DNA of 64,000 nucleotides, from positions 43,116 through 107,115 of IMG/VR virus record IMGVR_UViG_3300014720_000019; one strand, written 5' to 3'. Of the stretch, positions 1-64,000 are shown piece by piece. The position numbers were made by a program, and so were the translations under genes. This DNA comes from a virus. The notes beneath the pieces were generated by a model, which saw only the letters and a list, made by a program, of their open reading frames with translations, was not told the DNA's origin and searched no databases. Position 1 is the first letter of the stretch; each line of letters starts with the position of its first letter.

Positions 1-1
1 A

Positions 2-382
2 GGTATTGTATCAATTGCTGGTATTCCTATCAGAACCGTTGAAACTTGGTATAGAGATCCAGTTGATGGTGTCAGAAAGTATCTATGGCCTAGAAACAAG
101 GTTGTATTTGTATCTGAAGCTGCACCTAATGGTAGCTATGAAGCACCTGGCAGAACTCAATATTGTGTATCAGAAGAAAGCGGTGGTGAGCCTGGATTGT
201 GGATGAGAGAACAAAGAGATACTCCTATTCCTTCTGCGCCTGGTATGTATGTACAAATGGGCAATGCTGGTCTACCTTATCTCCTATATCCTCATAGAGT
301 TGCTCACATGAAGGTAGCTGAAATTCAAGATATTAATACTAGAATTGGGGTCCTTGGGGACTTGCAATATGGAAGTTTGTAA
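2..382 (+). CDS. Major capsid protein, C-terminal part (starts before the window)
   Basis: The frame is open from base 2 (GIVSIAGIPIRTVETWYRDP...) into the 197..382 ORF. The ending PGMYVQMGNAGLPYLLYP resembles the C-terminus of lambda gpE-type (HK97-fold) capsid proteins. It is followed by a strong terminator and then head/tail genes. Confidence 0.7.
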   Translation, partial: GIVSIAGIPIRTVETWYRDPVDGVRKYLWPRNKVVFVSEAAPNGSYEAPGRTQYCVSEESGGEPGLWMREQRDTPIPSAPGMYVQMGNAGLPYLLYPHRVAHMKVAEIQDINTRIGVLGDLQYGSL

Positions 383-412
383 GAGCACCAATTAATTAAA
401 TAAACTTTATAT

Positions 413-454
413 TAATAAAAAGAGGCTAGATTATTTTCTAGCCTCTTTTTATTA
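413..454. terminator. Bidirectional intrinsic terminator
   Basis: Inverted repeat taataaaaagaggctaga / tctagcctctttttatta with A/T tracts on both sides, between convergent genes. Confidence 0.85.
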
Positions 455-455
455 T

Positions 456-1364
456 TTATTTAATCTTAATTTTATATCCAGACCAACCTTTATAATAAGA
501 ACCCTTTTCAATTAAATCATGAATAGATTGCTTACTTATATTATTATCTTTACAAAATGTAGTAAGATCCCTAAATATATACTCATTACCACTATTATCT
601 TTTATATGATACTCAAATAATCTCCCCCTTTTTGGGCCATTTTTAGCAGTCTCACTTATTATTATATCTTTATCTTTATTTATATCAACTTTATATCCAG
701 ACCAACCTTTATAAAAAGTACCTTTATTAATCATATTACCTAAATGAGTCCTACTTAAATTGTGTAGATTACAAAACTCAGTTAAGTTATTAAATACATA
801 TTGATTACCTTCTAAGTCAGTTACATGATACTCAAACTCTATTCTTGTTCCAAGTCTTTTAATATCATGTTTAGCCTCTTTAAGAGGTATTTTTCTAACT
901 GCTTTAGAAGGTTTATTAGTTCTACTTGTAATTAGTCTTTGTTTATCTTCGTCACTCATTTTTCTACCTTTAGCAGCCTCACTAATTTTCTTTCTAGCCT
1001 CTTCACTATGAGTTTTACCAGACATATAATTTGTACTAGCAGAAGGATTAATATTATAACCATAGTCCCTATCCCAACTCTTATAATAGTCCATCCAATA
1101 TTGTTCTCTTGCTGTTAACAGAGCAATATTATCAGACCCATCTTCTAACTTTGGCACCACCTCTAACACTTCAAATATAAAGTCCTCTTCACCATATTTA
1201 TTGAAGGCCTTCTGAAGATAATCATTATCATGTTGATTCCTTCTTAGATTTAGTAGGTGGTCCCCTTTTCTACCATTAAGATATACTGTTTGACCAATAT
1301 ATCTTTTACCTGTTGTTTTATTGGTTATAGAGTATATACCAGCTACCTTATTTCTTGTTCTCAT
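456..1364 (-). CDS. Free-standing GIY-YIG homing endonuclease with NUMOD3-like segment and two C-terminal repeats
   Basis: GIYSITN...KRYIGQT, H..NDYLQKAFNKYG, FEVLE and REQYW...YGYNI motifs. NUMOD3-like GKTHSEEARKKISEA. Duplicated ~55-aa C-terminal module ending YKGWSGYK. Confidence 0.92.
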   Translation of the reverse strand: MRTRNKVAGIYSITNKTTGKRYIGQTVYLNGRKGDHLLNLRRNQHDNDYLQKAFNKYGEEDFIFEVLEVVPKLEDGSDNIALLTAREQYWMDYYKSWDRDYGYNINPSASTNYMSGKTHSEEARKKISEAAKGRKMSDEDKQRLITSRTNKPSKAVRKIPLKEAKHDIKRLGTRIEFEYHVTDLEGNQYVFNNLTEFCNLHNLSRTHLGNMINKGTFYKGWSGYKVDINKDKDIIISETAKNGPKRGRLFEYHIKDNSGNEYIFRDLTTFCKDNNISKQSIHDLIEKGSYYKGWSGYKIKIK

Positions 1365-1408
1365 ACATTGTTATAAGTATAAATATAAACACTTAAACAA
1401 CAGATTAA

Positions 1409-1684
1409 TCATCTCCAACTAATATTAAGACTAAACACATCTTTATATATAACTACATACCCATTTTTACTTAGCTCTTTCTCTATATATTCAACATTAG
1501 ATATAAAGGGTATAACAACATCTGTATAACCATTAGTAGCTCTTTGTCTAATCATATCAGCAACCTTTTGTAACTCTTCATCCCTATCAACATTATTGGC
1601 CAACCTATTAGCCTCTTTAGCATTTAATAATGGCAATACAACTTGCTCTTTATTCTGTGTATTATTCTGTGGTTTAGTGTTCAT
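1409..1684 (-). CDS. Hypothetical protein (91 aa)
   Basis: Clean ORF with an AGGAG RBS upstream. Ends L.K.GY.V...ISW, as in small phage proteins. Confidence 0.75.
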   Translation of the reverse strand: MNTKPQNNTQNKEQVVLPLLNAKEANRLANNVDRDEELQKVADMIRQRATNGYTDVVIPFISNVEYIEKELSKNGYVVIYKDVFSLNISWR

Positions 1685-1817
1685 ATAACTCCTATATACG
1701 TGCCTACTTTGTTATTTAAAGGCCTACATTATATATGACATTGTATTATATATTTATAGACAAAATAAGGTAAGTAGAATAACTTACTAGACAAATAATA
1801 AGAGAGAAATAATAATA

Positions 1818-2972
1818 ATGGGATTGTATCAAGTTAATCAAGTCCTTAAAGGCGCTAGAAATAGTGGTGGTCTAAAGACTTATAATCAAGCATCAGTAGT
1901 AGAGAAGCCAGTAGCAGCTATCTCTGGTACAACTATTACATTTACTGGAGGCAACCTTGAAGTAGAAGGTAAGTTGTATGGACTATCCACCTTTGACTTT
2001 GCACCTTTTGCTGCATTGTTAAAAGCATCAACAACCTATGTACTAAGTGCTGTTCCTTCCTTTGTTGAACCTGCTGATAAGACAGCCGCACAAACTGCTG
2101 GTGTTAACTACACAGTTAGCCAAACTAGTCTTGGTGAGTCAGTATTAGCTTACTTCTTAAATCCTGCTGCTGAGACTCAAATTAATGCGTTAGGTGGCTA
2201 TTTAGCAGTAACTGAAAGAGTACAAGCTGGCACTGCAACTGAAGCAGATTTTAGAGCATTTTCTTTCTACTCCAGTGAAAGAGACAAGCTAGCAGATCCT
2301 AGATACACTGGTCAAAGATTACCTATTAGTGGTTTGAAGTATGTACTAACAGAAGTAACACCACAAGATAACTCTAGTAAGGCTAATGCTCTAGCAACCT
2401 TCACAGCTAATGACTTTGCTAAGTTTAGAGCAACCCAAGGTGACATTCCTGCTGAGTTAAAAGTACTAGCAACTGCTGCTGCTGTTACCGCATATGAGAC
2501 ACCTGGCAAGACATTCTTGTGTAAGAGAATCTTTGGCTATACATCATTAAACAATGCTAATGCTAATATTGGTGGTGTTGAAGTTGGCGTATATAACATT
2601 ACAACTGGTGCATTGTTACCTACTCCTTTCACCAATCCAACTGACATTATTACTGGTGCAGCATTGTCTGGTTTAACACACTTTGTAGTGTATGAGTTCT
2701 ACTACCCATCATACATTGAACCTGGTAATGAGGGCTTCAAAGATAGACCTTTAAATATCCTCTCTGTAAGAGAAGCAAGTGGTCTTGGTAGAATCAATCC
2801 AATCTACTTAGATAATCCTTTCAACATTCAAAGATCCGCTCTAATGCAAGCTAAAGCTAGACCATCTTTAACTCTATATAACAACCCTTGTGATCTTGTT
2901 AAAGTTACAGTTTCTAGCTTAGGTCCAGTAGTTCTTAGCAATCTTGTTCCTGTTTATGATACACTTATCTAA
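1818..2972 (+). CDS. Virion structural protein, probable second head/decoration protein
   Basis: 384 aa, Ala/Thr-rich, codon style like the capsid and sheath genes. First + gene after the capsid gene. Function inferred from position. Confidence 0.55.
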   Translation: MGLYQVNQVLKGARNSGGLKTYNQASVVEKPVAAISGTTITFTGGNLEVEGKLYGLSTFDFAPFAALLKASTTYVLSAVPSFVEPADKTAAQTAGVNYTVSQTSLGESVLAYFLNPAAETQINALGGYLAVTERVQAGTATEADFRAFSFYSSERDKLADPRYTGQRLPISGLKYVLTEVTPQDNSSKANALATFTANDFAKFRATQGDIPAELKVLATAAAVTAYETPGKTFLCKRIFGYTSLNNANANIGGVEVGVYNITTGALLPTPFTNPTDIITGAALSGLTHFVVYEFYYPSYIEPGNEGFKDRPLNILSVREASGLGRINPIYLDNPFNIQRSALMQAKARPSLTLYNNPCDLVKVTVSSLGPVVLSNLVPVYDTLI

Positions 2973-3008
2973 TTAAGTAGATAACTAACAAAGGTATAAA
3001 AACAAGAC

Positions 3009-3686
3009 ATGTTTGATCCAACTATTAGAGTAAGAGTTATAGCTGATTTCAAATACAAAGATATGTACTACTTAACTGCTGGTACATATCTTAGTTTTGA
3101 TCTATATGACAGCACAAAGATTGCTGAGCTAATCAGTCTATATAACCCACAGTATGAATATAGGGAGCACATTGAGTTACCAGCAAGAGACAGTCTTCCT
3201 TATCATGTTAAGAATCAGTTAGAAGAGACCTACACCTCTAACAAACCAGCAGACGCTAATGAGTATCTACCAAAGAGTGACGTGCCATTCTATGAAGTAG
3301 GTGGTGAAACCTTCTCACCTTATGGCATATCACCATATGAAGAAGACAAGCCAGTTGTAGCCCTTGCTGATAACACATATGAGCCAGAAGTAACAGAGCC
3401 TAAGTTCCCTGAGATTCAGCCTTCAGTATTAGAGGGAAAAGTAGTAATCAAAGAAGAAGTAACTGAATCTACTGACGTTGCAAAAGACTATGAATATGTA
3501 ATAGAAGAAGCACCTAAACAAGCTTACAGTGAACTAACAACCGTTATATTAAATTCAACAGAGGATGAGTTAGAGGCTAGATCAGCCTCTGACATTAAAA
3601 AGGCAGTATTAGAATTTGATCCAAGTTATGACTATACAAATAAGAAAGAAGCTATCAAGTACATCTTATCTAGAACAGAACAATAA
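3009..3686 (+). CDS. Acidic hypothetical protein with C-terminal helix-extension-helix-like motif
   Basis: Glu/Pro-rich linker. C-terminus ELEARSASDIKK...TNKKEAIKYIL resembles Rho_N/HeH modules. Confidence 0.5.
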   Translation: MFDPTIRVRVIADFKYKDMYYLTAGTYLSFDLYDSTKIAELISLYNPQYEYREHIELPARDSLPYHVKNQLEETYTSNKPADANEYLPKSDVPFYEVGGETFSPYGISPYEEDKPVVALADNTYEPEVTEPKFPEIQPSVLEGKVVIKEEVTESTDVAKDYEYVIEEAPKQAYSELTTVILNSTEDELEARSASDIKKAVLEFDPSYDYTNKKEAIKYILSRTEQ

Positions 3687-3689
3687 CAA

Positions 3690-5612
3690 ATGAACTTTGC
3701 ACAAGACATACAGAGTAGTCTTGATACAACTAATTTCATAAAGCTAGTAAGGCCTCTATGTGTGCTAACACAAGGGGCCTCCTTTATAGCTGATACTGAC
3801 ATTATCTTTCAAGGGCTACAACAGTTTAATAACATAGGACTTGTATTATCTGCTGCTAAAGATAAAGATAATACACAACTATTTAAGACACCAACAACAT
3901 ATCAAGCGGTATTAAATCTAATAACAAACTCTGAGTATAGTAGTGGTCTTATTAATGTAGCAGCAGAGTTAACAGCAGCAAACATCATTAGATCATTACC
4001 TCTTAATGACTCATTAAAGTTAATTGAAAGGGGTAACACATTAGAACAAAGAGCCTATTCAAATTTAGATAGAATTATATTCTTATATACTAATAACAAC
4101 AGTACTACAACTAATAGTAGTAAAACATCAAAAGAGTATTTCTTCTTTGCACCTGAATTAGACAAAACAACAATACCAGCATCAGCATTTGATGTTGGAT
4201 TAGAGACTGATATTGTATCTATTGATAATGTTAAGGTTGTCCCATCTATAACAGTTGATCCTAATCATATAGCCTTTATATATTTCAACATATTAAAGTC
4301 AGAACCAGGCACACCACCTCTATTAAATGAAGGGGCCACGCAAGTATTTAATGGAGAGACAATAGAGAATATAGTATTTAGACTTACATCTGATATAAAT
4401 GCTTTATGTACTAGTGTTTATACAACTGGTACTCAAGTATATCCATATTCAAATCTAATAGCAGCACCTACTAGAACCACTGATAATATTACAAACATAA
4501 GTCTTAAAAAGAAGGATTTATACCCTCTAACAACAACATTTAAGAATAAAACTGCTAGATTTAATACATCTCTTTACAGTGTTTATATTGAATTTACAGC
4601 TAGAAGATTATCTACACTAATAGCAAGTGAAGCCATCATTGTTAGACCTATAACTATACATAAGGGTATTTTAATTACTGGATATGTTGGTACTTACAAT
4701 AGCAGTACAACATACATCAATAACAACGTTGTTATATATAACAATAATGCTTATAGATGTATTGTATCTAATAGTATTAACATTGATCCAACCAATACTA
4801 CTAATTGGTTATTATTAGATCTATCAACTATTACTTATACAAGTAGTAATTTAGTTAATAACAAGAATAACTATTTATATGACTACATAAATGGATTAGT
4901 AGTAGGAGTACAAAGTACAACCTCATTACTATATCAATCCTTACAACCAAAGGGCCCTTTATCAGCCATAATTGATGTTAATAAAGGTGTCACATCAACT
5001 GCATCTTCAACCACAACAAACAAGACAATAGATCACAAGGTTGAGATAGATACATTCTACTTTGGTGTAGTTGATAGTAGTAATCCACAATGCACACAAG
5101 CTGGTAAGTTACTATTTAGAATATCAACGTTATCTAATGATGTGCCTTGGATACCTATTAACATAATAGTTGGTGATAAACCAGAAGATGTAGCATTTAA
5201 GCTAGTACAAAAGCTATTAGAGTATAGGGTAGCAGATGATACTCATGTTGTAGGAGCACAGATATACAACAATGCAGTCTATATTAATGCATATAAGATA
5301 TCTAATCCAGAAGTAAAAGTAGTAGTAGATGTTAAGTTTGAAGGGGTAGGGGGTATAACTGTTGCTGCCTATTATCACTTAGAAGCACCACAATCAACAG
5401 CATATAACACCTCACCAAGATCAGTTGCAGTAACAACAATACTAAGAATTACTAACAATCCCCCATCTGACAGCAACATTAATAAAGGCGCATCAACTGT
5501 TGACATTGGTAAAAGAGGCAATAGTAAGATGAGTAAAGTTAGAGATAAGATTGGAACACTAAACGATGTAACAGGATCACAATATGTATGGAATAGATCA
5601 AGTATGTATTAA
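3690..5612 (+). CDS. Probable head-tail adaptor/neck protein with carbohydrate-binding-like insert
   Basis: Helical N-terminus (LINVAAELTAANII...EQRAYSNLDRI) resembles adaptor proteins. Internal YNSSTTY...VVIYNNNAYRC...P...W resembles CBM5/12. Lies between head and sheath genes. Confidence 0.5.
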   Translation: MNFAQDIQSSLDTTNFIKLVRPLCVLTQGASFIADTDIIFQGLQQFNNIGLVLSAAKDKDNTQLFKTPTTYQAVLNLITNSEYSSGLINVAAELTAANIIRSLPLNDSLKLIERGNTLEQRAYSNLDRIIFLYTNNNSTTTNSSKTSKEYFFFAPELDKTTIPASAFDVGLETDIVSIDNVKVVPSITVDPNHIAFIYFNILKSEPGTPPLLNEGATQVFNGETIENIVFRLTSDINALCTSVYTTGTQVYPYSNLIAAPTRTTDNITNISLKKKDLYPLTTTFKNKTARFNTSLYSVYIEFTARRLSTLIASEAIIVRPITIHKGILITGYVGTYNSSTTYINNNVVIYNNNAYRCIVSNSINIDPTNTTNWLLLDLSTITYTSSNLVNNKNNYLYDYINGLVVGVQSTTSLLYQSLQPKGPLSAIIDVNKGVTSTASSTTTNKTIDHKVEIDTFYFGVVDSSNPQCTQAGKLLFRISTLSNDVPWIPINIIVGDKPEDVAFKLVQKLLEYRVADDTHVVGAQIYNNAVYINAYKISNPEVKVVVDVKFEGVGGITVAAYYHLEAPQSTAYNTSPRSVAVTTILRITNNPPSDSNINKGASTVDIGKRGNSKMSKVRDKIGTLNDVTGSQYVWNRSSMY

Positions 5613-6258
5613 CGTTGCTACACAGATAGCAAGTCACCCTTTGATATTAGCCAATCTAATAACAAATCCAATAACTGGAGAGAAGGTGCCAATTACTAAT
5701 TACAGATTATATGGTGGGATTGAAACATCAAGTAACACTTTAACATGCGCTGTATATCCAGCACCAATAACATCATTAACAGCAAAAGAGCCAACATCAC
5801 AGACAGCCAGTGTTATATATAGACCATATACATTAGGGCAAGAACAAGATGAAGTAATGTTTATGATTCATATAAGCTTTTACTATAACAGTGTTACTGC
5901 TGGCTCCCAATCAACACCACTAATAATTCAAAATGTGCCTACACAATTACCTATAAATAATGATGAAATACTAATAGAAAATAGTAGAACATTAGAACTA
6001 TATACAGATGTGTCTATGCATATATTAAGTCAATGCATTGAACTGTTAAGACTAATAATATATGACATTAAGATAGATGATTTAAACACAAAGATTGAAG
6101 TACTTAGATCCTCATTTGTAGGAGGTGAGTGGGAGAGATCTCCCTACTTTAAAGAGGTTGTAACAGCCTGTCTAGTAACAACATTTCCTCCTAAAGCATC
6201 AAAACTAAGCACTAACATACAAAACATACAATATACAATACAGGATAATAATCAGTGA
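5584..6258 (+). CDS. Probable tail completion/terminator protein
   Basis: 224 aa immediately upstream of, and overlapping (GTGA), the sheath gene. Positional inference. Confidence 0.45.
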   Translation: MYGIDQVCINVATQIASHPLILANLITNPITGEKVPITNYRLYGGIETSSNTLTCAVYPAPITSLTAKEPTSQTASVIYRPYTLGQEQDEVMFMIHISFYYNSVTAGSQSTPLIIQNVPTQLPINNDEILIENSRTLELYTDVSMHILSQCIELLRLIIYDIKIDDLNTKIEVLRSSFVGGEWERSPYFKEVVTACLVTTFPPKASKLSTNIQNIQYTIQDNNQ

Positions 6259-9017
6259 GAATCCCAGAAGTAATATTTAATGAGACACCATCATTAGGTG
6301 CCCCTATAAACACCTCAGCAGCTAATAGAGTTGCCATTATTGGTGAGTTTACAAAGGGCCCTTTAAACACAGTACTTCTTTCAGACTTTAAAGACTTTGC
6401 AAGAATATATGGATATGATACAGGTGTTGCCAATCAATCCTTTCAAGCAGCATATGATCAAGGTGCTAGAGAGTTTGGTATTAAGAGAGTTATTGGTAAA
6501 CCAGTAGCACCAAAGATTGATTTATTGATTGGTGGAGTTGCTACAAAGGCTAACAATCTAACAATTAATTTAAAGTTTATTGGTCAACCAGTAAGCACTG
6601 CTACTAGTTACATTGAAACGTTTATAGTATCATCTGGCAGTTATACTGGAACAGCAGATAAGAGATACTTGTTTAAAATAACACAGGGGCCAATCACTCT
6701 AAATGCTACATACAATCAAGCAACATCTGCTACTACTATTACAACATCTATTGCTAATGCTGAGAAGGTTGTAATTGGATCTAAGATTGTAAGTACTGAG
6801 TCAGGAGTATTAACAGCACCTACAACTACAACTGTAACAGCCGTTGATCCTCTAACTGGTGTAATAACATTATCAGCACCGTTAGTAACAGTAGTTGCTG
6901 GTTATGGCAGCTTTACACTTACTAATAAAGCAACATTAAAATGGGTTGTATTACCCATAACTCAATACCCATTTGCTACTAACTTACCTATTGTTACTTG
7001 GGGTAATGATAGTGCTGATATTCCAACATATGTTGACACTACTGGAGCAACTATAAGTGGTGCTGTCTTAGGATCAACATTAGATCTAACAACTGATGCT
7101 GGTGTATTCAAGTCAATAGCAGAAGGTATATCTCTTAAGTTTAGTACAACTGGAGTACCCATTGAGTTATATCCTGGTGAACAGTTTACTGTTAGAGTTA
7201 ACTCAACTGAGTATTCAGTACCAGTTGCACAAGGTGCTACAGCATCAGATGTTATTAACAACATACAAGACTTAGTAGGCGGTGTAACCCCTATTGGTAT
7301 TATTGACAGACTGCCAAATGAACAAGGTGCAAGACTATTCTTATCAGAGGATATTATCAACCAACCAACTGAGTTTTTTGATCTAGATGAGCCTGACAGA
7401 GTAACAATTGCAAGTGGCTATAGCTTATGGGTTGACTTAGATGAGGCAGACGGCCAAGTAGTTACTACAGGTTCAGCAACATCTGGCTCCACATCATTGA
7501 CCGTAGCAGATGCAACTAACATATCTATTGATTCAATTGTTACTGGTACTAGCATCAGTCAAGGCACTACTGTTATTAGTAAATCTGGCAATGTATTAAC
7601 TTTAAGTGATCCAGTTGCTGCTAACATTGTTGGCGCATCTATTACATTCTCCAACCTAAATGGTATTAACTTTAGTAACTATACAAGCCTAAATAAGACT
7701 GGTTTCTCAGCAACATCAAACAATGCTAGAAATGCCTTCTTAACAACATACACTGCTGATGGGTTTCCTCTCATTAGATTCACAGCTATTAGTCCTGGTC
7801 AATGGGGTAATAACTTAGCACTTACAATTAATAGCACAGGTAATAGTAAGTTTACAGTTGTAATTGAAGATAAGAATGACAATACAAATGATAAGCAGAT
7901 TGAATCATTTAGTGTTGACTTGTCTAGAGACGTAGCAGCAGATGGATCAATCACATCAATTGCATCTAGTTATGTCATTGCTGACTATCTACCAGTGTCA
8001 ACAGGTAGTAATTTATTCCCATCACAAATTGTAACAAGAACACCACAAAGATTAGCACCAGCTAACCTATTTATTACTGATACAAATGACATTAGACATA
8101 TTAATTATGTTGGTAATTCTAAGCTTACTAACTTGTTCTTGAAGAAGGGCTATGATGGTCCCCTACCAACAGAGAATGACTATGTATCCGCAGTGAGATC
8201 ATTGGCAGAACAAAGAGTTAACTTTATTGTTGTTGCTAGTGAGTTAGGTGCTAGGACAAGTGTAAGACAAGCACAGTTAGCAGTGGCTAATAACAGTGGT
8301 GAGTTAGAAGGTAGAAAGATTGCAATCTTAACCTCTACTAGAAGCCTAACACCTGGTTTAGCAAGAGTTGAGACTGCTGGTATTAACACTGAAAGAGGTG
8401 TATATGTAGCAGGTTGGGCAACCTATGGTGGCTCTACTAATACTGGCAGATTCAGCGTTCCATTGTCTGCATTCTATGCAGGTAAGTTGAGCTATATTCC
8501 TGAGAACATAAGCCCTGCTGCTAGAAGAAGTGCTGGCTCTATTCAAGGTGTAATTGAGACTGACTTAGATGGTTACATATCTACTAGTGCCAAGCAACAA
8601 TTCATTGATGCTAAGGTTGATATGATTGCTATTGACCCCGCCTTAGATGGTTATTATGTAATACAAGGTAGAACACTAACAAATGTTACTGGTAAGGATA
8701 ACATCAATCTAGTTAGAATTAATGACAGGATTAGAAGAGACTTGTATACTAACTTACAAAGCTATAAAGGTGAGACAAACTCTAGAGTTATTAGAGGACA
8801 AATAGCCTCTGCTATATCAGCTTATATGACATTACTACAAAGAAGTGGTTATATTAGTTCCTACAATCAGCCAGTAATTGATGAGACTAATAACCCTGCT
8901 AGTGCATACTTTACTGGCACCTTAAATATAGCCTTATCATACACACCAATATATCCAATTGGCTTAATTGTGATTACATTAACCAGAGATGTATCTGGTA
9001 GCGTTCAAATAGGTTAA
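6255..9017 (+). CDS. Contractile tail sheath protein
   Basis: N-terminal IPEVIFNE...AIIGEFTKGP; SPGQWGNNL; C-terminal QGRTL...INLVRINDRI...DETNNP...LNIALSYTPIYP sheath signatures. GTG start with CAGGA upstream. Confidence 0.92.
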   Translation: MRIPEVIFNETPSLGAPINTSAANRVAIIGEFTKGPLNTVLLSDFKDFARIYGYDTGVANQSFQAAYDQGAREFGIKRVIGKPVAPKIDLLIGGVATKANNLTINLKFIGQPVSTATSYIETFIVSSGSYTGTADKRYLFKITQGPITLNATYNQATSATTITTSIANAEKVVIGSKIVSTESGVLTAPTTTTVTAVDPLTGVITLSAPLVTVVAGYGSFTLTNKATLKWVVLPITQYPFATNLPIVTWGNDSADIPTYVDTTGATISGAVLGSTLDLTTDAGVFKSIAEGISLKFSTTGVPIELYPGEQFTVRVNSTEYSVPVAQGATASDVINNIQDLVGGVTPIGIIDRLPNEQGARLFLSEDIINQPTEFFDLDEPDRVTIASGYSLWVDLDEADGQVVTTGSATSGSTSLTVADATNISIDSIVTGTSISQGTTVISKSGNVLTLSDPVAANIVGASITFSNLNGINFSNYTSLNKTGFSATSNNARNAFLTTYTADGFPLIRFTAISPGQWGNNLALTINSTGNSKFTVVIEDKNDNTNDKQIESFSVDLSRDVAADGSITSIASSYVIADYLPVSTGSNLFPSQIVTRTPQRLAPANLFITDTNDIRHINYVGNSKLTNLFLKKGYDGPLPTENDYVSAVRSLAEQRVNFIVVASELGARTSVRQAQLAVANNSGELEGRKIAILTSTRSLTPGLARVETAGINTERGVYVAGWATYGGSTNTGRFSVPLSAFYAGKLSYIPENISPAARRSAGSIQGVIETDLDGYISTSAKQQFIDAKVDMIAIDPALDGYYVIQGRTLTNVTGKDNINLVRINDRIRRDLYTNLQSYKGETNSRVIRGQIASAISAYMTLLQRSGYISSYNQPVIDETNNPASAYFTGTLNIALSYTPIYPIGLIVITLTRDVSGSVQIG

Positions 9018-9037
9018 TAATACAGAGTAAACAATAA

Positions 9038-9853
9038 ATGTTAGACATATATAAAGCGCCAGTTAATAATGTAATATTAGATCCCATTCAAGGCTTTGAC
9101 ATTGCTGCTTGGTTACAAGACTCAGCAACAGGTCAGATAGCCTTGTTTGGTGACTTTCAATCTATTACATTAACTATTAGAGATAGTACTGAAACATATT
9201 TACCATTAGGTACAAGATTCCCAGTTTATCTAAATGGTGAAGTTCAAATAGCTTTTGTTATTGAGCAAGGTCTAGTTGATATGAACTTCATGCAAAGAAC
9301 CTTTGGCGTTCAGAACATGGTAAGAGAGCAACTAGTAACAAGAGGCCCTAGATTCCAACTAACCTTTGATGCTAATGCTTATGAACTAGCACAGAATTAC
9401 ATTGGACAAGGAACCACAGCCCCAGGCATTCAATATAGAGGTGGTGGAACTTCATTCAATCAGATTGTAGGTGGTTCTAATGCCAGCTTTGCAATAAACA
9501 ATTTAACACTTGATCCATCAGCTACTAACGCTTCAAGTGGCATTAACAATCAAGCTTTACCAATCACACAAGGTAGATATGAGTTACAACGCTGTAAGAT
9601 TGACTCTCTATCAGTTGGTATCATGCCTGGTAGAAGGGTAATTGCACAACGTTGGGAGGGAGTAGCAGAAGGTATTAGATTTATACCTCAGTCACTTCAA
9701 GACTTTAGAAGTCAAAATGGTGGTAGAAGTCCAGCCTTTAATGCTCCTAGTGGCACCGCTCTTAGCTCCAATTCTAATATTCCTCTAACATCTGGTGGTT
9801 TAAGACCTCAAGTATTTGGTGGAGCAGGTGGTGGACAAAGCCCAACTATCTAA
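9038..9853 (+). CDS. Tail tube protein
   Basis: Directly after the sheath. Beta-rich pattern GDFQSITLTI...YLPLG...IEQGLVD...YELQRCKI. Followed by a terminator. Confidence 0.8.
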   Translation: MLDIYKAPVNNVILDPIQGFDIAAWLQDSATGQIALFGDFQSITLTIRDSTETYLPLGTRFPVYLNGEVQIAFVIEQGLVDMNFMQRTFGVQNMVREQLVTRGPRFQLTFDANAYELAQNYIGQGTTAPGIQYRGGGTSFNQIVGGSNASFAINNLTLDPSATNASSGINNQALPITQGRYELQRCKIDSLSVGIMPGRRVIAQRWEGVAEGIRFIPQSLQDFRSQNGGRSPAFNAPSGTALSSNSNIPLTSGGLRPQVFGGAGGGQSPTI

Positions 9854-9876
9854 ATAAAACAAACAAACAAACTTAT

Positions 9877-9931
9877 AAACAAAATAAAACAGTGTTATTA
9901 TTAAAAGTAGTAACACTGTTTTATTTTGTTT
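9877..9931 (+). terminator. Intrinsic terminator after the tube gene
   Basis: Inverted repeat aaacaaaataaaacagtgtta / taacactgttttattttgttt. Confidence 0.8.
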
Positions 9932-9939
9932 AATTAACT

Positions 9940-10398
9940 ATGAATATTAATACAGATAGAAAGATTATTGTATATACAAATATAAATGACAAGATTGATA
10001 TTGTGGGCAGTTTTAATGTATTATCTGTAACACTAAGATCTGCTAATAAACAAGATCAATTATATTATAAAAACGATAATTATATTCCTCTAATAGGAGA
10101 AGATATAGTTGCATTTGTATTAGAAGATGGATATTTAGATGTAGAGTATAATTATAGTTTTAAAGTAGTAAATGGAGAAATTATTAGATCACCTAGGTTT
10201 AATATAACTTTTAACTCCTCACCACTAAATCTAGCAACATTTAAACCATTAAATAATAACAAAGGTAGATATGAACTAAGAAGGTGTAAGTTCGGTAGTT
10301 TTATTAATGGTAACTTAGAAGGTGTATCTGATCATTTAAAATATATAGAAGATGAAACAGTAGAACAATTTATAGAAAGGGCCAAATCTAATGACTGA
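9940..10398 (+). CDS. Diverged tail tube paralog 1
   Basis: Shares AFVLEDGYLD, RSPRFNITF, GRYELRRCK and EGV with the tube (AFVIEQGLVD, RGPRFQLTF, GRYELQRCK, EGV). Confidence 0.75.
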   Translation: MNINTDRKIIVYTNINDKIDIVGSFNVLSVTLRSANKQDQLYYKNDNYIPLIGEDIVAFVLEDGYLDVEYNYSFKVVNGEIIRSPRFNITFNSSPLNLATFKPLNNNKGRYELRRCKFGSFINGNLEGVSDHLKYIEDETVEQFIERAKSND

Positions 10399-10831
10399 AC
10401 AAATAAAAGATCCAAGAACAAGTTGGGAGATATATGGTTATACAACAGACCCAACAAACAATAAACAGGAGGTTGTTTTATATGGTATGGAGTTTAAGTT
10501 AGACCAACTAAATAAAACAATAACAATAGAGAGATGTTTAGTATCACAAGATATATTAAAACACTTTAAGGTTAAGAGAGAAGACTCTGAACAAATAAGT
10601 AACCCACCATTATTTACACTTACAACTGAACAGTATTATGTAGAAGATCTTAGAGGCTCTATTATAAATGGTAGGTATGAACTAACTAACTGTAAGATAA
10701 AGATACATAAAGTGTCTTTAATGCCTGGTAGAAGGGTTATAGCTTATGATGTTACTTGTACTTATGATGAGATGATATATTATAAAGAATCAGTTGAAAC
10801 CTTTATTGATGAGATATTAGCCATTAATTAA
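10391..10831 (+). CDS. Diverged tail tube paralog 2
   Basis: Shares GRYELTNCKI and MPGRRVIA with the tube (GRYELQRCKI, MPGRRVIA). Overlaps paralog 1 by 8 nt. Confidence 0.75.
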   Translation: MTEQIKDPRTSWEIYGYTTDPTNNKQEVVLYGMEFKLDQLNKTITIERCLVSQDILKHFKVKREDSEQISNPPLFTLTTEQYYVEDLRGSIINGRYELTNCKIKIHKVSLMPGRRVIAYDVTCTYDEMIYYKESVETFIDEILAIN

Positions 10832-10851
10832 GCACACAATATATAACTTAT

Positions 10852-10888
10852 AAAGACTGTACTATATACTAATAAGTACAGTCTTTTT
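10852..10888 (+). terminator. Intrinsic terminator
   Basis: aaagactgtact / agtacagtcttt stem followed by a T tract. Confidence 0.75.
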
Positions 10889-10921
10889 ACATATAAACAT
10901 ATACAACTAATAGGAGAATAG

Positions 10922-13468
10922 ATGGCTAAGTATTATGAGGATGCAGCATCAACACCAGTGTTTGCAGTCACCTTTGTAAGTAATAGAGATGGCATTGTTA
11001 ATAGCACAGATGGACAAGTAACAACTAGTAATAATACTAATACAAACACACAAAATAGCAATCAAGCTAAATCAATAGAAGATATAACTAACGCAGATTA
11101 TAAATTCTCTAGTGATAGCATTAAACAGGGTTACTTAGTAAAAGTTGATAGAGTAAATAGGTTTAAGTCTCAGGTTATTGATCAATTTAAAAGACAGGGA
11201 AGAACAGTAACATCTAACTTTAAATATGTAGCAGGTCTTACACCAGAGATTGAGGAATTTCAAGGCTTTTCTTTAGATGATTTAAGAGCTGATTTATTTA
11301 CATATGTTGATACTAATATGAAAGGTTATTTACCTAGTAACGTTACTGCTGCTACTGCGGTTGAACAAGATATAAAATCTAATACAGCATCAAAGATAAA
11401 AGACACTGAATACTTAATCTACTCTAACTTACCCATTGTTAATGTTGGTGGGTCTGACTTATCACAGCAATCTAATTGGTACCTAACAGAAGCAGAGGTA
11501 GAGCTAACTAGAGATTGGCCCATTTGTAAGGCTAAGTTAGTAGTAACTTGTAAGCTTAATGATGATGGCACTATACCCTCTATAGTAGAGGTTGAGAAGG
11601 GCTTTACATATGGTAGAGAAAACAATCAATTAACACTATTAAAGAACAATGAAGGCCGCCTCTTATCAGCAGATGATGAAGTAAGAATATATGCTGGATA
11701 TAAGAGTGAACCCTGTATAAGTATGAATGACTTAGACGACTATCCTTATAGCTTTTCTACACTAAAAACAAATAAACTTGATCCAGAGAAGGACAAAGAT
11801 ACTATTAAAGAAGTACAATCTTTACAAAAACAAAAAGAGGCAATACAAGATGAAATAAACAAATTATATAGTATAAACTTACCCTTTATTGGAGATGCAA
11901 AAGGCAGAGAGTTATTTGGTAATAATGAAAAGTTATTAAAGGATTTAAATACTAAACTACAAGAGCTTGAGCTTCAGATTAATAACTTACAAAGAGATAA
12001 AGGTATTCAAAAAGCAGATTATACAGCAGATAAAGACAAACTAGCTCCTATATTCTGGGGATTCATAGACACTGTTGACTTCATTGGCAGTGCTAATTCA
12101 ATACAAATCATATACAACTTAAGAGATAGAAGTAGAATACTAGCTGACACTAAGCTTATAACACTACCCTATTTAAATGAGAATAAGGGTGAAAGAGGTA
12201 CCTTTGAAGGGCTTAGACATAAGACATTAGAAGGTGTATATAGAGCTGCTAATGGTGGCATATATCTTGATAATAATTATAAGTCAGCATCAGGATTAGA
12301 ATGGAGAAAGGGCTTTAATGTTGGAGAGGTCATAACATTATATGATAATAAGATTGACTTAAATGATCCTGATAAGAAGAGAAGGATTAATGATCAAACT
12401 GCTACCATACAAGAGATATATACAGACGCATTAGCAGAGCAAAGAATTAAGTATGCAGCAGCAATAGAAGATCCTAGTAGATGGGTAATAGCTAATACAT
12501 TCTTATCATCAACTGATATTAGTAGTAACAATTATAATGACTATGATCCTTTGTTTCATATATGGACATTAATGCCGCCCCTTGTAAGTGGTAGTGGTGC
12601 TACTAACATGCAAATAATTAATAAGAGTCCGTTTGAGATATTAGGTTATATGCAAGTAACAGAGGTTATGCCTATTGACTGCTATGCATCACATGTTAAT
12701 GGGCATTTTATATTTGGCCCAAGGATACTTGATACTAGTGGCTTAGATGATCCAGATAGAGGTAATAGAACGTACTTCTTCTTTGACTGTTTTGACAAGT
12801 TACCAGAGTCAAGATCATTGATTAAAAACATAAGAGTACAAACAAGTACTATTGGTGTTTATAACAGATTTACAGTGGCTAGTGCTGACTTTAACAATGC
12901 TACTAACGCATCACTTGGGGACCTATTAAGTATTGTTGATATTACACCTGTTAATACTAGAAATAGAAAGGTGCCAATCAAGCAACATATTATAACTGAT
13001 CCTAAGATTGCAAAGGAGAATAATAAAGAAGGGGCAGCACAAGCCTTAGCACTAACAACAGCATCTAACATGGCTAGAGACAATACTACAATCATATTTA
13101 AAGTGTTAGGTGATTCATCCTTCTGTCCAGGTGAAGCTGTTAGAGTGTTTAACACTGTACTTCATAGTAAGAATGTATTTACATTTAATGGTCAAACAGC
13201 AACATCATCTGCCTTCTTAAAAACCTTATACGACAAAGTAGAAGAGCTAAAGAAGAAGAATGGTGTTAAACAAGTTGATGGTAACAAGAAGATTGCTAAC
13301 TTATCTCAAGTGCTAGAGGAGATTAGAAACAATAGTGGCGCTCTTACTGATGATTTAAACAACGCATTACCAATGTATAAAGTAAGAGCCATTACACACT
13401 CATTAAAAGCAACAGGTGCTGATGCTGGCTTCATTACAAAGATAGTAGCCATTGCTGACATTATATAA
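10922..13468 (+). CDS. Baseplate hub protein (gp27/gpD-like)
   Basis: VRIYAGY...IFWGFIDTV...LRDRSRIL; C-terminal FKVLGDSSFCPGEAVRV and YKVRAITHS...GFITKI. RBS TAGGAG. Confidence 0.75.
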   Translation: MAKYYEDAASTPVFAVTFVSNRDGIVNSTDGQVTTSNNTNTNTQNSNQAKSIEDITNADYKFSSDSIKQGYLVKVDRVNRFKSQVIDQFKRQGRTVTSNFKYVAGLTPEIEEFQGFSLDDLRADLFTYVDTNMKGYLPSNVTAATAVEQDIKSNTASKIKDTEYLIYSNLPIVNVGGSDLSQQSNWYLTEAEVELTRDWPICKAKLVVTCKLNDDGTIPSIVEVEKGFTYGRENNQLTLLKNNEGRLLSADDEVRIYAGYKSEPCISMNDLDDYPYSFSTLKTNKLDPEKDKDTIKEVQSLQKQKEAIQDEINKLYSINLPFIGDAKGRELFGNNEKLLKDLNTKLQELELQINNLQRDKGIQKADYTADKDKLAPIFWGFIDTVDFIGSANSIQIIYNLRDRSRILADTKLITLPYLNENKGERGTFEGLRHKTLEGVYRAANGGIYLDNNYKSASGLEWRKGFNVGEVITLYDNKIDLNDPDKKRRINDQTATIQEIYTDALAEQRIKYAAAIEDPSRWVIANTFLSSTDISSNNYNDYDPLFHIWTLMPPLVSGSGATNMQIINKSPFEILGYMQVTEVMPIDCYASHVNGHFIFGPRILDTSGLDDPDRGNRTYFFFDCFDKLPESRSLIKNIRVQTSTIGVYNRFTVASADFNNATNASLGDLLSIVDITPVNTRNRKVPIKQHIITDPKIAKENNKEGAAQALALTTASNMARDNTTIIFKVLGDSSFCPGEAVRVFNTVLHSKNVFTFNGQTATSSAFLKTLYDKVEELKKKNGVKQVDGNKKIANLSQVLEEIRNNSGALTDDLNNALPMYKVRAITHSLKATGADAGFITKIVAIADII

Positions 13469-13495
13469 AGTACAACAGTAATAAGAACAATATAA

Positions 13496-13542
13496 GTAGT
13501 ATTAACACATGTTTATATATAACAACTATGTGTTAATACTAC
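13496..13542 (+). promoter_or_regulatory. Intergenic stem-loop without U tract
   Basis: Perfect 15-bp arms gtagtattaacacat / atgtgttaatactac. Confidence 0.6.
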
Positions 13543-13563
13543 AACAAATAATAAATAAAACAT

Positions 13564-14751
13564 ATGCTAGAAAACCCCTTATACAATCCTGGTGGATACT
13601 TTACAAACCTACAATCATTTGCTGCCATATCTAACAATTGGACATCAATTGGAGAGATAGTTAACTTAACAGATGATGGTGAGTATCAGAGCCACTTAAT
13701 ACAAAGATATGATGTGCAAGTATATAACATGGGAGGAATGATAGTTAAGGGTTGTATACCAGTAACTAATAACTTCAGTGGTAACGGTGTAGGTGAATAT
13801 GCAACTTATAAGGTGGGTGATGCGGTTATAGTCACATCACTATATGGTAGTTATGACAGCGTTGTAATATTGGGTGCTGTATCACTTCCTGGTAACATGG
13901 ATGTCTTCATGGGTAAAGACACAGAGAGATATAAGTTAAGACAACTACAAGCTGATAATACATACGCACCACAGCCTCTAATAACACCTGATAGAGCACA
14001 AAACCCATCAGCCAATAAGATAGCTATTACATCTACTCAGATGGATAAAGATAGTTATAAGAATACAGACTTATTAAAATCATCCAGTGATAGAGTGTCA
14101 CTTGTTAGAGAACAAGGACTACCTAATGGCATTGAAGTTGATAGTGGATTAGGTGACAAGGGTACATACTTTAGAGGTGTTGAGTATAAGTATATAAATG
14201 GTAACTACTATCAAATTGTGGTAGCTGATAAGGAGGACAAATGTGCTAAATCAACTAAGGTTGCAATGGTAGCATTAGACAAGGCTAAGAAGCTAAAAGA
14301 GTTAGGCGGTCAACCTAGAAATAGTAACAGTTTAATTGATACTAGATATAGAGCAGAACAATATCAAAGACTACATGATATAGCATTAGAGACTGCTAAG
14401 AAATGTAATACAAAGGCAATAGCAACTAAGCAAGCAATTAATAATGTAACAACTACAAACACTCCTACAAGTGGCACCAAAGTACCAGCTAACTACAAAC
14501 CTAATGAGAGTAAGTTAGATGTTAAAACATCAGAGCCAAGATTAACACTAACTAGAGATCAAGTTATAGGGTTTGTATCTAATAAGCAATGGAATAATAG
14601 TTTACCTAAAGATCAAGAGATAGCCGCTATAAGAACTTTATATTTATACTATGGATTAAAAGATGATACAAAAGGACAAGTGACTCAACCTCTAATTGAT
14701 AAGATATTAGCAGATCCTGACTATGCAACTTATAAAAAGACTAATAAATAG
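13564..14751 (+). CDS. Baseplate spike N-terminal (OB-fold, gp5/gpV-like) protein
   Basis: GVGEYATYKVGDAVIV...G...VVILG pattern of spike OB folds. Follows the hub gene. Confidence 0.65.
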   Translation: MLENPLYNPGGYFTNLQSFAAISNNWTSIGEIVNLTDDGEYQSHLIQRYDVQVYNMGGMIVKGCIPVTNNFSGNGVGEYATYKVGDAVIVTSLYGSYDSVVILGAVSLPGNMDVFMGKDTERYKLRQLQADNTYAPQPLITPDRAQNPSANKIAITSTQMDKDSYKNTDLLKSSSDRVSLVREQGLPNGIEVDSGLGDKGTYFRGVEYKYINGNYYQIVVADKEDKCAKSTKVAMVALDKAKKLKELGGQPRNSNSLIDTRYRAEQYQRLHDIALETAKKCNTKAIATKQAINNVTTTNTPTSGTKVPANYKPNESKLDVKTSEPRLTLTRDQVIGFVSNKQWNNSLPKDQEIAAIRTLYLYYGLKDDTKGQVTQPLIDKILADPDYATYKKTNK

Positions 14752-14764
14752 AGTAACAAATAAC

Positions 14765-15178
14765 ATGTTTATAGTAGTACTACATCAAACAACATCAAGT
14801 GCTAAAGACTTCTTACAAGCAGCACCAACAGCGCCATTCTCATATCATTTATTCATTGATATTAATGGTAATACAACATACTTAGTTGAATCATCTAGAC
14901 AAGCAAAAGCCTGTGCTAATTGTCTAGTAGATGGTATAACTAATGTGGATCAACAATCATATCAGATATGTTTTGAGTCAACAGATGGCACCTTATCAGG
15001 CCCTCAATATATGTCACTTGGTTATATATTATCTCTATTAGATATAAGACTTAATAATGTATATATACACTCAGAGATATCACCATCTAATGACTTGAAG
15101 CTAATTGATAAGGATAAGATTATAAAGGCTTATAATAAGTTCTTACCTAACAAGACTATATATACAGGATTAGAGTAA
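14765..15178 (+). CDS. N-acetylmuramoyl-L-alanine amidase-like protein (Amidase_2 fold, possibly degenerate)
   Basis: IVVLHQT, SYHLFIDING, ICFE, Q...L..L and YIHSEI motifs. Start could instead be 14723. Confidence 0.7.
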   Translation: MFIVVLHQTTSSAKDFLQAAPTAPFSYHLFIDINGNTTYLVESSRQAKACANCLVDGITNVDQQSYQICFESTDGTLSGPQYMSLGYILSLLDIRLNNVYIHSEISPSNDLKLIDKDKIIKAYNKFLPNKTIYTGLE

Positions 15179-16320
15179 TGGCTAGAACAAGAAAAGACTA
15201 TGAGGCCCTATTAACTAACACCAATGTTGTTGCATACTTAAATGCTATTAGCAAAGTAGAAGCACCTACATACTATACTGCTAATGGTGGAACAACATAT
15301 GTACCAACAAGTCCTGCTCATCCAAATGTAATTATTCCACCTGGAACATCAGCAGCATTTGGTAGATATCAATTTGTGCCTGGAACGTGGAGTGAAATAC
15401 AAGCTGGATTAGGACCTTTAGATATAAGAAAACCAAGAGATCAAGATATAGCTGCATTATATAGAATGGATTCTCTTAGGGGTACATTAGATAATGTGAT
15501 AGCTGGTAATTGCATTGCAACACTTGATAGTAACTCAGAAGAATGGGCAGCACTGCCTAACTCTTCTTCTGGCTTTGCTTATAAGGGTCAAGGTAGTCAA
15601 TATGATGCTCAATCATTTTGTAAGTTAGTTGATAGTTTAAAAGGAACAACATTACCAGGAGGGCCTCTTGTTAACAACAACACACCCACCCTATCTAACA
15701 GTAATACTAACAACAACTTAAGTAATCAAGGTAGTACCAACTTTGCAGATATAACATGTCCACCTATTAAAGAGGATGATTTATATAGAGCTAACTTTCA
15801 AATAAGTAATCCAGGATGTAAGATAACAGGTTTAATACAACCATTAACAGGAGGATCAACTAATGGGGCCACAGTTAGAAGTAATAGTGTAACTAATAGT
15901 GGTGTTGGCTTCTCTATTAATAAGCAAGGCTTTGGTAGTTGTACCAGTCTAAGAAGTCCATGTAACTTATCGGAGGTTGTATTTACATCTGGTTATGGGT
16001 GGAGATGGGGTAGAATGCATAATGGAGTTGACTTAGCAGGGCCAATTGACACACCAATATATGCAGCATCTAATGGTAAGGTTATATTTGCTGGTTGGCA
16101 AGATGGATATGGTAATAGAATAGAGATTATGAGTCCTGAGAACATAAGAACAACATATAGCCACTTAGAAGCTTTTAAATGTGTAGAAGGACAGCAAGTA
16201 CAAGTAGGACAACAGATTGGTGACATGGGTAGTACTGGCTTTTCAACTGGACCACATTTACACTTTGAAGTTGACTTAGGTGCTGGTTATATTGATCCAC
16301 AAGAATGTATTAGATTCTAA
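15178..16320 (+). CDS. Lambda-R-like lytic transglycosylase fused to M23 peptidase
   Basis: AYLNAISKVE...HP...SAAFGRYQF...TW...QD.AA...EWAALP (lambda lysozyme family). C-terminal GYGWRWGRMHNGVD...YSHL...GSTGFSTGPHLHFEV (M23). Confidence 0.9.
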   Translation: MARTRKDYEALLTNTNVVAYLNAISKVEAPTYYTANGGTTYVPTSPAHPNVIIPPGTSAAFGRYQFVPGTWSEIQAGLGPLDIRKPRDQDIAALYRMDSLRGTLDNVIAGNCIATLDSNSEEWAALPNSSSGFAYKGQGSQYDAQSFCKLVDSLKGTTLPGGPLVNNNTPTLSNSNTNNNLSNQGSTNFADITCPPIKEDDLYRANFQISNPGCKITGLIQPLTGGSTNGATVRSNSVTNSGVGFSINKQGFGSCTSLRSPCNLSEVVFTSGYGWRWGRMHNGVDLAGPIDTPIYAASNGKVIFAGWQDGYGNRIEIMSPENIRTTYSHLEAFKCVEGQQVQVGQQIGDMGSTGFSTGPHLHFEVDLGAGYIDPQECIRF

Positions 16321-16362
16321 TAATAATTAATAATAACTAATTAATAATAACTAATAATAACA

Positions 16363-16869
16363 ATGAACTACATAGAAACAGAAGCATATTCTAACTGTTG
16401 TACTGAGTGGCAGTTTTATTACAATAAGATATTAGGAGACGCTGGCATAACACCTCTTAAAAGAGACCTAATAACCTATCTTATAACTCCTACATATTAT
16501 AATGACAACACTGTCTATTTTGATTATAGAGGCTCTATAATCAACACTCTTATAACATCTAATATTACTAATTATAAGACTGCTTCATCTTATGTATTAC
16601 AAATGAAACAAGATGAGGATAATTATATATTTAACACCTATCCAACTAAGAATGAATACTCAATATATGATGTTATATTCTTAGTTGCTAGGATTAATAA
16701 CTGGTCAATAGATGGTCAACTGTTATTAGATATAAGGGCCACTCAATACAATACAAATTTAATAATAACTAATAAGTATGAAGCATTAAAACAATTAGAT
16801 ATATATTTAAATACAAATATAGCTGACACTTTATTTGGCTTATATCAAAGAACATACATAATAAGATAA
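16363..16869 (+). CDS. Hypothetical protein
   Basis: 168-aa ORF in operon context. Confidence 0.6.
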   Translation: MNYIETEAYSNCCTEWQFYYNKILGDAGITPLKRDLITYLITPTYYNDNTVYFDYRGSIINTLITSNITNYKTASSYVLQMKQDEDNYIFNTYPTKNEYSIYDVIFLVARINNWSIDGQLLLDIRATQYNTNLIITNKYEALKQLDIYLNTNIADTLFGLYQRTYIIR

Positions 16870-16873
16870 CAAC

Positions 16874-17899
16874 ATGTATAAACAGATAAACGTATTACCA
16901 ATAAACATTAATAATCTAAGTAATGATCAAAAGGTTATAGTCAATGATTTAGCTATAACAATGAATCAATCATCTAATAACTTGTATAAACTATTAACAC
17001 TATTTAATGAAGCAACAACAACTATTGGTTTATACAAGCTTATATATAAGTTAGAAGAGATACTAATAACATTAAATATTATAAATACTATTGATTCTAA
17101 TACATATGATATTAGAGAACAATCAATAGGTAATAAGGAGTTACTATCTATTAAAGAGCATTCAATTAGAATGTTTAACAATGAGAGAAGTTGGATAACA
17201 AGCTATGGATCATTGGGTTATTATCTAGGTTTTATAACTACTAAGAATGCATCATACTTATCACCATCAGAGCAGTCATATTATTCTTGTCTATCACTCA
17301 TTAAGTTATATTCTAATTACAATGACTTAGGACAAGCAATACAACAAGATGATAAACAGTATGATGAGTTTATATATAAATACATATCAACTGTCATTAA
17401 TAGGCAACCAGATGTAGCCACAGTTATTAGACATTTAAAGATATTACATAATTACAACTTGTCCAAATACGGGGCCATTTATCTACTAACTAATTTTAAA
17501 CAAAGACAACATATAGACTTTATATTTCAAACAATATCTATCAACTATATGTACTTCTTAAGAGATGTATATAAAGCTATAAAAGAGGGTGAGTTAGTTA
17601 TTAATGATATACCACTAGAAGAGACTTTAATAGACCCAGTAGAAAGCTTATATAAGTATAATGATGAGTTGATAGGACCAGGAGGTATTAATACTCTTAC
17701 AGTCCTACTAGCATCTAGTCTAATAAGAAGGGCTCATTATTTATGTAATAGAAACTATATAGACAACATAGATAGAATAAATAATCTAATAATAAAGGCC
17801 ACATCTTTACTATTGTTTAGTCCTATAACTAAATCAATAGGAGAAGAGATAAGTCAAATAATAACAAGGGAGATACCAATATATGACAACAACATTTAG
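16874..17899 (+). CDS. Hypothetical protein
   Basis: 341-aa helical ORF overlapping the next gene. Confidence 0.65.
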   Translation: MYKQINVLPININNLSNDQKVIVNDLAITMNQSSNNLYKLLTLFNEATTTIGLYKLIYKLEEILITLNIINTIDSNTYDIREQSIGNKELLSIKEHSIRMFNNERSWITSYGSLGYYLGFITTKNASYLSPSEQSYYSCLSLIKLYSNYNDLGQAIQQDDKQYDEFIYKYISTVINRQPDVATVIRHLKILHNYNLSKYGAIYLLTNFKQRQHIDFIFQTISINYMYFLRDVYKAIKEGELVINDIPLEETLIDPVESLYKYNDELIGPGGINTLTVLLASSLIRRAHYLCNRNYIDNIDRINNLIIKATSLLLFSPITKSIGEEISQIITREIPIYDNNI

Positions 17900-20800
17900 T
17901 GAACTAGACAAGCCAACAATACAATTAGATCAACTAGATAAAGTAACCTTTGATGGTACTGTCTACAATGAAGTTACTAAGTCTGCTGATAATATTTTAG
18001 CAACAACACAATTAAACAGTAATTTATCCTATGACAACTTCTTATTACACTCATCTAAAGAGTGGTTATCAACATTAGAAGATATAACATCAGATCTTGT
18101 TAAAGAGACTAAAGACACATCTGATAGGATTAAACAACAAAATAAAGTAATAGATGGCATCAATAAAGCAGCCCCAGATGCAGCCCCATTTAAAGACACA
18201 TCTGCTAAGCTGCAAGAAGGAGTTAAAGACTTATCAGAGAGTAGCAAAGCAATGGCACAAGTATATGATTATACAGGTGCTATTAACTTCATATCAAGTA
18301 CAAGTGTTAACACAGTTGCTGGCTCCATTGTTAGTACTAGTGACCTAGGTATGTTTAATAGAAGCCCCTCTATTACAAACATTGCTAATACAAAGGTAGA
18401 TAAGATATCAACCTCCTTTCAATTTAGTGACACATCATTAACACAAGATGACAAACATATAACAATTACCAATCAAAGAACTATTAGTGCTAGTGATGAC
18501 AATAAGGTTGTATCTAATACCACATCAACTACATCATCTGATAATAAGACAACTGCTGTTAACAGTCATCAAGTAGTAACTAATGAGCAAGCTTTATATA
18601 ATAACACAACAACAGTAGTAGCTAAGGAGGCTGCTATATTTGGTAGTGGAGGACCAACAACAGTAATAGGACAAACAGGTATAACAATAGCTGCTGGTCA
18701 AACAAATAAGACAACAGCATCAGGCGCATCAACAGACCCAGCACCAACTGAGATATTACCAGAATTACCACCTCCTAATATTGAATTATTATCAATAGGA
18801 GATATAACATCAAAGGCTAATGGTAGCTGCATTACAAGTGGAGATACAATTGGTAATAACTGTAATAAGTTTGGAGTCATATCAATTGACAACACTCAAT
18901 CTTCAACAACAACAGCTATTACAAGTAAGGCTCAAACGGTAGTTACTAGTGATGCTTTAACATATAATGGCACACAAAACACTGGCATACTAGTAACACC
19001 TACTGCCATATTAGCAGGTACAGGATTAGCACCACTAATACCAATACTAGGAGAAGTATTACCACCAATTATTATTGACTTGCCAGAGTTACCAGAGTTT
19101 CCATTTGGCAGTTTAGCAGACTTCTTATCTAAGTGTTTACCATTCAATATTGCCACACCAACTACTATTAATAATAATAGTAGTACTACTAACACAGATA
19201 TAACCACAAGTGTTGGTAATGGAGAAATAATAACCAGCCCTGTTCTTAATCCTGCTGAGCCTCCACCATTAGAAGTTGCACCAGAACCTCCATTAGTTGT
19301 ATTAGAGCCGCAGTCTAGTACACAACCAACCACACCAACATTAGATGAGCCAGTTGATATATCATTAGAAGATCCATTAGTACAACCAAGTAAGACATCT
19401 GAGCCTGCTAGCAATAAACAAGTAAAAGCTAATAAGACTGATAGAGCAGTTGATGAGGCACCAGTTCAATCTAACCAAACAAAGAACAAACAACATAATA
19501 CCAAAGGTGTAGTAATAGCTGCTTCTCAATTAGGCATATTACATCCTGTATTACAAAGACCAGAGGATGTTATTAATCCTAATAAAAACACCACACAATC
19601 TACATCTATAGTGCCTGAGATATCACCACAACTAACATATGGTGAGTCATTAAAGTCAATAACAAACTTACAACAATTTGAAGTTGTTCAGTCATTTAGT
19701 AAAGACATTAGACCTTTTATAACAGGTAATTATAGTGACTTTACAAAGGCAATTGCAATAGTAGAAACAAGTGGAATAACTATTAGTACTGACTACCCAA
19801 CAACCATTAATAATATATTATCTGATAAGTCTATAGTTAATCAGATACAGACATTTATTAACACTAAAAGACCAATTGGACAGGGAGGACAACAGCCACC
19901 AAACATACAAGATGATATATCTAATCCTATATCAGATCTTAATAGTGGTGGCAATAACTTTAGAACGCCTGCTACACCTGGACAAGGCATATTAGATACT
20001 ATGACAGTATTAGGTGAACCATCAACTACAACTAAAATGTCTATACTAAGAACAACTCCTGGTTGGTTTAGTAATAATGATCAAATAGCTAACATTGATC
20101 CTAATACTGTAACTGACTTTAAGTTTGGGGATGAACTAATTGATAATGCTAACTTAGCTGGCATATCAGAGTTATTAAATAACAAGTATGTAGATACTAT
20201 TAAAGGATTAATACCAGATTCTAAGATACAATCAGCCCTCTCATTAACACAAGATATAGCTGCTGGCAGAATAACAACACCACAAGAGTATGCAAGAGCT
20301 ATTGCTAATGTAGCAGGAGGAGAAATAGCAACATACATAACATATGCTGAGCAAGCATTTAACATATATCAACAAGTAGAACAGGGCAACTATACAGCAC
20401 TATTAGATATACCAGGAGTATCTAATGTATTAGGCAGTAAAGGCACAGCAGTAGCATCAAAGGTGTTATCTCTAATAAGTAAGAAGAACATAACTGATAA
20501 GGATATATATGATGTAGCTGGTAGTATATTCACAGCATTAACAGGCATTGGAATACCCTTATTAGATGAGCTAGCTAAACTACTAGGATGTATTGACTCA
20601 TTAAAACAAACAGAGCCCTTTCTACAATCAATATCTAACCCAGACTTACAAGACATTATTGATTATCTACCTAGAATAATACAATCAGCAAAAGATAATA
20701 ATGTTGTATTAAATATAAACCCTGATAACTCTAGAATAATACAATCAGCAAAGGATAATAATGTTGTATTAAATATAAACCCTGATAACTGTGGTCAAGT

Positions 20801-21194
20801 AATAGAGTTATCAGCAGAAGAAGCAACTATAACTGTAATAGAGATTGGGCCATCATATATTAAGTTCAAGTTAGATAGTAGAGATCTAATAAGATTTAAC
20901 AATAATCCATTACCAGACATAGGAACATATGTAAATGTATACTCAGAGTTCTACACTGATAGAGTTACAAATAAAGTCTTATTACCTTATAAAGTTGGGA
21001 CTCAATTCACATCTAATATCATTGAATATGTAATTACAAGTAGAAATGGAAGTGAATACACAGCAACTCTTATAAATACTAATACTATATTAACCTTAGA
21101 AGATAACATCACAGGCAGTCTATATGAGTATAGATCTATAGACATTGGTAATAGATTAGCACCTTACATACTAGACTCATACATACTTTTATAA
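17883..21194 (+). CDS. Large tail/baseplate protein, possible spike beta-helix region plus Pro-rich linker
   Basis: Ser/Thr-rich short beta repeats in the N-terminal third, a PEPP-rich linker and a helical C-terminal part. Lies in the baseplate cluster. Confidence 0.5.
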   Translation: MTTTFSELDKPTIQLDQLDKVTFDGTVYNEVTKSADNILATTQLNSNLSYDNFLLHSSKEWLSTLEDITSDLVKETKDTSDRIKQQNKVIDGINKAAPDAAPFKDTSAKLQEGVKDLSESSKAMAQVYDYTGAINFISSTSVNTVAGSIVSTSDLGMFNRSPSITNIANTKVDKISTSFQFSDTSLTQDDKHITITNQRTISASDDNKVVSNTTSTTSSDNKTTAVNSHQVVTNEQALYNNTTTVVAKEAAIFGSGGPTTVIGQTGITIAAGQTNKTTASGASTDPAPTEILPELPPPNIELLSIGDITSKANGSCITSGDTIGNNCNKFGVISIDNTQSSTTTAITSKAQTVVTSDALTYNGTQNTGILVTPTAILAGTGLAPLIPILGEVLPPIIIDLPELPEFPFGSLADFLSKCLPFNIATPTTINNNSSTTNTDITTSVGNGEIITSPVLNPAEPPPLEVAPEPPLVVLEPQSSTQPTTPTLDEPVDISLEDPLVQPSKTSEPASNKQVKANKTDRAVDEAPVQSNQTKNKQHNTKGVVIAASQLGILHPVLQRPEDVINPNKNTTQSTSIVPEISPQLTYGESLKSITNLQQFEVVQSFSKDIRPFITGNYSDFTKAIAIVETSGITISTDYPTTINNILSDKSIVNQIQTFINTKRPIGQGGQQPPNIQDDISNPISDLNSGGNNFRTPATPGQGILDTMTVLGEPSTTTKMSILRTTPGWFSNNDQIANIDPNTVTDFKFGDELIDNANLAGISELLNNKYVDTIKGLIPDSKIQSALSLTQDIAAGRITTPQEYARAIANVAGGEIATYITYAEQAFNIYQQVEQGNYTALLDIPGVSNVLGSKGTAVASKVLSLISKKNITDKDIYDVAGSIFTALTGIGIPLLDELAKLLGCIDSLKQTEPFLQSISNPDLQDIIDYLPRIIQSAKDNNVVLNINPDNSRIIQSAKDNNVVLNINPDNCGQVIELSAEEATITVIEIGPSYIKFKLDSRDLIRFNNNPLPDIGTYVNVYSEFYTDRVTNKVLLPYKVGTQFTSNIIEYVITSRNGSEYTATLINTNTILTLEDNITGSLYEYRSIDIGNRLAPYILDSYILL
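20671..20790 (+). repeat. 60-bp in-frame tandem duplication
   Basis: ctagaataatacaatcagcaaa(a/g)gataataatgttgtattaaatataaaccctgataact twice with one mismatch. Encodes RIIQSAKDNNVVLNINPDN twice. Confidence 0.95.
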
Positions 21195-21207
21195 GAGATA
21201 AAATAAC

Positions 21208-21558
21208 ATGTTTATACCAGCTACTAAATACATAACAGAAGGATTTGCCATATATCTAATACCTAAAACAGATAGTCAAATAGCCACTATAAAAATTACC
21301 TATTCAGATATTAATCCAATACTAGATTGGCTCAAATGCAACAAACAGCTAACTATATATGAGGAGGACATATTAATACTAAGAGAGCCAAGAATAGTAA
21401 CTATTAATTACACTCTTATAAAAGGCTTTTACACCATAGATGTATCCTACAAACAAGGCTTATACATTGTTGATAATGAATCAATAACAATAGGTCTAGT
21501 AAAAGATGAAAAGACAGTGCATATTAACTTTCCACAATCAGCATATAAACTAATATAA
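21208..21558 (+). CDS. Hypothetical protein
   Basis: 116-aa ORF in operon. Confidence 0.6.
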   Translation: MFIPATKYITEGFAIYLIPKTDSQIATIKITYSDINPILDWLKCNKQLTIYEEDILILREPRIVTINYTLIKGFYTIDVSYKQGLYIVDNESITIGLVKDEKTVHINFPQSAYKLI

Positions 21559-21562
21559 CAAC

Positions 21563-21922
21563 ATGTTTGATATAAAAGGTACTACAGATATTGAGTTAGA
21601 TAATAGAGGAGATATAATACTTGAGACAACACCTAACTCATTATTTAGAAAGGCATTATTAACACCTAAAGGTTATATATCATATGAGTATGCTCCTGAC
21701 TCTACTATTGATAGTAACTATGGTAATAATGTTTATTACAAGATTAGAGAGAATATAAACACTGATGTAATAGCAACATTAAATGATGATGTTAGAGATG
21801 CTGCATCCTATGTTAATGTGCCAACAAAGAACATACAAGCATCAGTTGATTCTTTAGCAACTATAAACTATCTAATAACATATACAGACACATCTACACA
21901 GGAGATAACAATAAATGTCTAG
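21563..21922 (+). CDS. Baseplate wedge/sheath initiator (gp25/W-like)
   Basis: DIELDNRGDI...LLTPKG...NYG pattern, directly before baseplate J. Confidence 0.7.
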   Translation: MFDIKGTTDIELDNRGDIILETTPNSLFRKALLTPKGYISYEYAPDSTIDSNYGNNVYYKIRENINTDVIATLNDDVRDAASYVNVPTKNIQASVDSLATINYLITYTDTSTQEITINV

Positions 21923-22976
21923 AACAATTGAACAGATATTAGATGATATAAAACTTCAGTTTAGAGATGGCCCCTTACAAACAGCAGCTAATAACAGGGG
22001 CAACTTATACTCTTTAATAAGGGGTATAGCTATATCATGTTATAACCAAGAACAAATAATAGAAGAGTTATTAAATACTAGACTAGTAACAACAGCATCA
22101 GGTGTTAATTTAGACATATATGCTAATAACTATGGTCTTATTAGAAGACAAGGTACAAGTGCATTTGGCTCTGTTATTATTAAGTCAACTGAGGATTTAG
22201 TATTGCCATCTAGAACATTACTACAAACACAAGATGGACTATTAACCTATGAAACAGTGGCAGCAACAAGACTACCAGCTAATAAGGAGATAACGGTTGA
22301 CATTGCATCTATATCTAAGACCTTTGAAGCAAACCTATCAGCCTCATCCGTTCTTATATCCCCTATATATCCAAAGTTATTTATTCAAGTTGGTAAGTTT
22401 AGAGATACTAGTAATATTATTATTGGCTCATTAAGTGGTGGTTCAAGTGTTGAGTCTGATAACTCATTAAGAGATAGGTTATCTATTTATATTAATAATA
22501 AAGGCATAGTAACCCTGCCATCTATTAAAGCATTAGCACAGAACTATGTTAGTGATGTCTACTTTGTTGAAGGAAGACCAGCCCCAGGATATACAACAAT
22601 ATATGTAAACACACAAGATCAATTAACAATTGACCTACTAACTAATAAGTTAAATGAGATAAAACCTATTGGCACCTTATTAGTAATTGAACCAATACAA
22701 TACCAACAAGTAGATATTATAGTAGAAGTGACATATACAAATAACATTACTGACTCCTTATCTATTATTAACAGTAGTGTTAAACAAGCTATAAATATAT
22801 ACTTTAATAGCTTGTCAATTGGAGATACTTTAATATTAAATAACTTGTCAACTTTTATTAGTTCATATACTGGATATATTAATAGAATAGTTAAACCATC
22901 AACTGATTTAACACCTCTAATTAGTCAGTATTTATTGATTCCAAATGAGGTAAAAATTAATGTTAAATCAAAGTAA
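21915..22976 (+). CDS. Baseplate J-like protein
   Basis: TASGVNLD...YGLIRR.GT.A.G; GGSSVESDNSLRDR; KPIG. Confidence 0.88.
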   Translation: MSRTIEQILDDIKLQFRDGPLQTAANNRGNLYSLIRGIAISCYNQEQIIEELLNTRLVTTASGVNLDIYANNYGLIRRQGTSAFGSVIIKSTEDLVLPSRTLLQTQDGLLTYETVAATRLPANKEITVDIASISKTFEANLSASSVLISPIYPKLFIQVGKFRDTSNIIIGSLSGGSSVESDNSLRDRLSIYINNKGIVTLPSIKALAQNYVSDVYFVEGRPAPGYTTIYVNTQDQLTIDLLTNKLNEIKPIGTLLVIEPIQYQQVDIIVEVTYTNNITDSLSIINSSVKQAINIYFNSLSIGDTLILNNLSTFISSYTGYINRIVKPSTDLTPLISQYLLIPNEVKINVKSK

Positions 22977-25023
22977 TTACTATTTTAATTTACTACTAAC
23001 ATATTTAGATCAGGGCGGTAATAATATATGGTGGTCAACTAATAAGATTAAAACAACAAAGCCTACAGCACAACTTGTTGTAACTGGACAAGGTATAGAA
23101 GATGGATGTATAGAAGAGGATTGCATCCCTATTTGCTCAGAGATTATAGAGAATGAGCAGCAGATATTAGAAGAGATAGTTGGCACCCAACAATTAATAT
23201 ATCCAACATTTAATATATCTAATACACTATCAATTAAGTTAAACAACTTATATCTTATAGACACGCCAAACTACATAGAAGATGAGTGTATTGAATCAGA
23301 ATGCATTGAAGAGTTTGGTATATGGACAAAGGCTATAAAAACTAATAATAAAGTTGTAGTTGAGGATGAGACGTACTATTTCATAAAAGCTAATATTGAT
23401 GGATATGGTTTTGCCTATATATATTCCATATTCTTAATTCATGAAGAAACAGGAGAAGAAATACAAATAGTAAAGAACAAAGGATTATTATCACCTAATA
23501 TTACTATTGAATATGAAGTTCCACAGGGATTTAACGTTGCTCTTGTTATAACTAAGTTCAACATAGAAGAAATAGTAACAACATACAAATTTGTATCTAG
23601 CCCTTTATATTTAAGATCAAATTTTAATACAAATATTGTTTGGGGCCCCTTATATCACAACATAGAAGAAGTATTACTAACAATAATATATCTATTAAAT
23701 ACTGATCTAGATATAGAAGATGATAATAGATTAATATTATATAAAACAAAACAACAAGTACTAACAAATATTCTTCTTCAAACTATACAATCAATTACTA
23801 CTGATAATAGTTATAACTACTCATATATAAAGAATAAAACTAGTCCATCTTTATACAATTTACTAGTAACAAATAACACTGAAGTAATAGATGATATAAG
23901 TATTAATCCCGCAATATATGAGACTCATAATTACATAAAAGAAGAAGAGTCAGATCTTATTATATTGTTATTAACTATTGTACTAGCTCTAACTAATAGC
24001 CCTTTACTACAAATTTATATTGACAAAACAATCTCTATTGATAGTTATAACTTAAAGGAGTTAGTATTAAAAGTAATAGCTTTAACTGAAGCTTATAAAA
24101 TAACTAAGGATATATACATATTATCAATTGCTACAACTACTATAAATCAAATAGAAAAGAGATTTCTAATAACTAATAACAAGTACATTGAATCTCTAAA
24201 TAATCCTATACAGACAATAGAGTCTAAGATTTATGGCGATTTGTTTAATTACTATATTAACAAGACAACTATAACTACTAAAGATTATATTGAATCGGAG
24301 ATAACCTATCTAGCTAATATCAACCTGTATTTGACAGATGCAAAACAAATAATAACGAATAATCCTATTCATCTATTACTACTTAATCTAATAGAAGCAT
24401 CAATATATAAGCCAAACCCCACCTCTCTAATAACTACAGTTACTAACATATCAAATACAAGTTATTTATCATCTAATATATTTGAATCTTATAAACTACA
24501 TAAAAAAGAAGTAATAACAACATTTAAAGATTCTATACCAACTGATTTTGGTTGGTTATCTTCTTCTACTCCTATACTAGACCAAATAATAGAAGCAATA
24601 ACAAAACCAATAATTGATTTATATATTCACTCTAAATATATACAAGATAGTTATATATATAAAGAAGCCCTAATAAATACATATAAAGGATTATTTATCA
24701 ATAGTAAAGAATTATTACCCCTAACTTTTACCAACAATTTAGGACTAATTAGAGATAGCTTATGGCCTGGTAAGTATAGTAATAGCGTTGATTTAGAAGT
24801 CAAAGGATATATAGATGAAGACATTTATGATAGATATAACAATATAAAAAGTCTAGGTATTGAGACAAATCTTATATCTACTATAGATCTTCCAGTTATT
24901 AATAATTTTGATACGTGCATTGATATTATTAAGAAAGAGGACTTTAGATGTCAAGTTGACATTAATGGTCAGTTAATACTACTAACAGATGGACAGTGTG
25001 ATTTAGCGCCGCCAGTACTATGA
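22960..25023 (+). CDS. Probable baseplate wedge protein (frame stays open to 25104 beyond TGA)
   Basis: 687 aa following J. C-terminal IKSLGI motif like P2 gpI-type wedge proteins. Confidence 0.5.
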   Translation: MLNQSNYYFNLLLTYLDQGGNNIWWSTNKIKTTKPTAQLVVTGQGIEDGCIEEDCIPICSEIIENEQQILEEIVGTQQLIYPTFNISNTLSIKLNNLYLIDTPNYIEDECIESECIEEFGIWTKAIKTNNKVVVEDETYYFIKANIDGYGFAYIYSIFLIHEETGEEIQIVKNKGLLSPNITIEYEVPQGFNVALVITKFNIEEIVTTYKFVSSPLYLRSNFNTNIVWGPLYHNIEEVLLTIIYLLNTDLDIEDDNRLILYKTKQQVLTNILLQTIQSITTDNSYNYSYIKNKTSPSLYNLLVTNNTEVIDDISINPAIYETHNYIKEEESDLIILLLTIVLALTNSPLLQIYIDKTISIDSYNLKELVLKVIALTEAYKITKDIYILSIATTTINQIEKRFLITNNKYIESLNNPIQTIESKIYGDLFNYYINKTTITTKDYIESEITYLANINLYLTDAKQIITNNPIHLLLLNLIEASIYKPNPTSLITTVTNISNTSYLSSNIFESYKLHKKEVITTFKDSIPTDFGWLSSSTPILDQIIEAITKPIIDLYIHSKYIQDSYIYKEALINTYKGLFINSKELLPLTFTNNLGLIRDSLWPGKYSNSVDLEVKGYIDEDIYDRYNNIKSLGIETNLISTIDLPVINNFDTCIDIIKKEDFRCQVDINGQLILLTDGQCDLAPPVL

Positions 25024-25096
25024 ATATTACTACAAGAAACAAACTATCCAATAACGCAAGAAACATCAATTCAAGACAACATATTAATAGAAAGTA

Positions 25097-26167
25097 ATGA
25101 GTAACATAACAATTCCTGAGTTACCCTTAGTAACAACAATTCCTCTTAATAGCCTCATACCATTTGAAAATATACAAAATAATGAGACACAAGCTACAAC
25201 CTTATCTACAATCCTATCTAATGTTGTTCCTAGTACAAAGTTATATATAAATAATGTATTATCTGGCACCTATCCAGCTTTAAACATAATAGCTGGATCT
25301 AATATAACTTTAGCTGGATCTAACTCATCTAATTACTATAACCTAACCATTAATAGCACCATACCAAACCCCCTATCAATTGCTAATGTTGGAGGAGGCA
25401 TTCAATTATATAAGAACTTTAATACTAATTATAACTTTAAGACGTTAGTAGCAGGTTCTAATATATCTATTACACCAGATACTGACATAGTAACCATCTC
25501 AGCTACTAATGTTGGTGAGACTAACACTGTTACAACTGTTGGTACAGGCGTATCATTATTTAAACAAAAGACAGGATCAGATCTACAATTCAAATCTATA
25601 GTAGCAGGCTCCAACATATCTATTGATACAAGTAATAACAATCAAATAGTAATTAATAGTACTGGTGGATCTTCTAATGCAACGGGCCAAAATATAGGTA
25701 TTGGCACAGGTAGATTATATGTTAATAATGTGTCATCCGTACTTAGATTCAAAACACTAAGAGCAGGATCTAACATACTTATAAGTGATGGTGCATCAGA
25801 GGTTATTATTAGTGCTGTTACTGGTGGAGAAGGAACCACCACTAACTTAGCTTCTAAGTATATAACAGGACAATCATTTGGCTCTCTTATCCCAAGTAAC
25901 AATCAAGTATTTAAAGTAGTTAATAGTGATCGGTGGGCATTAGCATTACCAAGTGATAGTACAACACCAATTATAAACTTTCTAGCTTTCTATTTAAGTG
26001 GTAGACTATATTTATCTAACAACTTTATTGATGGATTAACTGGCATAGTAGCAGGTACTATCTACTATCTTAACAATAATTCAACATACTCAACTACAGC
26101 TTCTACTGTTGTATTAGGAGTTGGTATAAATACAACAACAATATGGTTTAAACCCTATGCTGCATAA
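25097..26167 (+). CDS. Tail fibre protein
   Basis: Start MSNITIPELP...LIP. Three repeats of G.G..L(Y/F).......FK(T/S)(L/I).AGSNI.I. Confidence 0.75.
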   Translation: MSNITIPELPLVTTIPLNSLIPFENIQNNETQATTLSTILSNVVPSTKLYINNVLSGTYPALNIIAGSNITLAGSNSSNYYNLTINSTIPNPLSIANVGGGIQLYKNFNTNYNFKTLVAGSNISITPDTDIVTISATNVGETNTVTTVGTGVSLFKQKTGSDLQFKSIVAGSNISIDTSNNNQIVINSTGGSSNATGQNIGIGTGRLYVNNVSSVLRFKTLRAGSNILISDGASEVIISAVTGGEGTTTNLASKYITGQSFGSLIPSNNQVFKVVNSDRWALALPSDSTTPIINFLAFYLSGRLYLSNNFIDGLTGIVAGTIYYLNNNSTYSTTASTVVLGVGINTTTIWFKPYAA

Positions 26168-27218
26168 TAGAACATTAGTAATAATAGGGGCAGGGCCAAG
26201 AGGCTTAGCATGTGCCATACAAGGACAAGATATATTTAATAATATATACATCATTGATGATAGTCCCACTACTAGTTGGAGTTCAGTATCAACTGTTGCT
26301 AACTTTGAACTTAGATCACCAATGTCATTTGACCTAGTAACCTATAGTAATAATTATAGAGAATATTCTTTAGGATCAATATTAAACCAAGAAGACATAA
26401 TATTTGACACCCAAGAAGCAATAGAGAGTGACTCTAGAAGACTAAACAGAGTTGATTTTTACAATTATATATGTACTATAAAGTCTATGTTAGAGAGCAA
26501 ATCAAATATCAACTTTATATATAGTAAAGTTATAAGCATATACAACAATAAAGTACAACTAGCTAATAATGATTATATAAAGTTTGACTATTTAATACTT
26601 GCTCAAGGAGTAGTAGAAAGACTAACACCAACAAACTTAAAATCCTACAAACAAGTAACTAACTTAGACATATTAAACAACACATATGACAAGTTATTAG
26701 TAGTTGGTAGTGGACAAGGCGCATATGACATAGCTTCCTACTTATATAACAAGGGCACAAATGTTGGCATTTATATTAACAAACTACCTAAGATACATCA
26801 ATATCCAGCCCCATCTTATAGTATATGGCAGTCAAGATCAGCCCTATCTAACTACTGTGCATTATTACCATCTATTGACTCAAGAAAAAGATATATAACT
26901 AATGTCAAACAATGGGGGCCATCAATAACACCAAACAATGAATATCTACTAACAACAATACCCATATATTTGAATGAAGACATAAAAGATGTTATTAGTA
27001 AATACAATAATAGATACATATGTAGAACAGGTATAACACCTATTAATACATTAGGATTACAACAAACAGATATAACCACTAACTTTAGAGTTAAAGGTAC
27101 TGACATATTTGTAACAGGCCCCTTATCAACCCTATATGATGGACCAAGAGTAAATTCAATAATATCAAGCAGTTCAACTGCAATTAAAATAATGGAGGAG
27201 ATAGATGCAAGTATTTAA
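26157..27218 (+). CDS. FAD/NAD(P)-dependent oxidoreductase, lysine/ornithine N-monooxygenase-like
   Basis: First Rossmann motif IIGAGPRGLA, W...LRSP, R..F..Y, LILAQG; second Rossmann motif VVGSGQGA; IFVTG. Confidence 0.75.
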   Translation: MLHNRTLVIIGAGPRGLACAIQGQDIFNNIYIIDDSPTTSWSSVSTVANFELRSPMSFDLVTYSNNYREYSLGSILNQEDIIFDTQEAIESDSRRLNRVDFYNYICTIKSMLESKSNINFIYSKVISIYNNKVQLANNDYIKFDYLILAQGVVERLTPTNLKSYKQVTNLDILNNTYDKLLVVGSGQGAYDIASYLYNKGTNVGIYINKLPKIHQYPAPSYSIWQSRSALSNYCALLPSIDSRKRYITNVKQWGPSITPNNEYLLTTIPIYLNEDIKDVISKYNNRYICRTGITPINTLGLQQTDITTNFRVKGTDIFVTGPLSTLYDGPRVNSIISSSSTAIKIMEEIDASI

Positions 27219-27735
27219 CTTTAATAGACTAGCAAAAGGTAGAAGTATATTTCTAAAAGGCATAGCCAACTATTTAAAGCAGTCATGTTTTATAACAATT
27301 GGTAGATATTCAGAGTGGACAGATGAGACACAACCACCACTAGTAACAGAACAAACAGCCACTGATGAAGTAATTATATACAAAAGACCTAGACTAATAA
27401 TGCTAGCAACTAAGACTAATTGTGGTGGTATATCATGTGGTAATAAGCTTATTAATGATGATAGATATTATTTAATAGATCCTACTAATCCTTCTATTGT
27501 TGATTCTAAGGCCACTCATATATACATAGAAGGAGATATTAGATATAAGGATTATCTTTGTGCATACTTTAGAACAACATCAATTGTAGTAGGCGCACAG
27601 GCTCCTAACAGTACAGCATTGTTCAAACCAGAACAGATGACTAATAAGGGCCAAGTATATATATCTACAAACCACACAAGAATAACAAGAGAATTAAATC
27701 AAAGACATCTTGTACAACAACTAATAGCATTATAA
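27205..27735 (+). CDS. Baseplate protein (T4 gp8-like N-terminus)
   Basis: ITIGRYSEWTDETQPP motif, typically found just upstream of DUF4815-type genes. Confidence 0.6.
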   Translation: MQVFNFNRLAKGRSIFLKGIANYLKQSCFITIGRYSEWTDETQPPLVTEQTATDEVIIYKRPRLIMLATKTNCGGISCGNKLINDDRYYLIDPTNPSIVDSKATHIYIEGDIRYKDYLCAYFRTTSIVVGAQAPNSTALFKPEQMTNKGQVYISTNHTRITRELNQRHLVQQLIAL

Positions 27736-27752
27736 TAATTTATAAAAAAAAC

Positions 27753-30700
27753 ATGGCACCAATAAATACATATAGAAATGATTTTCCCTCCACTATAAAG
27801 GATGAGTGGATTAAAGTCTTATTTAACAATAACAGACCATTACAATCTAGAGAGTTATTAGAGTTACAAGACTTAGTACATACTAATAGTAAGAAGATAT
27901 TTGACACTATTTATAAGAATGGCACTCCTATATCAGGATTAGATATAACCTTACAACAAACATCTGTATCAGGAGTTAGAACATTTAAGTGTACAGAGGG
28001 AGTTATATACATTGAAGGTCAGTTTATAACAATCCCCTCCTCAACATTTACAGTTGCTAATACAACAGCAGTTGTTGGTGTTCTAATAACAGAGACAATA
28101 GTAACAGAGACAAATGATCCATCACTTAATGATCCAGAGAAAGGTGGGGAGTTATGGGGCGCTGCTGGTGCTTATAGATTAAGATGGACAGCATCAATAG
28201 CAGTAGATGCTTCTTCTATGTATCCTATTGCTAACATTAATAACAATAAAGTAATTAGAATATTACCCACTGATCCAACTAAACAGCTATTAGCTAATTA
28301 CATATATGATGCTGAAGGTAACTTTATTATTAGAGGATTTAACACTAGTAGTATTGCCACATCAACATCCACATCTAACTCTAACAATCTAAACAACTTA
28401 TTACTACAACAAGATGGACTAACTAGTAATATTAATACTATACAAGGTCAGATACAAGCTCTAATTGATTCTAACAATAGACTGAATACCTCCCTATCTC
28501 AGTATAAGCAGCAAATAATAGTACAATATACAACTCAGTTAGCAGACTTAATAGTACAAACTGAAGCTCTTATAACGTCTAACAACAATAGTATTAATAC
28601 TTTAAAAGATAAGCTAAACGTATTAAATACTAATAATAGTCTATTACAACAAGACATTGATGTTGAGAAGAAAACACAAATAAACATAGAGACAGTATCT
28701 ATATCACCTGGCATTGGCTATGTTGAGGGTAATAGGATTGTTAAGACAGATAATACACTATTAACAATACAAAAGAACCTACCAGTATCACAGATATATA
28801 ATGCTGTATTTACATATAATGGCACCTCAGCTTTTACCTCATATCAGTTTAGTATCTTACAATTATCAACACTAATATCTAATAGAAGTTTGATAAGAAT
28901 ACAACTAGCAAACATTGTATTTAATGACGTTGAACATACAATACAAGCTGACATATCACTACCAAATACAATCACTTCAATTGCTGATATAGTTCTATTT
29001 ATAGTTAATGAGTTTAACCAGTCAATCACAGCTACAACATTTACCTCTGCAACCTTATCACTAAATAATAATGATTTACTATCTGTTATTAAACAGAACT
29101 ATGAGGTAATACTTACTAATAGTAGTACTATCACATTTAGATTTATAACACTTAGAAATTCAGCAACAGTGCCTAATATCAATATCTCTCTATTAAAAAG
29201 AGATAGCAATAATACTATTACTGGTGTTGGTGCTGGTATTACTATTACAAAGACACTAACAAGTAATGCATCTTCTACACTTAATGCTTATAAGTTAGGC
29301 TTTACTCCTGTATCAGCTATTAATAGATTAAGTGCCACACTAATAGCTACTAGTAAACCCATCATTAGAGGAGCTGTTCCTGGTACGTCTGACAACCTAG
29401 GACAAGCAACAGTATCTAGAATAATATCAGTTGGTAAAGACTTTACATCTTATATAGAAGGCGTTGATTACAGACTTATTAATCAAAGTCAAATTGATTG
29501 GTCACTACCATCAACCAATGAACCAGCCCCAGGCACAACATACTTTGTAACATACTTATACTCATCAATACTTACTAACAATGTTGATTATGTGTTAAGT
29601 AATGACAGTGTTAAGTTTATTAATAGAACACCAGCAATTGGTCAATCATTCTCTGTTGATTATAGTTATTATCAATCTAAGTCTGGTGTAATAACATTAG
29701 ATAGGGATGGCAATATTGATTATATATTATCAGAAGCTGGTATTAATCCACCATTACCCTCAGTGCCTTCCTACTTACTACCAATTACAACATTTAAACT
29801 ATCAATAAATCAATCAACCTTTCAGTCAATTGGTCTTAATAAGTTTACTAATAAAGACTTATATGAGTTATCTACTAGACTGACACAAGCTGTATTTGCC
29901 TTAGAAGATAAGCCAGAACTAATATCTGATAACTTTCTAACTTATAGTTCTCAAGACTTAGATAATAGTGGTTATACTGCTGCTATATGTCCTAACAAAC
30001 AAGCAATAACTAATGGATATACATACAAAGAAGCATCAATAAACACACCAGAAGCTTCTAGATATATTAATGAGAACTATGTATCATTACCAACATCAGT
30101 TACCCCTGTAACATATATAAAACAGGATAGAATAACAGAGTATAAAGATCTAATAAAGACTTCTTATAGACCTATATTAAGACTTAGTTCTTACTCGCTC
30201 TTCTTTAATAATAATAAAGCAAAAGCCACCCCTTGTAACTCATTTAATAGTAGTAATAGTAAAACTAATAATAGAATTGATATTAATAATCAATCATTAT
30301 TTGGTCTTCTATCAAACAGCTTAGAAGAGGCCCTTACAACTAATAATGCATTTAACTCTAACTCATATGATCAAGAATCAGAGAACTACATATCTAGTAA
30401 CGTATCATTATTACCATCATTATCAATTGATTTATATTTAACAGATTTAGACCCTGCTTCTACTAATTACAAAATCTACATTGATAATAAGTTAGTACAA
30501 ACAACATTAGTATTATTAAATGGCACCTTAGCTGGCACCTTATTAAACACCTTTAAACCTAACTCTAGTGGCAAGGCTACAGTCAGAGTTGTAATACCTA
30601 ATGACATAACAACTGGTACACATACAATAGAAGCTAGAAACACCGTATACTCTATTAGAAGTAAGTTCTCAGTGTTTAATAACCTATTAAATCACATAGT

Positions 30701-31784
30701 ATTTGATGCTACTAATAAGCAAGTAACTAGTGGTTTAATACCTCCATACCTATCAGAAGACAGAGTAATATACACATTAGAACAAACGTTCATAGCAGAT
30801 GATTATTATTGGTTAAATGGCATAGTATTATACACCTCACAAACACCATCAATAGCTGCTGAATTGACCATTCTATTATTAGATGAAGATAGAAATGTAA
30901 TATCATATGGAGAAGCTACAATCTTTCTTAATAACAAAGTTAGATTAAACTTTCTAGTACCATGTTTAATAGAGAGAGATAAGTCTTATATACTGTGTAT
31001 TAAATCACCACAACAAGGCTTTAAGTTTGCCATTGCTAAGATTAATGAGCCAGACATAACAACTGGTAAATACTTTGGTAATCAATTATTTAGTAATGGT
31101 TGTTTATACTACTCACAAGATGGTATTAATAGTCTAGAATTAACAGACTATGATCTAACATATGAGTTAATTAGAGATGTGTTTACAGCTAATACAAAAC
31201 AAGTAAATCTAGGTACATACACTGTAAACTCTATTACAGCATTTACTATTAACACAAGAGATGTAGTACCACCTCTAACATCAATCATATATGAGTATGC
31301 AACAGAGAATGGCATATGGAATAAGTTTATACCTAACAGAGTAACTCAATTAGATGCTAAGTCTAATCAGATATCATTTAGAGCCACACTATTTACTAAT
31401 AGATTAGACATATCACCATTACTACTAATAAAGGGCTCCTCTATTAGTTTTTATTCTACTAATTCTAGCAGTACTATAGTATCTAACTACACATCCTTTG
31501 GTAATAACTATTCAACAGTAACTATTAAGGTTGGATATATTAGAGATAGCTCTTCATCACTAATTGTGTATCACAGTCAACAACAAACTAATGAGACATG
31601 GAAGATTGCAACACTAACAACAACGTCTCTAATTGATGAGAATATAAACTTATATGAGGCTATATATAGAGTTACTTATAACACAGCATCAACTGGCTCT
31701 AAGTATAGAATAGATCTAATATCAACTGACACTGCAAACCCATTAACAATTAAATACATCTATGTCAATCCTCAATTTATCTAA
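27753..31784 (+). CDS. DUF4815/VrlC-like tail fibre or baseplate-attached adsorption protein
   Basis: KVLFNNNRPLQSRELLELQ; DP......GAYRL; GNFIIRG; ISPGIGYVEG; coiled-coil insert; YIEGVDY...IDWS...EPAPGTTY. Confidence 0.8.
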   Translation: MAPINTYRNDFPSTIKDEWIKVLFNNNRPLQSRELLELQDLVHTNSKKIFDTIYKNGTPISGLDITLQQTSVSGVRTFKCTEGVIYIEGQFITIPSSTFTVANTTAVVGVLITETIVTETNDPSLNDPEKGGELWGAAGAYRLRWTASIAVDASSMYPIANINNNKVIRILPTDPTKQLLANYIYDAEGNFIIRGFNTSSIATSTSTSNSNNLNNLLLQQDGLTSNINTIQGQIQALIDSNNRLNTSLSQYKQQIIVQYTTQLADLIVQTEALITSNNNSINTLKDKLNVLNTNNSLLQQDIDVEKKTQINIETVSISPGIGYVEGNRIVKTDNTLLTIQKNLPVSQIYNAVFTYNGTSAFTSYQFSILQLSTLISNRSLIRIQLANIVFNDVEHTIQADISLPNTITSIADIVLFIVNEFNQSITATTFTSATLSLNNNDLLSVIKQNYEVILTNSSTITFRFITLRNSATVPNINISLLKRDSNNTITGVGAGITITKTLTSNASSTLNAYKLGFTPVSAINRLSATLIATSKPIIRGAVPGTSDNLGQATVSRIISVGKDFTSYIEGVDYRLINQSQIDWSLPSTNEPAPGTTYFVTYLYSSILTNNVDYVLSNDSVKFINRTPAIGQSFSVDYSYYQSKSGVITLDRDGNIDYILSEAGINPPLPSVPSYLLPITTFKLSINQSTFQSIGLNKFTNKDLYELSTRLTQAVFALEDKPELISDNFLTYSSQDLDNSGYTAAICPNKQAITNGYTYKEASINTPEASRYINENYVSLPTSVTPVTYIKQDRITEYKDLIKTSYRPILRLSSYSLFFNNNKAKATPCNSFNSSNSKTNNRIDINNQSLFGLLSNSLEEALTTNNAFNSNSYDQESENYISSNVSLLPSLSIDLYLTDLDPASTNYKIYIDNKLVQTTLVLLNGTLAGTLLNTFKPNSSGKATVRVVIPNDITTGTHTIEARNTVYSIRSKFSVFNNLLNHIVFDATNKQVTSGLIPPYLSEDRVIYTLEQTFIADDYYWLNGIVLYTSQTPSIAAELTILLLDEDRNVISYGEATIFLNNKVRLNFLVPCLIERDKSYILCIKSPQQGFKFAIAKINEPDITTGKYFGNQLFSNGCLYYSQDGINSLELTDYDLTYELIRDVFTANTKQVNLGTYTVNSITAFTINTRDVVPPLTSIIYEYATENGIWNKFIPNRVTQLDAKSNQISFRATLFTNRLDISPLLLIKGSSISFYSTNSSSTIVSNYTSFGNNYSTVTIKVGYIRDSSSSLIVYHSQQQTNETWKIATLTTTSLIDENINLYEAIYRVTYNTASTGSKYRIDLISTDTANPLTIKYIYVNPQFI

Positions 31785-34119
31785 TTATAAAAGTAGTAGG
31801 TATAATCCCTACTACTTAAAGTTATTACCAGTAGCATCCAGAGAAAGACCACCACAAGCATTAGAGTTTGAAGATATACAAGATATTGCTATTAATAATA
31901 TAAGTACTTATACAAAGAATAACTTTAACACTTATCAAGTGTTATCAGGACTAAAAGTATTACTAATATCTAACAACTCTATAACTCTAAGTCCAGCTAG
32001 AATCCTATTAAATAATTATCCAGTCATAATAGAGACAGATCAAACAACAATTGATTCAACATCTTCTACATTTACTATATACTTAGCTATTAACATAACA
32101 AGACAAGACAATAAATACACCTATAACTATTCTTTCAATACTAATGATGGTTATCCACTTATCCAATGTAATAACGCCTCTTATAAATACCTTGTTAGAG
32201 ATAAGAGTAAAGATTATATAAGACAACAGTTATTTGAGATATATGGCAACTTCATTGAAAAGGGCCTTACATATAAAGACGGGTGTATAACACCTGGTAT
32301 TGCTTATATAAAGGGTAATAAGATAGTAGTTTCATATCACACTCCAATAACAACAAATCTATTAGAATATAAACTAATACTAAATGAGTTAGGACAAGTA
32401 CAGCCTGTATCATCTAACATTAGATTAGATCTTAACAATGTGATTGATCTTGGTACATACTCTAATAATAAGTGGTCCCCTAACAACTACAACAAGCTAA
32501 TAACTAATAAGGATATACAAGTACTACAACAAGGCTTATCTAATATAAGAGATTATCTATTAGAGACGGCCTTATTAAAGCCAATAGATACAACGTCTAA
32601 TCTAATAACTGATACTTTTAATAATACTAACAATGCTGATACTACTAACCCCTTATTTGATTGTGACATAGAACAAGGTAATCTAATACTTAATAAGTTT
32701 AGTAGGATTACAAAGGATATAACAATAAATAATAGAGGTACTAACACTAAGATTACTAATACTAACTCATATGTTATTGTTCAAGACTACACAGAAACAC
32801 CTCTTATATCACAACTAACATCAGACTCATTTATAACAACTAACACATCTTCTAGAGGTGTATTAAAGTTGGGGCCTTCTAAGTTAGACACATCAATATA
32901 TAAGAGAACATCTGATAAGACTATATTACTAACACAAACAGTAATATCAGCAGAAGCATATGGATTAACACCTAACTCATCAGACTTTAGATTAACAGTT
33001 GGTTCCAAACTAATATCAACTATTATTAGAACAGATGCTAATGGAAAGGCTTTATTTAACTTCTCATTACCACAAGGATGTACTGCTAATGACATAATTA
33101 CTGTGCAGAATAACACATCATCTGCTACATCATCATTGTTAGATAATACATACTCAGTTGATAATACTTATATTGGTCAAACGTTTACTATTGATAATGA
33201 CAATACAACTATTGTTGGAGGCTCTTTATATATTAGAAGAGTAGCAGCAGCTAACCCAACTATTAAAGTACTTATTACTAGATATAACAATCAAGTACAA
33301 GAGGTAATAGGTCAGACGATAATAGAGACTATAAACATTAAAACATCTGTTAATGGCACCCTATCAACCCCCTACACATTTGATCTACCAATAACCCTAT
33401 CAAAGGGGCAATATGCACTTGTAATAACATCATTAAACGGGCCAATAGATCTATTCATATCTAATAACAGTTCACTTGTTAATTCAAACTTAATAGCAGT
33501 AACAAATAACACAGCAACCCCTTATCTAAATAAAGACTTAAAGTTTGAGTTGTATAAACCAATATACACATCAACATCAGTACCAACAACAATAACAGTT
33601 AGAGATAACATTGATAAGTTTGACCACATATATTATCCAGGTAAGTTTAGAATTAATAGCATTGAATATACAAATGAAGCACCTATCAACCCCACCAACT
33701 CAATTGACATTGTATTAGACATTAATAAGTACTCTCTTGTATCACCAATACTAATTAGTACTAATAAGACAACATCTACATACATATCAAGAACCATTAG
33801 AACTAACTTTAGTTATAAGAGTGTTTACTTAGAAATGGATGCAATAATACCAGACTCAACAGAAGTAATAGTATACATATCATCCAATCAAGGATATACA
33901 TGGGACCGACTATCTAACCCCACATCATACCTAGTTGATGGCAATGATCAAACATTTAGATACATATATAACAACAATCTATCATCTCTTGTATCAATAA
34001 TTAATCAGGTAGGAGGTACAACACAAGCAACTAGAAACTATCTAACAATTAGAATTGATTTAGCTACACAATCAGACAATAAACCTATAGTAAAAGGCTA
34101 CAAAGCATATACATCATAA
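31762..34119 (+). CDS. Second, shorter DUF4815-like paralog
   Basis: RPPQALEFEDIQ, GNFIEKG, ITPGIAYIKG, GQTF and DLKFELY, collinear with the upstream gene. Confidence 0.7.
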   Translation: MSILNLSNYKSSRYNPYYLKLLPVASRERPPQALEFEDIQDIAINNISTYTKNNFNTYQVLSGLKVLLISNNSITLSPARILLNNYPVIIETDQTTIDSTSSTFTIYLAINITRQDNKYTYNYSFNTNDGYPLIQCNNASYKYLVRDKSKDYIRQQLFEIYGNFIEKGLTYKDGCITPGIAYIKGNKIVVSYHTPITTNLLEYKLILNELGQVQPVSSNIRLDLNNVIDLGTYSNNKWSPNNYNKLITNKDIQVLQQGLSNIRDYLLETALLKPIDTTSNLITDTFNNTNNADTTNPLFDCDIEQGNLILNKFSRITKDITINNRGTNTKITNTNSYVIVQDYTETPLISQLTSDSFITTNTSSRGVLKLGPSKLDTSIYKRTSDKTILLTQTVISAEAYGLTPNSSDFRLTVGSKLISTIIRTDANGKALFNFSLPQGCTANDIITVQNNTSSATSSLLDNTYSVDNTYIGQTFTIDNDNTTIVGGSLYIRRVAAANPTIKVLITRYNNQVQEVIGQTIIETINIKTSVNGTLSTPYTFDLPITLSKGQYALVITSLNGPIDLFISNNSSLVNSNLIAVTNNTATPYLNKDLKFELYKPIYTSTSVPTTITVRDNIDKFDHIYYPGKFRINSIEYTNEAPINPTNSIDIVLDINKYSLVSPILISTNKTTSTYISRTIRTNFSYKSVYLEMDAIIPDSTEVIVYISSNQGYTWDRLSNPTSYLVDGNDQTFRYIYNNNLSSLVSIINQVGGTTQATRNYLTIRIDLATQSDNKPIVKGYKAYTS

Positions 34120-35504
34120 TGACAAACGCACCTATAAGAGTAGGTGGCCAGCCATTACCAGACAGTGTAATACAAGGCACCACAAGATCACCAATAGTAC
34201 CTTTAAATAGAGATTCAAACTCATTAATACAACAAACTGTTGCTATTAAACAATCAATATACAGGGTTAAGTTAACATCTAATGGTAAGACATTCAACAT
34301 GTTATTACCGCCATCAATTGAAACTAAGCACCCTGGTAAGTCTAATCCATTACAAATGCCAGGACTACAAATAGAAGCATCAGCAGCTATATCTAAATTA
34401 AAAATACCAGGCTTCTTTCCCATCTATCAACACCTTGGAGTAGAAACATTAACAGTATCAATGTCAGGCATGTTTACAGGATATGATGGCACTGATACTC
34501 TTGCTAATGCTAGTGAGTGGGAAGGATGGAAGGATCTAACAATTAAAGAGGGTCAAGACTCCTATGCTGCTGCTAATGAGTTATATGAATTTGCAGTTAG
34601 AAATAAATCCCTTATTGAAGTAATAATATACACATCTGATGGCTCATTTACACCTAGAGAAAAGTCAACAGCCACCACATTTAGAGATAGCCAATCTAAC
34701 ATTAGATTTAAGGGTTATATAAAAGACTTCAAACAGATATATGTAAGACAAGATAGAAACTATTACATGTTGAAGTTTGAGATTATAGATTTAACACAAG
34801 CAACTTGTAAGTCCATATCTAATAAAACAGATAATAATACTAATAAAACAAGTCCTATTACATTTGGTAAAAAGATTGATCAATTAACCAACCAAGAAAT
34901 AATTGATATTCAAAAAGTACTAAATAAAAAAGGTTTATACAGAGGGCCTATTAATGGTCAAAATACAGCCGCCTTTCAATCAGTTATTGATTTTGTAAGA
35001 AGACAGTTTAATGTTGATGTTGATAATAATGGAATATACACAGGCACCTCTCAATCAGATAAAAATAGCCCAAATAAAAATAGTACAGACCTAGCAAGAT
35101 TATTAGATGTTATTATTGATAATCCTGGATTATCTACTAACACTAATATATCCTCAAATACCACTACTAATACTAGCAATAATTCTAATAATACAGAATT
35201 AACTCCCTCTAATAATCCAACACCAATTCAACAACAGGCTCAAATAAATAGATCTCAATATAGTAAAGACTTTAGTAATAAATTTCTAACATCAATAAAT
35301 AATAGACAAACTGTATCTGCAACAGATATAAACAAATATTTTAATTATCCTCCATTTAAAAATCAAGACATATATGTAACATATCTTGGTAGTAATAAAA
35401 CGAACAAATCTATATTAGAAATAAAATCAACTACTACAGGATTAAGAATCGGTACATACATTGCTATACCTGATGGAAACAAAGTTAGATTAGATAGATA
35501 CTAA
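34119..35504 (+). CDS. Tail protein (tube-initiator-like N-terminus) with peptidoglycan-binding-like domain
   Basis: KIPGFFPIYQHLG...SGMF...FKGYIKDF pattern. IIDIQKVLNKKGLYRGPING resembles PG_binding_1. Confidence 0.55.
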   Translation: MTNAPIRVGGQPLPDSVIQGTTRSPIVPLNRDSNSLIQQTVAIKQSIYRVKLTSNGKTFNMLLPPSIETKHPGKSNPLQMPGLQIEASAAISKLKIPGFFPIYQHLGVETLTVSMSGMFTGYDGTDTLANASEWEGWKDLTIKEGQDSYAAANELYEFAVRNKSLIEVIIYTSDGSFTPREKSTATTFRDSQSNIRFKGYIKDFKQIYVRQDRNYYMLKFEIIDLTQATCKSISNKTDNNTNKTSPITFGKKIDQLTNQEIIDIQKVLNKKGLYRGPINGQNTAAFQSVIDFVRRQFNVDVDNNGIYTGTSQSDKNSPNKNSTDLARLLDVIIDNPGLSTNTNISSNTTTNTSNNSNNTELTPSNNPTPIQQQAQINRSQYSKDFSNKFLTSINNRQTVSATDINKYFNYPPFKNQDIYVTYLGSNKTNKSILEIKSTTTGLRIGTYIAIPDGNKVRLDRY

Positions 35505-35509
35505 ACAAT

Positions 35510-35941
35510 ATGAACTATTACTATATACCATTAACAGATGACACAACTAACTATTCTAATTACATATCATCTGACTTCAAATTATTCTATTACAACAACT
35601 CTGATTGGTTGGCTCTTAGACCACCAACTTTATACAATTTATATCCACAAGAACTACCTATTACACAAGACCCTTGTTATAGTGGATACATATATGAAGA
35701 TTATAACTTTGAAGGCACCTATTATGGCACCTCATTAACCCCTACAAACACTCTATTATTTGTATATAAACAGTTTAATACTGACATATTATTTCAATCA
35801 ATATACCCACCAACACCCCTATTTAAAGTGCCTAGTAAATCAACTAATTTAGTATTACAGTCAGACTTTATAGAACAGTATATTGGTATTAAACTGCCTA
35901 ATACAAATGACACAATAAACTTATTATTAACAACTAATTAA
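35510..35941 (+). CDS. Hypothetical protein
   Basis: 143-aa ORF in operon. Confidence 0.6.
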   Translation: MNYYYIPLTDDTTNYSNYISSDFKLFYYNNSDWLALRPPTLYNLYPQELPITQDPCYSGYIYEDYNFEGTYYGTSLTPTNTLLFVYKQFNTDILFQSIYPPTPLFKVPSKSTNLVLQSDFIEQYIGIKLPNTNDTINLLLTTN

Positions 35942-35948
35942 ATAACAA

Positions 35949-36413
35949 ATGAGATTCACATTACAATCAAGAAAGAATATATTACAACAAGTAATTACAA
36001 CGCCAGTAGCAATACTTATTAATGCTCCTATATATGGTGGCACATCACCCAACCTATCACAGTTACAAGCACTTGATAATATAACAATGCAAGACGTTGT
36101 TAAATATGAATTAACGGGCACTTATAAGAGGTTTATATTTCCTCAACTAACAATACAAGAAGAGTTAATAGGACAACAAATATATGCCAAAGTGGAAGCA
36201 CCAGTATCTTTTACAACGGCTATTACTAATGCCACACATATATGTTATGTGTACAATGCTTTAGTAGCAGGTGCCACTGATTTAAACTTTAATAATAGGG
36301 GCAATGATCAAGGCATTCCATTACTAGTTAAACCCATATCAGACACGCCACTTAATATTGTTCCACCAGCAACACTAGACTACACATTTGTAATTAGACT
36401 TGGAAGTGGCTAA
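35949..36413 (+). CDS. Hypothetical virion protein
   Basis: 154-aa ORF, TAATG-coupled to the next gene. Confidence 0.6.
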   Translation: MRFTLQSRKNILQQVITTPVAILINAPIYGGTSPNLSQLQALDNITMQDVVKYELTGTYKRFIFPQLTIQEELIGQQIYAKVEAPVSFTTAITNATHICYVYNALVAGATDLNFNNRGNDQGIPLLVKPISDTPLNIVPPATLDYTFVIRLGSG

Positions 36414-37117
36414 TGGCTAGAGAGATTGTAAAAGCATATAACACAACATATGGTGAGTTAGATGATGCTCTTATAAACATAGATGTTACATGGGGGCAAC
36501 TAAGAACATGGGATAAGTTTAAGTTTGCTAAGCATCCCTATAAAACTTATTATATAAACCCTTTATCAAATAACATTGATGAGGTATTTGGTCCATATAA
36601 AGTGTTTGATATATTAGGTAATACGCTTCAAGTTGAAAGAACATCTAACTCTTTTAAAGCATCTAAAGATCTAATTAAATGTGGACCAATTATTACCTAT
36701 TTAAAGACTGATACAAGTTTATACATGTTATTTGTATCAAGAAACGCTGTGACTAACCCATTACAACAAGAAGACATAATTGTTAGTACTATTCAACAGA
36801 GCACCATATCTATACACAACACAACACAATTACCCATCTATTATGCGTTAGAAGCCACCCCAGAACCATCTATTAATCTAGTAGAAGTGGCACCTAATGT
36901 AATAGAGATAATACAACCAACATCTGCATTATATTTACAGATAATAGTTAACAATAATCTAGTAAACATTAACAGTACAAACACAAGAACAAAGACTATT
37001 AATAATAAATACTTATTAGTATGTCCATCTATCATATCTAAGATACAAGTAGCCAAGTTAACAGGTAATCCAATATCCACTATAACTGATGAGTTAGATC
37101 TAACAATAACAATTTAA
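36413..37117 (+). CDS. Hypothetical protein
   Basis: 234-aa ORF in operon. Confidence 0.6.
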   Translation: MAREIVKAYNTTYGELDDALINIDVTWGQLRTWDKFKFAKHPYKTYYINPLSNNIDEVFGPYKVFDILGNTLQVERTSNSFKASKDLIKCGPIITYLKTDTSLYMLFVSRNAVTNPLQQEDIIVSTIQQSTISIHNTTQLPIYYALEATPEPSINLVEVAPNVIEIIQPTSALYLQIIVNNNLVNINSTNTRTKTINNKYLLVCPSIISKIQVAKLTGNPISTITDELDLTITI

Positions 37118-37121
37118 TACT

Positions 37122-38864
37122 ATGGGCAGACCACAAGCTGAATACACTACAAAAGACTTCTTAAATGATTTATTAGCAGATCTAACGGAGGTCACAATAA
37201 ACACGCCACAAGGTAGCAATATAGACATTGTTACCTTTGCTAATTCAATACTATTTAATGATGGTGATACTAAGTTATGGCCAACACAAGAAGCCATATT
37301 AAAGGCCATATATAATGAGCCCCTTGATCAAGTACATAAAGACATACTTAATCTATGGAGAGAACAAGGAAAGACTAATTGGTTAGAGGGCAGACATTAT
37401 ACCAACTTAATACTAGAAGCTGGAAGAGGCGCTTCTAAGTCAAGTCTAAGTTCTATTATATGTTTATATGAGTTTTATACACTCATATCATTAAAAGATC
37501 CAGGTCTTCATTATGGTCTGATGTCCTTCTCCCCAATAGCCTTATTTGCAATAGCACAAACAGCAGACCAAGTATCAGAGACAAGTTTTAAAGCTATTAA
37601 GTCCTTTCTAGAGAACTCTAACTTCTTTAAATCTCTTATCAAGAAGAAGAAAATAATAGTACTCAGTGATGAGATTAGATGTCCTGATAAATTTGTATCA
37701 CTTTTTGCTAAGCATACCAACTCTAAAGCACTAGTTGGTTATAACTTAAAGATGTTATTTATTGATGAGATGGCCCGTTTTGAAACAACAGCAGATGGTA
37801 TTAATACTGGTTTAAATATATATCAGAACACTGGTAAGGGATTAAATAGATTCAAGGGAAAAGGTAAGAAGATAGTAGTATCATCTGCTTGGTCTTTTAC
37901 TGATCCAATGGTAACACTTAAACACCAAGCACAAGGAGACCCCTACTCATTAGTAATGGAGTTAACATGTTTTGATGTTAATCCAACCATTACTAGAAGT
38001 AATCCTGATGTGATATCTGAGTATGCCTCCGATCCAAAGAGAGCTAGACTAGAGTATGAGAACATAAGATCATCCAATGAAAGCGCCTTCTTTGAAGCCT
38101 CCTTATTAGATGAGTTATGTAAGATTCAATCATCAATTGATGTTACTGAATATAACTTAGACATTGAGGATAGAGGTTATAAAGGCATAAGAATTAATAG
38201 AATATCCAACATTAATAGTGCTTGTTTTATACATGTTGACACTAGTGTTAAGAAGGATGCAACAGCATTATCAATAGCAACTATCAATAATAATGGACAA
38301 ATAGAAATAATAGGTGTAGCTTGTTGGACACCAGGCATTGATGAGTATGGTAAGTTTAGAGAGGTGTCATATATAAACATTGAAGAGATATTGATATACA
38401 TATCACAATACATGAACATCATGTCTATATCATTTGATGGTTTTAACTCAAGTTCTCTAAATCAAAACTTATATAGTAGAGGCCTAAATACTAAGATAGT
38501 ATCATTCTCAAGAGAGAAACAATTATCCTATTACAACTTACTTAGACAGTTAATACAAAGAGGTGACGTGTTATTTCCTAGAGATAGTCCTTGGACGGGT
38601 ATTATAAAAACCGATCTACCCTCACTAGTTATTAAAGACAATGGACAGATTGTTCATCCATATGGGTCTAAGGACTTACCAGACGCACTAGCTGTTTCTG
38701 TCTTTGAAGCTTATACATATGGTTCTGCTTGTAATCTTATTAATAAGATAGAGATGAACGCACCTAAACTATTGAATATAAATACTCCTAGAAAGATAAC
38801 AGTCGGAGGCTCTATAAATAGATTACAACAACATAAGCTGAGAGCTAAATATAACTATTACTAA
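37122..38864 (+). CDS. terL: Terminase large subunit
   Basis: LWPTQ (Q motif), Walker A GRGASKS, Walker B LFIDE, VSS; RNase H-like IHVDTS, SFDGFNS and SKDLPDA. Confidence 0.88.
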   Translation: MGRPQAEYTTKDFLNDLLADLTEVTINTPQGSNIDIVTFANSILFNDGDTKLWPTQEAILKAIYNEPLDQVHKDILNLWREQGKTNWLEGRHYTNLILEAGRGASKSSLSSIICLYEFYTLISLKDPGLHYGLMSFSPIALFAIAQTADQVSETSFKAIKSFLENSNFFKSLIKKKKIIVLSDEIRCPDKFVSLFAKHTNSKALVGYNLKMLFIDEMARFETTADGINTGLNIYQNTGKGLNRFKGKGKKIVVSSAWSFTDPMVTLKHQAQGDPYSLVMELTCFDVNPTITRSNPDVISEYASDPKRARLEYENIRSSNESAFFEASLLDELCKIQSSIDVTEYNLDIEDRGYKGIRINRISNINSACFIHVDTSVKKDATALSIATINNNGQIEIIGVACWTPGIDEYGKFREVSYINIEEILIYISQYMNIMSISFDGFNSSSLNQNLYSRGLNTKIVSFSREKQLSYYNLLRQLIQRGDVLFPRDSPWTGIIKTDLPSLVIKDNGQIVHPYGSKDLPDALAVSVFEAYTYGSACNLINKIEMNAPKLLNINTPRKITVGGSINRLQQHKLRAKYNYY

Positions 38865-38875
38865 CTACTAATAAC

Positions 38876-39661
38876 ATGCTTATAAGAACACCAATTATAT
38901 TCACCTTAGAACCATTTATAGAAACACAACAAGATCCTATAATACCTCAACCAACTACAATAACCCCTGACAATGAGTTAGATTTAGTAACAGTGCCCAT
39001 CTTCTTAGCACCTAGATACTATTTAAAGATAAGAGCCCCTCATAATATTAGAAATGATGCGTTTTATATACCATCTGATTACACATACTATATTCCTTGG
39101 GAAGGTATATACAAAGATCAAATAAGACTAGCATTACCACCAACAATTGGGTGGGGAGAAGGCTCTTGTTACACCGTTGAATATTGGGAATGGACACCAG
39201 TTGTAAGACCCTTGTTATATAAGAAGAGACCTACTAAACACCGTCATATAAAGACTGAACACTGGTTAATACCCCATCCATCTAATAGATATTTAGTCAA
39301 TTATCAATACATAGATAGATATAGATTTAACACGTTAAAGTTAACACTGACATCAACTGGCTCTCCTATATCATTAGCTAATAATAATGACGTATTAGTT
39401 GTGACATCTATTAATAAAACAAGTAACTATTCAATATCCCCTGTTATAGCTACTAATACAAGTCTAATACAAAGGGCTGTTAATTATGACAAGACAGCAG
39501 ACTTACTACTAACAACTGATATACCTACAGATCAAGTATTTACTATTAACTACATTAAACCAGTAGACATAAGAAACATTCTATTTAAGAACAGTTTATT
39601 CCCACAAAACATATATATTAACAACAGCACCTTCTTACAAAATCAACCAGTAACCTTTTAA
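38876..39661 (+). CDS. Hypothetical protein
   Basis: 261-aa ORF between terL and the giant gene. Confidence 0.65.
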   Translation: MLIRTPIIFTLEPFIETQQDPIIPQPTTITPDNELDLVTVPIFLAPRYYLKIRAPHNIRNDAFYIPSDYTYYIPWEGIYKDQIRLALPPTIGWGEGSCYTVEYWEWTPVVRPLLYKKRPTKHRHIKTEHWLIPHPSNRYLVNYQYIDRYRFNTLKLTLTSTGSPISLANNNDVLVVTSINKTSNYSISPVIATNTSLIQRAVNYDKTADLLLTTDIPTDQVFTINYIKPVDIRNILFKNSLFPQNIYINNSTFLQNQPVTF

Positions 39662-39670
39662 CAAACAACA

Positions 39671-42600
39671 ATGAATCTACTTGGTAAAATTGCAACAGGA
39701 TTAGGATTATATAGTGCCACCTCACTAGGATGGGGTGTACTTAATAATGACTTTAATCCATATCAACAAGGTGACTGGAATTGGCAATACAAAGGGGCCT
39801 CATACAGTGATAGAGTTGGTAATTTTACAATGTTTAGTGATAACAAAAGTAGATATAATGACTATTTAAAAGGCTATAACAAGACAGTTGGATATGATTT
39901 TAACTTAGTTGGCATTGATCCACAGCAAGTTAAAAGACAACAAATAATAGAGGACAACTTATATAAACAAGGTACTCTATCTTCTAATGAGAATCTAGCA
40001 CTTATTGGTAATCCAACTGGAGCTAATACAACATCTAGTAATAACTTAATACTAGAGAATAAAGTAGGTGGTAGATCATTATTTGTTACAAGTTTTAATG
40101 AAGAGAAAAAGAGGCCTAATTGGGTAGCTTATAACATTAGAAAGGAGAATCTTGGATCAACAGAAAGAGCAAACATATTTACGTACGACACTAATGTTGA
40201 TAGTAGATATCAGATGCTTGATAGTGGAGTAAAGGGCTTTCAAAGAGGCCACAACTTTCCATCATCTCTAGCAACTGCTAATGAGGATATAAACAAAGCA
40301 ACATTTGTTATCACTAATATGACCGCACAAGCAGGAGAGCTAAACACTGGTGCATGGAAGTACTTGGAACACTATTTAAGAGATCAAGTAAAAGATAATA
40401 ATCAACAAGTAGTTGTATTAAGTGGTAATTATGGCAGTGGTGGTATAGGAACACAAGGCTATAGAAAATATGTTGATGGAGTTGAAGTTCCAAGTATTAT
40501 GTGGAAGGTTGCAATCTTCTTAGATAGTAATGGCAAAATATCATCTAATAGTAAAAGCATTGTTACCGCATTTCCTAACCAACAAAATGTTAATAGTGAT
40601 TGGAGAAGATATCAATTAAAGAATGGTAATGATTTAAAGACTCTACTAAACACAGAAAGATTATTACCCGCCCTAGACAAAGAAACAGAAGAGGCCGTCT
40701 TAAAAAATGCTTTTAGTTTGCCAGATGATAAGAGTAAACTATTAAGCTTAGATAATCTAGTAAATAACAACTTTATGAATGAAGCTGTTATATCTACTAG
40801 AGCAAGAGAGAAAGGCATTCATAATCCTTTACTAGGTCCCTTATTTGATCCTTCAAAGTCAATGAAGGGTGTTGTCATATCAAACAAGAGAACTCACTCT
40901 GAATCATTTGAACTAGCTAGATACAATGCATCTATGATGGGTACTGGCCGTTTCACATCAGCAATAGAAGTGACTGATATGAGTACAGTGCAAGGCCTAA
41001 TGTATCTAGCAAAAGGAGATCAAATGACATGGGGGGATAAGAAGATAGCAGAGGTGTTTGATTATGCTGCTAATTCACCCTCTTTAGCATCTAGGATTAA
41101 TGAGTACTTCTTTATACCTAATGGCATGGGTAGAGTGTATAAAGAAGAGAAGGGCTTTATACCCTCATTATTTGGTGCTGTTGGTGCTCTCATTGATCAA
41201 TCATATATAACTAATAACCCAGTATTAAAGTCATATAAGAGTGACGCTGACAGTTACTACACAACAAAGAATAGTATATTTCAAGACTTACTAGAAAACT
41301 CATCAGCAGCCATACTAGCAACAACCTCATCAATTGGTGTGTACTTAGCAGTTGGTGAGCCTTTAAAGGCAATGCTGTCTAAGAGCATATTAGACACACA
41401 AAAGGCCCTAATAGATGCGTCTGACAGTCACTCCATTAAGAAGAATAGTAGTACTAGTAGTAATCCACTAGTTAGACAATTGACAGAAGCAAAACATAGA
41501 ATTGCTAATGTATTAATTGGAGGAGATAAAGACACAAATGTTGGCTTTAAGTTGCAACAGATTGAAAGAGCAATGGGGCCAAATGCAAACACGCCATACT
41601 ATGATGTAAAGAATGGCACCTTATCAGCCTACTATCTTGACAACTATGCTAGATATAGAGGAGCATCATTCTTTGAATCAACCGCACAACACTTCTTATT
41701 AGACATAGTTAATCCATACACTGTTGGCAAGGCTGAATATATAAAACTTAGAAGCGCTATTAATGATTATGTTAATGAGGTGTATAGACCTGCTGATATT
41801 AAGATCGTTGATAGAGCTAAGCCTATATCAGGTGTAGCTAGAACAATTGAATGGGCATCAGAGACAATTGATATTGACTTTAATGGTGATAAGAGAGCTA
41901 TTAAGATTGGCACTGCAATAGAAGCAATCAGAAATAAGACCGCCTTAGTTGATCCTACCAATAAAGGTGTAACTAGAGCTATGGATTCTGTTCTAATTGA
42001 TGAGATTAATGACGTTGTTAATAAGAAGTATGCAGTAGATATTACTAATGTGTCACTAGAAAGAAGCATGATACTTGCTAAGAAGACACAAGCAATATTA
42101 AACCTAATACCTATGCCCTGGGCTTGGGGCATATTTGCTGGCAGGCAAGATAAAGTTACAGCCCCTATGATTGGTAACTTGTTAGACATTGAAGGCTTTA
42201 CAAGACATATTAATGCGTCTATTAGTAATCAAGGATTCTGGGGTGCTGCTAATGAGTTTATGTACTTCAACATTGATGGCAATAACAGTAATAACGCTGC
42301 TTACAGAATAACTAATCACATAGCAACAAGTACTAGAGCAATACTAGCATTCAATGATAGAGGGGGCCAATCAAAGGCAGACTTAGAAGCAATTGAACAA
42401 GTTGCAAGTACATACTCTAATGCTGAGAAGGTAGTAGTAGAGAGACTTGATAAGGCTGAGAAAGCTAGATCATATAAGTCCTCAACAACACTAGGTAGAG
42501 AGATATTTAACACTGACGCTTTAAATCAAGATGAAGTGTTAGAATTGTTAGACCTTGAAGCTAACTATCAAAGTGAATGGAAGAAAGCATCTGGTAGTAG

Positions 42601-45600
42601 AACCAACATAAAACAAATAACACTTGATGACACCTTATACAAGTATGCTAATAAGGGCAATGCTACTAATAGTTTAGGCTTCTCATTACACACTCTAGAC
42701 AAGGGCGGTGATTATACTGGCATGAAGATTGCCAGCACTAAACTAGCAGGTGCTAAGTGGATAGTTGGAGCCTTATTCATACCACACCTATTAGGTGTTG
42801 AGTTCTTACAAAGAAGTGGTGCCTCACTACTAACAACTGCACTACAACAATTAAACTTTAACAAGACAACAACTAACACAACAATAGAACTACAATCTAC
42901 TAACTTTGTATCTGGTAGAGAGTTTGCTAAGTACTTTGGTGCTAACAATAATATAGCTGATGTTATTGGTAATGTAGAGACATTAGTAGGATTAGCAGGT
43001 ATTACAACATGGGCATGGAAGAACAGTTCATCGTTCATGCCTGAAATACATGCAAAGTTATATCAAGGTGATAATGTATTTAACTCAATAACAGAGATAG
43101 CAACAGAGTTAGATAGTAGTACTGGTAACTATAAGTTCAACGCTGTTAATGGTAGAGCAGCGATTGAAGGTGTATTAAATAATAAAGCTGGCAATATTAA
43201 CTCCTTTAGAGCCAAGCTTGCTAGTGATAAAGAAGTAGTGTTTAGTGTTGTTAGAGATGGTTCTAAGATAGTAGGACTACAAACATTAAACGCCCAAATT
43301 AAGAAGAACATGACTTCATTTGGCATAACATTAGGTCTATCATTAACAGCAATGCAGACGGCCAGATATGTTATTAGTTCTGCTATTAATGGTGAAAGGC
43401 AGTTGACAGGATCAGCCTTACTATCTACCTATGCATTAGCAGTACCAGCAGTAATAATAGGTACAACATCAATAGCTGACAATATAGCTCACACTGTTAA
43501 CTTATTAAGCGGTGGTAAGACTGGATGGAATGATTATAAGCTTACATCTGCTGTTACACGGGGCCTTTTATGGACCACACAACAAACTGCTAATATATTT
43601 GCTAAGAGTCCATTATTAGCAACAACAATAGCAGCAACAGGTCTATTAACAGCCTATATAAGTGGTGCTGCCAAATACTTAACTCCCTTTCAAGGTGACA
43701 TCAACGGACCAAGGTTAGATGAGACAAACACTACTGCTATTACTAAATTAGGCAAGTATGTAGAGCATGTTAATAGAAAGATTAATAATGCTTATAACAA
43801 TGCTGAAGCAGATAAAGGTGACATAGCAGTTAGTGACACCGTATCACCACTAGAAGTTAATGGTGCTTTATTTGCCATAGCACTTAGTAAGATAATGAAT
43901 CCAATACTATCATCACAGAAGGGTAGTACTGCATATGTTGTAGCAATACAATCACCAACACCAGTCTTTCAATACTACAGTGTTTATAAGACTATAAAGG
44001 ATAGTCAAGGCAACACATATTCAACGCTTAATCTAGGCTTACAAGGTCCACCAGCATTTGGCTTTGCACCTATCAACTTAAGTCTACCAATAGCCTTTGC
44101 AATGAATGCAAGAAGCAATGATGGAATACTAATTAGAACGGGCTACCTGGGTACAGGTTTAATGCTGAATGAAAATAACAAAGATAGCATGTCCATGCAA
44201 GACTATTTAAATTTATATGGTAATGTTGCTCTATGGAGTGGACTTGCTGTAAAAGGTGTTAGCACGTTATACAGTGTTAGAACAAAGGGTATTAATAAAC
44301 AAATAACAAAGAGTGGAACACAGGCAGCATTACCACCCCTTGTACAATCAATGAAGGGAGGTAGAGATGCCTTCTTATCAACTATTGGCACCTTACCTTT
44401 AAAGATAGCAGCACAATCATTTACCATTGCAACTGGTGATGTGAGAATGATGTCACTAAGATTAAGAGGTGGCTACTTATCAATGTTGCCAATTGGTATT
44501 AACGCACTAGTAATGGGTGCGTTTAGCAATCACTTATATGACGTGTTTAAACAAACAACACAACCCTATGTTGATAGAGAGAAGGCCAAAGATGATAAAG
44601 ATCCAATAAGAGCTGTTCTTATTGGTGGTATGGCTATTACATATGGTATTAGAGATTATTATAAAAACACATTTCAAAGGGCTAAAGAGCTAACAAGATT
44701 AGAAGGCATACTATTAAATGGCACTGACAAGATTGCATATGATATGTCTTCAATTAACATATTCTCTAGTGCTGGTCAAAACAAATATGTTAAAGGAGCT
44801 ATTAAAGTATTAAACATTGTATCTGGTGCTGCTAGTCCAGTTATATCTAAGATAGCTCCATCAATATCAGCAGTAAAACAACTATATCAATCTGCAACCA
44901 CTAATGTTAGTAGAGTGTTTAGCAGTACAAGTAGAAAAGCTAGATATGGCAAATCAGCAATTATGGGGGGCCTCTTCTACCACTTCATAACAGATCCAAA
45001 AGCAGGACTAATAAACCCAGAAGTAGCATTTGGTGATCTTAAGACACAAGAAGAAGATAAATATACATGGTCACCTAGAAGACTAACAACTGTTGCTGGT
45101 GGTGCCTTATTATTTGCAGCAACTGCACACTTATCAGGTGTAACACCAGCAACACTAAACCCCTTTCAACCACTAAGATCGGAGGAGATATTTGATAGTT
45201 ATAGAGCAAGGTTAGAGACAGTTGTTGAGTTGAGAGGAAAGAAGGGGCCACTTAACAATGTTAGATCTTGGTACAACGAGTATAGACTAACAGCACAAAG
45301 TAGAGAGGTACAGACAATATTTGATGCCTTACAAAATGGCGATCCACTGATTGAAGAGTTAAAGAAGATAGAGACTGATCCAGCCACTGGAAAGCCTGTA
45401 ACAAGAACAATTGCCTATCTAACAAGTAATCCTCTATCAAATATAAAGAATCAAGCAGCCAATAATGCTAAAGATGTGATAGACAATTTAAGCCAATTAG
45501 ATCCAACAAACACTGGACACTTAGATCTAGTTAGTGCTGCTAAAGCTGATCCTAAAGCAGTATTAGATAAGTTGTATGTAGACGATGGTATTGGTAAACC

Positions 45601-48600
45601 TAGAGTAAACATAGAAAAACACACAACAACCTTAGAGGCTATTGACTTTGCACATCCAAATGTAAGTACCAACATTAGAGTTAGTAGAATATCTAAGTTT
45701 GCAGTTGTAGGTGTTGGCTTAGGCGCTGGTTTAATGCTTAGCAATTATCTTGCTCAATCATTTGGATATAAGGACATACAAGATGCTTTTATAGGCGCTG
45801 GCAGCAATGATAAATATAGTCTAACTGAACAGATAAAGACTGGATTGATAGACTTACTAAAAATACAGACTAAACAGGATAGAGAGCACTCATATGATTT
45901 AGCAAAGGGATTAGTTGGACCCAACTTTAGAACTAGTAAGGGTGAGTTTCTATTAGCTCCAGAGAACACAGTAAAGGGATCAATTAATAAAGCAGTAAAG
46001 AATCTAAGCAACCTAGTAATAAGTAACGCTCCTAACACCTTTGTAGGCTTAGGAGCTGTTGGTATAACTGTTAGACCTGATGACAATGATGTTAGAGTTA
46101 GAGACTACTTCCAACTACAATCAGCATCACAAGACTTTAGTAGTGCCATGTATTCAATGTCAGCAGTGTTTGGTTTACAGGAGCTTGCTAAGAAGGGCTT
46201 CCTTGCTAACACTATAATAGCCGCCACAAGAGGGGTTGATGATAAAGAATTAAATCAAGCACAACTTAGAAGTATTGCTACTAATATAATAACTGCTGTT
46301 TATAGTCAACCAATAAGAAAGCCAAAGGATAGGATTAAGTTTACCACTCCTAACAAGTTGATGTTAGAAGGTATGCAAGGTAACAGACAACTATCAATGT
46401 CTGTTACTAATAGATTAAAGAACCTACAAGCAATGTCATATGGCACCACAGAACAGTTAGCATTATACACATTGACTAACAACATGTTTGTAGCTGATCC
46501 AGCAATACAAAATCAATTCTATAAAGCTCTTAGACAATTATCCTTACATGATGATCAAACAGGATTAGGAGAGCTCAATCAAAACACATTAATAGGGGGC
46601 AGACTAAATGTTAGCAGTGTAAAGATAAAGGGTAATAATGACAACCCATTCACACCATTTAAACTAACAACAGTTGAATCTAACAATGAAGATGCCTTCT
46701 TTGAAATGCAAGGCATAGCAGTACAACTAACAACTAATCAATATCTAGAACAAAAGGATCTAGGTGAGATGTTGAAGGACAACATTGCTAGATTCTATGC
46801 ATCGTCATCACTACAAGGACTAGTTAATGCTTTACCTCCTGGTCTTGGATTAGTAGCACAAATACTAGCAGCAGTTGGTGGTATAGGTGTTGTTGCTAGC
46901 ATGTTATACACTGCTGGTTATAGAGCATCAATGAATCAAGCATCTGTTGTAAATACAAGATTGTATGAACAACTAAACAAGTTTTATGACAAGGATAATT
47001 GGTTCACAGACAATAAAGTGGAAGGAATAGAAACTCCTAACACTACTGGAACACACTATCTAACAGTAAAGAGAGCAGGTGTAGTATTTGCAGTAGAAGA
47101 AGGACTTACCTCAACTCAAATACAAAAGTATCAAGATGATATTGACAAGTTACAAAGCAAACTAGCATTAAGCTTTGATCAATCTTATACTCAATTTAGT
47201 GATAGATATGGCGCTGAATATACCAATAACAAACAGAAGTTAGAAGCCTTTTATAATGACATTATTGATAGTAATAAAGTAACTGGTAGCACAACAACAG
47301 TACTAGCACAAAGAGATCAACTAATAGCTAGAAACTATGCTAAAGAGTTTCAACCAGTAATGGGTGTGGCCAATCAAACAGTAGTAACATATAACACCTC
47401 TAACAATCAAAGAATAACAGAGCATCTAATTGATCAGTTCACACAAAAGCAAGTATTAGATGCTTATTTAGAAGGCCAGCATTTACAGCACTTAGAGATT
47501 GCCAAAAATTCAAAGGGTGCTATAAAACCTATGAGTATAAGAGACTTTACTGATAAGTATTATAAAAACATAACCTATGATGACCTATTAAATTCAAAAA
47601 TAAAGGGCTTTGAAAGTAATGGCTACAACATCTTTGGTAAGGATAGATTTGCAACTAGAATGTCAATTAATCTTATAACTGAAGTGTATGCCGCCAAGTA
47701 TGATTATATTATTGATACATTCTTTAACACTGTTGATGAGAGCATTGATGATGTATTTAAAATAAGAGATGACAACATTTATTCAAAGTTTACTAGTAAC
47801 AGCATAAACGAGTTAGATCTAAACACACATACTTCTGTTAAGGCTCACGCTGCCAATAGAAGATTAGAGATGAAGATCCAACTTAGAGAGAATATAAAGA
47901 CTAGAATGGATAGTATATTTGCTCCTAAGAAGACTGGTAAGTGGGCATGGTTAGATAGTCTATTAACCTTTGTTGGAGGCAACTCAACAGTAAGAGATAA
48001 CATACAAGGTATGACCTTACAAGCTGGTGAGGCTGCAATGGATACAGTAAAGGGTATAAGAAGTGATTTAGGGGGCATGTTTAATAGAACTGGACCAGTT
48101 CCAACCTATCTAACAACAGAGGCACAAGAAGCAGTAAAACAGGAGATTATTAAAAGAACTGGACAAGGGGTTAAAGGTTCAATGCCCGTATCTAGCATAC
48201 CAGCACCCCTACAAAGTCAAGGAGCCACCTTATCCTTTGAGAATACACTATTAAGCTTTGGTAGTGGATTAATGGCCGCCTTTCAATTCATGCAATTTGC
48301 ATCAATGAATCTACTAACAATGAGAGCCGCAGCAAGTATATCCTCATCAAAGACTGGTGAAAGAGAGAAGGAGATGGCTAGAGAGGAGCTTGCTAAGGAG
48401 GGCTTTGAAAATATATTTGCTGCTATGTTTTGGGGCACAATACTAAGTGGTGAGTTGATAAAAGGATATGGTTTACCCCTAGCAGGAGGACTAGCTGCTG
48501 GTTATATTGGCTATGAGTTCTTATTTAATAAGAGAGGTATTGGCATGACAATAACTGGTGGTGCAGTTGGTGCTGGTTTATTTGCTACTGCTGTTGGTAT

Positions 48601-50212
48601 GCAGTGGTTTTCTAGAAATACTGGACCCAACAAATGGGCCTTATCACTAGGATTAGCTGGTCTAGTAATGCTTAGCAGAGGCGTATCTGATAGCATGGGA
48701 TCTGCAATAGCAGCCGTATCACCACAAGCAGGAAAGTATATAGCAGATCAATTAGAAGCTTTAAACAGTGCTGGTAGATATGGCATGAGAAAGCTACAAG
48801 ATCAGAGTCAATATATTAACTTAGTAGCTGGTGGTACATTTGCATTTGCTGGAGCATATAGCATGTTTAAAGGAGGCCCAACAGCATTAAATCTTGGACT
48901 AACAGCAGTTGGTGCTTTACTAGCAAGTGTTGGCTTAGTGCATGGTATAAACACAATAACAGAGAACAAAGATACTAGATGGGAAGGTGCAAGCAGAGCA
49001 GGCTTATCAGTTGTTGCTAACATATTAACAAGTAAGTACATACCTAAAGGTGTTGACATACTAAGCAAGACAATAGGAGCTAAGATAAGTCAAGAGATAG
49101 GAGAAAAGATAGCAATTGAATCACTAACAACCTCAGTAAGAAGTGCAGGAGGATCTGCACTTAGAAAGCTTGGTGGTGATGCATTAGTAAAGAATGTAGC
49201 AGGTAAGTTAGCAGCTACAAAAGCAGTTGGAAGCTTTGTTGGTAAAGCTGTATCTGGATTTGTTGGAGGACCTTGGGGAGCCACAATAATGATAGGTTGG
49301 AGCATATTTGAATTGTTATCAATATTAATAGCACCAGAAGCTGTGGATCAGACAACATCATGGCTAACTAATTTACCAACACAAGTGTTAGGTGGATATG
49401 GACAGCTTCTATTAACACCATCTAATCAGATATATCAAGATAAAAGATATAGAGACTTAGACACAAGAAATCCTATGTACTTTGGTACAGTAACAGACGC
49501 ATTAAAACAAGAATGGGCGGGTCAAGTAGACACGCTAACTGACTTCACAGGAAGAACCACACTAGCTAGAAACGTAGGAGCATTAGACGCACCAATGGGA
49601 GGCTATCAAGTAACTAGTCAAGGTTATGGTCCTAGATCATTAGATGCGGTTGAAGAGTTAGCTTTGATAATAAGAAGTAAGGGTTATAATCAACTAGTAA
49701 CTGGTAGACAGTTCTGGAACAGTAGAATGGATACCGCATTAAATGTGGCTCTTGTTAATCAATATATGAATATAACTAATCAAATACAAATGCAAGCTTG
49801 GGAGAATGATGTTAGAAAGACAGTAGAAAGAGAGAAGGCTAGAATAACAAAGGCACCAATATTCTCTGCAAAAGACTATAAACAGATGGCTAAAGACACA
49901 CAACCACTAGCAGAGATATTAAATAGTTTATTTGTTAAACAAAGTGCTGAATTTGCAAGTAACAACTCATTAGTAGTTAATGTAAAAGCACAAGCTGCTC
50001 CTGATAATAATCCAAGTCAAAAGATGTCCTTTGGCACTATATCTCCAACCGCTTTAAAGGCAGAGAAGGTAATACAAGATAATGGCACTCCTAAGATATC
50101 ATTTAGCAAAACAGTTGTTCCTAATATTGATCAAGTAAGAAAAGATCATAGAGATTATATTGGTCCTGAAAATACAGTTGCACAACATATTATTGCTCCA
50201 CTTAATGTATAA
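39671..50212 (+). CDS. Giant tape-measure/ejection-like membrane protein with N-terminal NucA-like sugar-nonspecific nuclease domain
   Basis: 3513 aa, Ala/Gly-rich and helical, with many hydrophobic segments. About 39990-40710 encodes GNPTGA...NWVAY...QRGHNFPS...N.ATF..TNM.AQ...LN.GAW..LE...VP...WKV...PN...DWRRY. Confidence 0.75.
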   Translation: MNLLGKIATGLGLYSATSLGWGVLNNDFNPYQQGDWNWQYKGASYSDRVGNFTMFSDNKSRYNDYLKGYNKTVGYDFNLVGIDPQQVKRQQIIEDNLYKQGTLSSNENLALIGNPTGANTTSSNNLILENKVGGRSLFVTSFNEEKKRPNWVAYNIRKENLGSTERANIFTYDTNVDSRYQMLDSGVKGFQRGHNFPSSLATANEDINKATFVITNMTAQAGELNTGAWKYLEHYLRDQVKDNNQQVVVLSGNYGSGGIGTQGYRKYVDGVEVPSIMWKVAIFLDSNGKISSNSKSIVTAFPNQQNVNSDWRRYQLKNGNDLKTLLNTERLLPALDKETEEAVLKNAFSLPDDKSKLLSLDNLVNNNFMNEAVISTRAREKGIHNPLLGPLFDPSKSMKGVVISNKRTHSESFELARYNASMMGTGRFTSAIEVTDMSTVQGLMYLAKGDQMTWGDKKIAEVFDYAANSPSLASRINEYFFIPNGMGRVYKEEKGFIPSLFGAVGALIDQSYITNNPVLKSYKSDADSYYTTKNSIFQDLLENSSAAILATTSSIGVYLAVGEPLKAMLSKSILDTQKALIDASDSHSIKKNSSTSSNPLVRQLTEAKHRIANVLIGGDKDTNVGFKLQQIERAMGPNANTPYYDVKNGTLSAYYLDNYARYRGASFFESTAQHFLLDIVNPYTVGKAEYIKLRSAINDYVNEVYRPADIKIVDRAKPISGVARTIEWASETIDIDFNGDKRAIKIGTAIEAIRNKTALVDPTNKGVTRAMDSVLIDEINDVVNKKYAVDITNVSLERSMILAKKTQAILNLIPMPWAWGIFAGRQDKVTAPMIGNLLDIEGFTRHINASISNQGFWGAANEFMYFNIDGNNSNNAAYRITNHIATSTRAILAFNDRGGQSKADLEAIEQVASTYSNAEKVVVERLDKAEKARSYKSSTTLGREIFNTDALNQDEVLELLDLEANYQSEWKKASGSRTNIKQITLDDTLYKYANKGNATNSLGFSLHTLDKGGDYTGMKIASTKLAGAKWIVGALFIPHLLGVEFLQRSGASLLTTALQQLNFNKTTTNTTIELQSTNFVSGREFAKYFGANNNIADVIGNVETLVGLAGITTWAWKNSSSFMPEIHAKLYQGDNVFNSITEIATELDSSTGNYKFNAVNGRAAIEGVLNNKAGNINSFRAKLASDKEVVFSVVRDGSKIVGLQTLNAQIKKNMTSFGITLGLSLTAMQTARYVISSAINGERQLTGSALLSTYALAVPAVIIGTTSIADNIAHTVNLLSGGKTGWNDYKLTSAVTRGLLWTTQQTANIFAKSPLLATTIAATGLLTAYISGAAKYLTPFQGDINGPRLDETNTTAITKLGKYVEHVNRKINNAYNNAEADKGDIAVSDTVSPLEVNGALFAIALSKIMNPILSSQKGSTAYVVAIQSPTPVFQYYSVYKTIKDSQGNTYSTLNLGLQGPPAFGFAPINLSLPIAFAMNARSNDGILIRTGYLGTGLMLNENNKDSMSMQDYLNLYGNVALWSGLAVKGVSTLYSVRTKGINKQITKSGTQAALPPLVQSMKGGRDAFLSTIGTLPLKIAAQSFTIATGDVRMMSLRLRGGYLSMLPIGINALVMGAFSNHLYDVFKQTTQPYVDREKAKDDKDPIRAVLIGGMAITYGIRDYYKNTFQRAKELTRLEGILLNGTDKIAYDMSSINIFSSAGQNKYVKGAIKVLNIVSGAASPVISKIAPSISAVKQLYQSATTNVSRVFSSTSRKARYGKSAIMGGLFYHFITDPKAGLINPEVAFGDLKTQEEDKYTWSPRRLTTVAGGALLFAATAHLSGVTPATLNPFQPLRSEEIFDSYRARLETVVELRGKKGPLNNVRSWYNEYRLTAQSREVQTIFDALQNGDPLIEELKKIETDPATGKPVTRTIAYLTSNPLSNIKNQAANNAKDVIDNLSQLDPTNTGHLDLVSAAKADPKAVLDKLYVDDGIGKPRVNIEKHTTTLEAIDFAHPNVSTNIRVSRISKFAVVGVGLGAGLMLSNYLAQSFGYKDIQDAFIGAGSNDKYSLTEQIKTGLIDLLKIQTKQDREHSYDLAKGLVGPNFRTSKGEFLLAPENTVKGSINKAVKNLSNLVISNAPNTFVGLGAVGITVRPDDNDVRVRDYFQLQSASQDFSSAMYSMSAVFGLQELAKKGFLANTIIAATRGVDDKELNQAQLRSIATNIITAVYSQPIRKPKDRIKFTTPNKLMLEGMQGNRQLSMSVTNRLKNLQAMSYGTTEQLALYTLTNNMFVADPAIQNQFYKALRQLSLHDDQTGLGELNQNTLIGGRLNVSSVKIKGNNDNPFTPFKLTTVESNNEDAFFEMQGIAVQLTTNQYLEQKDLGEMLKDNIARFYASSSLQGLVNALPPGLGLVAQILAAVGGIGVVASMLYTAGYRASMNQASVVNTRLYEQLNKFYDKDNWFTDNKVEGIETPNTTGTHYLTVKRAGVVFAVEEGLTSTQIQKYQDDIDKLQSKLALSFDQSYTQFSDRYGAEYTNNKQKLEAFYNDIIDSNKVTGSTTTVLAQRDQLIARNYAKEFQPVMGVANQTVVTYNTSNNQRITEHLIDQFTQKQVLDAYLEGQHLQHLEIAKNSKGAIKPMSIRDFTDKYYKNITYDDLLNSKIKGFESNGYNIFGKDRFATRMSINLITEVYAAKYDYIIDTFFNTVDESIDDVFKIRDDNIYSKFTSNSINELDLNTHTSVKAHAANRRLEMKIQLRENIKTRMDSIFAPKKTGKWAWLDSLLTFVGGNSTVRDNIQGMTLQAGEAAMDTVKGIRSDLGGMFNRTGPVPTYLTTEAQEAVKQEIIKRTGQGVKGSMPVSSIPAPLQSQGATLSFENTLLSFGSGLMAAFQFMQFASMNLLTMRAAASISSSKTGEREKEMAREELAKEGFENIFAAMFWGTILSGELIKGYGLPLAGGLAAGYIGYEFLFNKRGIGMTITGGAVGAGLFATAVGMQWFSRNTGPNKWALSLGLAGLVMLSRGVSDSMGSAIAAVSPQAGKYIADQLEALNSAGRYGMRKLQDQSQYINLVAGGTFAFAGAYSMFKGGPTALNLGLTAVGALLASVGLVHGINTITENKDTRWEGASRAGLSVVANILTSKYIPKGVDILSKTIGAKISQEIGEKIAIESLTTSVRSAGGSALRKLGGDALVKNVAGKLAATKAVGSFVGKAVSGFVGGPWGATIMIGWSIFELLSILIAPEAVDQTTSWLTNLPTQVLGGYGQLLLTPSNQIYQDKRYRDLDTRNPMYFGTVTDALKQEWAGQVDTLTDFTGRTTLARNVGALDAPMGGYQVTSQGYGPRSLDAVEELALIIRSKGYNQLVTGRQFWNSRMDTALNVALVNQYMNITNQIQMQAWENDVRKTVEREKARITKAPIFSAKDYKQMAKDTQPLAEILNSLFVKQSAEFASNNSLVVNVKAQAAPDNNPSQKMSFGTISPTALKAEKVIQDNGTPKISFSKTVVPNIDQVRKDHRDYIGPENTVAQHIIAPLNV

Positions 50213-50241
50213 TATATACATTACTTACAATATACAAATAA

Positions 50242-51330
50242 ATGTCTAACACTACCAGACAAGATAATAGACCCGCCACATATTCAGTTAGTAAACTAAG
50301 AACATTTCACACATGTTCTATGATGTACAAATATAAGTATGTAGATAAACTTAGAGATAACAGTCTAACAAAAGCCACCTTACTTGGCTCTTGTTTACAT
50401 CAAATATTAGAAGACACATATAGACCACATATTAACATTGATAATCCACCTAGAATATTAGAAGAAGCTATTATATTAGCCTCTACCAATGAAGTACTAA
50501 GTAAGGTGTTTGTACATGATTTAACTGAGCAAATAACAACTGTATATAACTACTACAAGCAAGTAGATGATTTATATTACAGAGCAAGTGTTGATTACAC
50601 AGGCCCTAATGCAATTAGAAAAGGTGATGGTACTGTTGCACAAGCACCAGAGATGACAGCAACTTGGAAAAAAGAGATTGCTAAATTAAACATTACTAAC
50701 ACGCAGGACACTATTAACTCCTATATCAAATCAGTTGATGGTAGATGGGAGAATATAGACTTCTTTGACCTAGTACTAAATGTTATAAAGATTGCTAACA
50801 AGTTTAGCTTGGCACCTTCTATTAAGAAGATATTAGGAGTTGAATTAGAGTTCTCACCTGAGACTAACATTATAACAACGCCTAACACTGGAGATAAGGG
50901 ACCAATACTAGAAGCATATATAGATCTAATAGCAGAGATGCAAGATGGAGAAGTTGCTATTATTGATTATAAGAGTGGCTCACAAGACTACACAGCAGCA
51001 GACATTGACTTTAACAGCCAGCTACTAACATATTCATATGCGTATGAGCAATTAACCCAACAACAACCTAAGTACATTGGTATATACAATCTAAGAACTA
51101 ATAGTCTTGTATACAGTCAAATGGTGCCAGCTTTTAGAGATCAGGTAATACAACAATTAACCTCTGTTCACAAAGATATTACTAATAACAAGTTTGAGAA
51201 GAGAATACCCAACAAAGACTATGCTAACTCTTGTCCATGCCTTGATCAATTCCATAAACCCTGCCCCTTTTTACAACATTGCTATCCTGATCTATTTAAT
51301 AAGATAAACAATATAACAGTTGATTTATAA
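50242..51330 (+). CDS. PD-(D/E)XK RecB/Cas4-like exonuclease
   Basis: YSVSKL..F..C...Y; GSCLHQILE; E; YIDLI; IIDYKSG; QL..Y; C-terminal C...CPF..HC (probable Fe-S ligands). Confidence 0.85.
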   Translation: MSNTTRQDNRPATYSVSKLRTFHTCSMMYKYKYVDKLRDNSLTKATLLGSCLHQILEDTYRPHINIDNPPRILEEAIILASTNEVLSKVFVHDLTEQITTVYNYYKQVDDLYYRASVDYTGPNAIRKGDGTVAQAPEMTATWKKEIAKLNITNTQDTINSYIKSVDGRWENIDFFDLVLNVIKIANKFSLAPSIKKILGVELEFSPETNIITTPNTGDKGPILEAYIDLIAEMQDGEVAIIDYKSGSQDYTAADIDFNSQLLTYSYAYEQLTQQQPKYIGIYNLRTNSLVYSQMVPAFRDQVIQQLTSVHKDITNNKFEKRIPNKDYANSCPCLDQFHKPCPFLQHCYPDLFNKINNITVDL

Positions 51331-51361
51331 CTATTAGACAAATAATTAAATACTAACAATT

Positions 51362-51405
51362 TATAGGCGCTATTATAGTAAACATATGCTATAATAGCGC
51401 CTATA
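51362..51405 (+). terminator. Long stem-loop (terminator or processing site)
   Basis: Perfect 17-bp arms tataggcgctattatag / ctataatagcgcctata followed by a short T run. Confidence 0.65.
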
Positions 51406-51482
51406 TTTGTAATAGATATAATTACTTTATACTATTAACAAATTAAATAAATATTTACTATTTTGTATAAGAGGATACAATT

Positions 51483-51866
51483 TTGAGGCCGCATGAGGGC
51501 AGGAGTAAGCTACTCAATTACATTAAAAAGGAATACCCTTGGAAGCAACCTTTTATATATGTATATAGAGAAGATAACAGACTAATGAGTCATGAGTTTA
51601 GTTGGACACAGGTTGAGACGGCTATTAAATGGGCCAAATCAATTAATCCAGAGAACTATAAGATTATGATGTACTTAGCAACCACAGAGAGAACAAGGCA
51701 GGCAATAGCAGATGCTTTGTATTTAGACATGACAACAATCAAAAGAAGAGCTGATAAATGTTTAAATCAAATAATGCATTATTTGATTGGAGTATATGTT
51801 AAACAAGAAGACTTTGATGATTTAATACAACCAATTGATCTTAGATCAAAACTAGATTTGGATTAA
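51483..51866 (+). CDS. Sigma-region-4-like HTH DNA-binding protein
   Basis: TRQAIADALYLDMTTIKRR helix-turn-helix. TTG start with AGAGGA RBS. Confidence 0.65.
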   Translation: MRPHEGRSKLLNYIKKEYPWKQPFIYVYREDNRLMSHEFSWTQVETAIKWAKSINPENYKIMMYLATTERTRQAIADALYLDMTTIKRRADKCLNQIMHYLIGVYVKQEDFDDLIQPIDLRSKLDLD

Positions 51867-51870
51867 TAGT

Positions 51871-52650
51871 ATGATAGATCCGCATTTATTTGTAAAGAAG
51901 ATAGAACAAGATTTAAGAGATCAACTAACAATTGATGGCAGAATTGGAGAGAAACCCTATCAACTAATACTTAATGATCTAGATTATTTAAGAGAGAAGT
52001 TAGTAGAAGATAATAGTTTAGCAACTCCTACAATAGTACCAACTAACTTAATTGATCAACATGGCTTAGCAAGTTATTTAATACAGTTTTATCAATCGGG
52101 TCAGCCTCTTGCAAGTATAGCTAATTCATTATCAACTATTGCTGGAATGGCTATTAAAGTTACAGACATTGAAGAGTGGCTAACAACTTATAAAGAGACT
52201 AATAGTTTATACATTAAACCTAATGAGAATAAGATTGGATCAATCTTTGATGCTAGTTCTAGATATCAAGACTTGTATGAGAATCTAACAAACTTATTAG
52301 AAGATATAAAACTAGCAGCTAATGACAGTTTTAAACACAAATCAACAACAAAGGAGCAAGTGCTTATTGAGTTGTTTAGAGAGATGAGAATGCTCACAAC
52401 AGAGGCTGATAAGTTTGTATCAACTCAGATAAGAGCACAATCAATGAGAACATTAATAGCAGACATTGTTAATGCGGTGTCTGCATACAATCCAATTGTT
52501 GCTAGAGATCTAATAAGTATTATTAAAGTTAAGAGTTCACTGTGGGATGCATTACTACTTGGAGGAATATCACAGCCAGTACTACATCAAGTTGATAAGA
52601 ACACTATAAAACAGATGAGAGCTGAATTAAAAGAAGATGACGATGAGTAA
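51871..52650 (+). CDS. Helical HTH-containing protein, possible terminase small subunit
   Basis: GQPLASIANSL...VTDIEEWL HTH-like segment followed by long helices. Function speculative. Confidence 0.4.
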   Translation: MIDPHLFVKKIEQDLRDQLTIDGRIGEKPYQLILNDLDYLREKLVEDNSLATPTIVPTNLIDQHGLASYLIQFYQSGQPLASIANSLSTIAGMAIKVTDIEEWLTTYKETNSLYIKPNENKIGSIFDASSRYQDLYENLTNLLEDIKLAANDSFKHKSTTKEQVLIELFREMRMLTTEADKFVSTQIRAQSMRTLIADIVNAVSAYNPIVARDLISIIKVKSSLWDALLLGGISQPVLHQVDKNTIKQMRAELKEDDDE

Positions 52651-52678
52651 TAATAATAAATAAACAATAAACAAATAA

Positions 52679-52720
52679 AATAATAAAAGGAGCCCTATAA
52701 TTTAAGCTCCTTTTATTATT
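52679..52720. terminator. Bidirectional intrinsic terminator
   Basis: aataataaaaggagc / gctccttttattatt between convergent genes. Confidence 0.85.
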
Positions 52721-53557
52721 TTATTTGTTTATTAAACGTAATAAAAACTTATAGAATTTAACAGGGCTTCTCTTAACTGTTTTTATACTATTATGCAACC
52801 AATTAGTCTTTAGTATAAGAGTTTGTAATGTATCTTCTAGTAAAGCAACAGTTGTATTAAACCTATTTAATGTTTGTCTATCATCCTCATAATTTATAGT
52901 AGGAGTAATAACCCAATGAAGCTCAATAATTCCATATATTTGTTCTTTATAGCCTAATAACTTATAAGACTTTGATTGAAGTCCAAGCTTATCTAAATAT
53001 TGATCACCCTTACTATTAAGTTCTGTTTTATCTATTCTTTGAAACTCTCTAGTTGAGCCTAATAGTATTTCATCTTTTATATAGTCAATAGGTATGTTTT
53101 GTATGTCATTTTTAGTAGATGATACTTTATTACTAACAACTTCATAAATTATACTAAACTTCATTAGATGTGCTCTAGTATGATCATATGTACCATTATG
53201 AATTTTACCAATTGCAACTCTATCAGCTCCTGTAATACCTAGTAATTGATTCATCAGATCATCTAATCTATCTAGTAATATTAAATCCTTCTTAGTTATA
53301 AAATTATAACTCTCCTCTACTTTTTGAGGAAGAGCTAATAAACCAGTAATAAATGATATTAGGTCATTTAACTTTTGTATTCCAAATACAAATATTAATA
53401 TATATAATAAAAGATTTGTATCAGAGTAGTCTTCTAATCCCATAGTTCTTTTTATATCATGTAATAAACTAGGCTCCTCTTTTATCTCATATGATTTATT
53501 GTTATTAGTATTATTAGTATGGCTATTTATATTATGTTGATGGGTATATTTAGTCAT
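52721..53557 (-). CDS. Membrane-anchored GAF-like protein, holin candidate
   Basis: Hydrophobic LLLYILIFVFGI segment, then GADRVAIGKIHNG...KFSIIYE...IYGIIELHW GAF-like pattern and a basic C-terminus. Confidence 0.5.
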   Translation of the reverse strand: MTKYTHQHNINSHTNNTNNNKSYEIKEEPSLLHDIKRTMGLEDYSDTNLLLYILIFVFGIQKLNDLISFITGLLALPQKVEESYNFITKKDLILLDRLDDLMNQLLGITGADRVAIGKIHNGTYDHTRAHLMKFSIIYEVVSNKVSSTKNDIQNIPIDYIKDEILLGSTREFQRIDKTELNSKGDQYLDKLGLQSKSYKLLGYKEQIYGIIELHWVITPTINYEDDRQTLNRFNTTVALLEDTLQTLILKTNWLHNSIKTVKRSPVKFYKFLLRLINK

Positions 53558-53740
53558 AAATTCTTTGTATAGTTTTGTTATACGTTATAACATTTATATA
53601 AAGGAATATACTAAGACATAATATTTATTAGTTGGTTTAATGAACTAATAATAGGTCCAAATAACACTATAAATATGCCATATTTATAGATATAAAATAT
53701 GTTATATAGTTTATATAACAATATTAATAACAATAATCAG

Positions 53741-53887
53741 ATGGCAACCAAACAACCAGAACCTAAAGCCCTTTTTGCTAAAGGCCCCACCAAAGGAACA
53801 AAGATAAATACAAAGAAAACCAATAGCAAGGGTAATGTAAAAGCTAAACTAAGCTCTAGCTATACAAAAGGTAAATGCTCAATGTAG
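53741..53887 (+). CDS. Small Lys-rich basic protein (48 aa)
   Basis: MATKQPEPKALFAKGPTKG... is a higher-GC island in AT-rich intergenic DNA and has its own terminator. Confidence 0.55.
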   Translation: MATKQPEPKALFAKGPTKGTKINTKKTNSKGNVKAKLSSSYTKGKCSM

Positions 53888-53913
53888 TAGTCAATACTAA
53901 ATAAATAACAAAT

Positions 53914-53949
53914 AATAAAAGAAGGAGATATTACACTCCTTCTTTTATT
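53914..53949. terminator. Bidirectional intrinsic terminator
   Basis: aataaaagaaggag / ctccttcttttatt between convergent genes. Confidence 0.85.
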
Positions 53950-53968
53950 GTTATTATAAGTTATAAAA

Positions 53969-54376
53969 CTAATAAATATAAGTACCAAGATAGAAATTAA
54001 GAGGCGTTGTTTTATCCTTATTAGCATCCCTTAATATATTAACAGCAGTATAATAAGCTTCTGAATCATCATTAAAGAACAACTCACTATTAACCCATAT
54101 AATATTAACTTGTAGTCCCTTATCAACAGCATCTATAACACTAGTAAAAGGACTAATAATATGCTCAATTACTGTTGGATTATTGTTAGTCCATATATCA
54201 ATAATATCTCCTAAACACTCATCTAATGCATCATAGTTACGATCATAATACTCAGGAAACTTTAATAGCAGTCCAATTTCAGTTAAGAACTCTTTCTTAT
54301 TAGATATCTTATTACCATCTAATATAAGATAAACATTAGTTAGATCTGTCTTATTAACTGTGTTACTTGATGTCAT
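53969..54376 (-). CDS. Barstar-family ribonuclease inhibitor
   Basis: LDGNKI....F......L.FPEYYDRNYDALDECL.D matches the barstar FP.YYG.N.DAL.D.L signature. Confidence 0.85.
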   Translation of the reverse strand: MTSSNTVNKTDLTNVYLILDGNKISNKKEFLTEIGLLLKFPEYYDRNYDALDECLGDIIDIWTNNNPTVIEHIISPFTSVIDAVDKGLQVNIIWVNSELFFNDDSEAYYTAVNILRDANKDKTTPLNFYLGTYIY

Positions 54377-54585
54377 TTAGTACTTCCTTTCTTCTTTCTA
54401 ATACTAACTTTTACTTCAATTAACTCTAAGTCTTGTAACTCTTTAATAGCTCTGTTAACCTCATTAGGAGTTAATCTACATTTAACTCCTTGCTCTACAA
54501 CATCAACATACTTAGTAGTACTATATAAAGAGTAGTATAAAATTGCCGCCTCTTTTGACAGCAACTTATCTGTTAAAGTAATCAT
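54373..54585 (-). CDS. Small winged-helix DNA-binding protein
   Basis: LSKEAAILY...LTPNEVNRAIKELQDLELI. Confidence 0.65.
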   Translation of the reverse strand: MITLTDKLLSKEAAILYYSLYSTTKYVDVVEQGVKCRLTPNEVNRAIKELQDLELIEVKVSIRKKKGSTK

Positions 54586-55157
54586 TGTTTAACTACTGTA
54601 TATAAGAAATTATCAAACTCAAATGATACAAGCTTTCTTAGATCAACAGTTCTAATATTACTACCATTTTTACCATCTGGCTCCTCATTATCATAGACTA
54701 ATATAGATCCTAAACCTAATGTATTTGGACTATAAACAGTACCATTAATAGTTCTAATATTACCATCCTTTTTAATAAAAGTAATAGTAATATTATCATC
54801 CTTCTTTAAATCATTAATAATCTCTAAAGCATCAGCTAGGCTAACATTAGTATTAGTAGTTTTTATATCATCGTTATCATTAAACTCAACAGTGTTTAAA
54901 TAATATGTTCTATAAGTACCATTATCTGTATAACTAAAGTAGCTATTATCAGCTAAGAACTCCATACTATCAGACACAATATCTTGAGTGATAATAGGTC
55001 TAACATCAATATTACCAAAGTCAATAGTTGCATGTCTAGTTCTTAGTTCATTCTTAATATCAAGTGTAGTAGTTGAGCCTTTCTCTTTAATTAATCTAAT
55101 AGCAGTTGCTAGAACTAGATCATTATAAAACTCTGTTAAACCATAATATGTACTCAT
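54582..55157 (-). CDS. Protein with N-terminal wHTH-like and C-terminal WYL/SH3-like domain
   Basis: TTTLDIKNELR; ITFIKKDGNIRTING...VYD.E....IRTVDL pattern of WYL-type SH3 folds. Confidence 0.55.
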   Translation of the reverse strand: MSTYYGLTEFYNDLVLATAIRLIKEKGSTTTLDIKNELRTRHATIDFGNIDVRPIITQDIVSDSMEFLADNSYFSYTDNGTYRTYYLNTVEFNDNDDIKTTNTNVSLADALEIINDLKKDDNITITFIKKDGNIRTINGTVYSPNTLGLGSILVYDNEEPDGKNGSNIRTVDLRKLVSFEFDNFLYTVVKQ

Positions 55158-55179
55158 TACATTATATTCCTTTTATTTA

Positions 55180-56364
55180 TTACAACCAAATTATATATTC
55201 TAAATAACATTGTTCTTCTTTATAAATAATGATTTCACTGTTTAATAAACCATTACCCGCCTCAACAAAAGTACTATCATAGCCCCTCTTATTAAGCTCA
55301 TTAAAAGACAGATTAAAGTCATTACCTGTATACCAACCTTTATATATGTATGGGGTGCCAACATATACCTTGTATATTAAAAGCACCTTATCATTATCAT
55401 AGCCAGTATATCCTAATGACTTACTAGTAACTTCAGAGAAGTATATTCCATCTCCGTATACCTTACCAGAGAAGTGATAATTACCACTAGGTCTTATCTT
55501 CATCCCTTGTTCAATGATAGGTATAACAGATGAGCATCTAGTACCATGTATTAAGTATCTATGACCGCTACTAATGTCTTTATTATTAGCTTCTAAGTAG
55601 TTATAATACTTATTCTTGTGTCTTTCAATGTCAACTTTAAATAAGGCTCTAATCTTATTACCTAGCTGCTTAGTAATATAAGTAATGTTGCTAGGATAGT
55701 CTTTTACAATATCAATTGTTATATTTAGACTAGAAGCAATACTATTAATAACTGGCTTCTCATTACAATCTTCTACATTATTACTAATATCTTCTATGAC
55801 TTGAGAGGCCAATGCATCTAACTTATCTTGTTCTTGTTCTACTAGTTTATTCAAAGATATGTTAGGTAGTAAGTAGTCCTGTACCTTTCTCATATATCTA
55901 GGAATAACAGTATACAACTTTAACAATAAATCATTAACTTGTTGTATATCATAATTATCACCAACTTGGGCCAAATCATTAATATATAGTTGAGCTTGTT
56001 CTAATTGTCTTCTAGTAACTTGATTAGCTTTAACACTGTAAGTAGTAGATACAAGACCATCTCTATACTCCATCATCTTCTTTAAGAAGACATCATATAG
56101 TTCTTGTGTATATATAATGTTATTAGTAGGCCCGTCTTCAGTAACAGTAACAGCAACAAACTCAGTAACATCAACATATCCCTTCTTTATCTTACTTTTA
56201 ATTAAAGATGACCACTGATGTAAAGGTTTAGTTATCTCAATACAACTCTGATCAACTCTGCCATATTTAACTTGTATATGATCACTTGTCTCTTGCATCT
56301 CATAATACTTATTATGATTATCTTCTGTGGTCATAACAAGTCTACAGAATCTATACTGTGACAT
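55180..56364 (-). CDS. WGR-domain poly(ADP-ribose) polymerase-like protein
   Basis: WGR: HNKYYEM...VKYGRV...KSKIKKGY. Helical domain: LYTVIPR. Catalytic domain: LIHGT, GKVYGDGIYFS...KSLGY, YDS, LLNSEIIIYKEEQ (H-Y-E triad). Confidence 0.9.
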   Translation of the reverse strand: MSQYRFCRLVMTTEDNHNKYYEMQETSDHIQVKYGRVDQSCIEITKPLHQWSSLIKSKIKKGYVDVTEFVAVTVTEDGPTNNIIYTQELYDVFLKKMMEYRDGLVSTTYSVKANQVTRRQLEQAQLYINDLAQVGDNYDIQQVNDLLLKLYTVIPRYMRKVQDYLLPNISLNKLVEQEQDKLDALASQVIEDISNNVEDCNEKPVINSIASSLNITIDIVKDYPSNITYITKQLGNKIRALFKVDIERHKNKYYNYLEANNKDISSGHRYLIHGTRCSSVIPIIEQGMKIRPSGNYHFSGKVYGDGIYFSEVTSKSLGYTGYDNDKVLLIYKVYVGTPYIYKGWYTGNDFNLSFNELNKRGYDSTFVEAGNGLLNSEIIIYKEEQCYLEYIIWL

Positions 56365-56390
56365 TGTTTATTACTGTTTATACTTATTAA

Positions 56391-56750
56391 TTACCATACT
56401 TCCCACTCTAATACATAGCCCTCTTGTTTAGCTCTTTGTATAGCATCATCTAAGCTCTTTATTAATCTATCACTAGTCTTAGTATAACCAACAATGTATT
56501 TATCACATGTACAATCTTCAGGACTACTCCAGCATAATAGTTTTGCATCTTGAGCATTAATACTATTATCAACATCCCACCAATAAATAGGATTTGGTTC
56601 CCAGTTACACTCAATTTCTAATTGTCTTATATAAGTACAATAAGCAGTATATGGATCACTTGATCTAGCAATAATAGAAGCATGAGGCTCCTTTATTTGT
56701 AGAATATCAATATAATTAAGACCAGCTTGTAAATGTAAATTAAGACTCAT
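56391..56750 (-). CDS. Hypothetical protein
   Basis: 119-aa ORF in operon. Confidence 0.65.
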   Translation of the reverse strand: MSLNLHLQAGLNYIDILQIKEPHASIIARSSDPYTAYCTYIRQLEIECNWEPNPIYWWDVDNSINAQDAKLLCWSSPEDCTCDKYIVGYTKTSDRLIKSLDDAIQRAKQEGYVLEWEVW

Positions 56751-57493
56751 TTTATCTTTTTATAGTTGTTATCTTTAACAAGATTATATACACCATACTT
56801 CTCTAATATAACTCTTTCAAGTATGTGTATATTGTATCCATCTTCAAAGTTATATAAGGCGCTACAAGTAATAGGACATTGGGTTATTAGTATATCTTTT
56901 ATTGCTTCTGCTATAAGTCTGATCTCTTTTTGGGCCGTCTTATGCAGTCTAACATTAAGCATTGTAATCCAAGATCTAATACTACCTTCCATATGTAATA
57001 CAGTAGTTGTACACTCTGGTAGTATAAACCTTGCACACTCTTTAGCAACGCCTTGATCAATAAGATGTGAGTAGTAAGTAAAGTTATCATCAATAGCACC
57101 ATTTACTAATTCATATGCAATATCTGATTCATACAAATCAGTACTACTTTGTCTATTAGACTTAGATTGTAATCTAAGTTCAACACCTTCCCAATCTAGT
57201 ACTTCTTTGTATCTCTGTGATAGCTCTTGAGGATGTATAGAAGCATGTCTTAATAACTCTCTACCCATAGCCCTAGACGTTGTTATCTCAAAGCCTAAAT
57301 GACACTGATCAAATACAGACCAATGTCCATTAACAATGCAATGTCTAAGTAGTTTATGTGACTCATCAAACAACTCATTAATCTCTCTAGAACTACTAGC
57401 TCTGGCTTTGCCTACTAATATTTCATCAATAGTCTTCTGATAGTATTCTGTACCTTCAACACCCTCTGTTCTAGTTAATAATCTAACTTGCAT
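56747..57493 (-). CDS. thyX: Flavin-dependent thymidylate synthase
   Basis: GHWSVFD, RELLRH...QELSQRY, KECARFILP, G..RSW and AQKEIR. Confidence 0.93.
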   Translation of the reverse strand: MQVRLLTRTEGVEGTEYYQKTIDEILVGKARASSSREINELFDESHKLLRHCIVNGHWSVFDQCHLGFEITTSRAMGRELLRHASIHPQELSQRYKEVLDWEGVELRLQSKSNRQSSTDLYESDIAYELVNGAIDDNFTYYSHLIDQGVAKECARFILPECTTTVLHMEGSIRSWITMLNVRLHKTAQKEIRLIAEAIKDILITQCPITCSALYNFEDGYNIHILERVILEKYGVYNLVKDNNYKKIK

Positions 57494-57495
57494 TG

Positions 57496-58041
57496 TTATA
57501 CCCCACCACTACTAGCAAACCCACCCTCACCTCTTTCAGTTGGAGGTAACTCATCAACAAACTCAACCTTACAACCATAACCATTAGGATTAACAAGTTG
57601 TACTAATCTTGTACCAGCTTTAATAGAAACAAACTCTTTACCAGTAATAGGACAAACACTAATACTATTAAGTTCATCTACTGTTGGATTAGTAGATAAT
57701 ATATGATCAATCAAAGCAATGATGTTACCTCTATATAAATCAATAGTACCCACTTCATTACTCAATCTAAATGATGTCTTAGCACCTGTTCCAGACCTTA
57801 GTCTAAGATCATATCCAACCTCATGTTCAGTGCCATCATCATATGTATAGTAGCCAGCCACTTGTATTTGATGATCAATCTTATTACCAGTAGTTCCTCT
57901 ATAAATCTTATAATAGCTAGGAACAATAAGGTCAACACCTCTATCACCAAACTTATAATTAGTAGCAATATGATTGATGTATTGTTGTTTTAACTCTTCA
58001 TCTTTAACAACAAATCTAAATGTAATATCTTGTCTATTCAT
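57496..58041 (-). CDS. dut: dUTPase
   Basis: GVDL, RSG, GTID.YRG, RLVQL, RGEGGFASSG (motifs I-V). Confidence 0.9.
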   Translation of the reverse strand: MNRQDITFRFVVKDEELKQQYINHIATNYKFGDRGVDLIVPSYYKIYRGTTGNKIDHQIQVAGYYTYDDGTEHEVGYDLRLRSGTGAKTSFRLSNEVGTIDLYRGNIIALIDHILSTNPTVDELNSISVCPITGKEFVSIKAGTRLVQLVNPNGYGCKVEFVDELPPTERGEGGFASSGGV

Positions 58042-58080
58042 CTTGTTATAACTATGTAATGTGTTTAATTAAATAACAAA

Positions 58081-58326
58081 TTAAATATATATATGGCCCT
58101 TTCTATATTTATCACATAAGTCACTAATAAGTTGGGGTGTTGGTTCTAAATCACATATATTAAACAAGCCATACATATTGTTAAAGGGCAAACTCTTAAT
58201 AACAACCTCTTCTTCTGTTGCACAAGGACATGTTATAGACCAACTCATAAAGTCATGTGGTCTACCTGCTAACTCTATAGAAACAACCTGATTACAAACA
58301 GTACAATATACCTTATGTTTACTCAT
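58081..58326 (-). CDS. Small zinc-ribbon-like protein
   Basis: CTVC...CPC cysteine pairs. Confidence 0.55.
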   Translation of the reverse strand: MSKHKVYCTVCNQVVSIELAGRPHDFMSWSITCPCATEEEVVIKSLPFNNMYGLFNICDLEPTPQLISDLCDKYRKGHIYI

Positions 58327-58408
58327 ATGTATAACTTAATCTATCTCTATAACTCATTAACTCATTCAATACCTTCATATACACATACCTATTAGGCAAT
58401 GTTTCCAC
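58319..58408 (-). CDS. Unlisted 29-aa ORF (METLPNRYVYMKVLNELMSYRDRLSYTYE)
   Basis: GTG start with AGGAGA RBS upstream. The stop overlaps the next ATG (ATGAGTAA). Confidence 0.45.
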   Translation of the reverse strand: METLPNRYVYMKVLNELMSYRDRLSYTYE

Positions 58409-58474
58409 TATAATTCTCCTATTATTTTACTCTACTAATATGATTACATATGTGTTGTGACTTTATAAAAGGCC

Positions 58475-58816
58475 ATGTTTATAACAGATGAGATTCAACA
58501 CTTTGTTAGTAATAATCAACCAACATCTAAGTCATTCTATACTAAATTATATAAGTTATTCTTTAAGCATTATATATTACAAGAAACATTTTATAGATGT
58601 GTATACTGTGGCTCCCTGGCAACAACCTTAGATCACATAATACCTAAGACAAAAGGAGGCCAAACATTACACTCAAATCTAGTAGGATGTTGTGTTAGAT
58701 GTAATAAAGATAAAGGTACTAACAAATGGAATGATTGGTATAAACAACAGCCTTATTATAATGAGTCTAGTTATAACTACATATGTAATAGAATTAACCT
58801 AACCACACACCACTAA
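58475..58816 (+). CDS. HNH endonuclease
   Basis: CVYCG...TLDHIIPK.KGG....NLV.CC..CN..KG...W..WY..Q. Confidence 0.9.
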   Translation: MFITDEIQHFVSNNQPTSKSFYTKLYKLFFKHYILQETFYRCVYCGSLATTLDHIIPKTKGGQTLHSNLVGCCVRCNKDKGTNKWNDWYKQQPYYNESSYNYICNRINLTTHH

Positions 58817-59324
58817 CTATATTCTTCTTAATCAACTCATCTGCAAATATATATACATCTTGTGTCTTCCATTTGCACTTAAAGTTCTTTGTCTTATATA
58901 TACAATCAACTGTCCTTAAAAGATGATTATAAAAACCCTCTTTTGCTTTAACAGGTTGCATTGTGTCTCTAATATCAAACGTCATTGGATGAAATAAGAC
59001 ATATATATGTGGATAAATATATGTATCACATTGAGTAAATAACATATATGTAGCACAACTACTTAATCCAAGAGTACCAATTATATTAATAGCTTTATAA
59101 TTTAAGTTTAAATAGTTATATAACATTAGAGCTGCTGTAACAATTCCACCGTCACTACTAATAAAAAGATTAATCTTCTTATTATCATTATCAAAGTATA
59201 GAGTTATAAGTTGTTCTAATTCTTTTATTAGATTATTAACACCAATAATTGTTATATGACCTGTATACCAAACATCATTACCCACCACATTAATATGTGG
59301 CTCCCAATCTTCTTTTGTACTCAT
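58794..59324 (-). CDS. ClpP-like serine protease
   Basis: INLFISSDGG.V, SSCAT (Ser), LFHP (His), QDVY..ADE (Asp). Confidence 0.75.
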   Translation of the reverse strand: MSTKEDWEPHINVVGNDVWYTGHITIIGVNNLIKELEQLITLYFDNDNKKINLFISSDGGIVTAALMLYNYLNLNYKAINIIGTLGLSSCATYMLFTQCDTYIYPHIYVLFHPMTFDIRDTMQPVKAKEGFYNHLLRTVDCIYKTKNFKCKWKTQDVYIFADELIKKNIVSGVWLG

Positions 59325-59341
59325 ATTACTATTTACATAAC

Positions 59342-59554
59342 CTATGATGTTATTACAACTCTAGATACATGATTAACCTTTTCAACTCTAATAAGAGGAT
59401 AATAATAGTATCTTGCCCTTGGTATCTTATCACTATGAACTACAAGTTCAACTGGTGTATCATCACCCAACTTATTAGCTAATCTTTCCAACTCATTTAT
59501 AAGTTGTCTAACTGTTTTATCTGCTATTATATTACTCAAAACAAACCTCCACAT
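59342..59554 (-). CDS. Hypothetical protein
   Basis: TVRQLINELE...GDDTPV pattern common in small phage proteins. Start uncertain. Confidence 0.55.
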   Translation of the reverse strand: MWRFVLSNIIADKTVRQLINELERLANKLGDDTPVELVVHSDKIPRARYYYYPLIRVEKVNHVSRVVITS

Positions 59555-59564
59555 TAAATAAAAA

Positions 59565-60041
59565 CTAATTAGTAAAGTAGTAACTATCTTTAAATAGAAG
59601 ACTCATATCAGTTAGCAACTGTGGTAATTTATCCCACCCTTCTAACACACTATCTAAACCAATAAAGTCTTTACTATAAGACATATCATCAATACCAAAC
59701 AATGTAATAGTATACAACTCTAGATTAGATTCACATTTATATATGGTGCCTTGTACCCAACAGCTACCATCTGGTTGTCTTGGTCCACAAAACATAGTAC
59801 AAATATCATCACTAACTTCAAATAGTGATGATTTTATATATCTACAATCACTATGTTTATTAACTACTAATAAATCATTACTACCTGCCAGCCAGCCTGT
59901 AACCTTATAATTAAGCCAAGTACATCCACTTCTTATAACACCATTCTCTCTATAAGCTTTAGCATTATATTCTTGTCTCCAATCACCCCATTCTTTAGGA
60001 TAATACTCATCAAACCATTCCTCTTCAGTTAGTACTAACAT
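59565..60041 (-). CDS. Hypothetical protein
   Basis: 158-aa Trp-rich ORF in operon. Confidence 0.65.
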   Translation of the reverse strand: MLVLTEEEWFDEYYPKEWGDWRQEYNAKAYRENGVIRSGCTWLNYKVTGWLAGSNDLLVVNKHSDCRYIKSSLFEVSDDICTMFCGPRQPDGSCWVQGTIYKCESNLELYTITLFGIDDMSYSKDFIGLDSVLEGWDKLPQLLTDMSLLFKDSYYFTN

Positions 60042-60045
60042 TATG

Positions 60046-61251
60046 TTATATATCCTCTCTTGCTAACTGTTTAACCTTACCAAATCTAGGAACACCATCA
60101 TCTGTTAACTCAAAGTATTTAACAGTGGTTGGCTTACCAATATACATATGTTTATTAGTTAACCAATAAGCACACTCTTCATATGTGCCAACAATATCAG
60201 CTTCAAAACCATCAAACACAGCTATTCTTGCTTTACCAGACCAATTACCTCTACCTTCTAATATATCTAATAAGATATATTCAGAGTCAATCCAATCTTT
60301 TCTCTTTAATAAGTACTTAGTTCTTTTATTAATATATGGCTGATTAAACTTTATAATCATACCCTCATAGTTATCTTGAATAAAGCCTTTATACATATTA
60401 TCTAAGAGTAAGATATTACTAATAGGACAAGTGGTTTGCCCAACTAAGAATAGATTAGGACTGATTAGATTCATATCAATAAACCAATTTATTAGATCAG
60501 TATATCTATCTTCAAAACGCTTATTACTAATATAATCAAACACATTATAACTAAGTAGTTTAGAGTCTAATTTATCTTCTACATCCTTAGATTGTCTTCT
60601 ATTATATTTAACATTTAACACTTCATCGGTATTATACTCTCTTCTAAAGATAGACATAATATCACTAAAGGTTAGATCATTATGATTATATAACTCACCA
60701 TCTAATACAACGTCTGGATACATAACAAAGAAGTCTTTTAAAGCCTCATTAATATGATCACAAGACTTAATCTCATCACCTGTTCTTGTAAACAAACCCT
60801 TCTTAATAGCAAGACATCTACCACCATCTAACTTAGATGATAAATATACAATTTCATCTTCATTGCTAACTAACTTATCTAACTTATCTTTATAATCTTT
60901 CCAGTCATAAGCCAACATAGGTTTAATTAAAGTACTACTATCAATATTATTAGTAGACTCAAAGTAACCCTCTTTTAACTTCTTAGTATAGTTATTATCA
61001 ACTTCATATTCAGCTTGTTCTGGCCCTAATCTTTGATTCTTCTTACCAATGTTTTTAGGCTTAGCAACGGTCCAATCACTAACTTGTAACTTACCTTCTA
61101 ATTGACCAATAACACTTCTATATCTATCATCTAATAACTCTTGGCCCCATATTTGAATAGCACCTGTACTAGTTCTTTTATATAGCCATTTAATACTATT
61201 AACATCAATGTTATAACTAGCTAATGTATCTATATCTTTTATATTAGTCAT
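60046..61251 (-). CDS. lig: ATP-dependent DNA ligase with N-terminal WGR-like domain
   Basis: KPMLA, SKLDGGR (motif I), LDGELY, VFD, YEGMI, KR...LLKRK and VPRFG. ATG at 61251 is preceded by AGGGAGAG. Confidence 0.9.
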   Translation of the reverse strand: MTNIKDIDTLASYNIDVNSIKWLYKRTSTGAIQIWGQELLDDRYRSVIGQLEGKLQVSDWTVAKPKNIGKKNQRLGPEQAEYEVDNNYTKKLKEGYFESTNNIDSSTLIKPMLAYDWKDYKDKLDKLVSNEDEIVYLSSKLDGGRCLAIKKGLFTRTGDEIKSCDHINEALKDFFVMYPDVVLDGELYNHNDLTFSDIMSIFRREYNTDEVLNVKYNRRQSKDVEDKLDSKLLSYNVFDYISNKRFEDRYTDLINWFIDMNLISPNLFLVGQTTCPISNILLLDNMYKGFIQDNYEGMIIKFNQPYINKRTKYLLKRKDWIDSEYILLDILEGRGNWSGKARIAVFDGFEADIVGTYEECAYWLTNKHMYIGKPTTVKYFELTDDGVPRFGKVKQLAREDI

Positions 61252-61324
61252 TACTACTCTCCCTATACTTCTTTGTAAATCTTTTACCATTAAATGTGTG
61301 AGTACAACAATCACAACTAGGCTT

Positions 61325-61663
61325 TTATGTTGTCTCATTTATATTAGGATCAACCACTCTTAACACACCTTTATCATCAACATATAAAGTACTGTAATAA
61401 CTACTCTCACCAACTCTTACATATGGAGTAATATTAGTTACATCTTTATCTCTGCTAACAATATAGTAAATAGGTATAACACTATTAAGTCTAGCCTTTG
61501 CCTCTTTAAACACATCTGACCAAGATTGACCCACCTTACTCAATAAAAACTTATATAAAGGGGTGTAATCAAAGCCATTACTAGGAGCATTATGACAAGT
61601 AGTATTATGCTTTCTATATAGTCTAGACTTATATTTATTAAATATCATGTTGTATAAGCTCAA
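61325..61663 (-). CDS. Hypothetical protein, apparently truncated by TAA (frame continues to 61244)
   Basis: DYTPLYKFLLSKVG..W...YVRVGESSYYS.LYVD. In-frame continuation reads KPSCDCCTHTFNGKRF. Confidence 0.6.
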   Translation of the reverse strand: MSLYNMIFNKYKSRLYRKHNTTCHNAPSNGFDYTPLYKFLLSKVGQSWSDVFKEAKARLNSVIPIYYIVSRDKDVTNITPYVRVGESSYYSTLYVDDKGVLRVVDPNINETT

Positions 61664-61940
61664 TTATATTATCAGGGGATACATCATTAAAGTAATCATC
61701 AATAATTTCAATTAATTCTTGCTGATTTAATCTTCTTCCTTTATTATCTTTATTTCCATATAGCTTATCATAGTTACATAATGTACATTTAGGATTGCCA
61801 CAATCATAAGCATCCTGCTTATTTAATACATTCTTCTTAGACAATAAACAATTATATCTACTGTTAGATAATTGTTTTAACTCTTTAAGCCTATTAGTAA
61901 TAACTCTATTATTATGATGTCTTCTCTGTGCCCTGTTCAT
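61638..61940 (-). CDS. Basic Cys-motif hypothetical protein
   Basis: MNRAQRRHH...CGNPKCTLC. Confidence 0.65.
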   Translation of the reverse strand: MNRAQRRHHNNRVITNRLKELKQLSNSRYNCLLSKKNVLNKQDAYDCGNPKCTLCNYDKLYGNKDNKGRRLNQQELIEIIDDYFNDVSPDNIIELIQHDI

Positions 61941-62617
61941 ACGCCTATTAGAAACACCTCCAACTCATCATTATTACCAAACATGTATGGATTCTTAATA
62001 CACTTATAATAGCTACTCATGTCTTCTCTATACTCTTTAAGTCTATCCTTTTCATACTTAGCTAAGACCTTTAAATAGTCCTTACTATTAACTAATACCC
62101 AACTGTTTTTAGTAGTAATAGATACCTCTAATCTATTAGCTTGTTCTATATGGTGACACCACAAAGTAGGCTTGTTATATTTAATAATAGAATATCTTTT
62201 AGCCCTCATTCTACATGTCTCATCATCAGTGCCCCTATTAATATATTTAATATCAAACTTTGACTTATCCCAGTGAGTGAGAAAGGGCTCTAATCTATAC
62301 TGAGGAAAAGCATATAAGCCTCTTAATTGAGGTGGACTATGAAATGAGTTTGGTGTAAAACCCCTATTTAAGTCTTTATATTTGTTATATAGCTCTTTAT
62401 TATTATCAACCCATTGTTGTAATAAATCATCTTGTATAGGATCTAAATCATCAGACATGTAATCATCTAGAGTTAAACATATACCAGCCTCATCCAACAA
62501 TCTTCTAATATTACTGTTAAACGTTTTAGTTGATTGTAATACCTTCTTATGAGGTTTATATTTATGACTACTAACAGGGCCAATCCTAATAAATGTTAAT
62601 GACTTTAAAGGCTGCAT
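61937..62617 (-). CDS. Hypothetical protein
   Basis: 226 aa with FHSPP..RGLYAFP and LEVF motifs. Confidence 0.65.
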   Translation of the reverse strand: MQPLKSLTFIRIGPVSSHKYKPHKKVLQSTKTFNSNIRRLLDEAGICLTLDDYMSDDLDPIQDDLLQQWVDNNKELYNKYKDLNRGFTPNSFHSPPQLRGLYAFPQYRLEPFLTHWDKSKFDIKYINRGTDDETCRMRAKRYSIIKYNKPTLWCHHIEQANRLEVSITTKNSWVLVNSKDYLKVLAKYEKDRLKEYREDMSSYYKCIKNPYMFGNNDELEVFLIGV

Positions 62618-63132
62618 AATATTTCTTTTCTTCTAGTTGTTAGTATTTCTTCTAGGAGTACTGGAGTATAATTAGTTTGTTCAACTGATACATTTATATA
62701 CCTTCTATCAGAAAGAGAGTTAGAATGTAAGTGACCTGATACATTAATCCATTCATCCTTTAAACAATCAGGATGAATAGGAATATGACTTAATATAGCT
62801 TTTAAAGCGGGAAAAACTCTTACACCTGTTATCTTTTCAAAGCCAGCCTCATAATATAACTTATTATCAAATATGTCATGATTACCAGCTATTAGACGTT
62901 TATGACCCTTTAACTCTTTTACAAGCTCTAAGTACTTTTTATTAATAACAACATCGCCTAGATGGTATACATGATCTTCTGGATTAATTATATTATTCCA
63001 ATTAGTAATAATAGTATTATTTAGCTCTTCAAGTGTATTAAAAGGTCTTAGTTTATTACCTTTATCATCTGTCCATTTAAGACTATTCTCATGACCAAAA
63101 TGAGTGTCACTAATTACATATATTTTCACCAT
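62605..63132 (-). CDS. Calcineurin-like metallophosphoesterase
   Basis: SDTHFGH, HLGD, GNHD, SH.P, GHLH, INVSVE. Confidence 0.92.
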   Translation of the reverse strand: MVKIYVISDTHFGHENSLKWTDDKGNKLRPFNTLEELNNTIITNWNNIINPEDHVYHLGDVVINKKYLELVKELKGHKRLIAGNHDIFDNKLYYEAGFEKITGVRVFPALKAILSHIPIHPDCLKDEWINVSGHLHSNSLSDRRYINVSVEQTNYTPVLLEEILTTRRKEILCSL

Positions 63133-63149
63133 TAATTTAATCCTCCATT

Positions 63150-63196
63150 AATACAACCTGTAAGGCTTATATACTACAAACCTTACAGGCTGTATT
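63150..63196 (-). promoter_or_regulatory. Intercistronic stem-loop abutting an RBS
   Basis: 16-bp arms whose single mismatch is a G-U pair on the minus-strand transcript. GGAGG follows a few nt later and there is no U tract. Confidence 0.6.
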
Positions 63197-63199
63197 ACA

Positions 63200-64000
63200 T
63201 CAAAATGTAAGATATTTAATCCTACTATTAGATAGTTGATATACAGACTCTTTAATCAGTTGTATTGTTATAGGCTCAACAGATCTAGTTTGATCATCTT
63301 CACCCTTCTTATAATAGTAATAATGACCTGTTAGATTAATAGTGTTAGGATTAACATACTCAACAATAATATCTTTATTATCAATTTCTCCTCTGAACTC
63401 AGGGCTATATTCATTGTCTATATCTAATATATCTAGAGATTGACCAAAACTGTACTTTAATTCTAAGCAAATATTAGAGTCTCTAAAGGCTACCTTACCC
63501 TTTGTTACTGCCACACTAATACTGTCATAAACAATCTTATTACCTACTAAGTCACAAACAACAAAGTCTTCAAACTCTCTAAACTCAATATTTAGAATGC
63601 CAATGATTGTATCAATCGGTTCATCTATAAACAAGTTAGTAGTTTTAATAATTTGTAGACAATTGTCTAAGGACAACACTGGAATGCAGCTAATAGCGTC
63701 TACTAGTTCATCTTTATTATGTCTTAGAGATAGTTTAGTAACAAGCTCTTTAATGTTATCTAGAGATAAGCTATCAAATGTCTTTTTAAATAAAACTCTT
63801 GATAATCTATCAACTAGAGGATTAGCATATCTATTATTAGCTTGCTCATTGCCAATTAGAATAAACAATTGTTTAGTATTAACAGAACCATCTAACCACT
63901 CTAATAAGGGAATAGTTGTATCCTCCTTTAACTTCTTCTCATACTCATCAATGAATACAACAACATCATTAAACAAATCACTGCCAATAATGTCCTTCCA
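63200..64000 (-). CDS. AAA-family ATPase, C-terminal part (starts beyond the window)
   Basis: Walker B VVVFIDEYEK, LLEWLDG, sensor LFILIGN, DRLSRV. The frame is open to the window edge. Confidence 0.75.
   Translation of the reverse strand, partial: WKDIIGSDLFNDVVVFIDEYEKKLKEDTTIPLLEWLDGSVNTKQLFILIGNEQANNRYANPLVDRLSRVLFKKTFDSLSLDNIKELVTKLSLRHNKDELVDAISCIPVLSLDNCLQIIKTTNLFIDEPIDTIIGILNIEFREFEDFVVCDLVGNKIVYDSISVAVTKGKVAFRDSNICLELKYSFGQSLDILDIDNEYSPEFRGEIDNKDIIVEYVNPNTINLTGHYYYYKKGEDDQTRSVEPITIQLIKESVYQLSNSRIKYLTF

Follow-up and report, generated by a model that had tools for sequence, protein, structure and literature searches.

An exchangeable NucA-type nuclease module in a giant cysteine-free protein of an uncultured relative of Microcystis phage Ma-LMM01

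The window analysed here is a stretch of 64,000 nucleotides of viral DNA (IMG/VR record IMGVR_UViG_3300014720_000019, positions 43,116 to 107,115) that comes from an uncultured relative of the Microcystis phage Ma-LMM01. At the end of a same-strand morphogenesis block of ~60 kb, it contains a terminator-free run of genes that starts with the large terminase subunit and continues with a small ORF (ORF X), a giant ORF carrying a nuclease module near its N-terminus, and an exonuclease gene. The features, in window coordinates, are as follows.

37122..38864, + strand: TerL, large terminase subunit (phrog_9, phrog_2), first in the TerL-X-giant-PD-(D/E)XK run
38876..39661, + strand: ORF X, 261 aa, conserved, directly upstream of the giant ORF
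39671..50212, + strand: giant ORF, 3513 aa, ATG start, 0 Cys, with full-length homologues at 38-69% identity
39671..39901, + strand: clade-specific leader, aa 1-77, with a small-residue-rich start, W36-x-W38-QYKG and SDNKSRY
39980..40702, + strand: NucA-type Endonuclease_NS (beta-beta-alpha-Me) nuclease module, aa 104-344
40241..40252, + strand: catalytic motif Q191-R192-G193-H194 (DRGH in NucA)
40811..41044, + strand: point where NS- and ALT-type proteins rejoin, the start of the shared body (KGIHN...ISNKRTHSE.FE.ARYNASM)
41045..41401, + strand: BODY1, aa 459-577 (GMGRVYKEEKGFIPS...VGEPL), conserved in all family members
45926..46480, + strand: second family-wide block, aa 2086-2270 (YFQLQSASQDFSSAMYSMS...), from BLAST and invariant columns
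48248..49360, + strand: Ala/Gly-rich region with clustered membrane-like helices (segments 2957, 3072, 3203), aa ~2860-3230
49376..49870, + strand: conserved C-terminal domain, aa ~3236-3400 (P3236...GYGP...W3377), from invariant columns
50242..51330, + strand: PD-(D/E)XK (RecB/Cas4-like) exonuclease gene (PF12705, E 2e-22), last gene before the terminator
51362..51405, + strand: strong intrinsic-terminator-like hairpin with a 19-bp stem, closing the gene run

The giant ORF has exactly the coordinates and length given in a preliminary description of this DNA. Its 3513 open codons in DNA of 33% G+C and its whole-length colinearity with homologues show that it is not a product of chance. The preliminary description had also considered that the fusion of nuclease and body might be an assembly chimera. 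This can be ruled out by its recurrence on many independent contigs: the fusion is kept in more than 12 full-length homologues, leader and body being colinear, and at least 13 proteins with the same module type (NS-type) carry it on separate contigs.

The nuclease domain proposed earlier from motifs at residues ~105-345 was confirmed. Pfam assigned aa 132-317 to Endonuclease_NS (PF01223; E 6.5e-33, 114.7 bits against a cut-off of 23), and the 'nuclease' family phrog_14168 matched with E 2e-14. The closest solved structure was Anabaena NucA (1zm8/2o3b; E ~3e-26), with an alignment spanning the whole domain. In an AF2 model of aa 1-420, aa 103-363 were folded (pLDDT 63-92), and Foldseek aligned this model to NucA (2o3b/1zm8) with E 3e-18, a target TM of 0.85-0.86 and an rmsd of 2.4 Å. 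The module is ~28-31% identical to NucA and 39% identical to its nearest cellular relatives, which are bacterial lipoprotein-type nucleases. H194 corresponds to H124, the general base of NucA, and Asn225, Trp229 and Glu233, located 31, 35 and 39 residues past H194, correspond to NucA N155, W159 and E163, of which N155 and E163 are Mg ligands. G193, H194, N225, W229 and E233 were invariant in 12 homologues with 41-80% identity; the catalytic His, Asn and Glu are thus kept and DRGH reads QRGH, both as first described. We conclude that the nuclease domain is real and that its catalytic residues are intact. The first position of the DRGH motif is D, Q or H among the homologues (Q191 in the giant protein), and the motif Arg is replaced by Met in the proteins P0005 and P0018. 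Since Gln replaces the Asp of DRGH, nuclease activity may be lower. No match to a NuiA-type inhibitor (PF07924) was found in the contig, which is 59% complete; the control genomes had none either, so this result is uninformative. A barstar-like ORF (53969-54376) was rejected as an inhibitor candidate, as its similarity to barstar reached E 0.26-0.42.

Upstream of the module lies the leader, in which W36, W38, Q39, Y40, K41, G42, K59, S60, R61 and Y62 are invariant. It had pLDDT <50 in the AF2 model and is missing from distant family members. The preliminary description called it a hydrophobic N-terminal segment; it is at most weakly hydrophobic (best 19-residue Kyte-Doolittle mean 0.91) and limited to its own clade. 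The many hydrophobic stretches seen earlier do exist, as seven distinct segments at a Kyte-Doolittle value ≥1.5 between aa 1025 and 3224, and the C-terminal cluster of membrane-like helices is present in all family members. The Ala/Gly-rich character that had been ascribed to the whole remainder of the protein applies to aa ~2750-3250 (25-26%), with 9-20% elsewhere. In a low-confidence model of aa 380-1579 (mean pLDDT 54.5), 57% of the residues were helical and 9% in strands, with small beta subdomains. For the body fold, Foldseek against viral models gave no match at E ≤0.001, and a VIA-wide structure search returned generic helical hairpins alone (Z ≤6.9). A protein atlas search for the body gave no usable match, and a PDB sequence search with the homologue P0013 gave none. 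PF01223 was the sole Pfam domain of the giant protein, and phrog_29513 (E 1.6e-31) and phrog_14168 were its only PHROGs at E ≤0.01.

Profile searches recovered ~50 giant proteins of 2,760-5,089 aa, all sharing a conserved body of 2,300-3,400 aa. They include Ma-LMM01 gp120 (2,898 aa; phrog_29513), which, like MaMV-DH01 ORF143 and the 4,151-aa protein of the Microcoleus phage My-WqHQDG, is annotated merely as hypothetical. The body is homologous to those of gp120 and the My-WqHQDG giant in colinear blocks (E 1e-25 and 1e-11). The second block matched gp120 aa 1775-1963 (BLAST E 1e-11) and My-WqHQDG (BLAST E 4e-15), and the C-terminal domain had a weak colinear match to My-WqHQDG aa 3927-4027. 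Just upstream of BODY1, ~50 family members carry one module each, of four types: Endonuclease_NS, SNase, PLD-like and a type that we call ALT (HSK...HxN). Homologous giants thus do swap enzymes at the nuclease position, a possibility raised beforehand. Local HMMs on 54 proteins counted 13 Endonuclease_NS, 15 SNase, 12 PLD-like and 11 ALT modules; the exchangeable module ends 66-194 aa upstream of BODY1. Pfam detected SNase in 11 and PLDc_2 in another 11 of 29 distant members, and found PLDc_2 in the My-WqHQDG giant, where the PLD-like module occupies aa 1043-1176. In gp120, the ALT module was located at aa 243-435 (E 7e-19). The distant members have no signal peptide, though their modules derive from secreted-enzyme families. 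From its HSK...HxN motifs, ALT was considered as a divergent PLD domain; this was rejected, with no Pfam match, an hhalign probability of 0.5% against the family's PLD modules and a BLAST E of 0.07 to the My-WqHQDG PLD region. For the near-clade ALT-type proteins, viral and metagenome scans revealed no encoding DNA, and no shorter homologues were found.

The modules have been exchanged repeatedly. A tree of the bodies requires at least 15 module changes (mean of 25 for shuffled modules, possible minimum 3), and the sisters within each of the pairs P0009/P0013, P0040/MyW and P0024/P0025-27 do not share a module type; near-identical sister proteins with different modules occur. Between P0005 (NS) and P0013 (ALT), the leader, which is retained on either side of the swap, is 94% identical and the body 76%, while the modules are unrelated; P0013 and P0017, both ALT-type, share 93% identity in the module and 70% in the leader. 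This mosaic of identities indicates cassette exchange. The syntenic phages L013 (SNase) and My-WqHQDG (PLD) have giants that are 71% identical from L013 aa 257 on, with the replacement confined to the N-terminal part: the two proteins differ by ~940 residues at the cargo end only, and the other structural genes of these phages are 67-82% identical.

It could be argued that the nuclease-fold modules serve to bind nucleic acid or hold its ends, for example as a pilot leading the genome end through a channel, with little or no catalytic activity left. Each of the four module types binds nucleic acid backbones irrespective of sequence, the Gln or His that many members have in place of the DRGH Asp and the Met that two have in place of Arg would be accounted for, the N-terminus of a tape-measure-like protein would adjoin the DNA end, and the problem of self-damage would disappear. 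We nevertheless consider a purely binding role quite improbable. The invariance of His194, Asn225 and Glu233 across 12 proteins at 41-80% identity suggests selection for catalysis; the PLD and SNase modules exceed the Pfam cut-offs with their motifs present; and a requirement for their common activity is the simpler explanation for the convergent recruitment of three unrelated catalytic folds.

The gene order TerL, small ORF, giant is common to Ma-LMM01 and My-WqHQDG, and the neighbouring genes are conserved whatever the module type. TerL is 87% identical to that of L004 and 41% identical to Ma-LMM01 gp118. ORF X had no Pfam or PHROG match; with the ORFs that hold this position in L004 and L007 it shares 60% and 55% identity, respectively, and with a 253-aa ORF of My-WqHQDG 26%. 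In Ma-LMM01 its slot is filled by gp119, which had no BLAST match to X. Since it stands beside NS- and PLD-type giants alike, ORF X is not a module-specific immunity gene; it is a candidate dedicated chaperone. The PD-(D/E)XK gene is syntenic in L004 (70% identity), and a homologue (73%) lies downstream of the giant gene in L013 and L003, on the opposite strand there. Small variable ORFs were seen ~1.5 kb downstream of the giant gene in the latter two. No + strand terminator site comparable to the hairpin at 51362..51405 was found between 37122 and 51330. The giant gene is the fastest evolving gene locally, with 46% identity compared to 52-87% for its neighbours.

The giant protein lacks cysteine entirely, where ~25 would be expected (Poisson P ~1e-11). 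The Ma-LMM01 gp120 and the My-WqHQDG giant are likewise cysteine-free, and across the whole family 173,382 residues contain 7 Cys, compared to 0.72% Cys in the other ORFs of the contig. Near-total absence of Cys was observed in two giant proteins of the same genome.

As the nuclease part has been repeatedly exchanged among related phages, the giant protein probably belongs to the virion and carries a ready-made nuclease into the host. Our main reading, to which we assign a probability of about 0.55, is that it is a delivery protein inside the virion, ejected together with a nuclease cargo that can be exchanged. We infer virion delivery from Cys avoidance, the membrane-like segments, the position in the operon and an analogy with gp96 of the Thermus phage P23-45. 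The protein would sit inside the virion and be extruded through the contractile tail upon infection. One part of it would be a conserved delivery body of ~3,000 aa, whose hydrophobic Ala/Gly-rich helices near the C-terminus may insert into the host membrane and help to form or anchor a DNA conduit, a role that would parallel that of tape-measure and ejection proteins. The other part would be the N-proximal exchangeable cargo slot, here filled with an intact NucA-type sugar-non-specific nuclease. The enzyme families found as cargo are normally secreted and refold unaided, which would suit unfolded passage through a narrow tube. Once released, the nuclease may act in the periplasm or cytoplasm ahead of any phage gene expression, most likely on nucleic acid, either foreign or the host's, that would compete with the incoming genome or endanger it. 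A non-specific nuclease entering beside the phage's own DNA would need a mechanism that protects it.

The preliminary description had called the protein tape-measure/ejection-like, and a narrower form of the delivery reading is that it is the tail length ruler, displaced from the tail module and carrying an N-terminal enzyme as P23-45 gp96 does. Several points speak against this. The gene follows the terminase gene, ~26 kb downstream of the tube gene and outside the tail module, and neither Pfam nor PHROGs matched the body to a tape-measure or ejection-protein family; tape measures are diverse, so that the role is still possible. In its favour, no protein of the tail module resembles a tape measure. 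The 848-aa ORF in the canonical slot and a 1103-aa ORF are improbable candidates by their composition (N/D/T/I-rich or T/S/P-rich, non-helical by eye), and neither matches a tape-measure family. A 135-aa ORF contains, in phase, a lambda-type slippery sequence (G GGA AAG), and the -1 frame is open for 161 codons, which indicates that the genome has a G/GT-like chaperone pair and hence also a tape measure. This pair adjoins another giant ORF (3,923 aa) and not the nuclease-bearing one, and in relatives tblastn found no G/GT-like ORFs beside the giant gene. The 3,923-aa ORF has no similarity to the nuclease-bearing giant or its modules, and neither Pfam nor a PDB search detected PLD domains in it. 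A conventional tape measure could also be encoded elsewhere, the contig being 59% complete. Hydrophobic C-terminal segments and fast evolution, both present here, are typical of tape measures. The tails of Ma-LMM01 are ~200 nm long and require ~1,400 helical residues, a number that the 2,898 residues of gp120 exceed. For MaMV-DH01, a tail of 260 nm is reported (PMC9927357). Because the giants of the sister phages L013 and My-WqHQDG differ by ~940 residues while their other structural genes are 67-82% identical, total length is unlikely to be the ruler, and the beta subdomains predicted in the low-confidence model of aa 380-1579 also speak against one. Taken together with the P23-45 precedent, which is an analogy, a ruler function is a real possibility, though we would not call it probable.

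Would the protein have to be in the virion at all? It might instead be synthesised during infection and tethered to the cytoplasmic membrane of the cell, where the nuclease would degrade host nucleic acid or the DNA that superinfecting phages or plasmids bring in, as a means of takeover or superinfection exclusion. Several membrane-like helices, nuclease types that are usually active outside the cytoplasm, and module swapping compatible with phage-phage conflict would fit, as would the transcription of Ma-LMM01, where the terminase gene belongs to the middle-expression class (162 genes) and five genes are classed as late (PMC5780444). We regard this as unlikely: a body of 3,000 aa would be an extreme cost for an anchor, no signal peptide or regular topology was found, the gene lies inside the morphogenesis block, and near-total Cys avoidance over 173,000 residues is unexpected for an ordinary inner-membrane protein. 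The giant could also be a fibre or whisker on the particle exterior whose nuclease clears extracellular DNA in host mucilage or biofilm. The modules derive from extracellular-nuclease families, and the known hosts of the cultured relatives, Microcystis and Microcoleus, live in slime or mats. Fibres, however, are not characterised by membrane-like helices or by hydrophobic stretches rich in Ala and Gly; Pfam and PHROGs revealed no fibre, collagen or beta-helix signatures, and the genome already has separate fibre-like genes (a DUF4815 protein and phrog_877), so we give this alternative very little credence.

Returning to the ejected delivery protein, its closest analogue would be P23-45 gp96, in which a tape measure and a virion RNA polymerase are fused. 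This protein of 5,002 aa has an N-terminal enzyme and transmembrane segments further on, and is present in virions at full length (PMC10770324; Chaban et al. 2024); its enzyme has been suggested to function where the tape-measure channel meets the cell (PMC10770324). The likeness, an N-terminal enzyme and downstream hydrophobic segments in one giant protein, is an analogy only, with no sequence relationship (phrog_23188 was absent from the PHROG matches at E ≤0.01). The cargo here is a nuclease instead of an RNA polymerase and is exchanged among four module types, a metallopeptidase domain is lacking, and the gene follows the terminase gene of a myovirus, whereas P23-45 is a siphovirus. P1 DarB and the N4 virion RNA polymerase are very large enzymes that are packaged in the phage head and injected along with the DNA, P1 being a myovirus. 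No homology to them was detected, and in contrast to the giant protein they are not known to have membrane-like helices. With Anabaena NucA and the Serratia nucleases (PF01223), the module shares the fold and the catalytic His, Asn and Glu, but NucA is a free secreted enzyme, whereas the module has no signal peptide, reads QRGH for DRGH and is embedded in a 3,513-aa protein. Ma-LMM01 gp120 and the My-WqHQDG giant resemble it in body homology, gene order and lack of Cys, and differ in carrying an ALT and a PLD-like module, respectively, in place of Endonuclease_NS.

The combination of a conserved delivery part with a warhead recombined among close relatives is also found in polymorphic toxins (Rhs, CdiA, MuF-toxins); there, however, the variable module is C-terminal and not N-proximal, and an adjacent immunity gene was not identified here. 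Phage 'polyvalent proteins' are likewise thought to be injected with the phage DNA (Iyer et al. 2017, PMC5512222), but the giant protein has a single enzymatic domain and not an array. That close relatives have exchanged nuclease types so often suggests an arms race, in which hosts or rival phages would deploy inhibitors or immunity factors. In its most far-reaching form, which we put forward tentatively and consider rather doubtful as a whole, Ma-LMM01-like phages would possess a polymorphic 'injected nuclease' system, the phage counterpart of bacterial polymorphic toxins: a Cys-free giant, probably also a tail inner protein, would fire a nuclease, ready-made and non-specific, into the cell, with the warhead recombined among at least four unrelated folds in an arms race with NuiA-like host inhibitors or immunity factors of rival phages; matching genes for self-protection would then be expected. 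Host shut-off, suggested earlier as a purpose of the nuclease, has become less plausible. Host transcript levels are reported to remain largely unchanged during infection by Ma-LMM01, whose gp120 belongs to the family (PMC5780444); at least for ALT-type cargo, this speaks against host DNA being destroyed wholesale.

The few giant virion proteins known to be loaded with an enzyme are the N4 and crAss-type virion RNA polymerases, P1 DarB and P23-45 gp96. In the searchable literature we found no paper on gp120 or a comparable virion nuclease, no phage lineage described as carrying a non-specific nuclease on a giant virion protein, and none described as repeatedly exchanging nuclease type between close relatives. 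Provided that the protein is ejected, its phages would act on nucleic acid in the host cell before any phage gene is expressed, which raises the questions of what is cut, how the phage's own genome is spared and what drives the swapping. The lack of Cys may be a simple sequence marker of proteins that travel through the phage tail. As some family members belong to cultured phages that infect bloom-forming cyanobacteria (Ma-LMM01 and the MaMV strains), these questions are directly testable.

The IMG/VR viral contig (completeness estimate 59%; the window is the final 64 kb of its 107 kb) encodes a giant protein of 3,513 codons (39671-50212, plus strand). Pfam placed Endonuclease_NS at residues 132-317 (E 6.5e-33), and the nearest solved protein was Anabaena NucA (E about 3e-26, whole domain aligned). 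In an AlphaFold model of residues 1-420, made from 12 homologues, residues 103-363 were confidently folded and superposed on NucA with a target TM of 0.85 and an rmsd of 2.4 Å; the flanks (residues 1-102 and 364-420) had pLDDT below 50. The catalytic motif reads Q191-R192-G193-H194, and Asn225, Trp229 and Glu233 keep the NucA spacing and are invariant among homologues. The first motif position is D, Q or H across homologues, and the Arg is Met in two of them. The domain match, the superposition and the three invariant residues bear out the NucA-type nuclease that the preliminary description had read near the N-terminus; the hydrophobic segment noted ahead of it proved only weakly hydrophobic. 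The nearest cellular relatives of this NS module are lipoprotein-type nucleases.

A whole-length search with the giant gave 18 relatives. Those bearing PF01223 were colinear with it over its full length, starting at residue 1 (38-69% identity), and came from separate contigs, the longest of 257 kb. The fusion of nuclease and body is therefore real, not an assembly chimera. Five close relatives (P0013-P0017) had no PF01223. Their leader, ~77 residues long, is common to them and the NS forms, and the two kinds rejoin at 'KGIHN...ARYNASM'; in between lies an unrelated module of ~390 aa (ALT).

An exhaustive profile-free search with residues 380-1579 detected 33 further clusters of giant proteins (2,760-5,089 aa), all more distantly related. 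Of the 29 examined with Pfam, 11 have SNase and 11 have PLDc_2. The giant of Microcoleus phage My-WqHQDG has PLDc_2 at residues 1043-1176. Local HMMs made from modules of the family itself put every module 66-194 aa upstream of BODY1, the first conserved block of the body (giant residues 459-577), although the N-terminal region varies from 200 to 2,000 aa. The ALT module is also present in more distant members, and Ma-LMM01 gp120 has it at residues 243-435 (E 7e-19). The motifs HSK, D..ETS, H[Y/R]N and T.R.T.S..E..iRisS are invariant in it. It had no Pfam matches, and its similarity to the PLD modules of the family was not significant. Homologous giants thus swap modules at the nuclease position, a check that the preliminary description had proposed: NS, SNase, PLD and ALT occupy one slot. 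These comparisons show the giant to carry an intact nuclease module in a fixed slot.

A body-only tree (47 proteins, 2,372 columns) required at least 15 changes of module type; despite this, module labels were more clustered than in shuffles. Short-branch sisters carried different modules, namely P0009 (NS) and P0013 (ALT), and P0040 (SNase) and the My-WqHQDG giant (PLD). The leaders of P0005 (NS) and P0013 (ALT) were 94% identical and the bodies 76%, whereas P0013 and P0017 had ALT modules 93% identical with leaders only 70% identical. Leader, module and body of the near-clade giants have different histories. The phage of locus L013 is syntenic with My-WqHQDG (TerL 82% identical), and, starting at L013 residue 257, the two giants share 71% identity; only the N-terminal part was replaced, 256 aa with SNase versus about 1,214 aa with PLD. 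Judged from these sequences, module exchange is frequent and recent, and proceeded by recombination. About 1.5 kb downstream of the giant, among otherwise syntenic genes, the intervals L013:21166-22399 and L003:21939-23157 (the PLD-type phage) differ: the former holds an unmatched 98-aa ORF, the latter ORFs of 73 and 146 aa and an annotated 286-nt tRNA-Arg. No other genes close by change together with the module, which makes these putative immunity candidates.

This phage has a contractile tail and is related to Microcystis phage Ma-LMM01; its recognisable genes are as follows.

Upstream of the window: Mu-type portal, protease and capsid protein
Tail genes: sheath, baseplate wedge, M23-peptidase/lysozyme baseplate protein
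Fibre-like genes: DUF4815 proteins
37122-38864, plus strand: TerL, first of the run
38876-39661, plus strand: ORF X, between TerL and the giant
50242-51330, plus strand: PD-(D/E)XK exonuclease, after the giant

From the portal through 52650 every major gene is on the plus strand. Gaps in the run from TerL to the exonuclease are 9-29 nt, and the first terminator after TerL is a 19-bp hairpin at 51362-51405, past the exonuclease gene. Ma-LMM01 (gp118-gp120), My-WqHQDG and the relatives' loci L004-L007 and L013 have the same order of TerL, small ORF and giant. This arrangement places the giant gene in a morphogenesis operon, where it is the fastest-evolving gene locally (46% identity to L004 versus 52-87% for neighbours). 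TerL itself has 580 aa here versus 728 aa (L004:6975-9161) and 920 aa (L007:6414-9176); the additional residues all precede a 77-87% identical core and may represent an extra domain or an insert resembling an intein.

Family, structure and protein-atlas searches gave no match that would say what the body is. A low-confidence model of residues 380-1579 (mean pLDDT 54.5) had 57% helix, several helices of 30-50 residues and small beta subdomains. The body had been described as Ala/Gly-rich with many hydrophobic stretches; seven segments indeed reach membrane-helix values, but Ala/Gly richness is confined to residues ~2750-3250. In every family member, membrane-like helices are clustered 300-500 residues ahead of the C-terminus; the body is conserved and has hydrophobic helices. 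The 52 family proteins contain 7 cysteines in 173,382 residues, with none in the giant, gp120 or the My-WqHQDG giant; at the 0.72% mean of other contig ORFs, about 25 would be expected in the giant. NS, SNase and PLD/Nuc enzymes are classically extracellular or periplasmic, and distant family members have polar N-termini and no signal peptide. We commit only to the giant being a putative virion-internal, ejected, tape-measure-like delivery protein.

The contig has just one further giant ORF, upstream of the window (3,923 aa, L009:1-11772, minus strand, contig 20851-32622), and it too lacks cysteine. It has two hydrophobic segments and a single DFDGD motif at residue 2812, the signature of the P23-45 virion RNA polymerase; it gave no Pfam or PDB matches, N-terminal PLD domains included, and no similarity to the nuclease giant. 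Cysteine is likewise absent from a 418-aa Mu-I-like protease/scaffold candidate (contig 40877-42133, L010:8255-9511) and a 356-aa ORF (25097-26167), against a 0.7% average for the rest of the proteome.

That the giant acts as the tail tape measure in the strict ruler sense is possible, though we lean against it. In favour of this role, no protein of the tail module makes a convincing tape measure, its 848-aa and 1103-aa ORFs being non-helical by composition, and the genome appears to have a G/GT-like chaperone pair (slippery G GGA AAG, in phase, then an open -1 frame), although the PHROG of that pair lacks an assigned function. Against it, the position of the giant gene is atypical, no tape-measure family matched, reported tail lengths do not fit, and sister phages differ greatly in the length of this protein, but only at its cargo end. 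The N/D/T/I-rich 848-aa ORF (10922-13468) follows the sheath gene, the tube gene and two small ORFs, where a tape measure normally lies; the T/S/P-rich 1103-aa ORF (17883-21194) is in the baseplate region, and Ma-LMM01 has ORFs of 623 and 1177 aa at the same places. What looks like the G/GT-type pair is a 135-aa ORF (L010:136-962, plus strand, contig 32758-33584) with the lambda-type heptamer at contig 33096-33102 and a 161-codon -1 frame, directly before the portal gene, head-to-head with the 3,923-aa ORF and far from the tube genes. Tape measures often carry wall-cutting activity; in this phage it would come from a separate gene, since a baseplate-module protein (15178-16320) has both a lysozyme-like N-terminal part and an M23 metallopeptidase.

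The nearest analogue of such a delivery protein is P23-45 gp96 (PMC10770324). This tape measure carries a virion RNA polymerase at its N-terminus, has transmembrane domains and was shown to be full-length in virions; the giant shows no homology to it. The polyvalent proteins of Iyer et al. carry only ParB-like DNases, undisplaced by other DNases (PMC5512222). Our literature search turned up no description of gp120 or its relatives.

We propose that a few copies of the giant would be built into the particle and, on contraction, leave by way of the tube in a mostly unfolded state; its C-terminal helices would enter the membrane, and the N-terminal cargo would refold and cut nucleic acid. No NuiA-type gene was detected in the contig, nor in control genomes. 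A 135-aa ORF (53969-54376, minus strand) has weak barstar similarity (E 0.26-0.42 versus PDB), insufficient for an inhibitor assignment. Three unrelated, self-refolding, secreted-type nuclease folds in one slot argue for selection on the activity they have in common, and the speed of their exchange argues that inhibitors or immunity exert pressure. Host transcript levels reportedly remain largely unchanged during Ma-LMM01 infection (PMC5780444), which speaks against wholesale destruction of the host genome and in favour of something more limited, such as an attack on competitors' DNA or defence RNAs, or an effect confined to the entry site.
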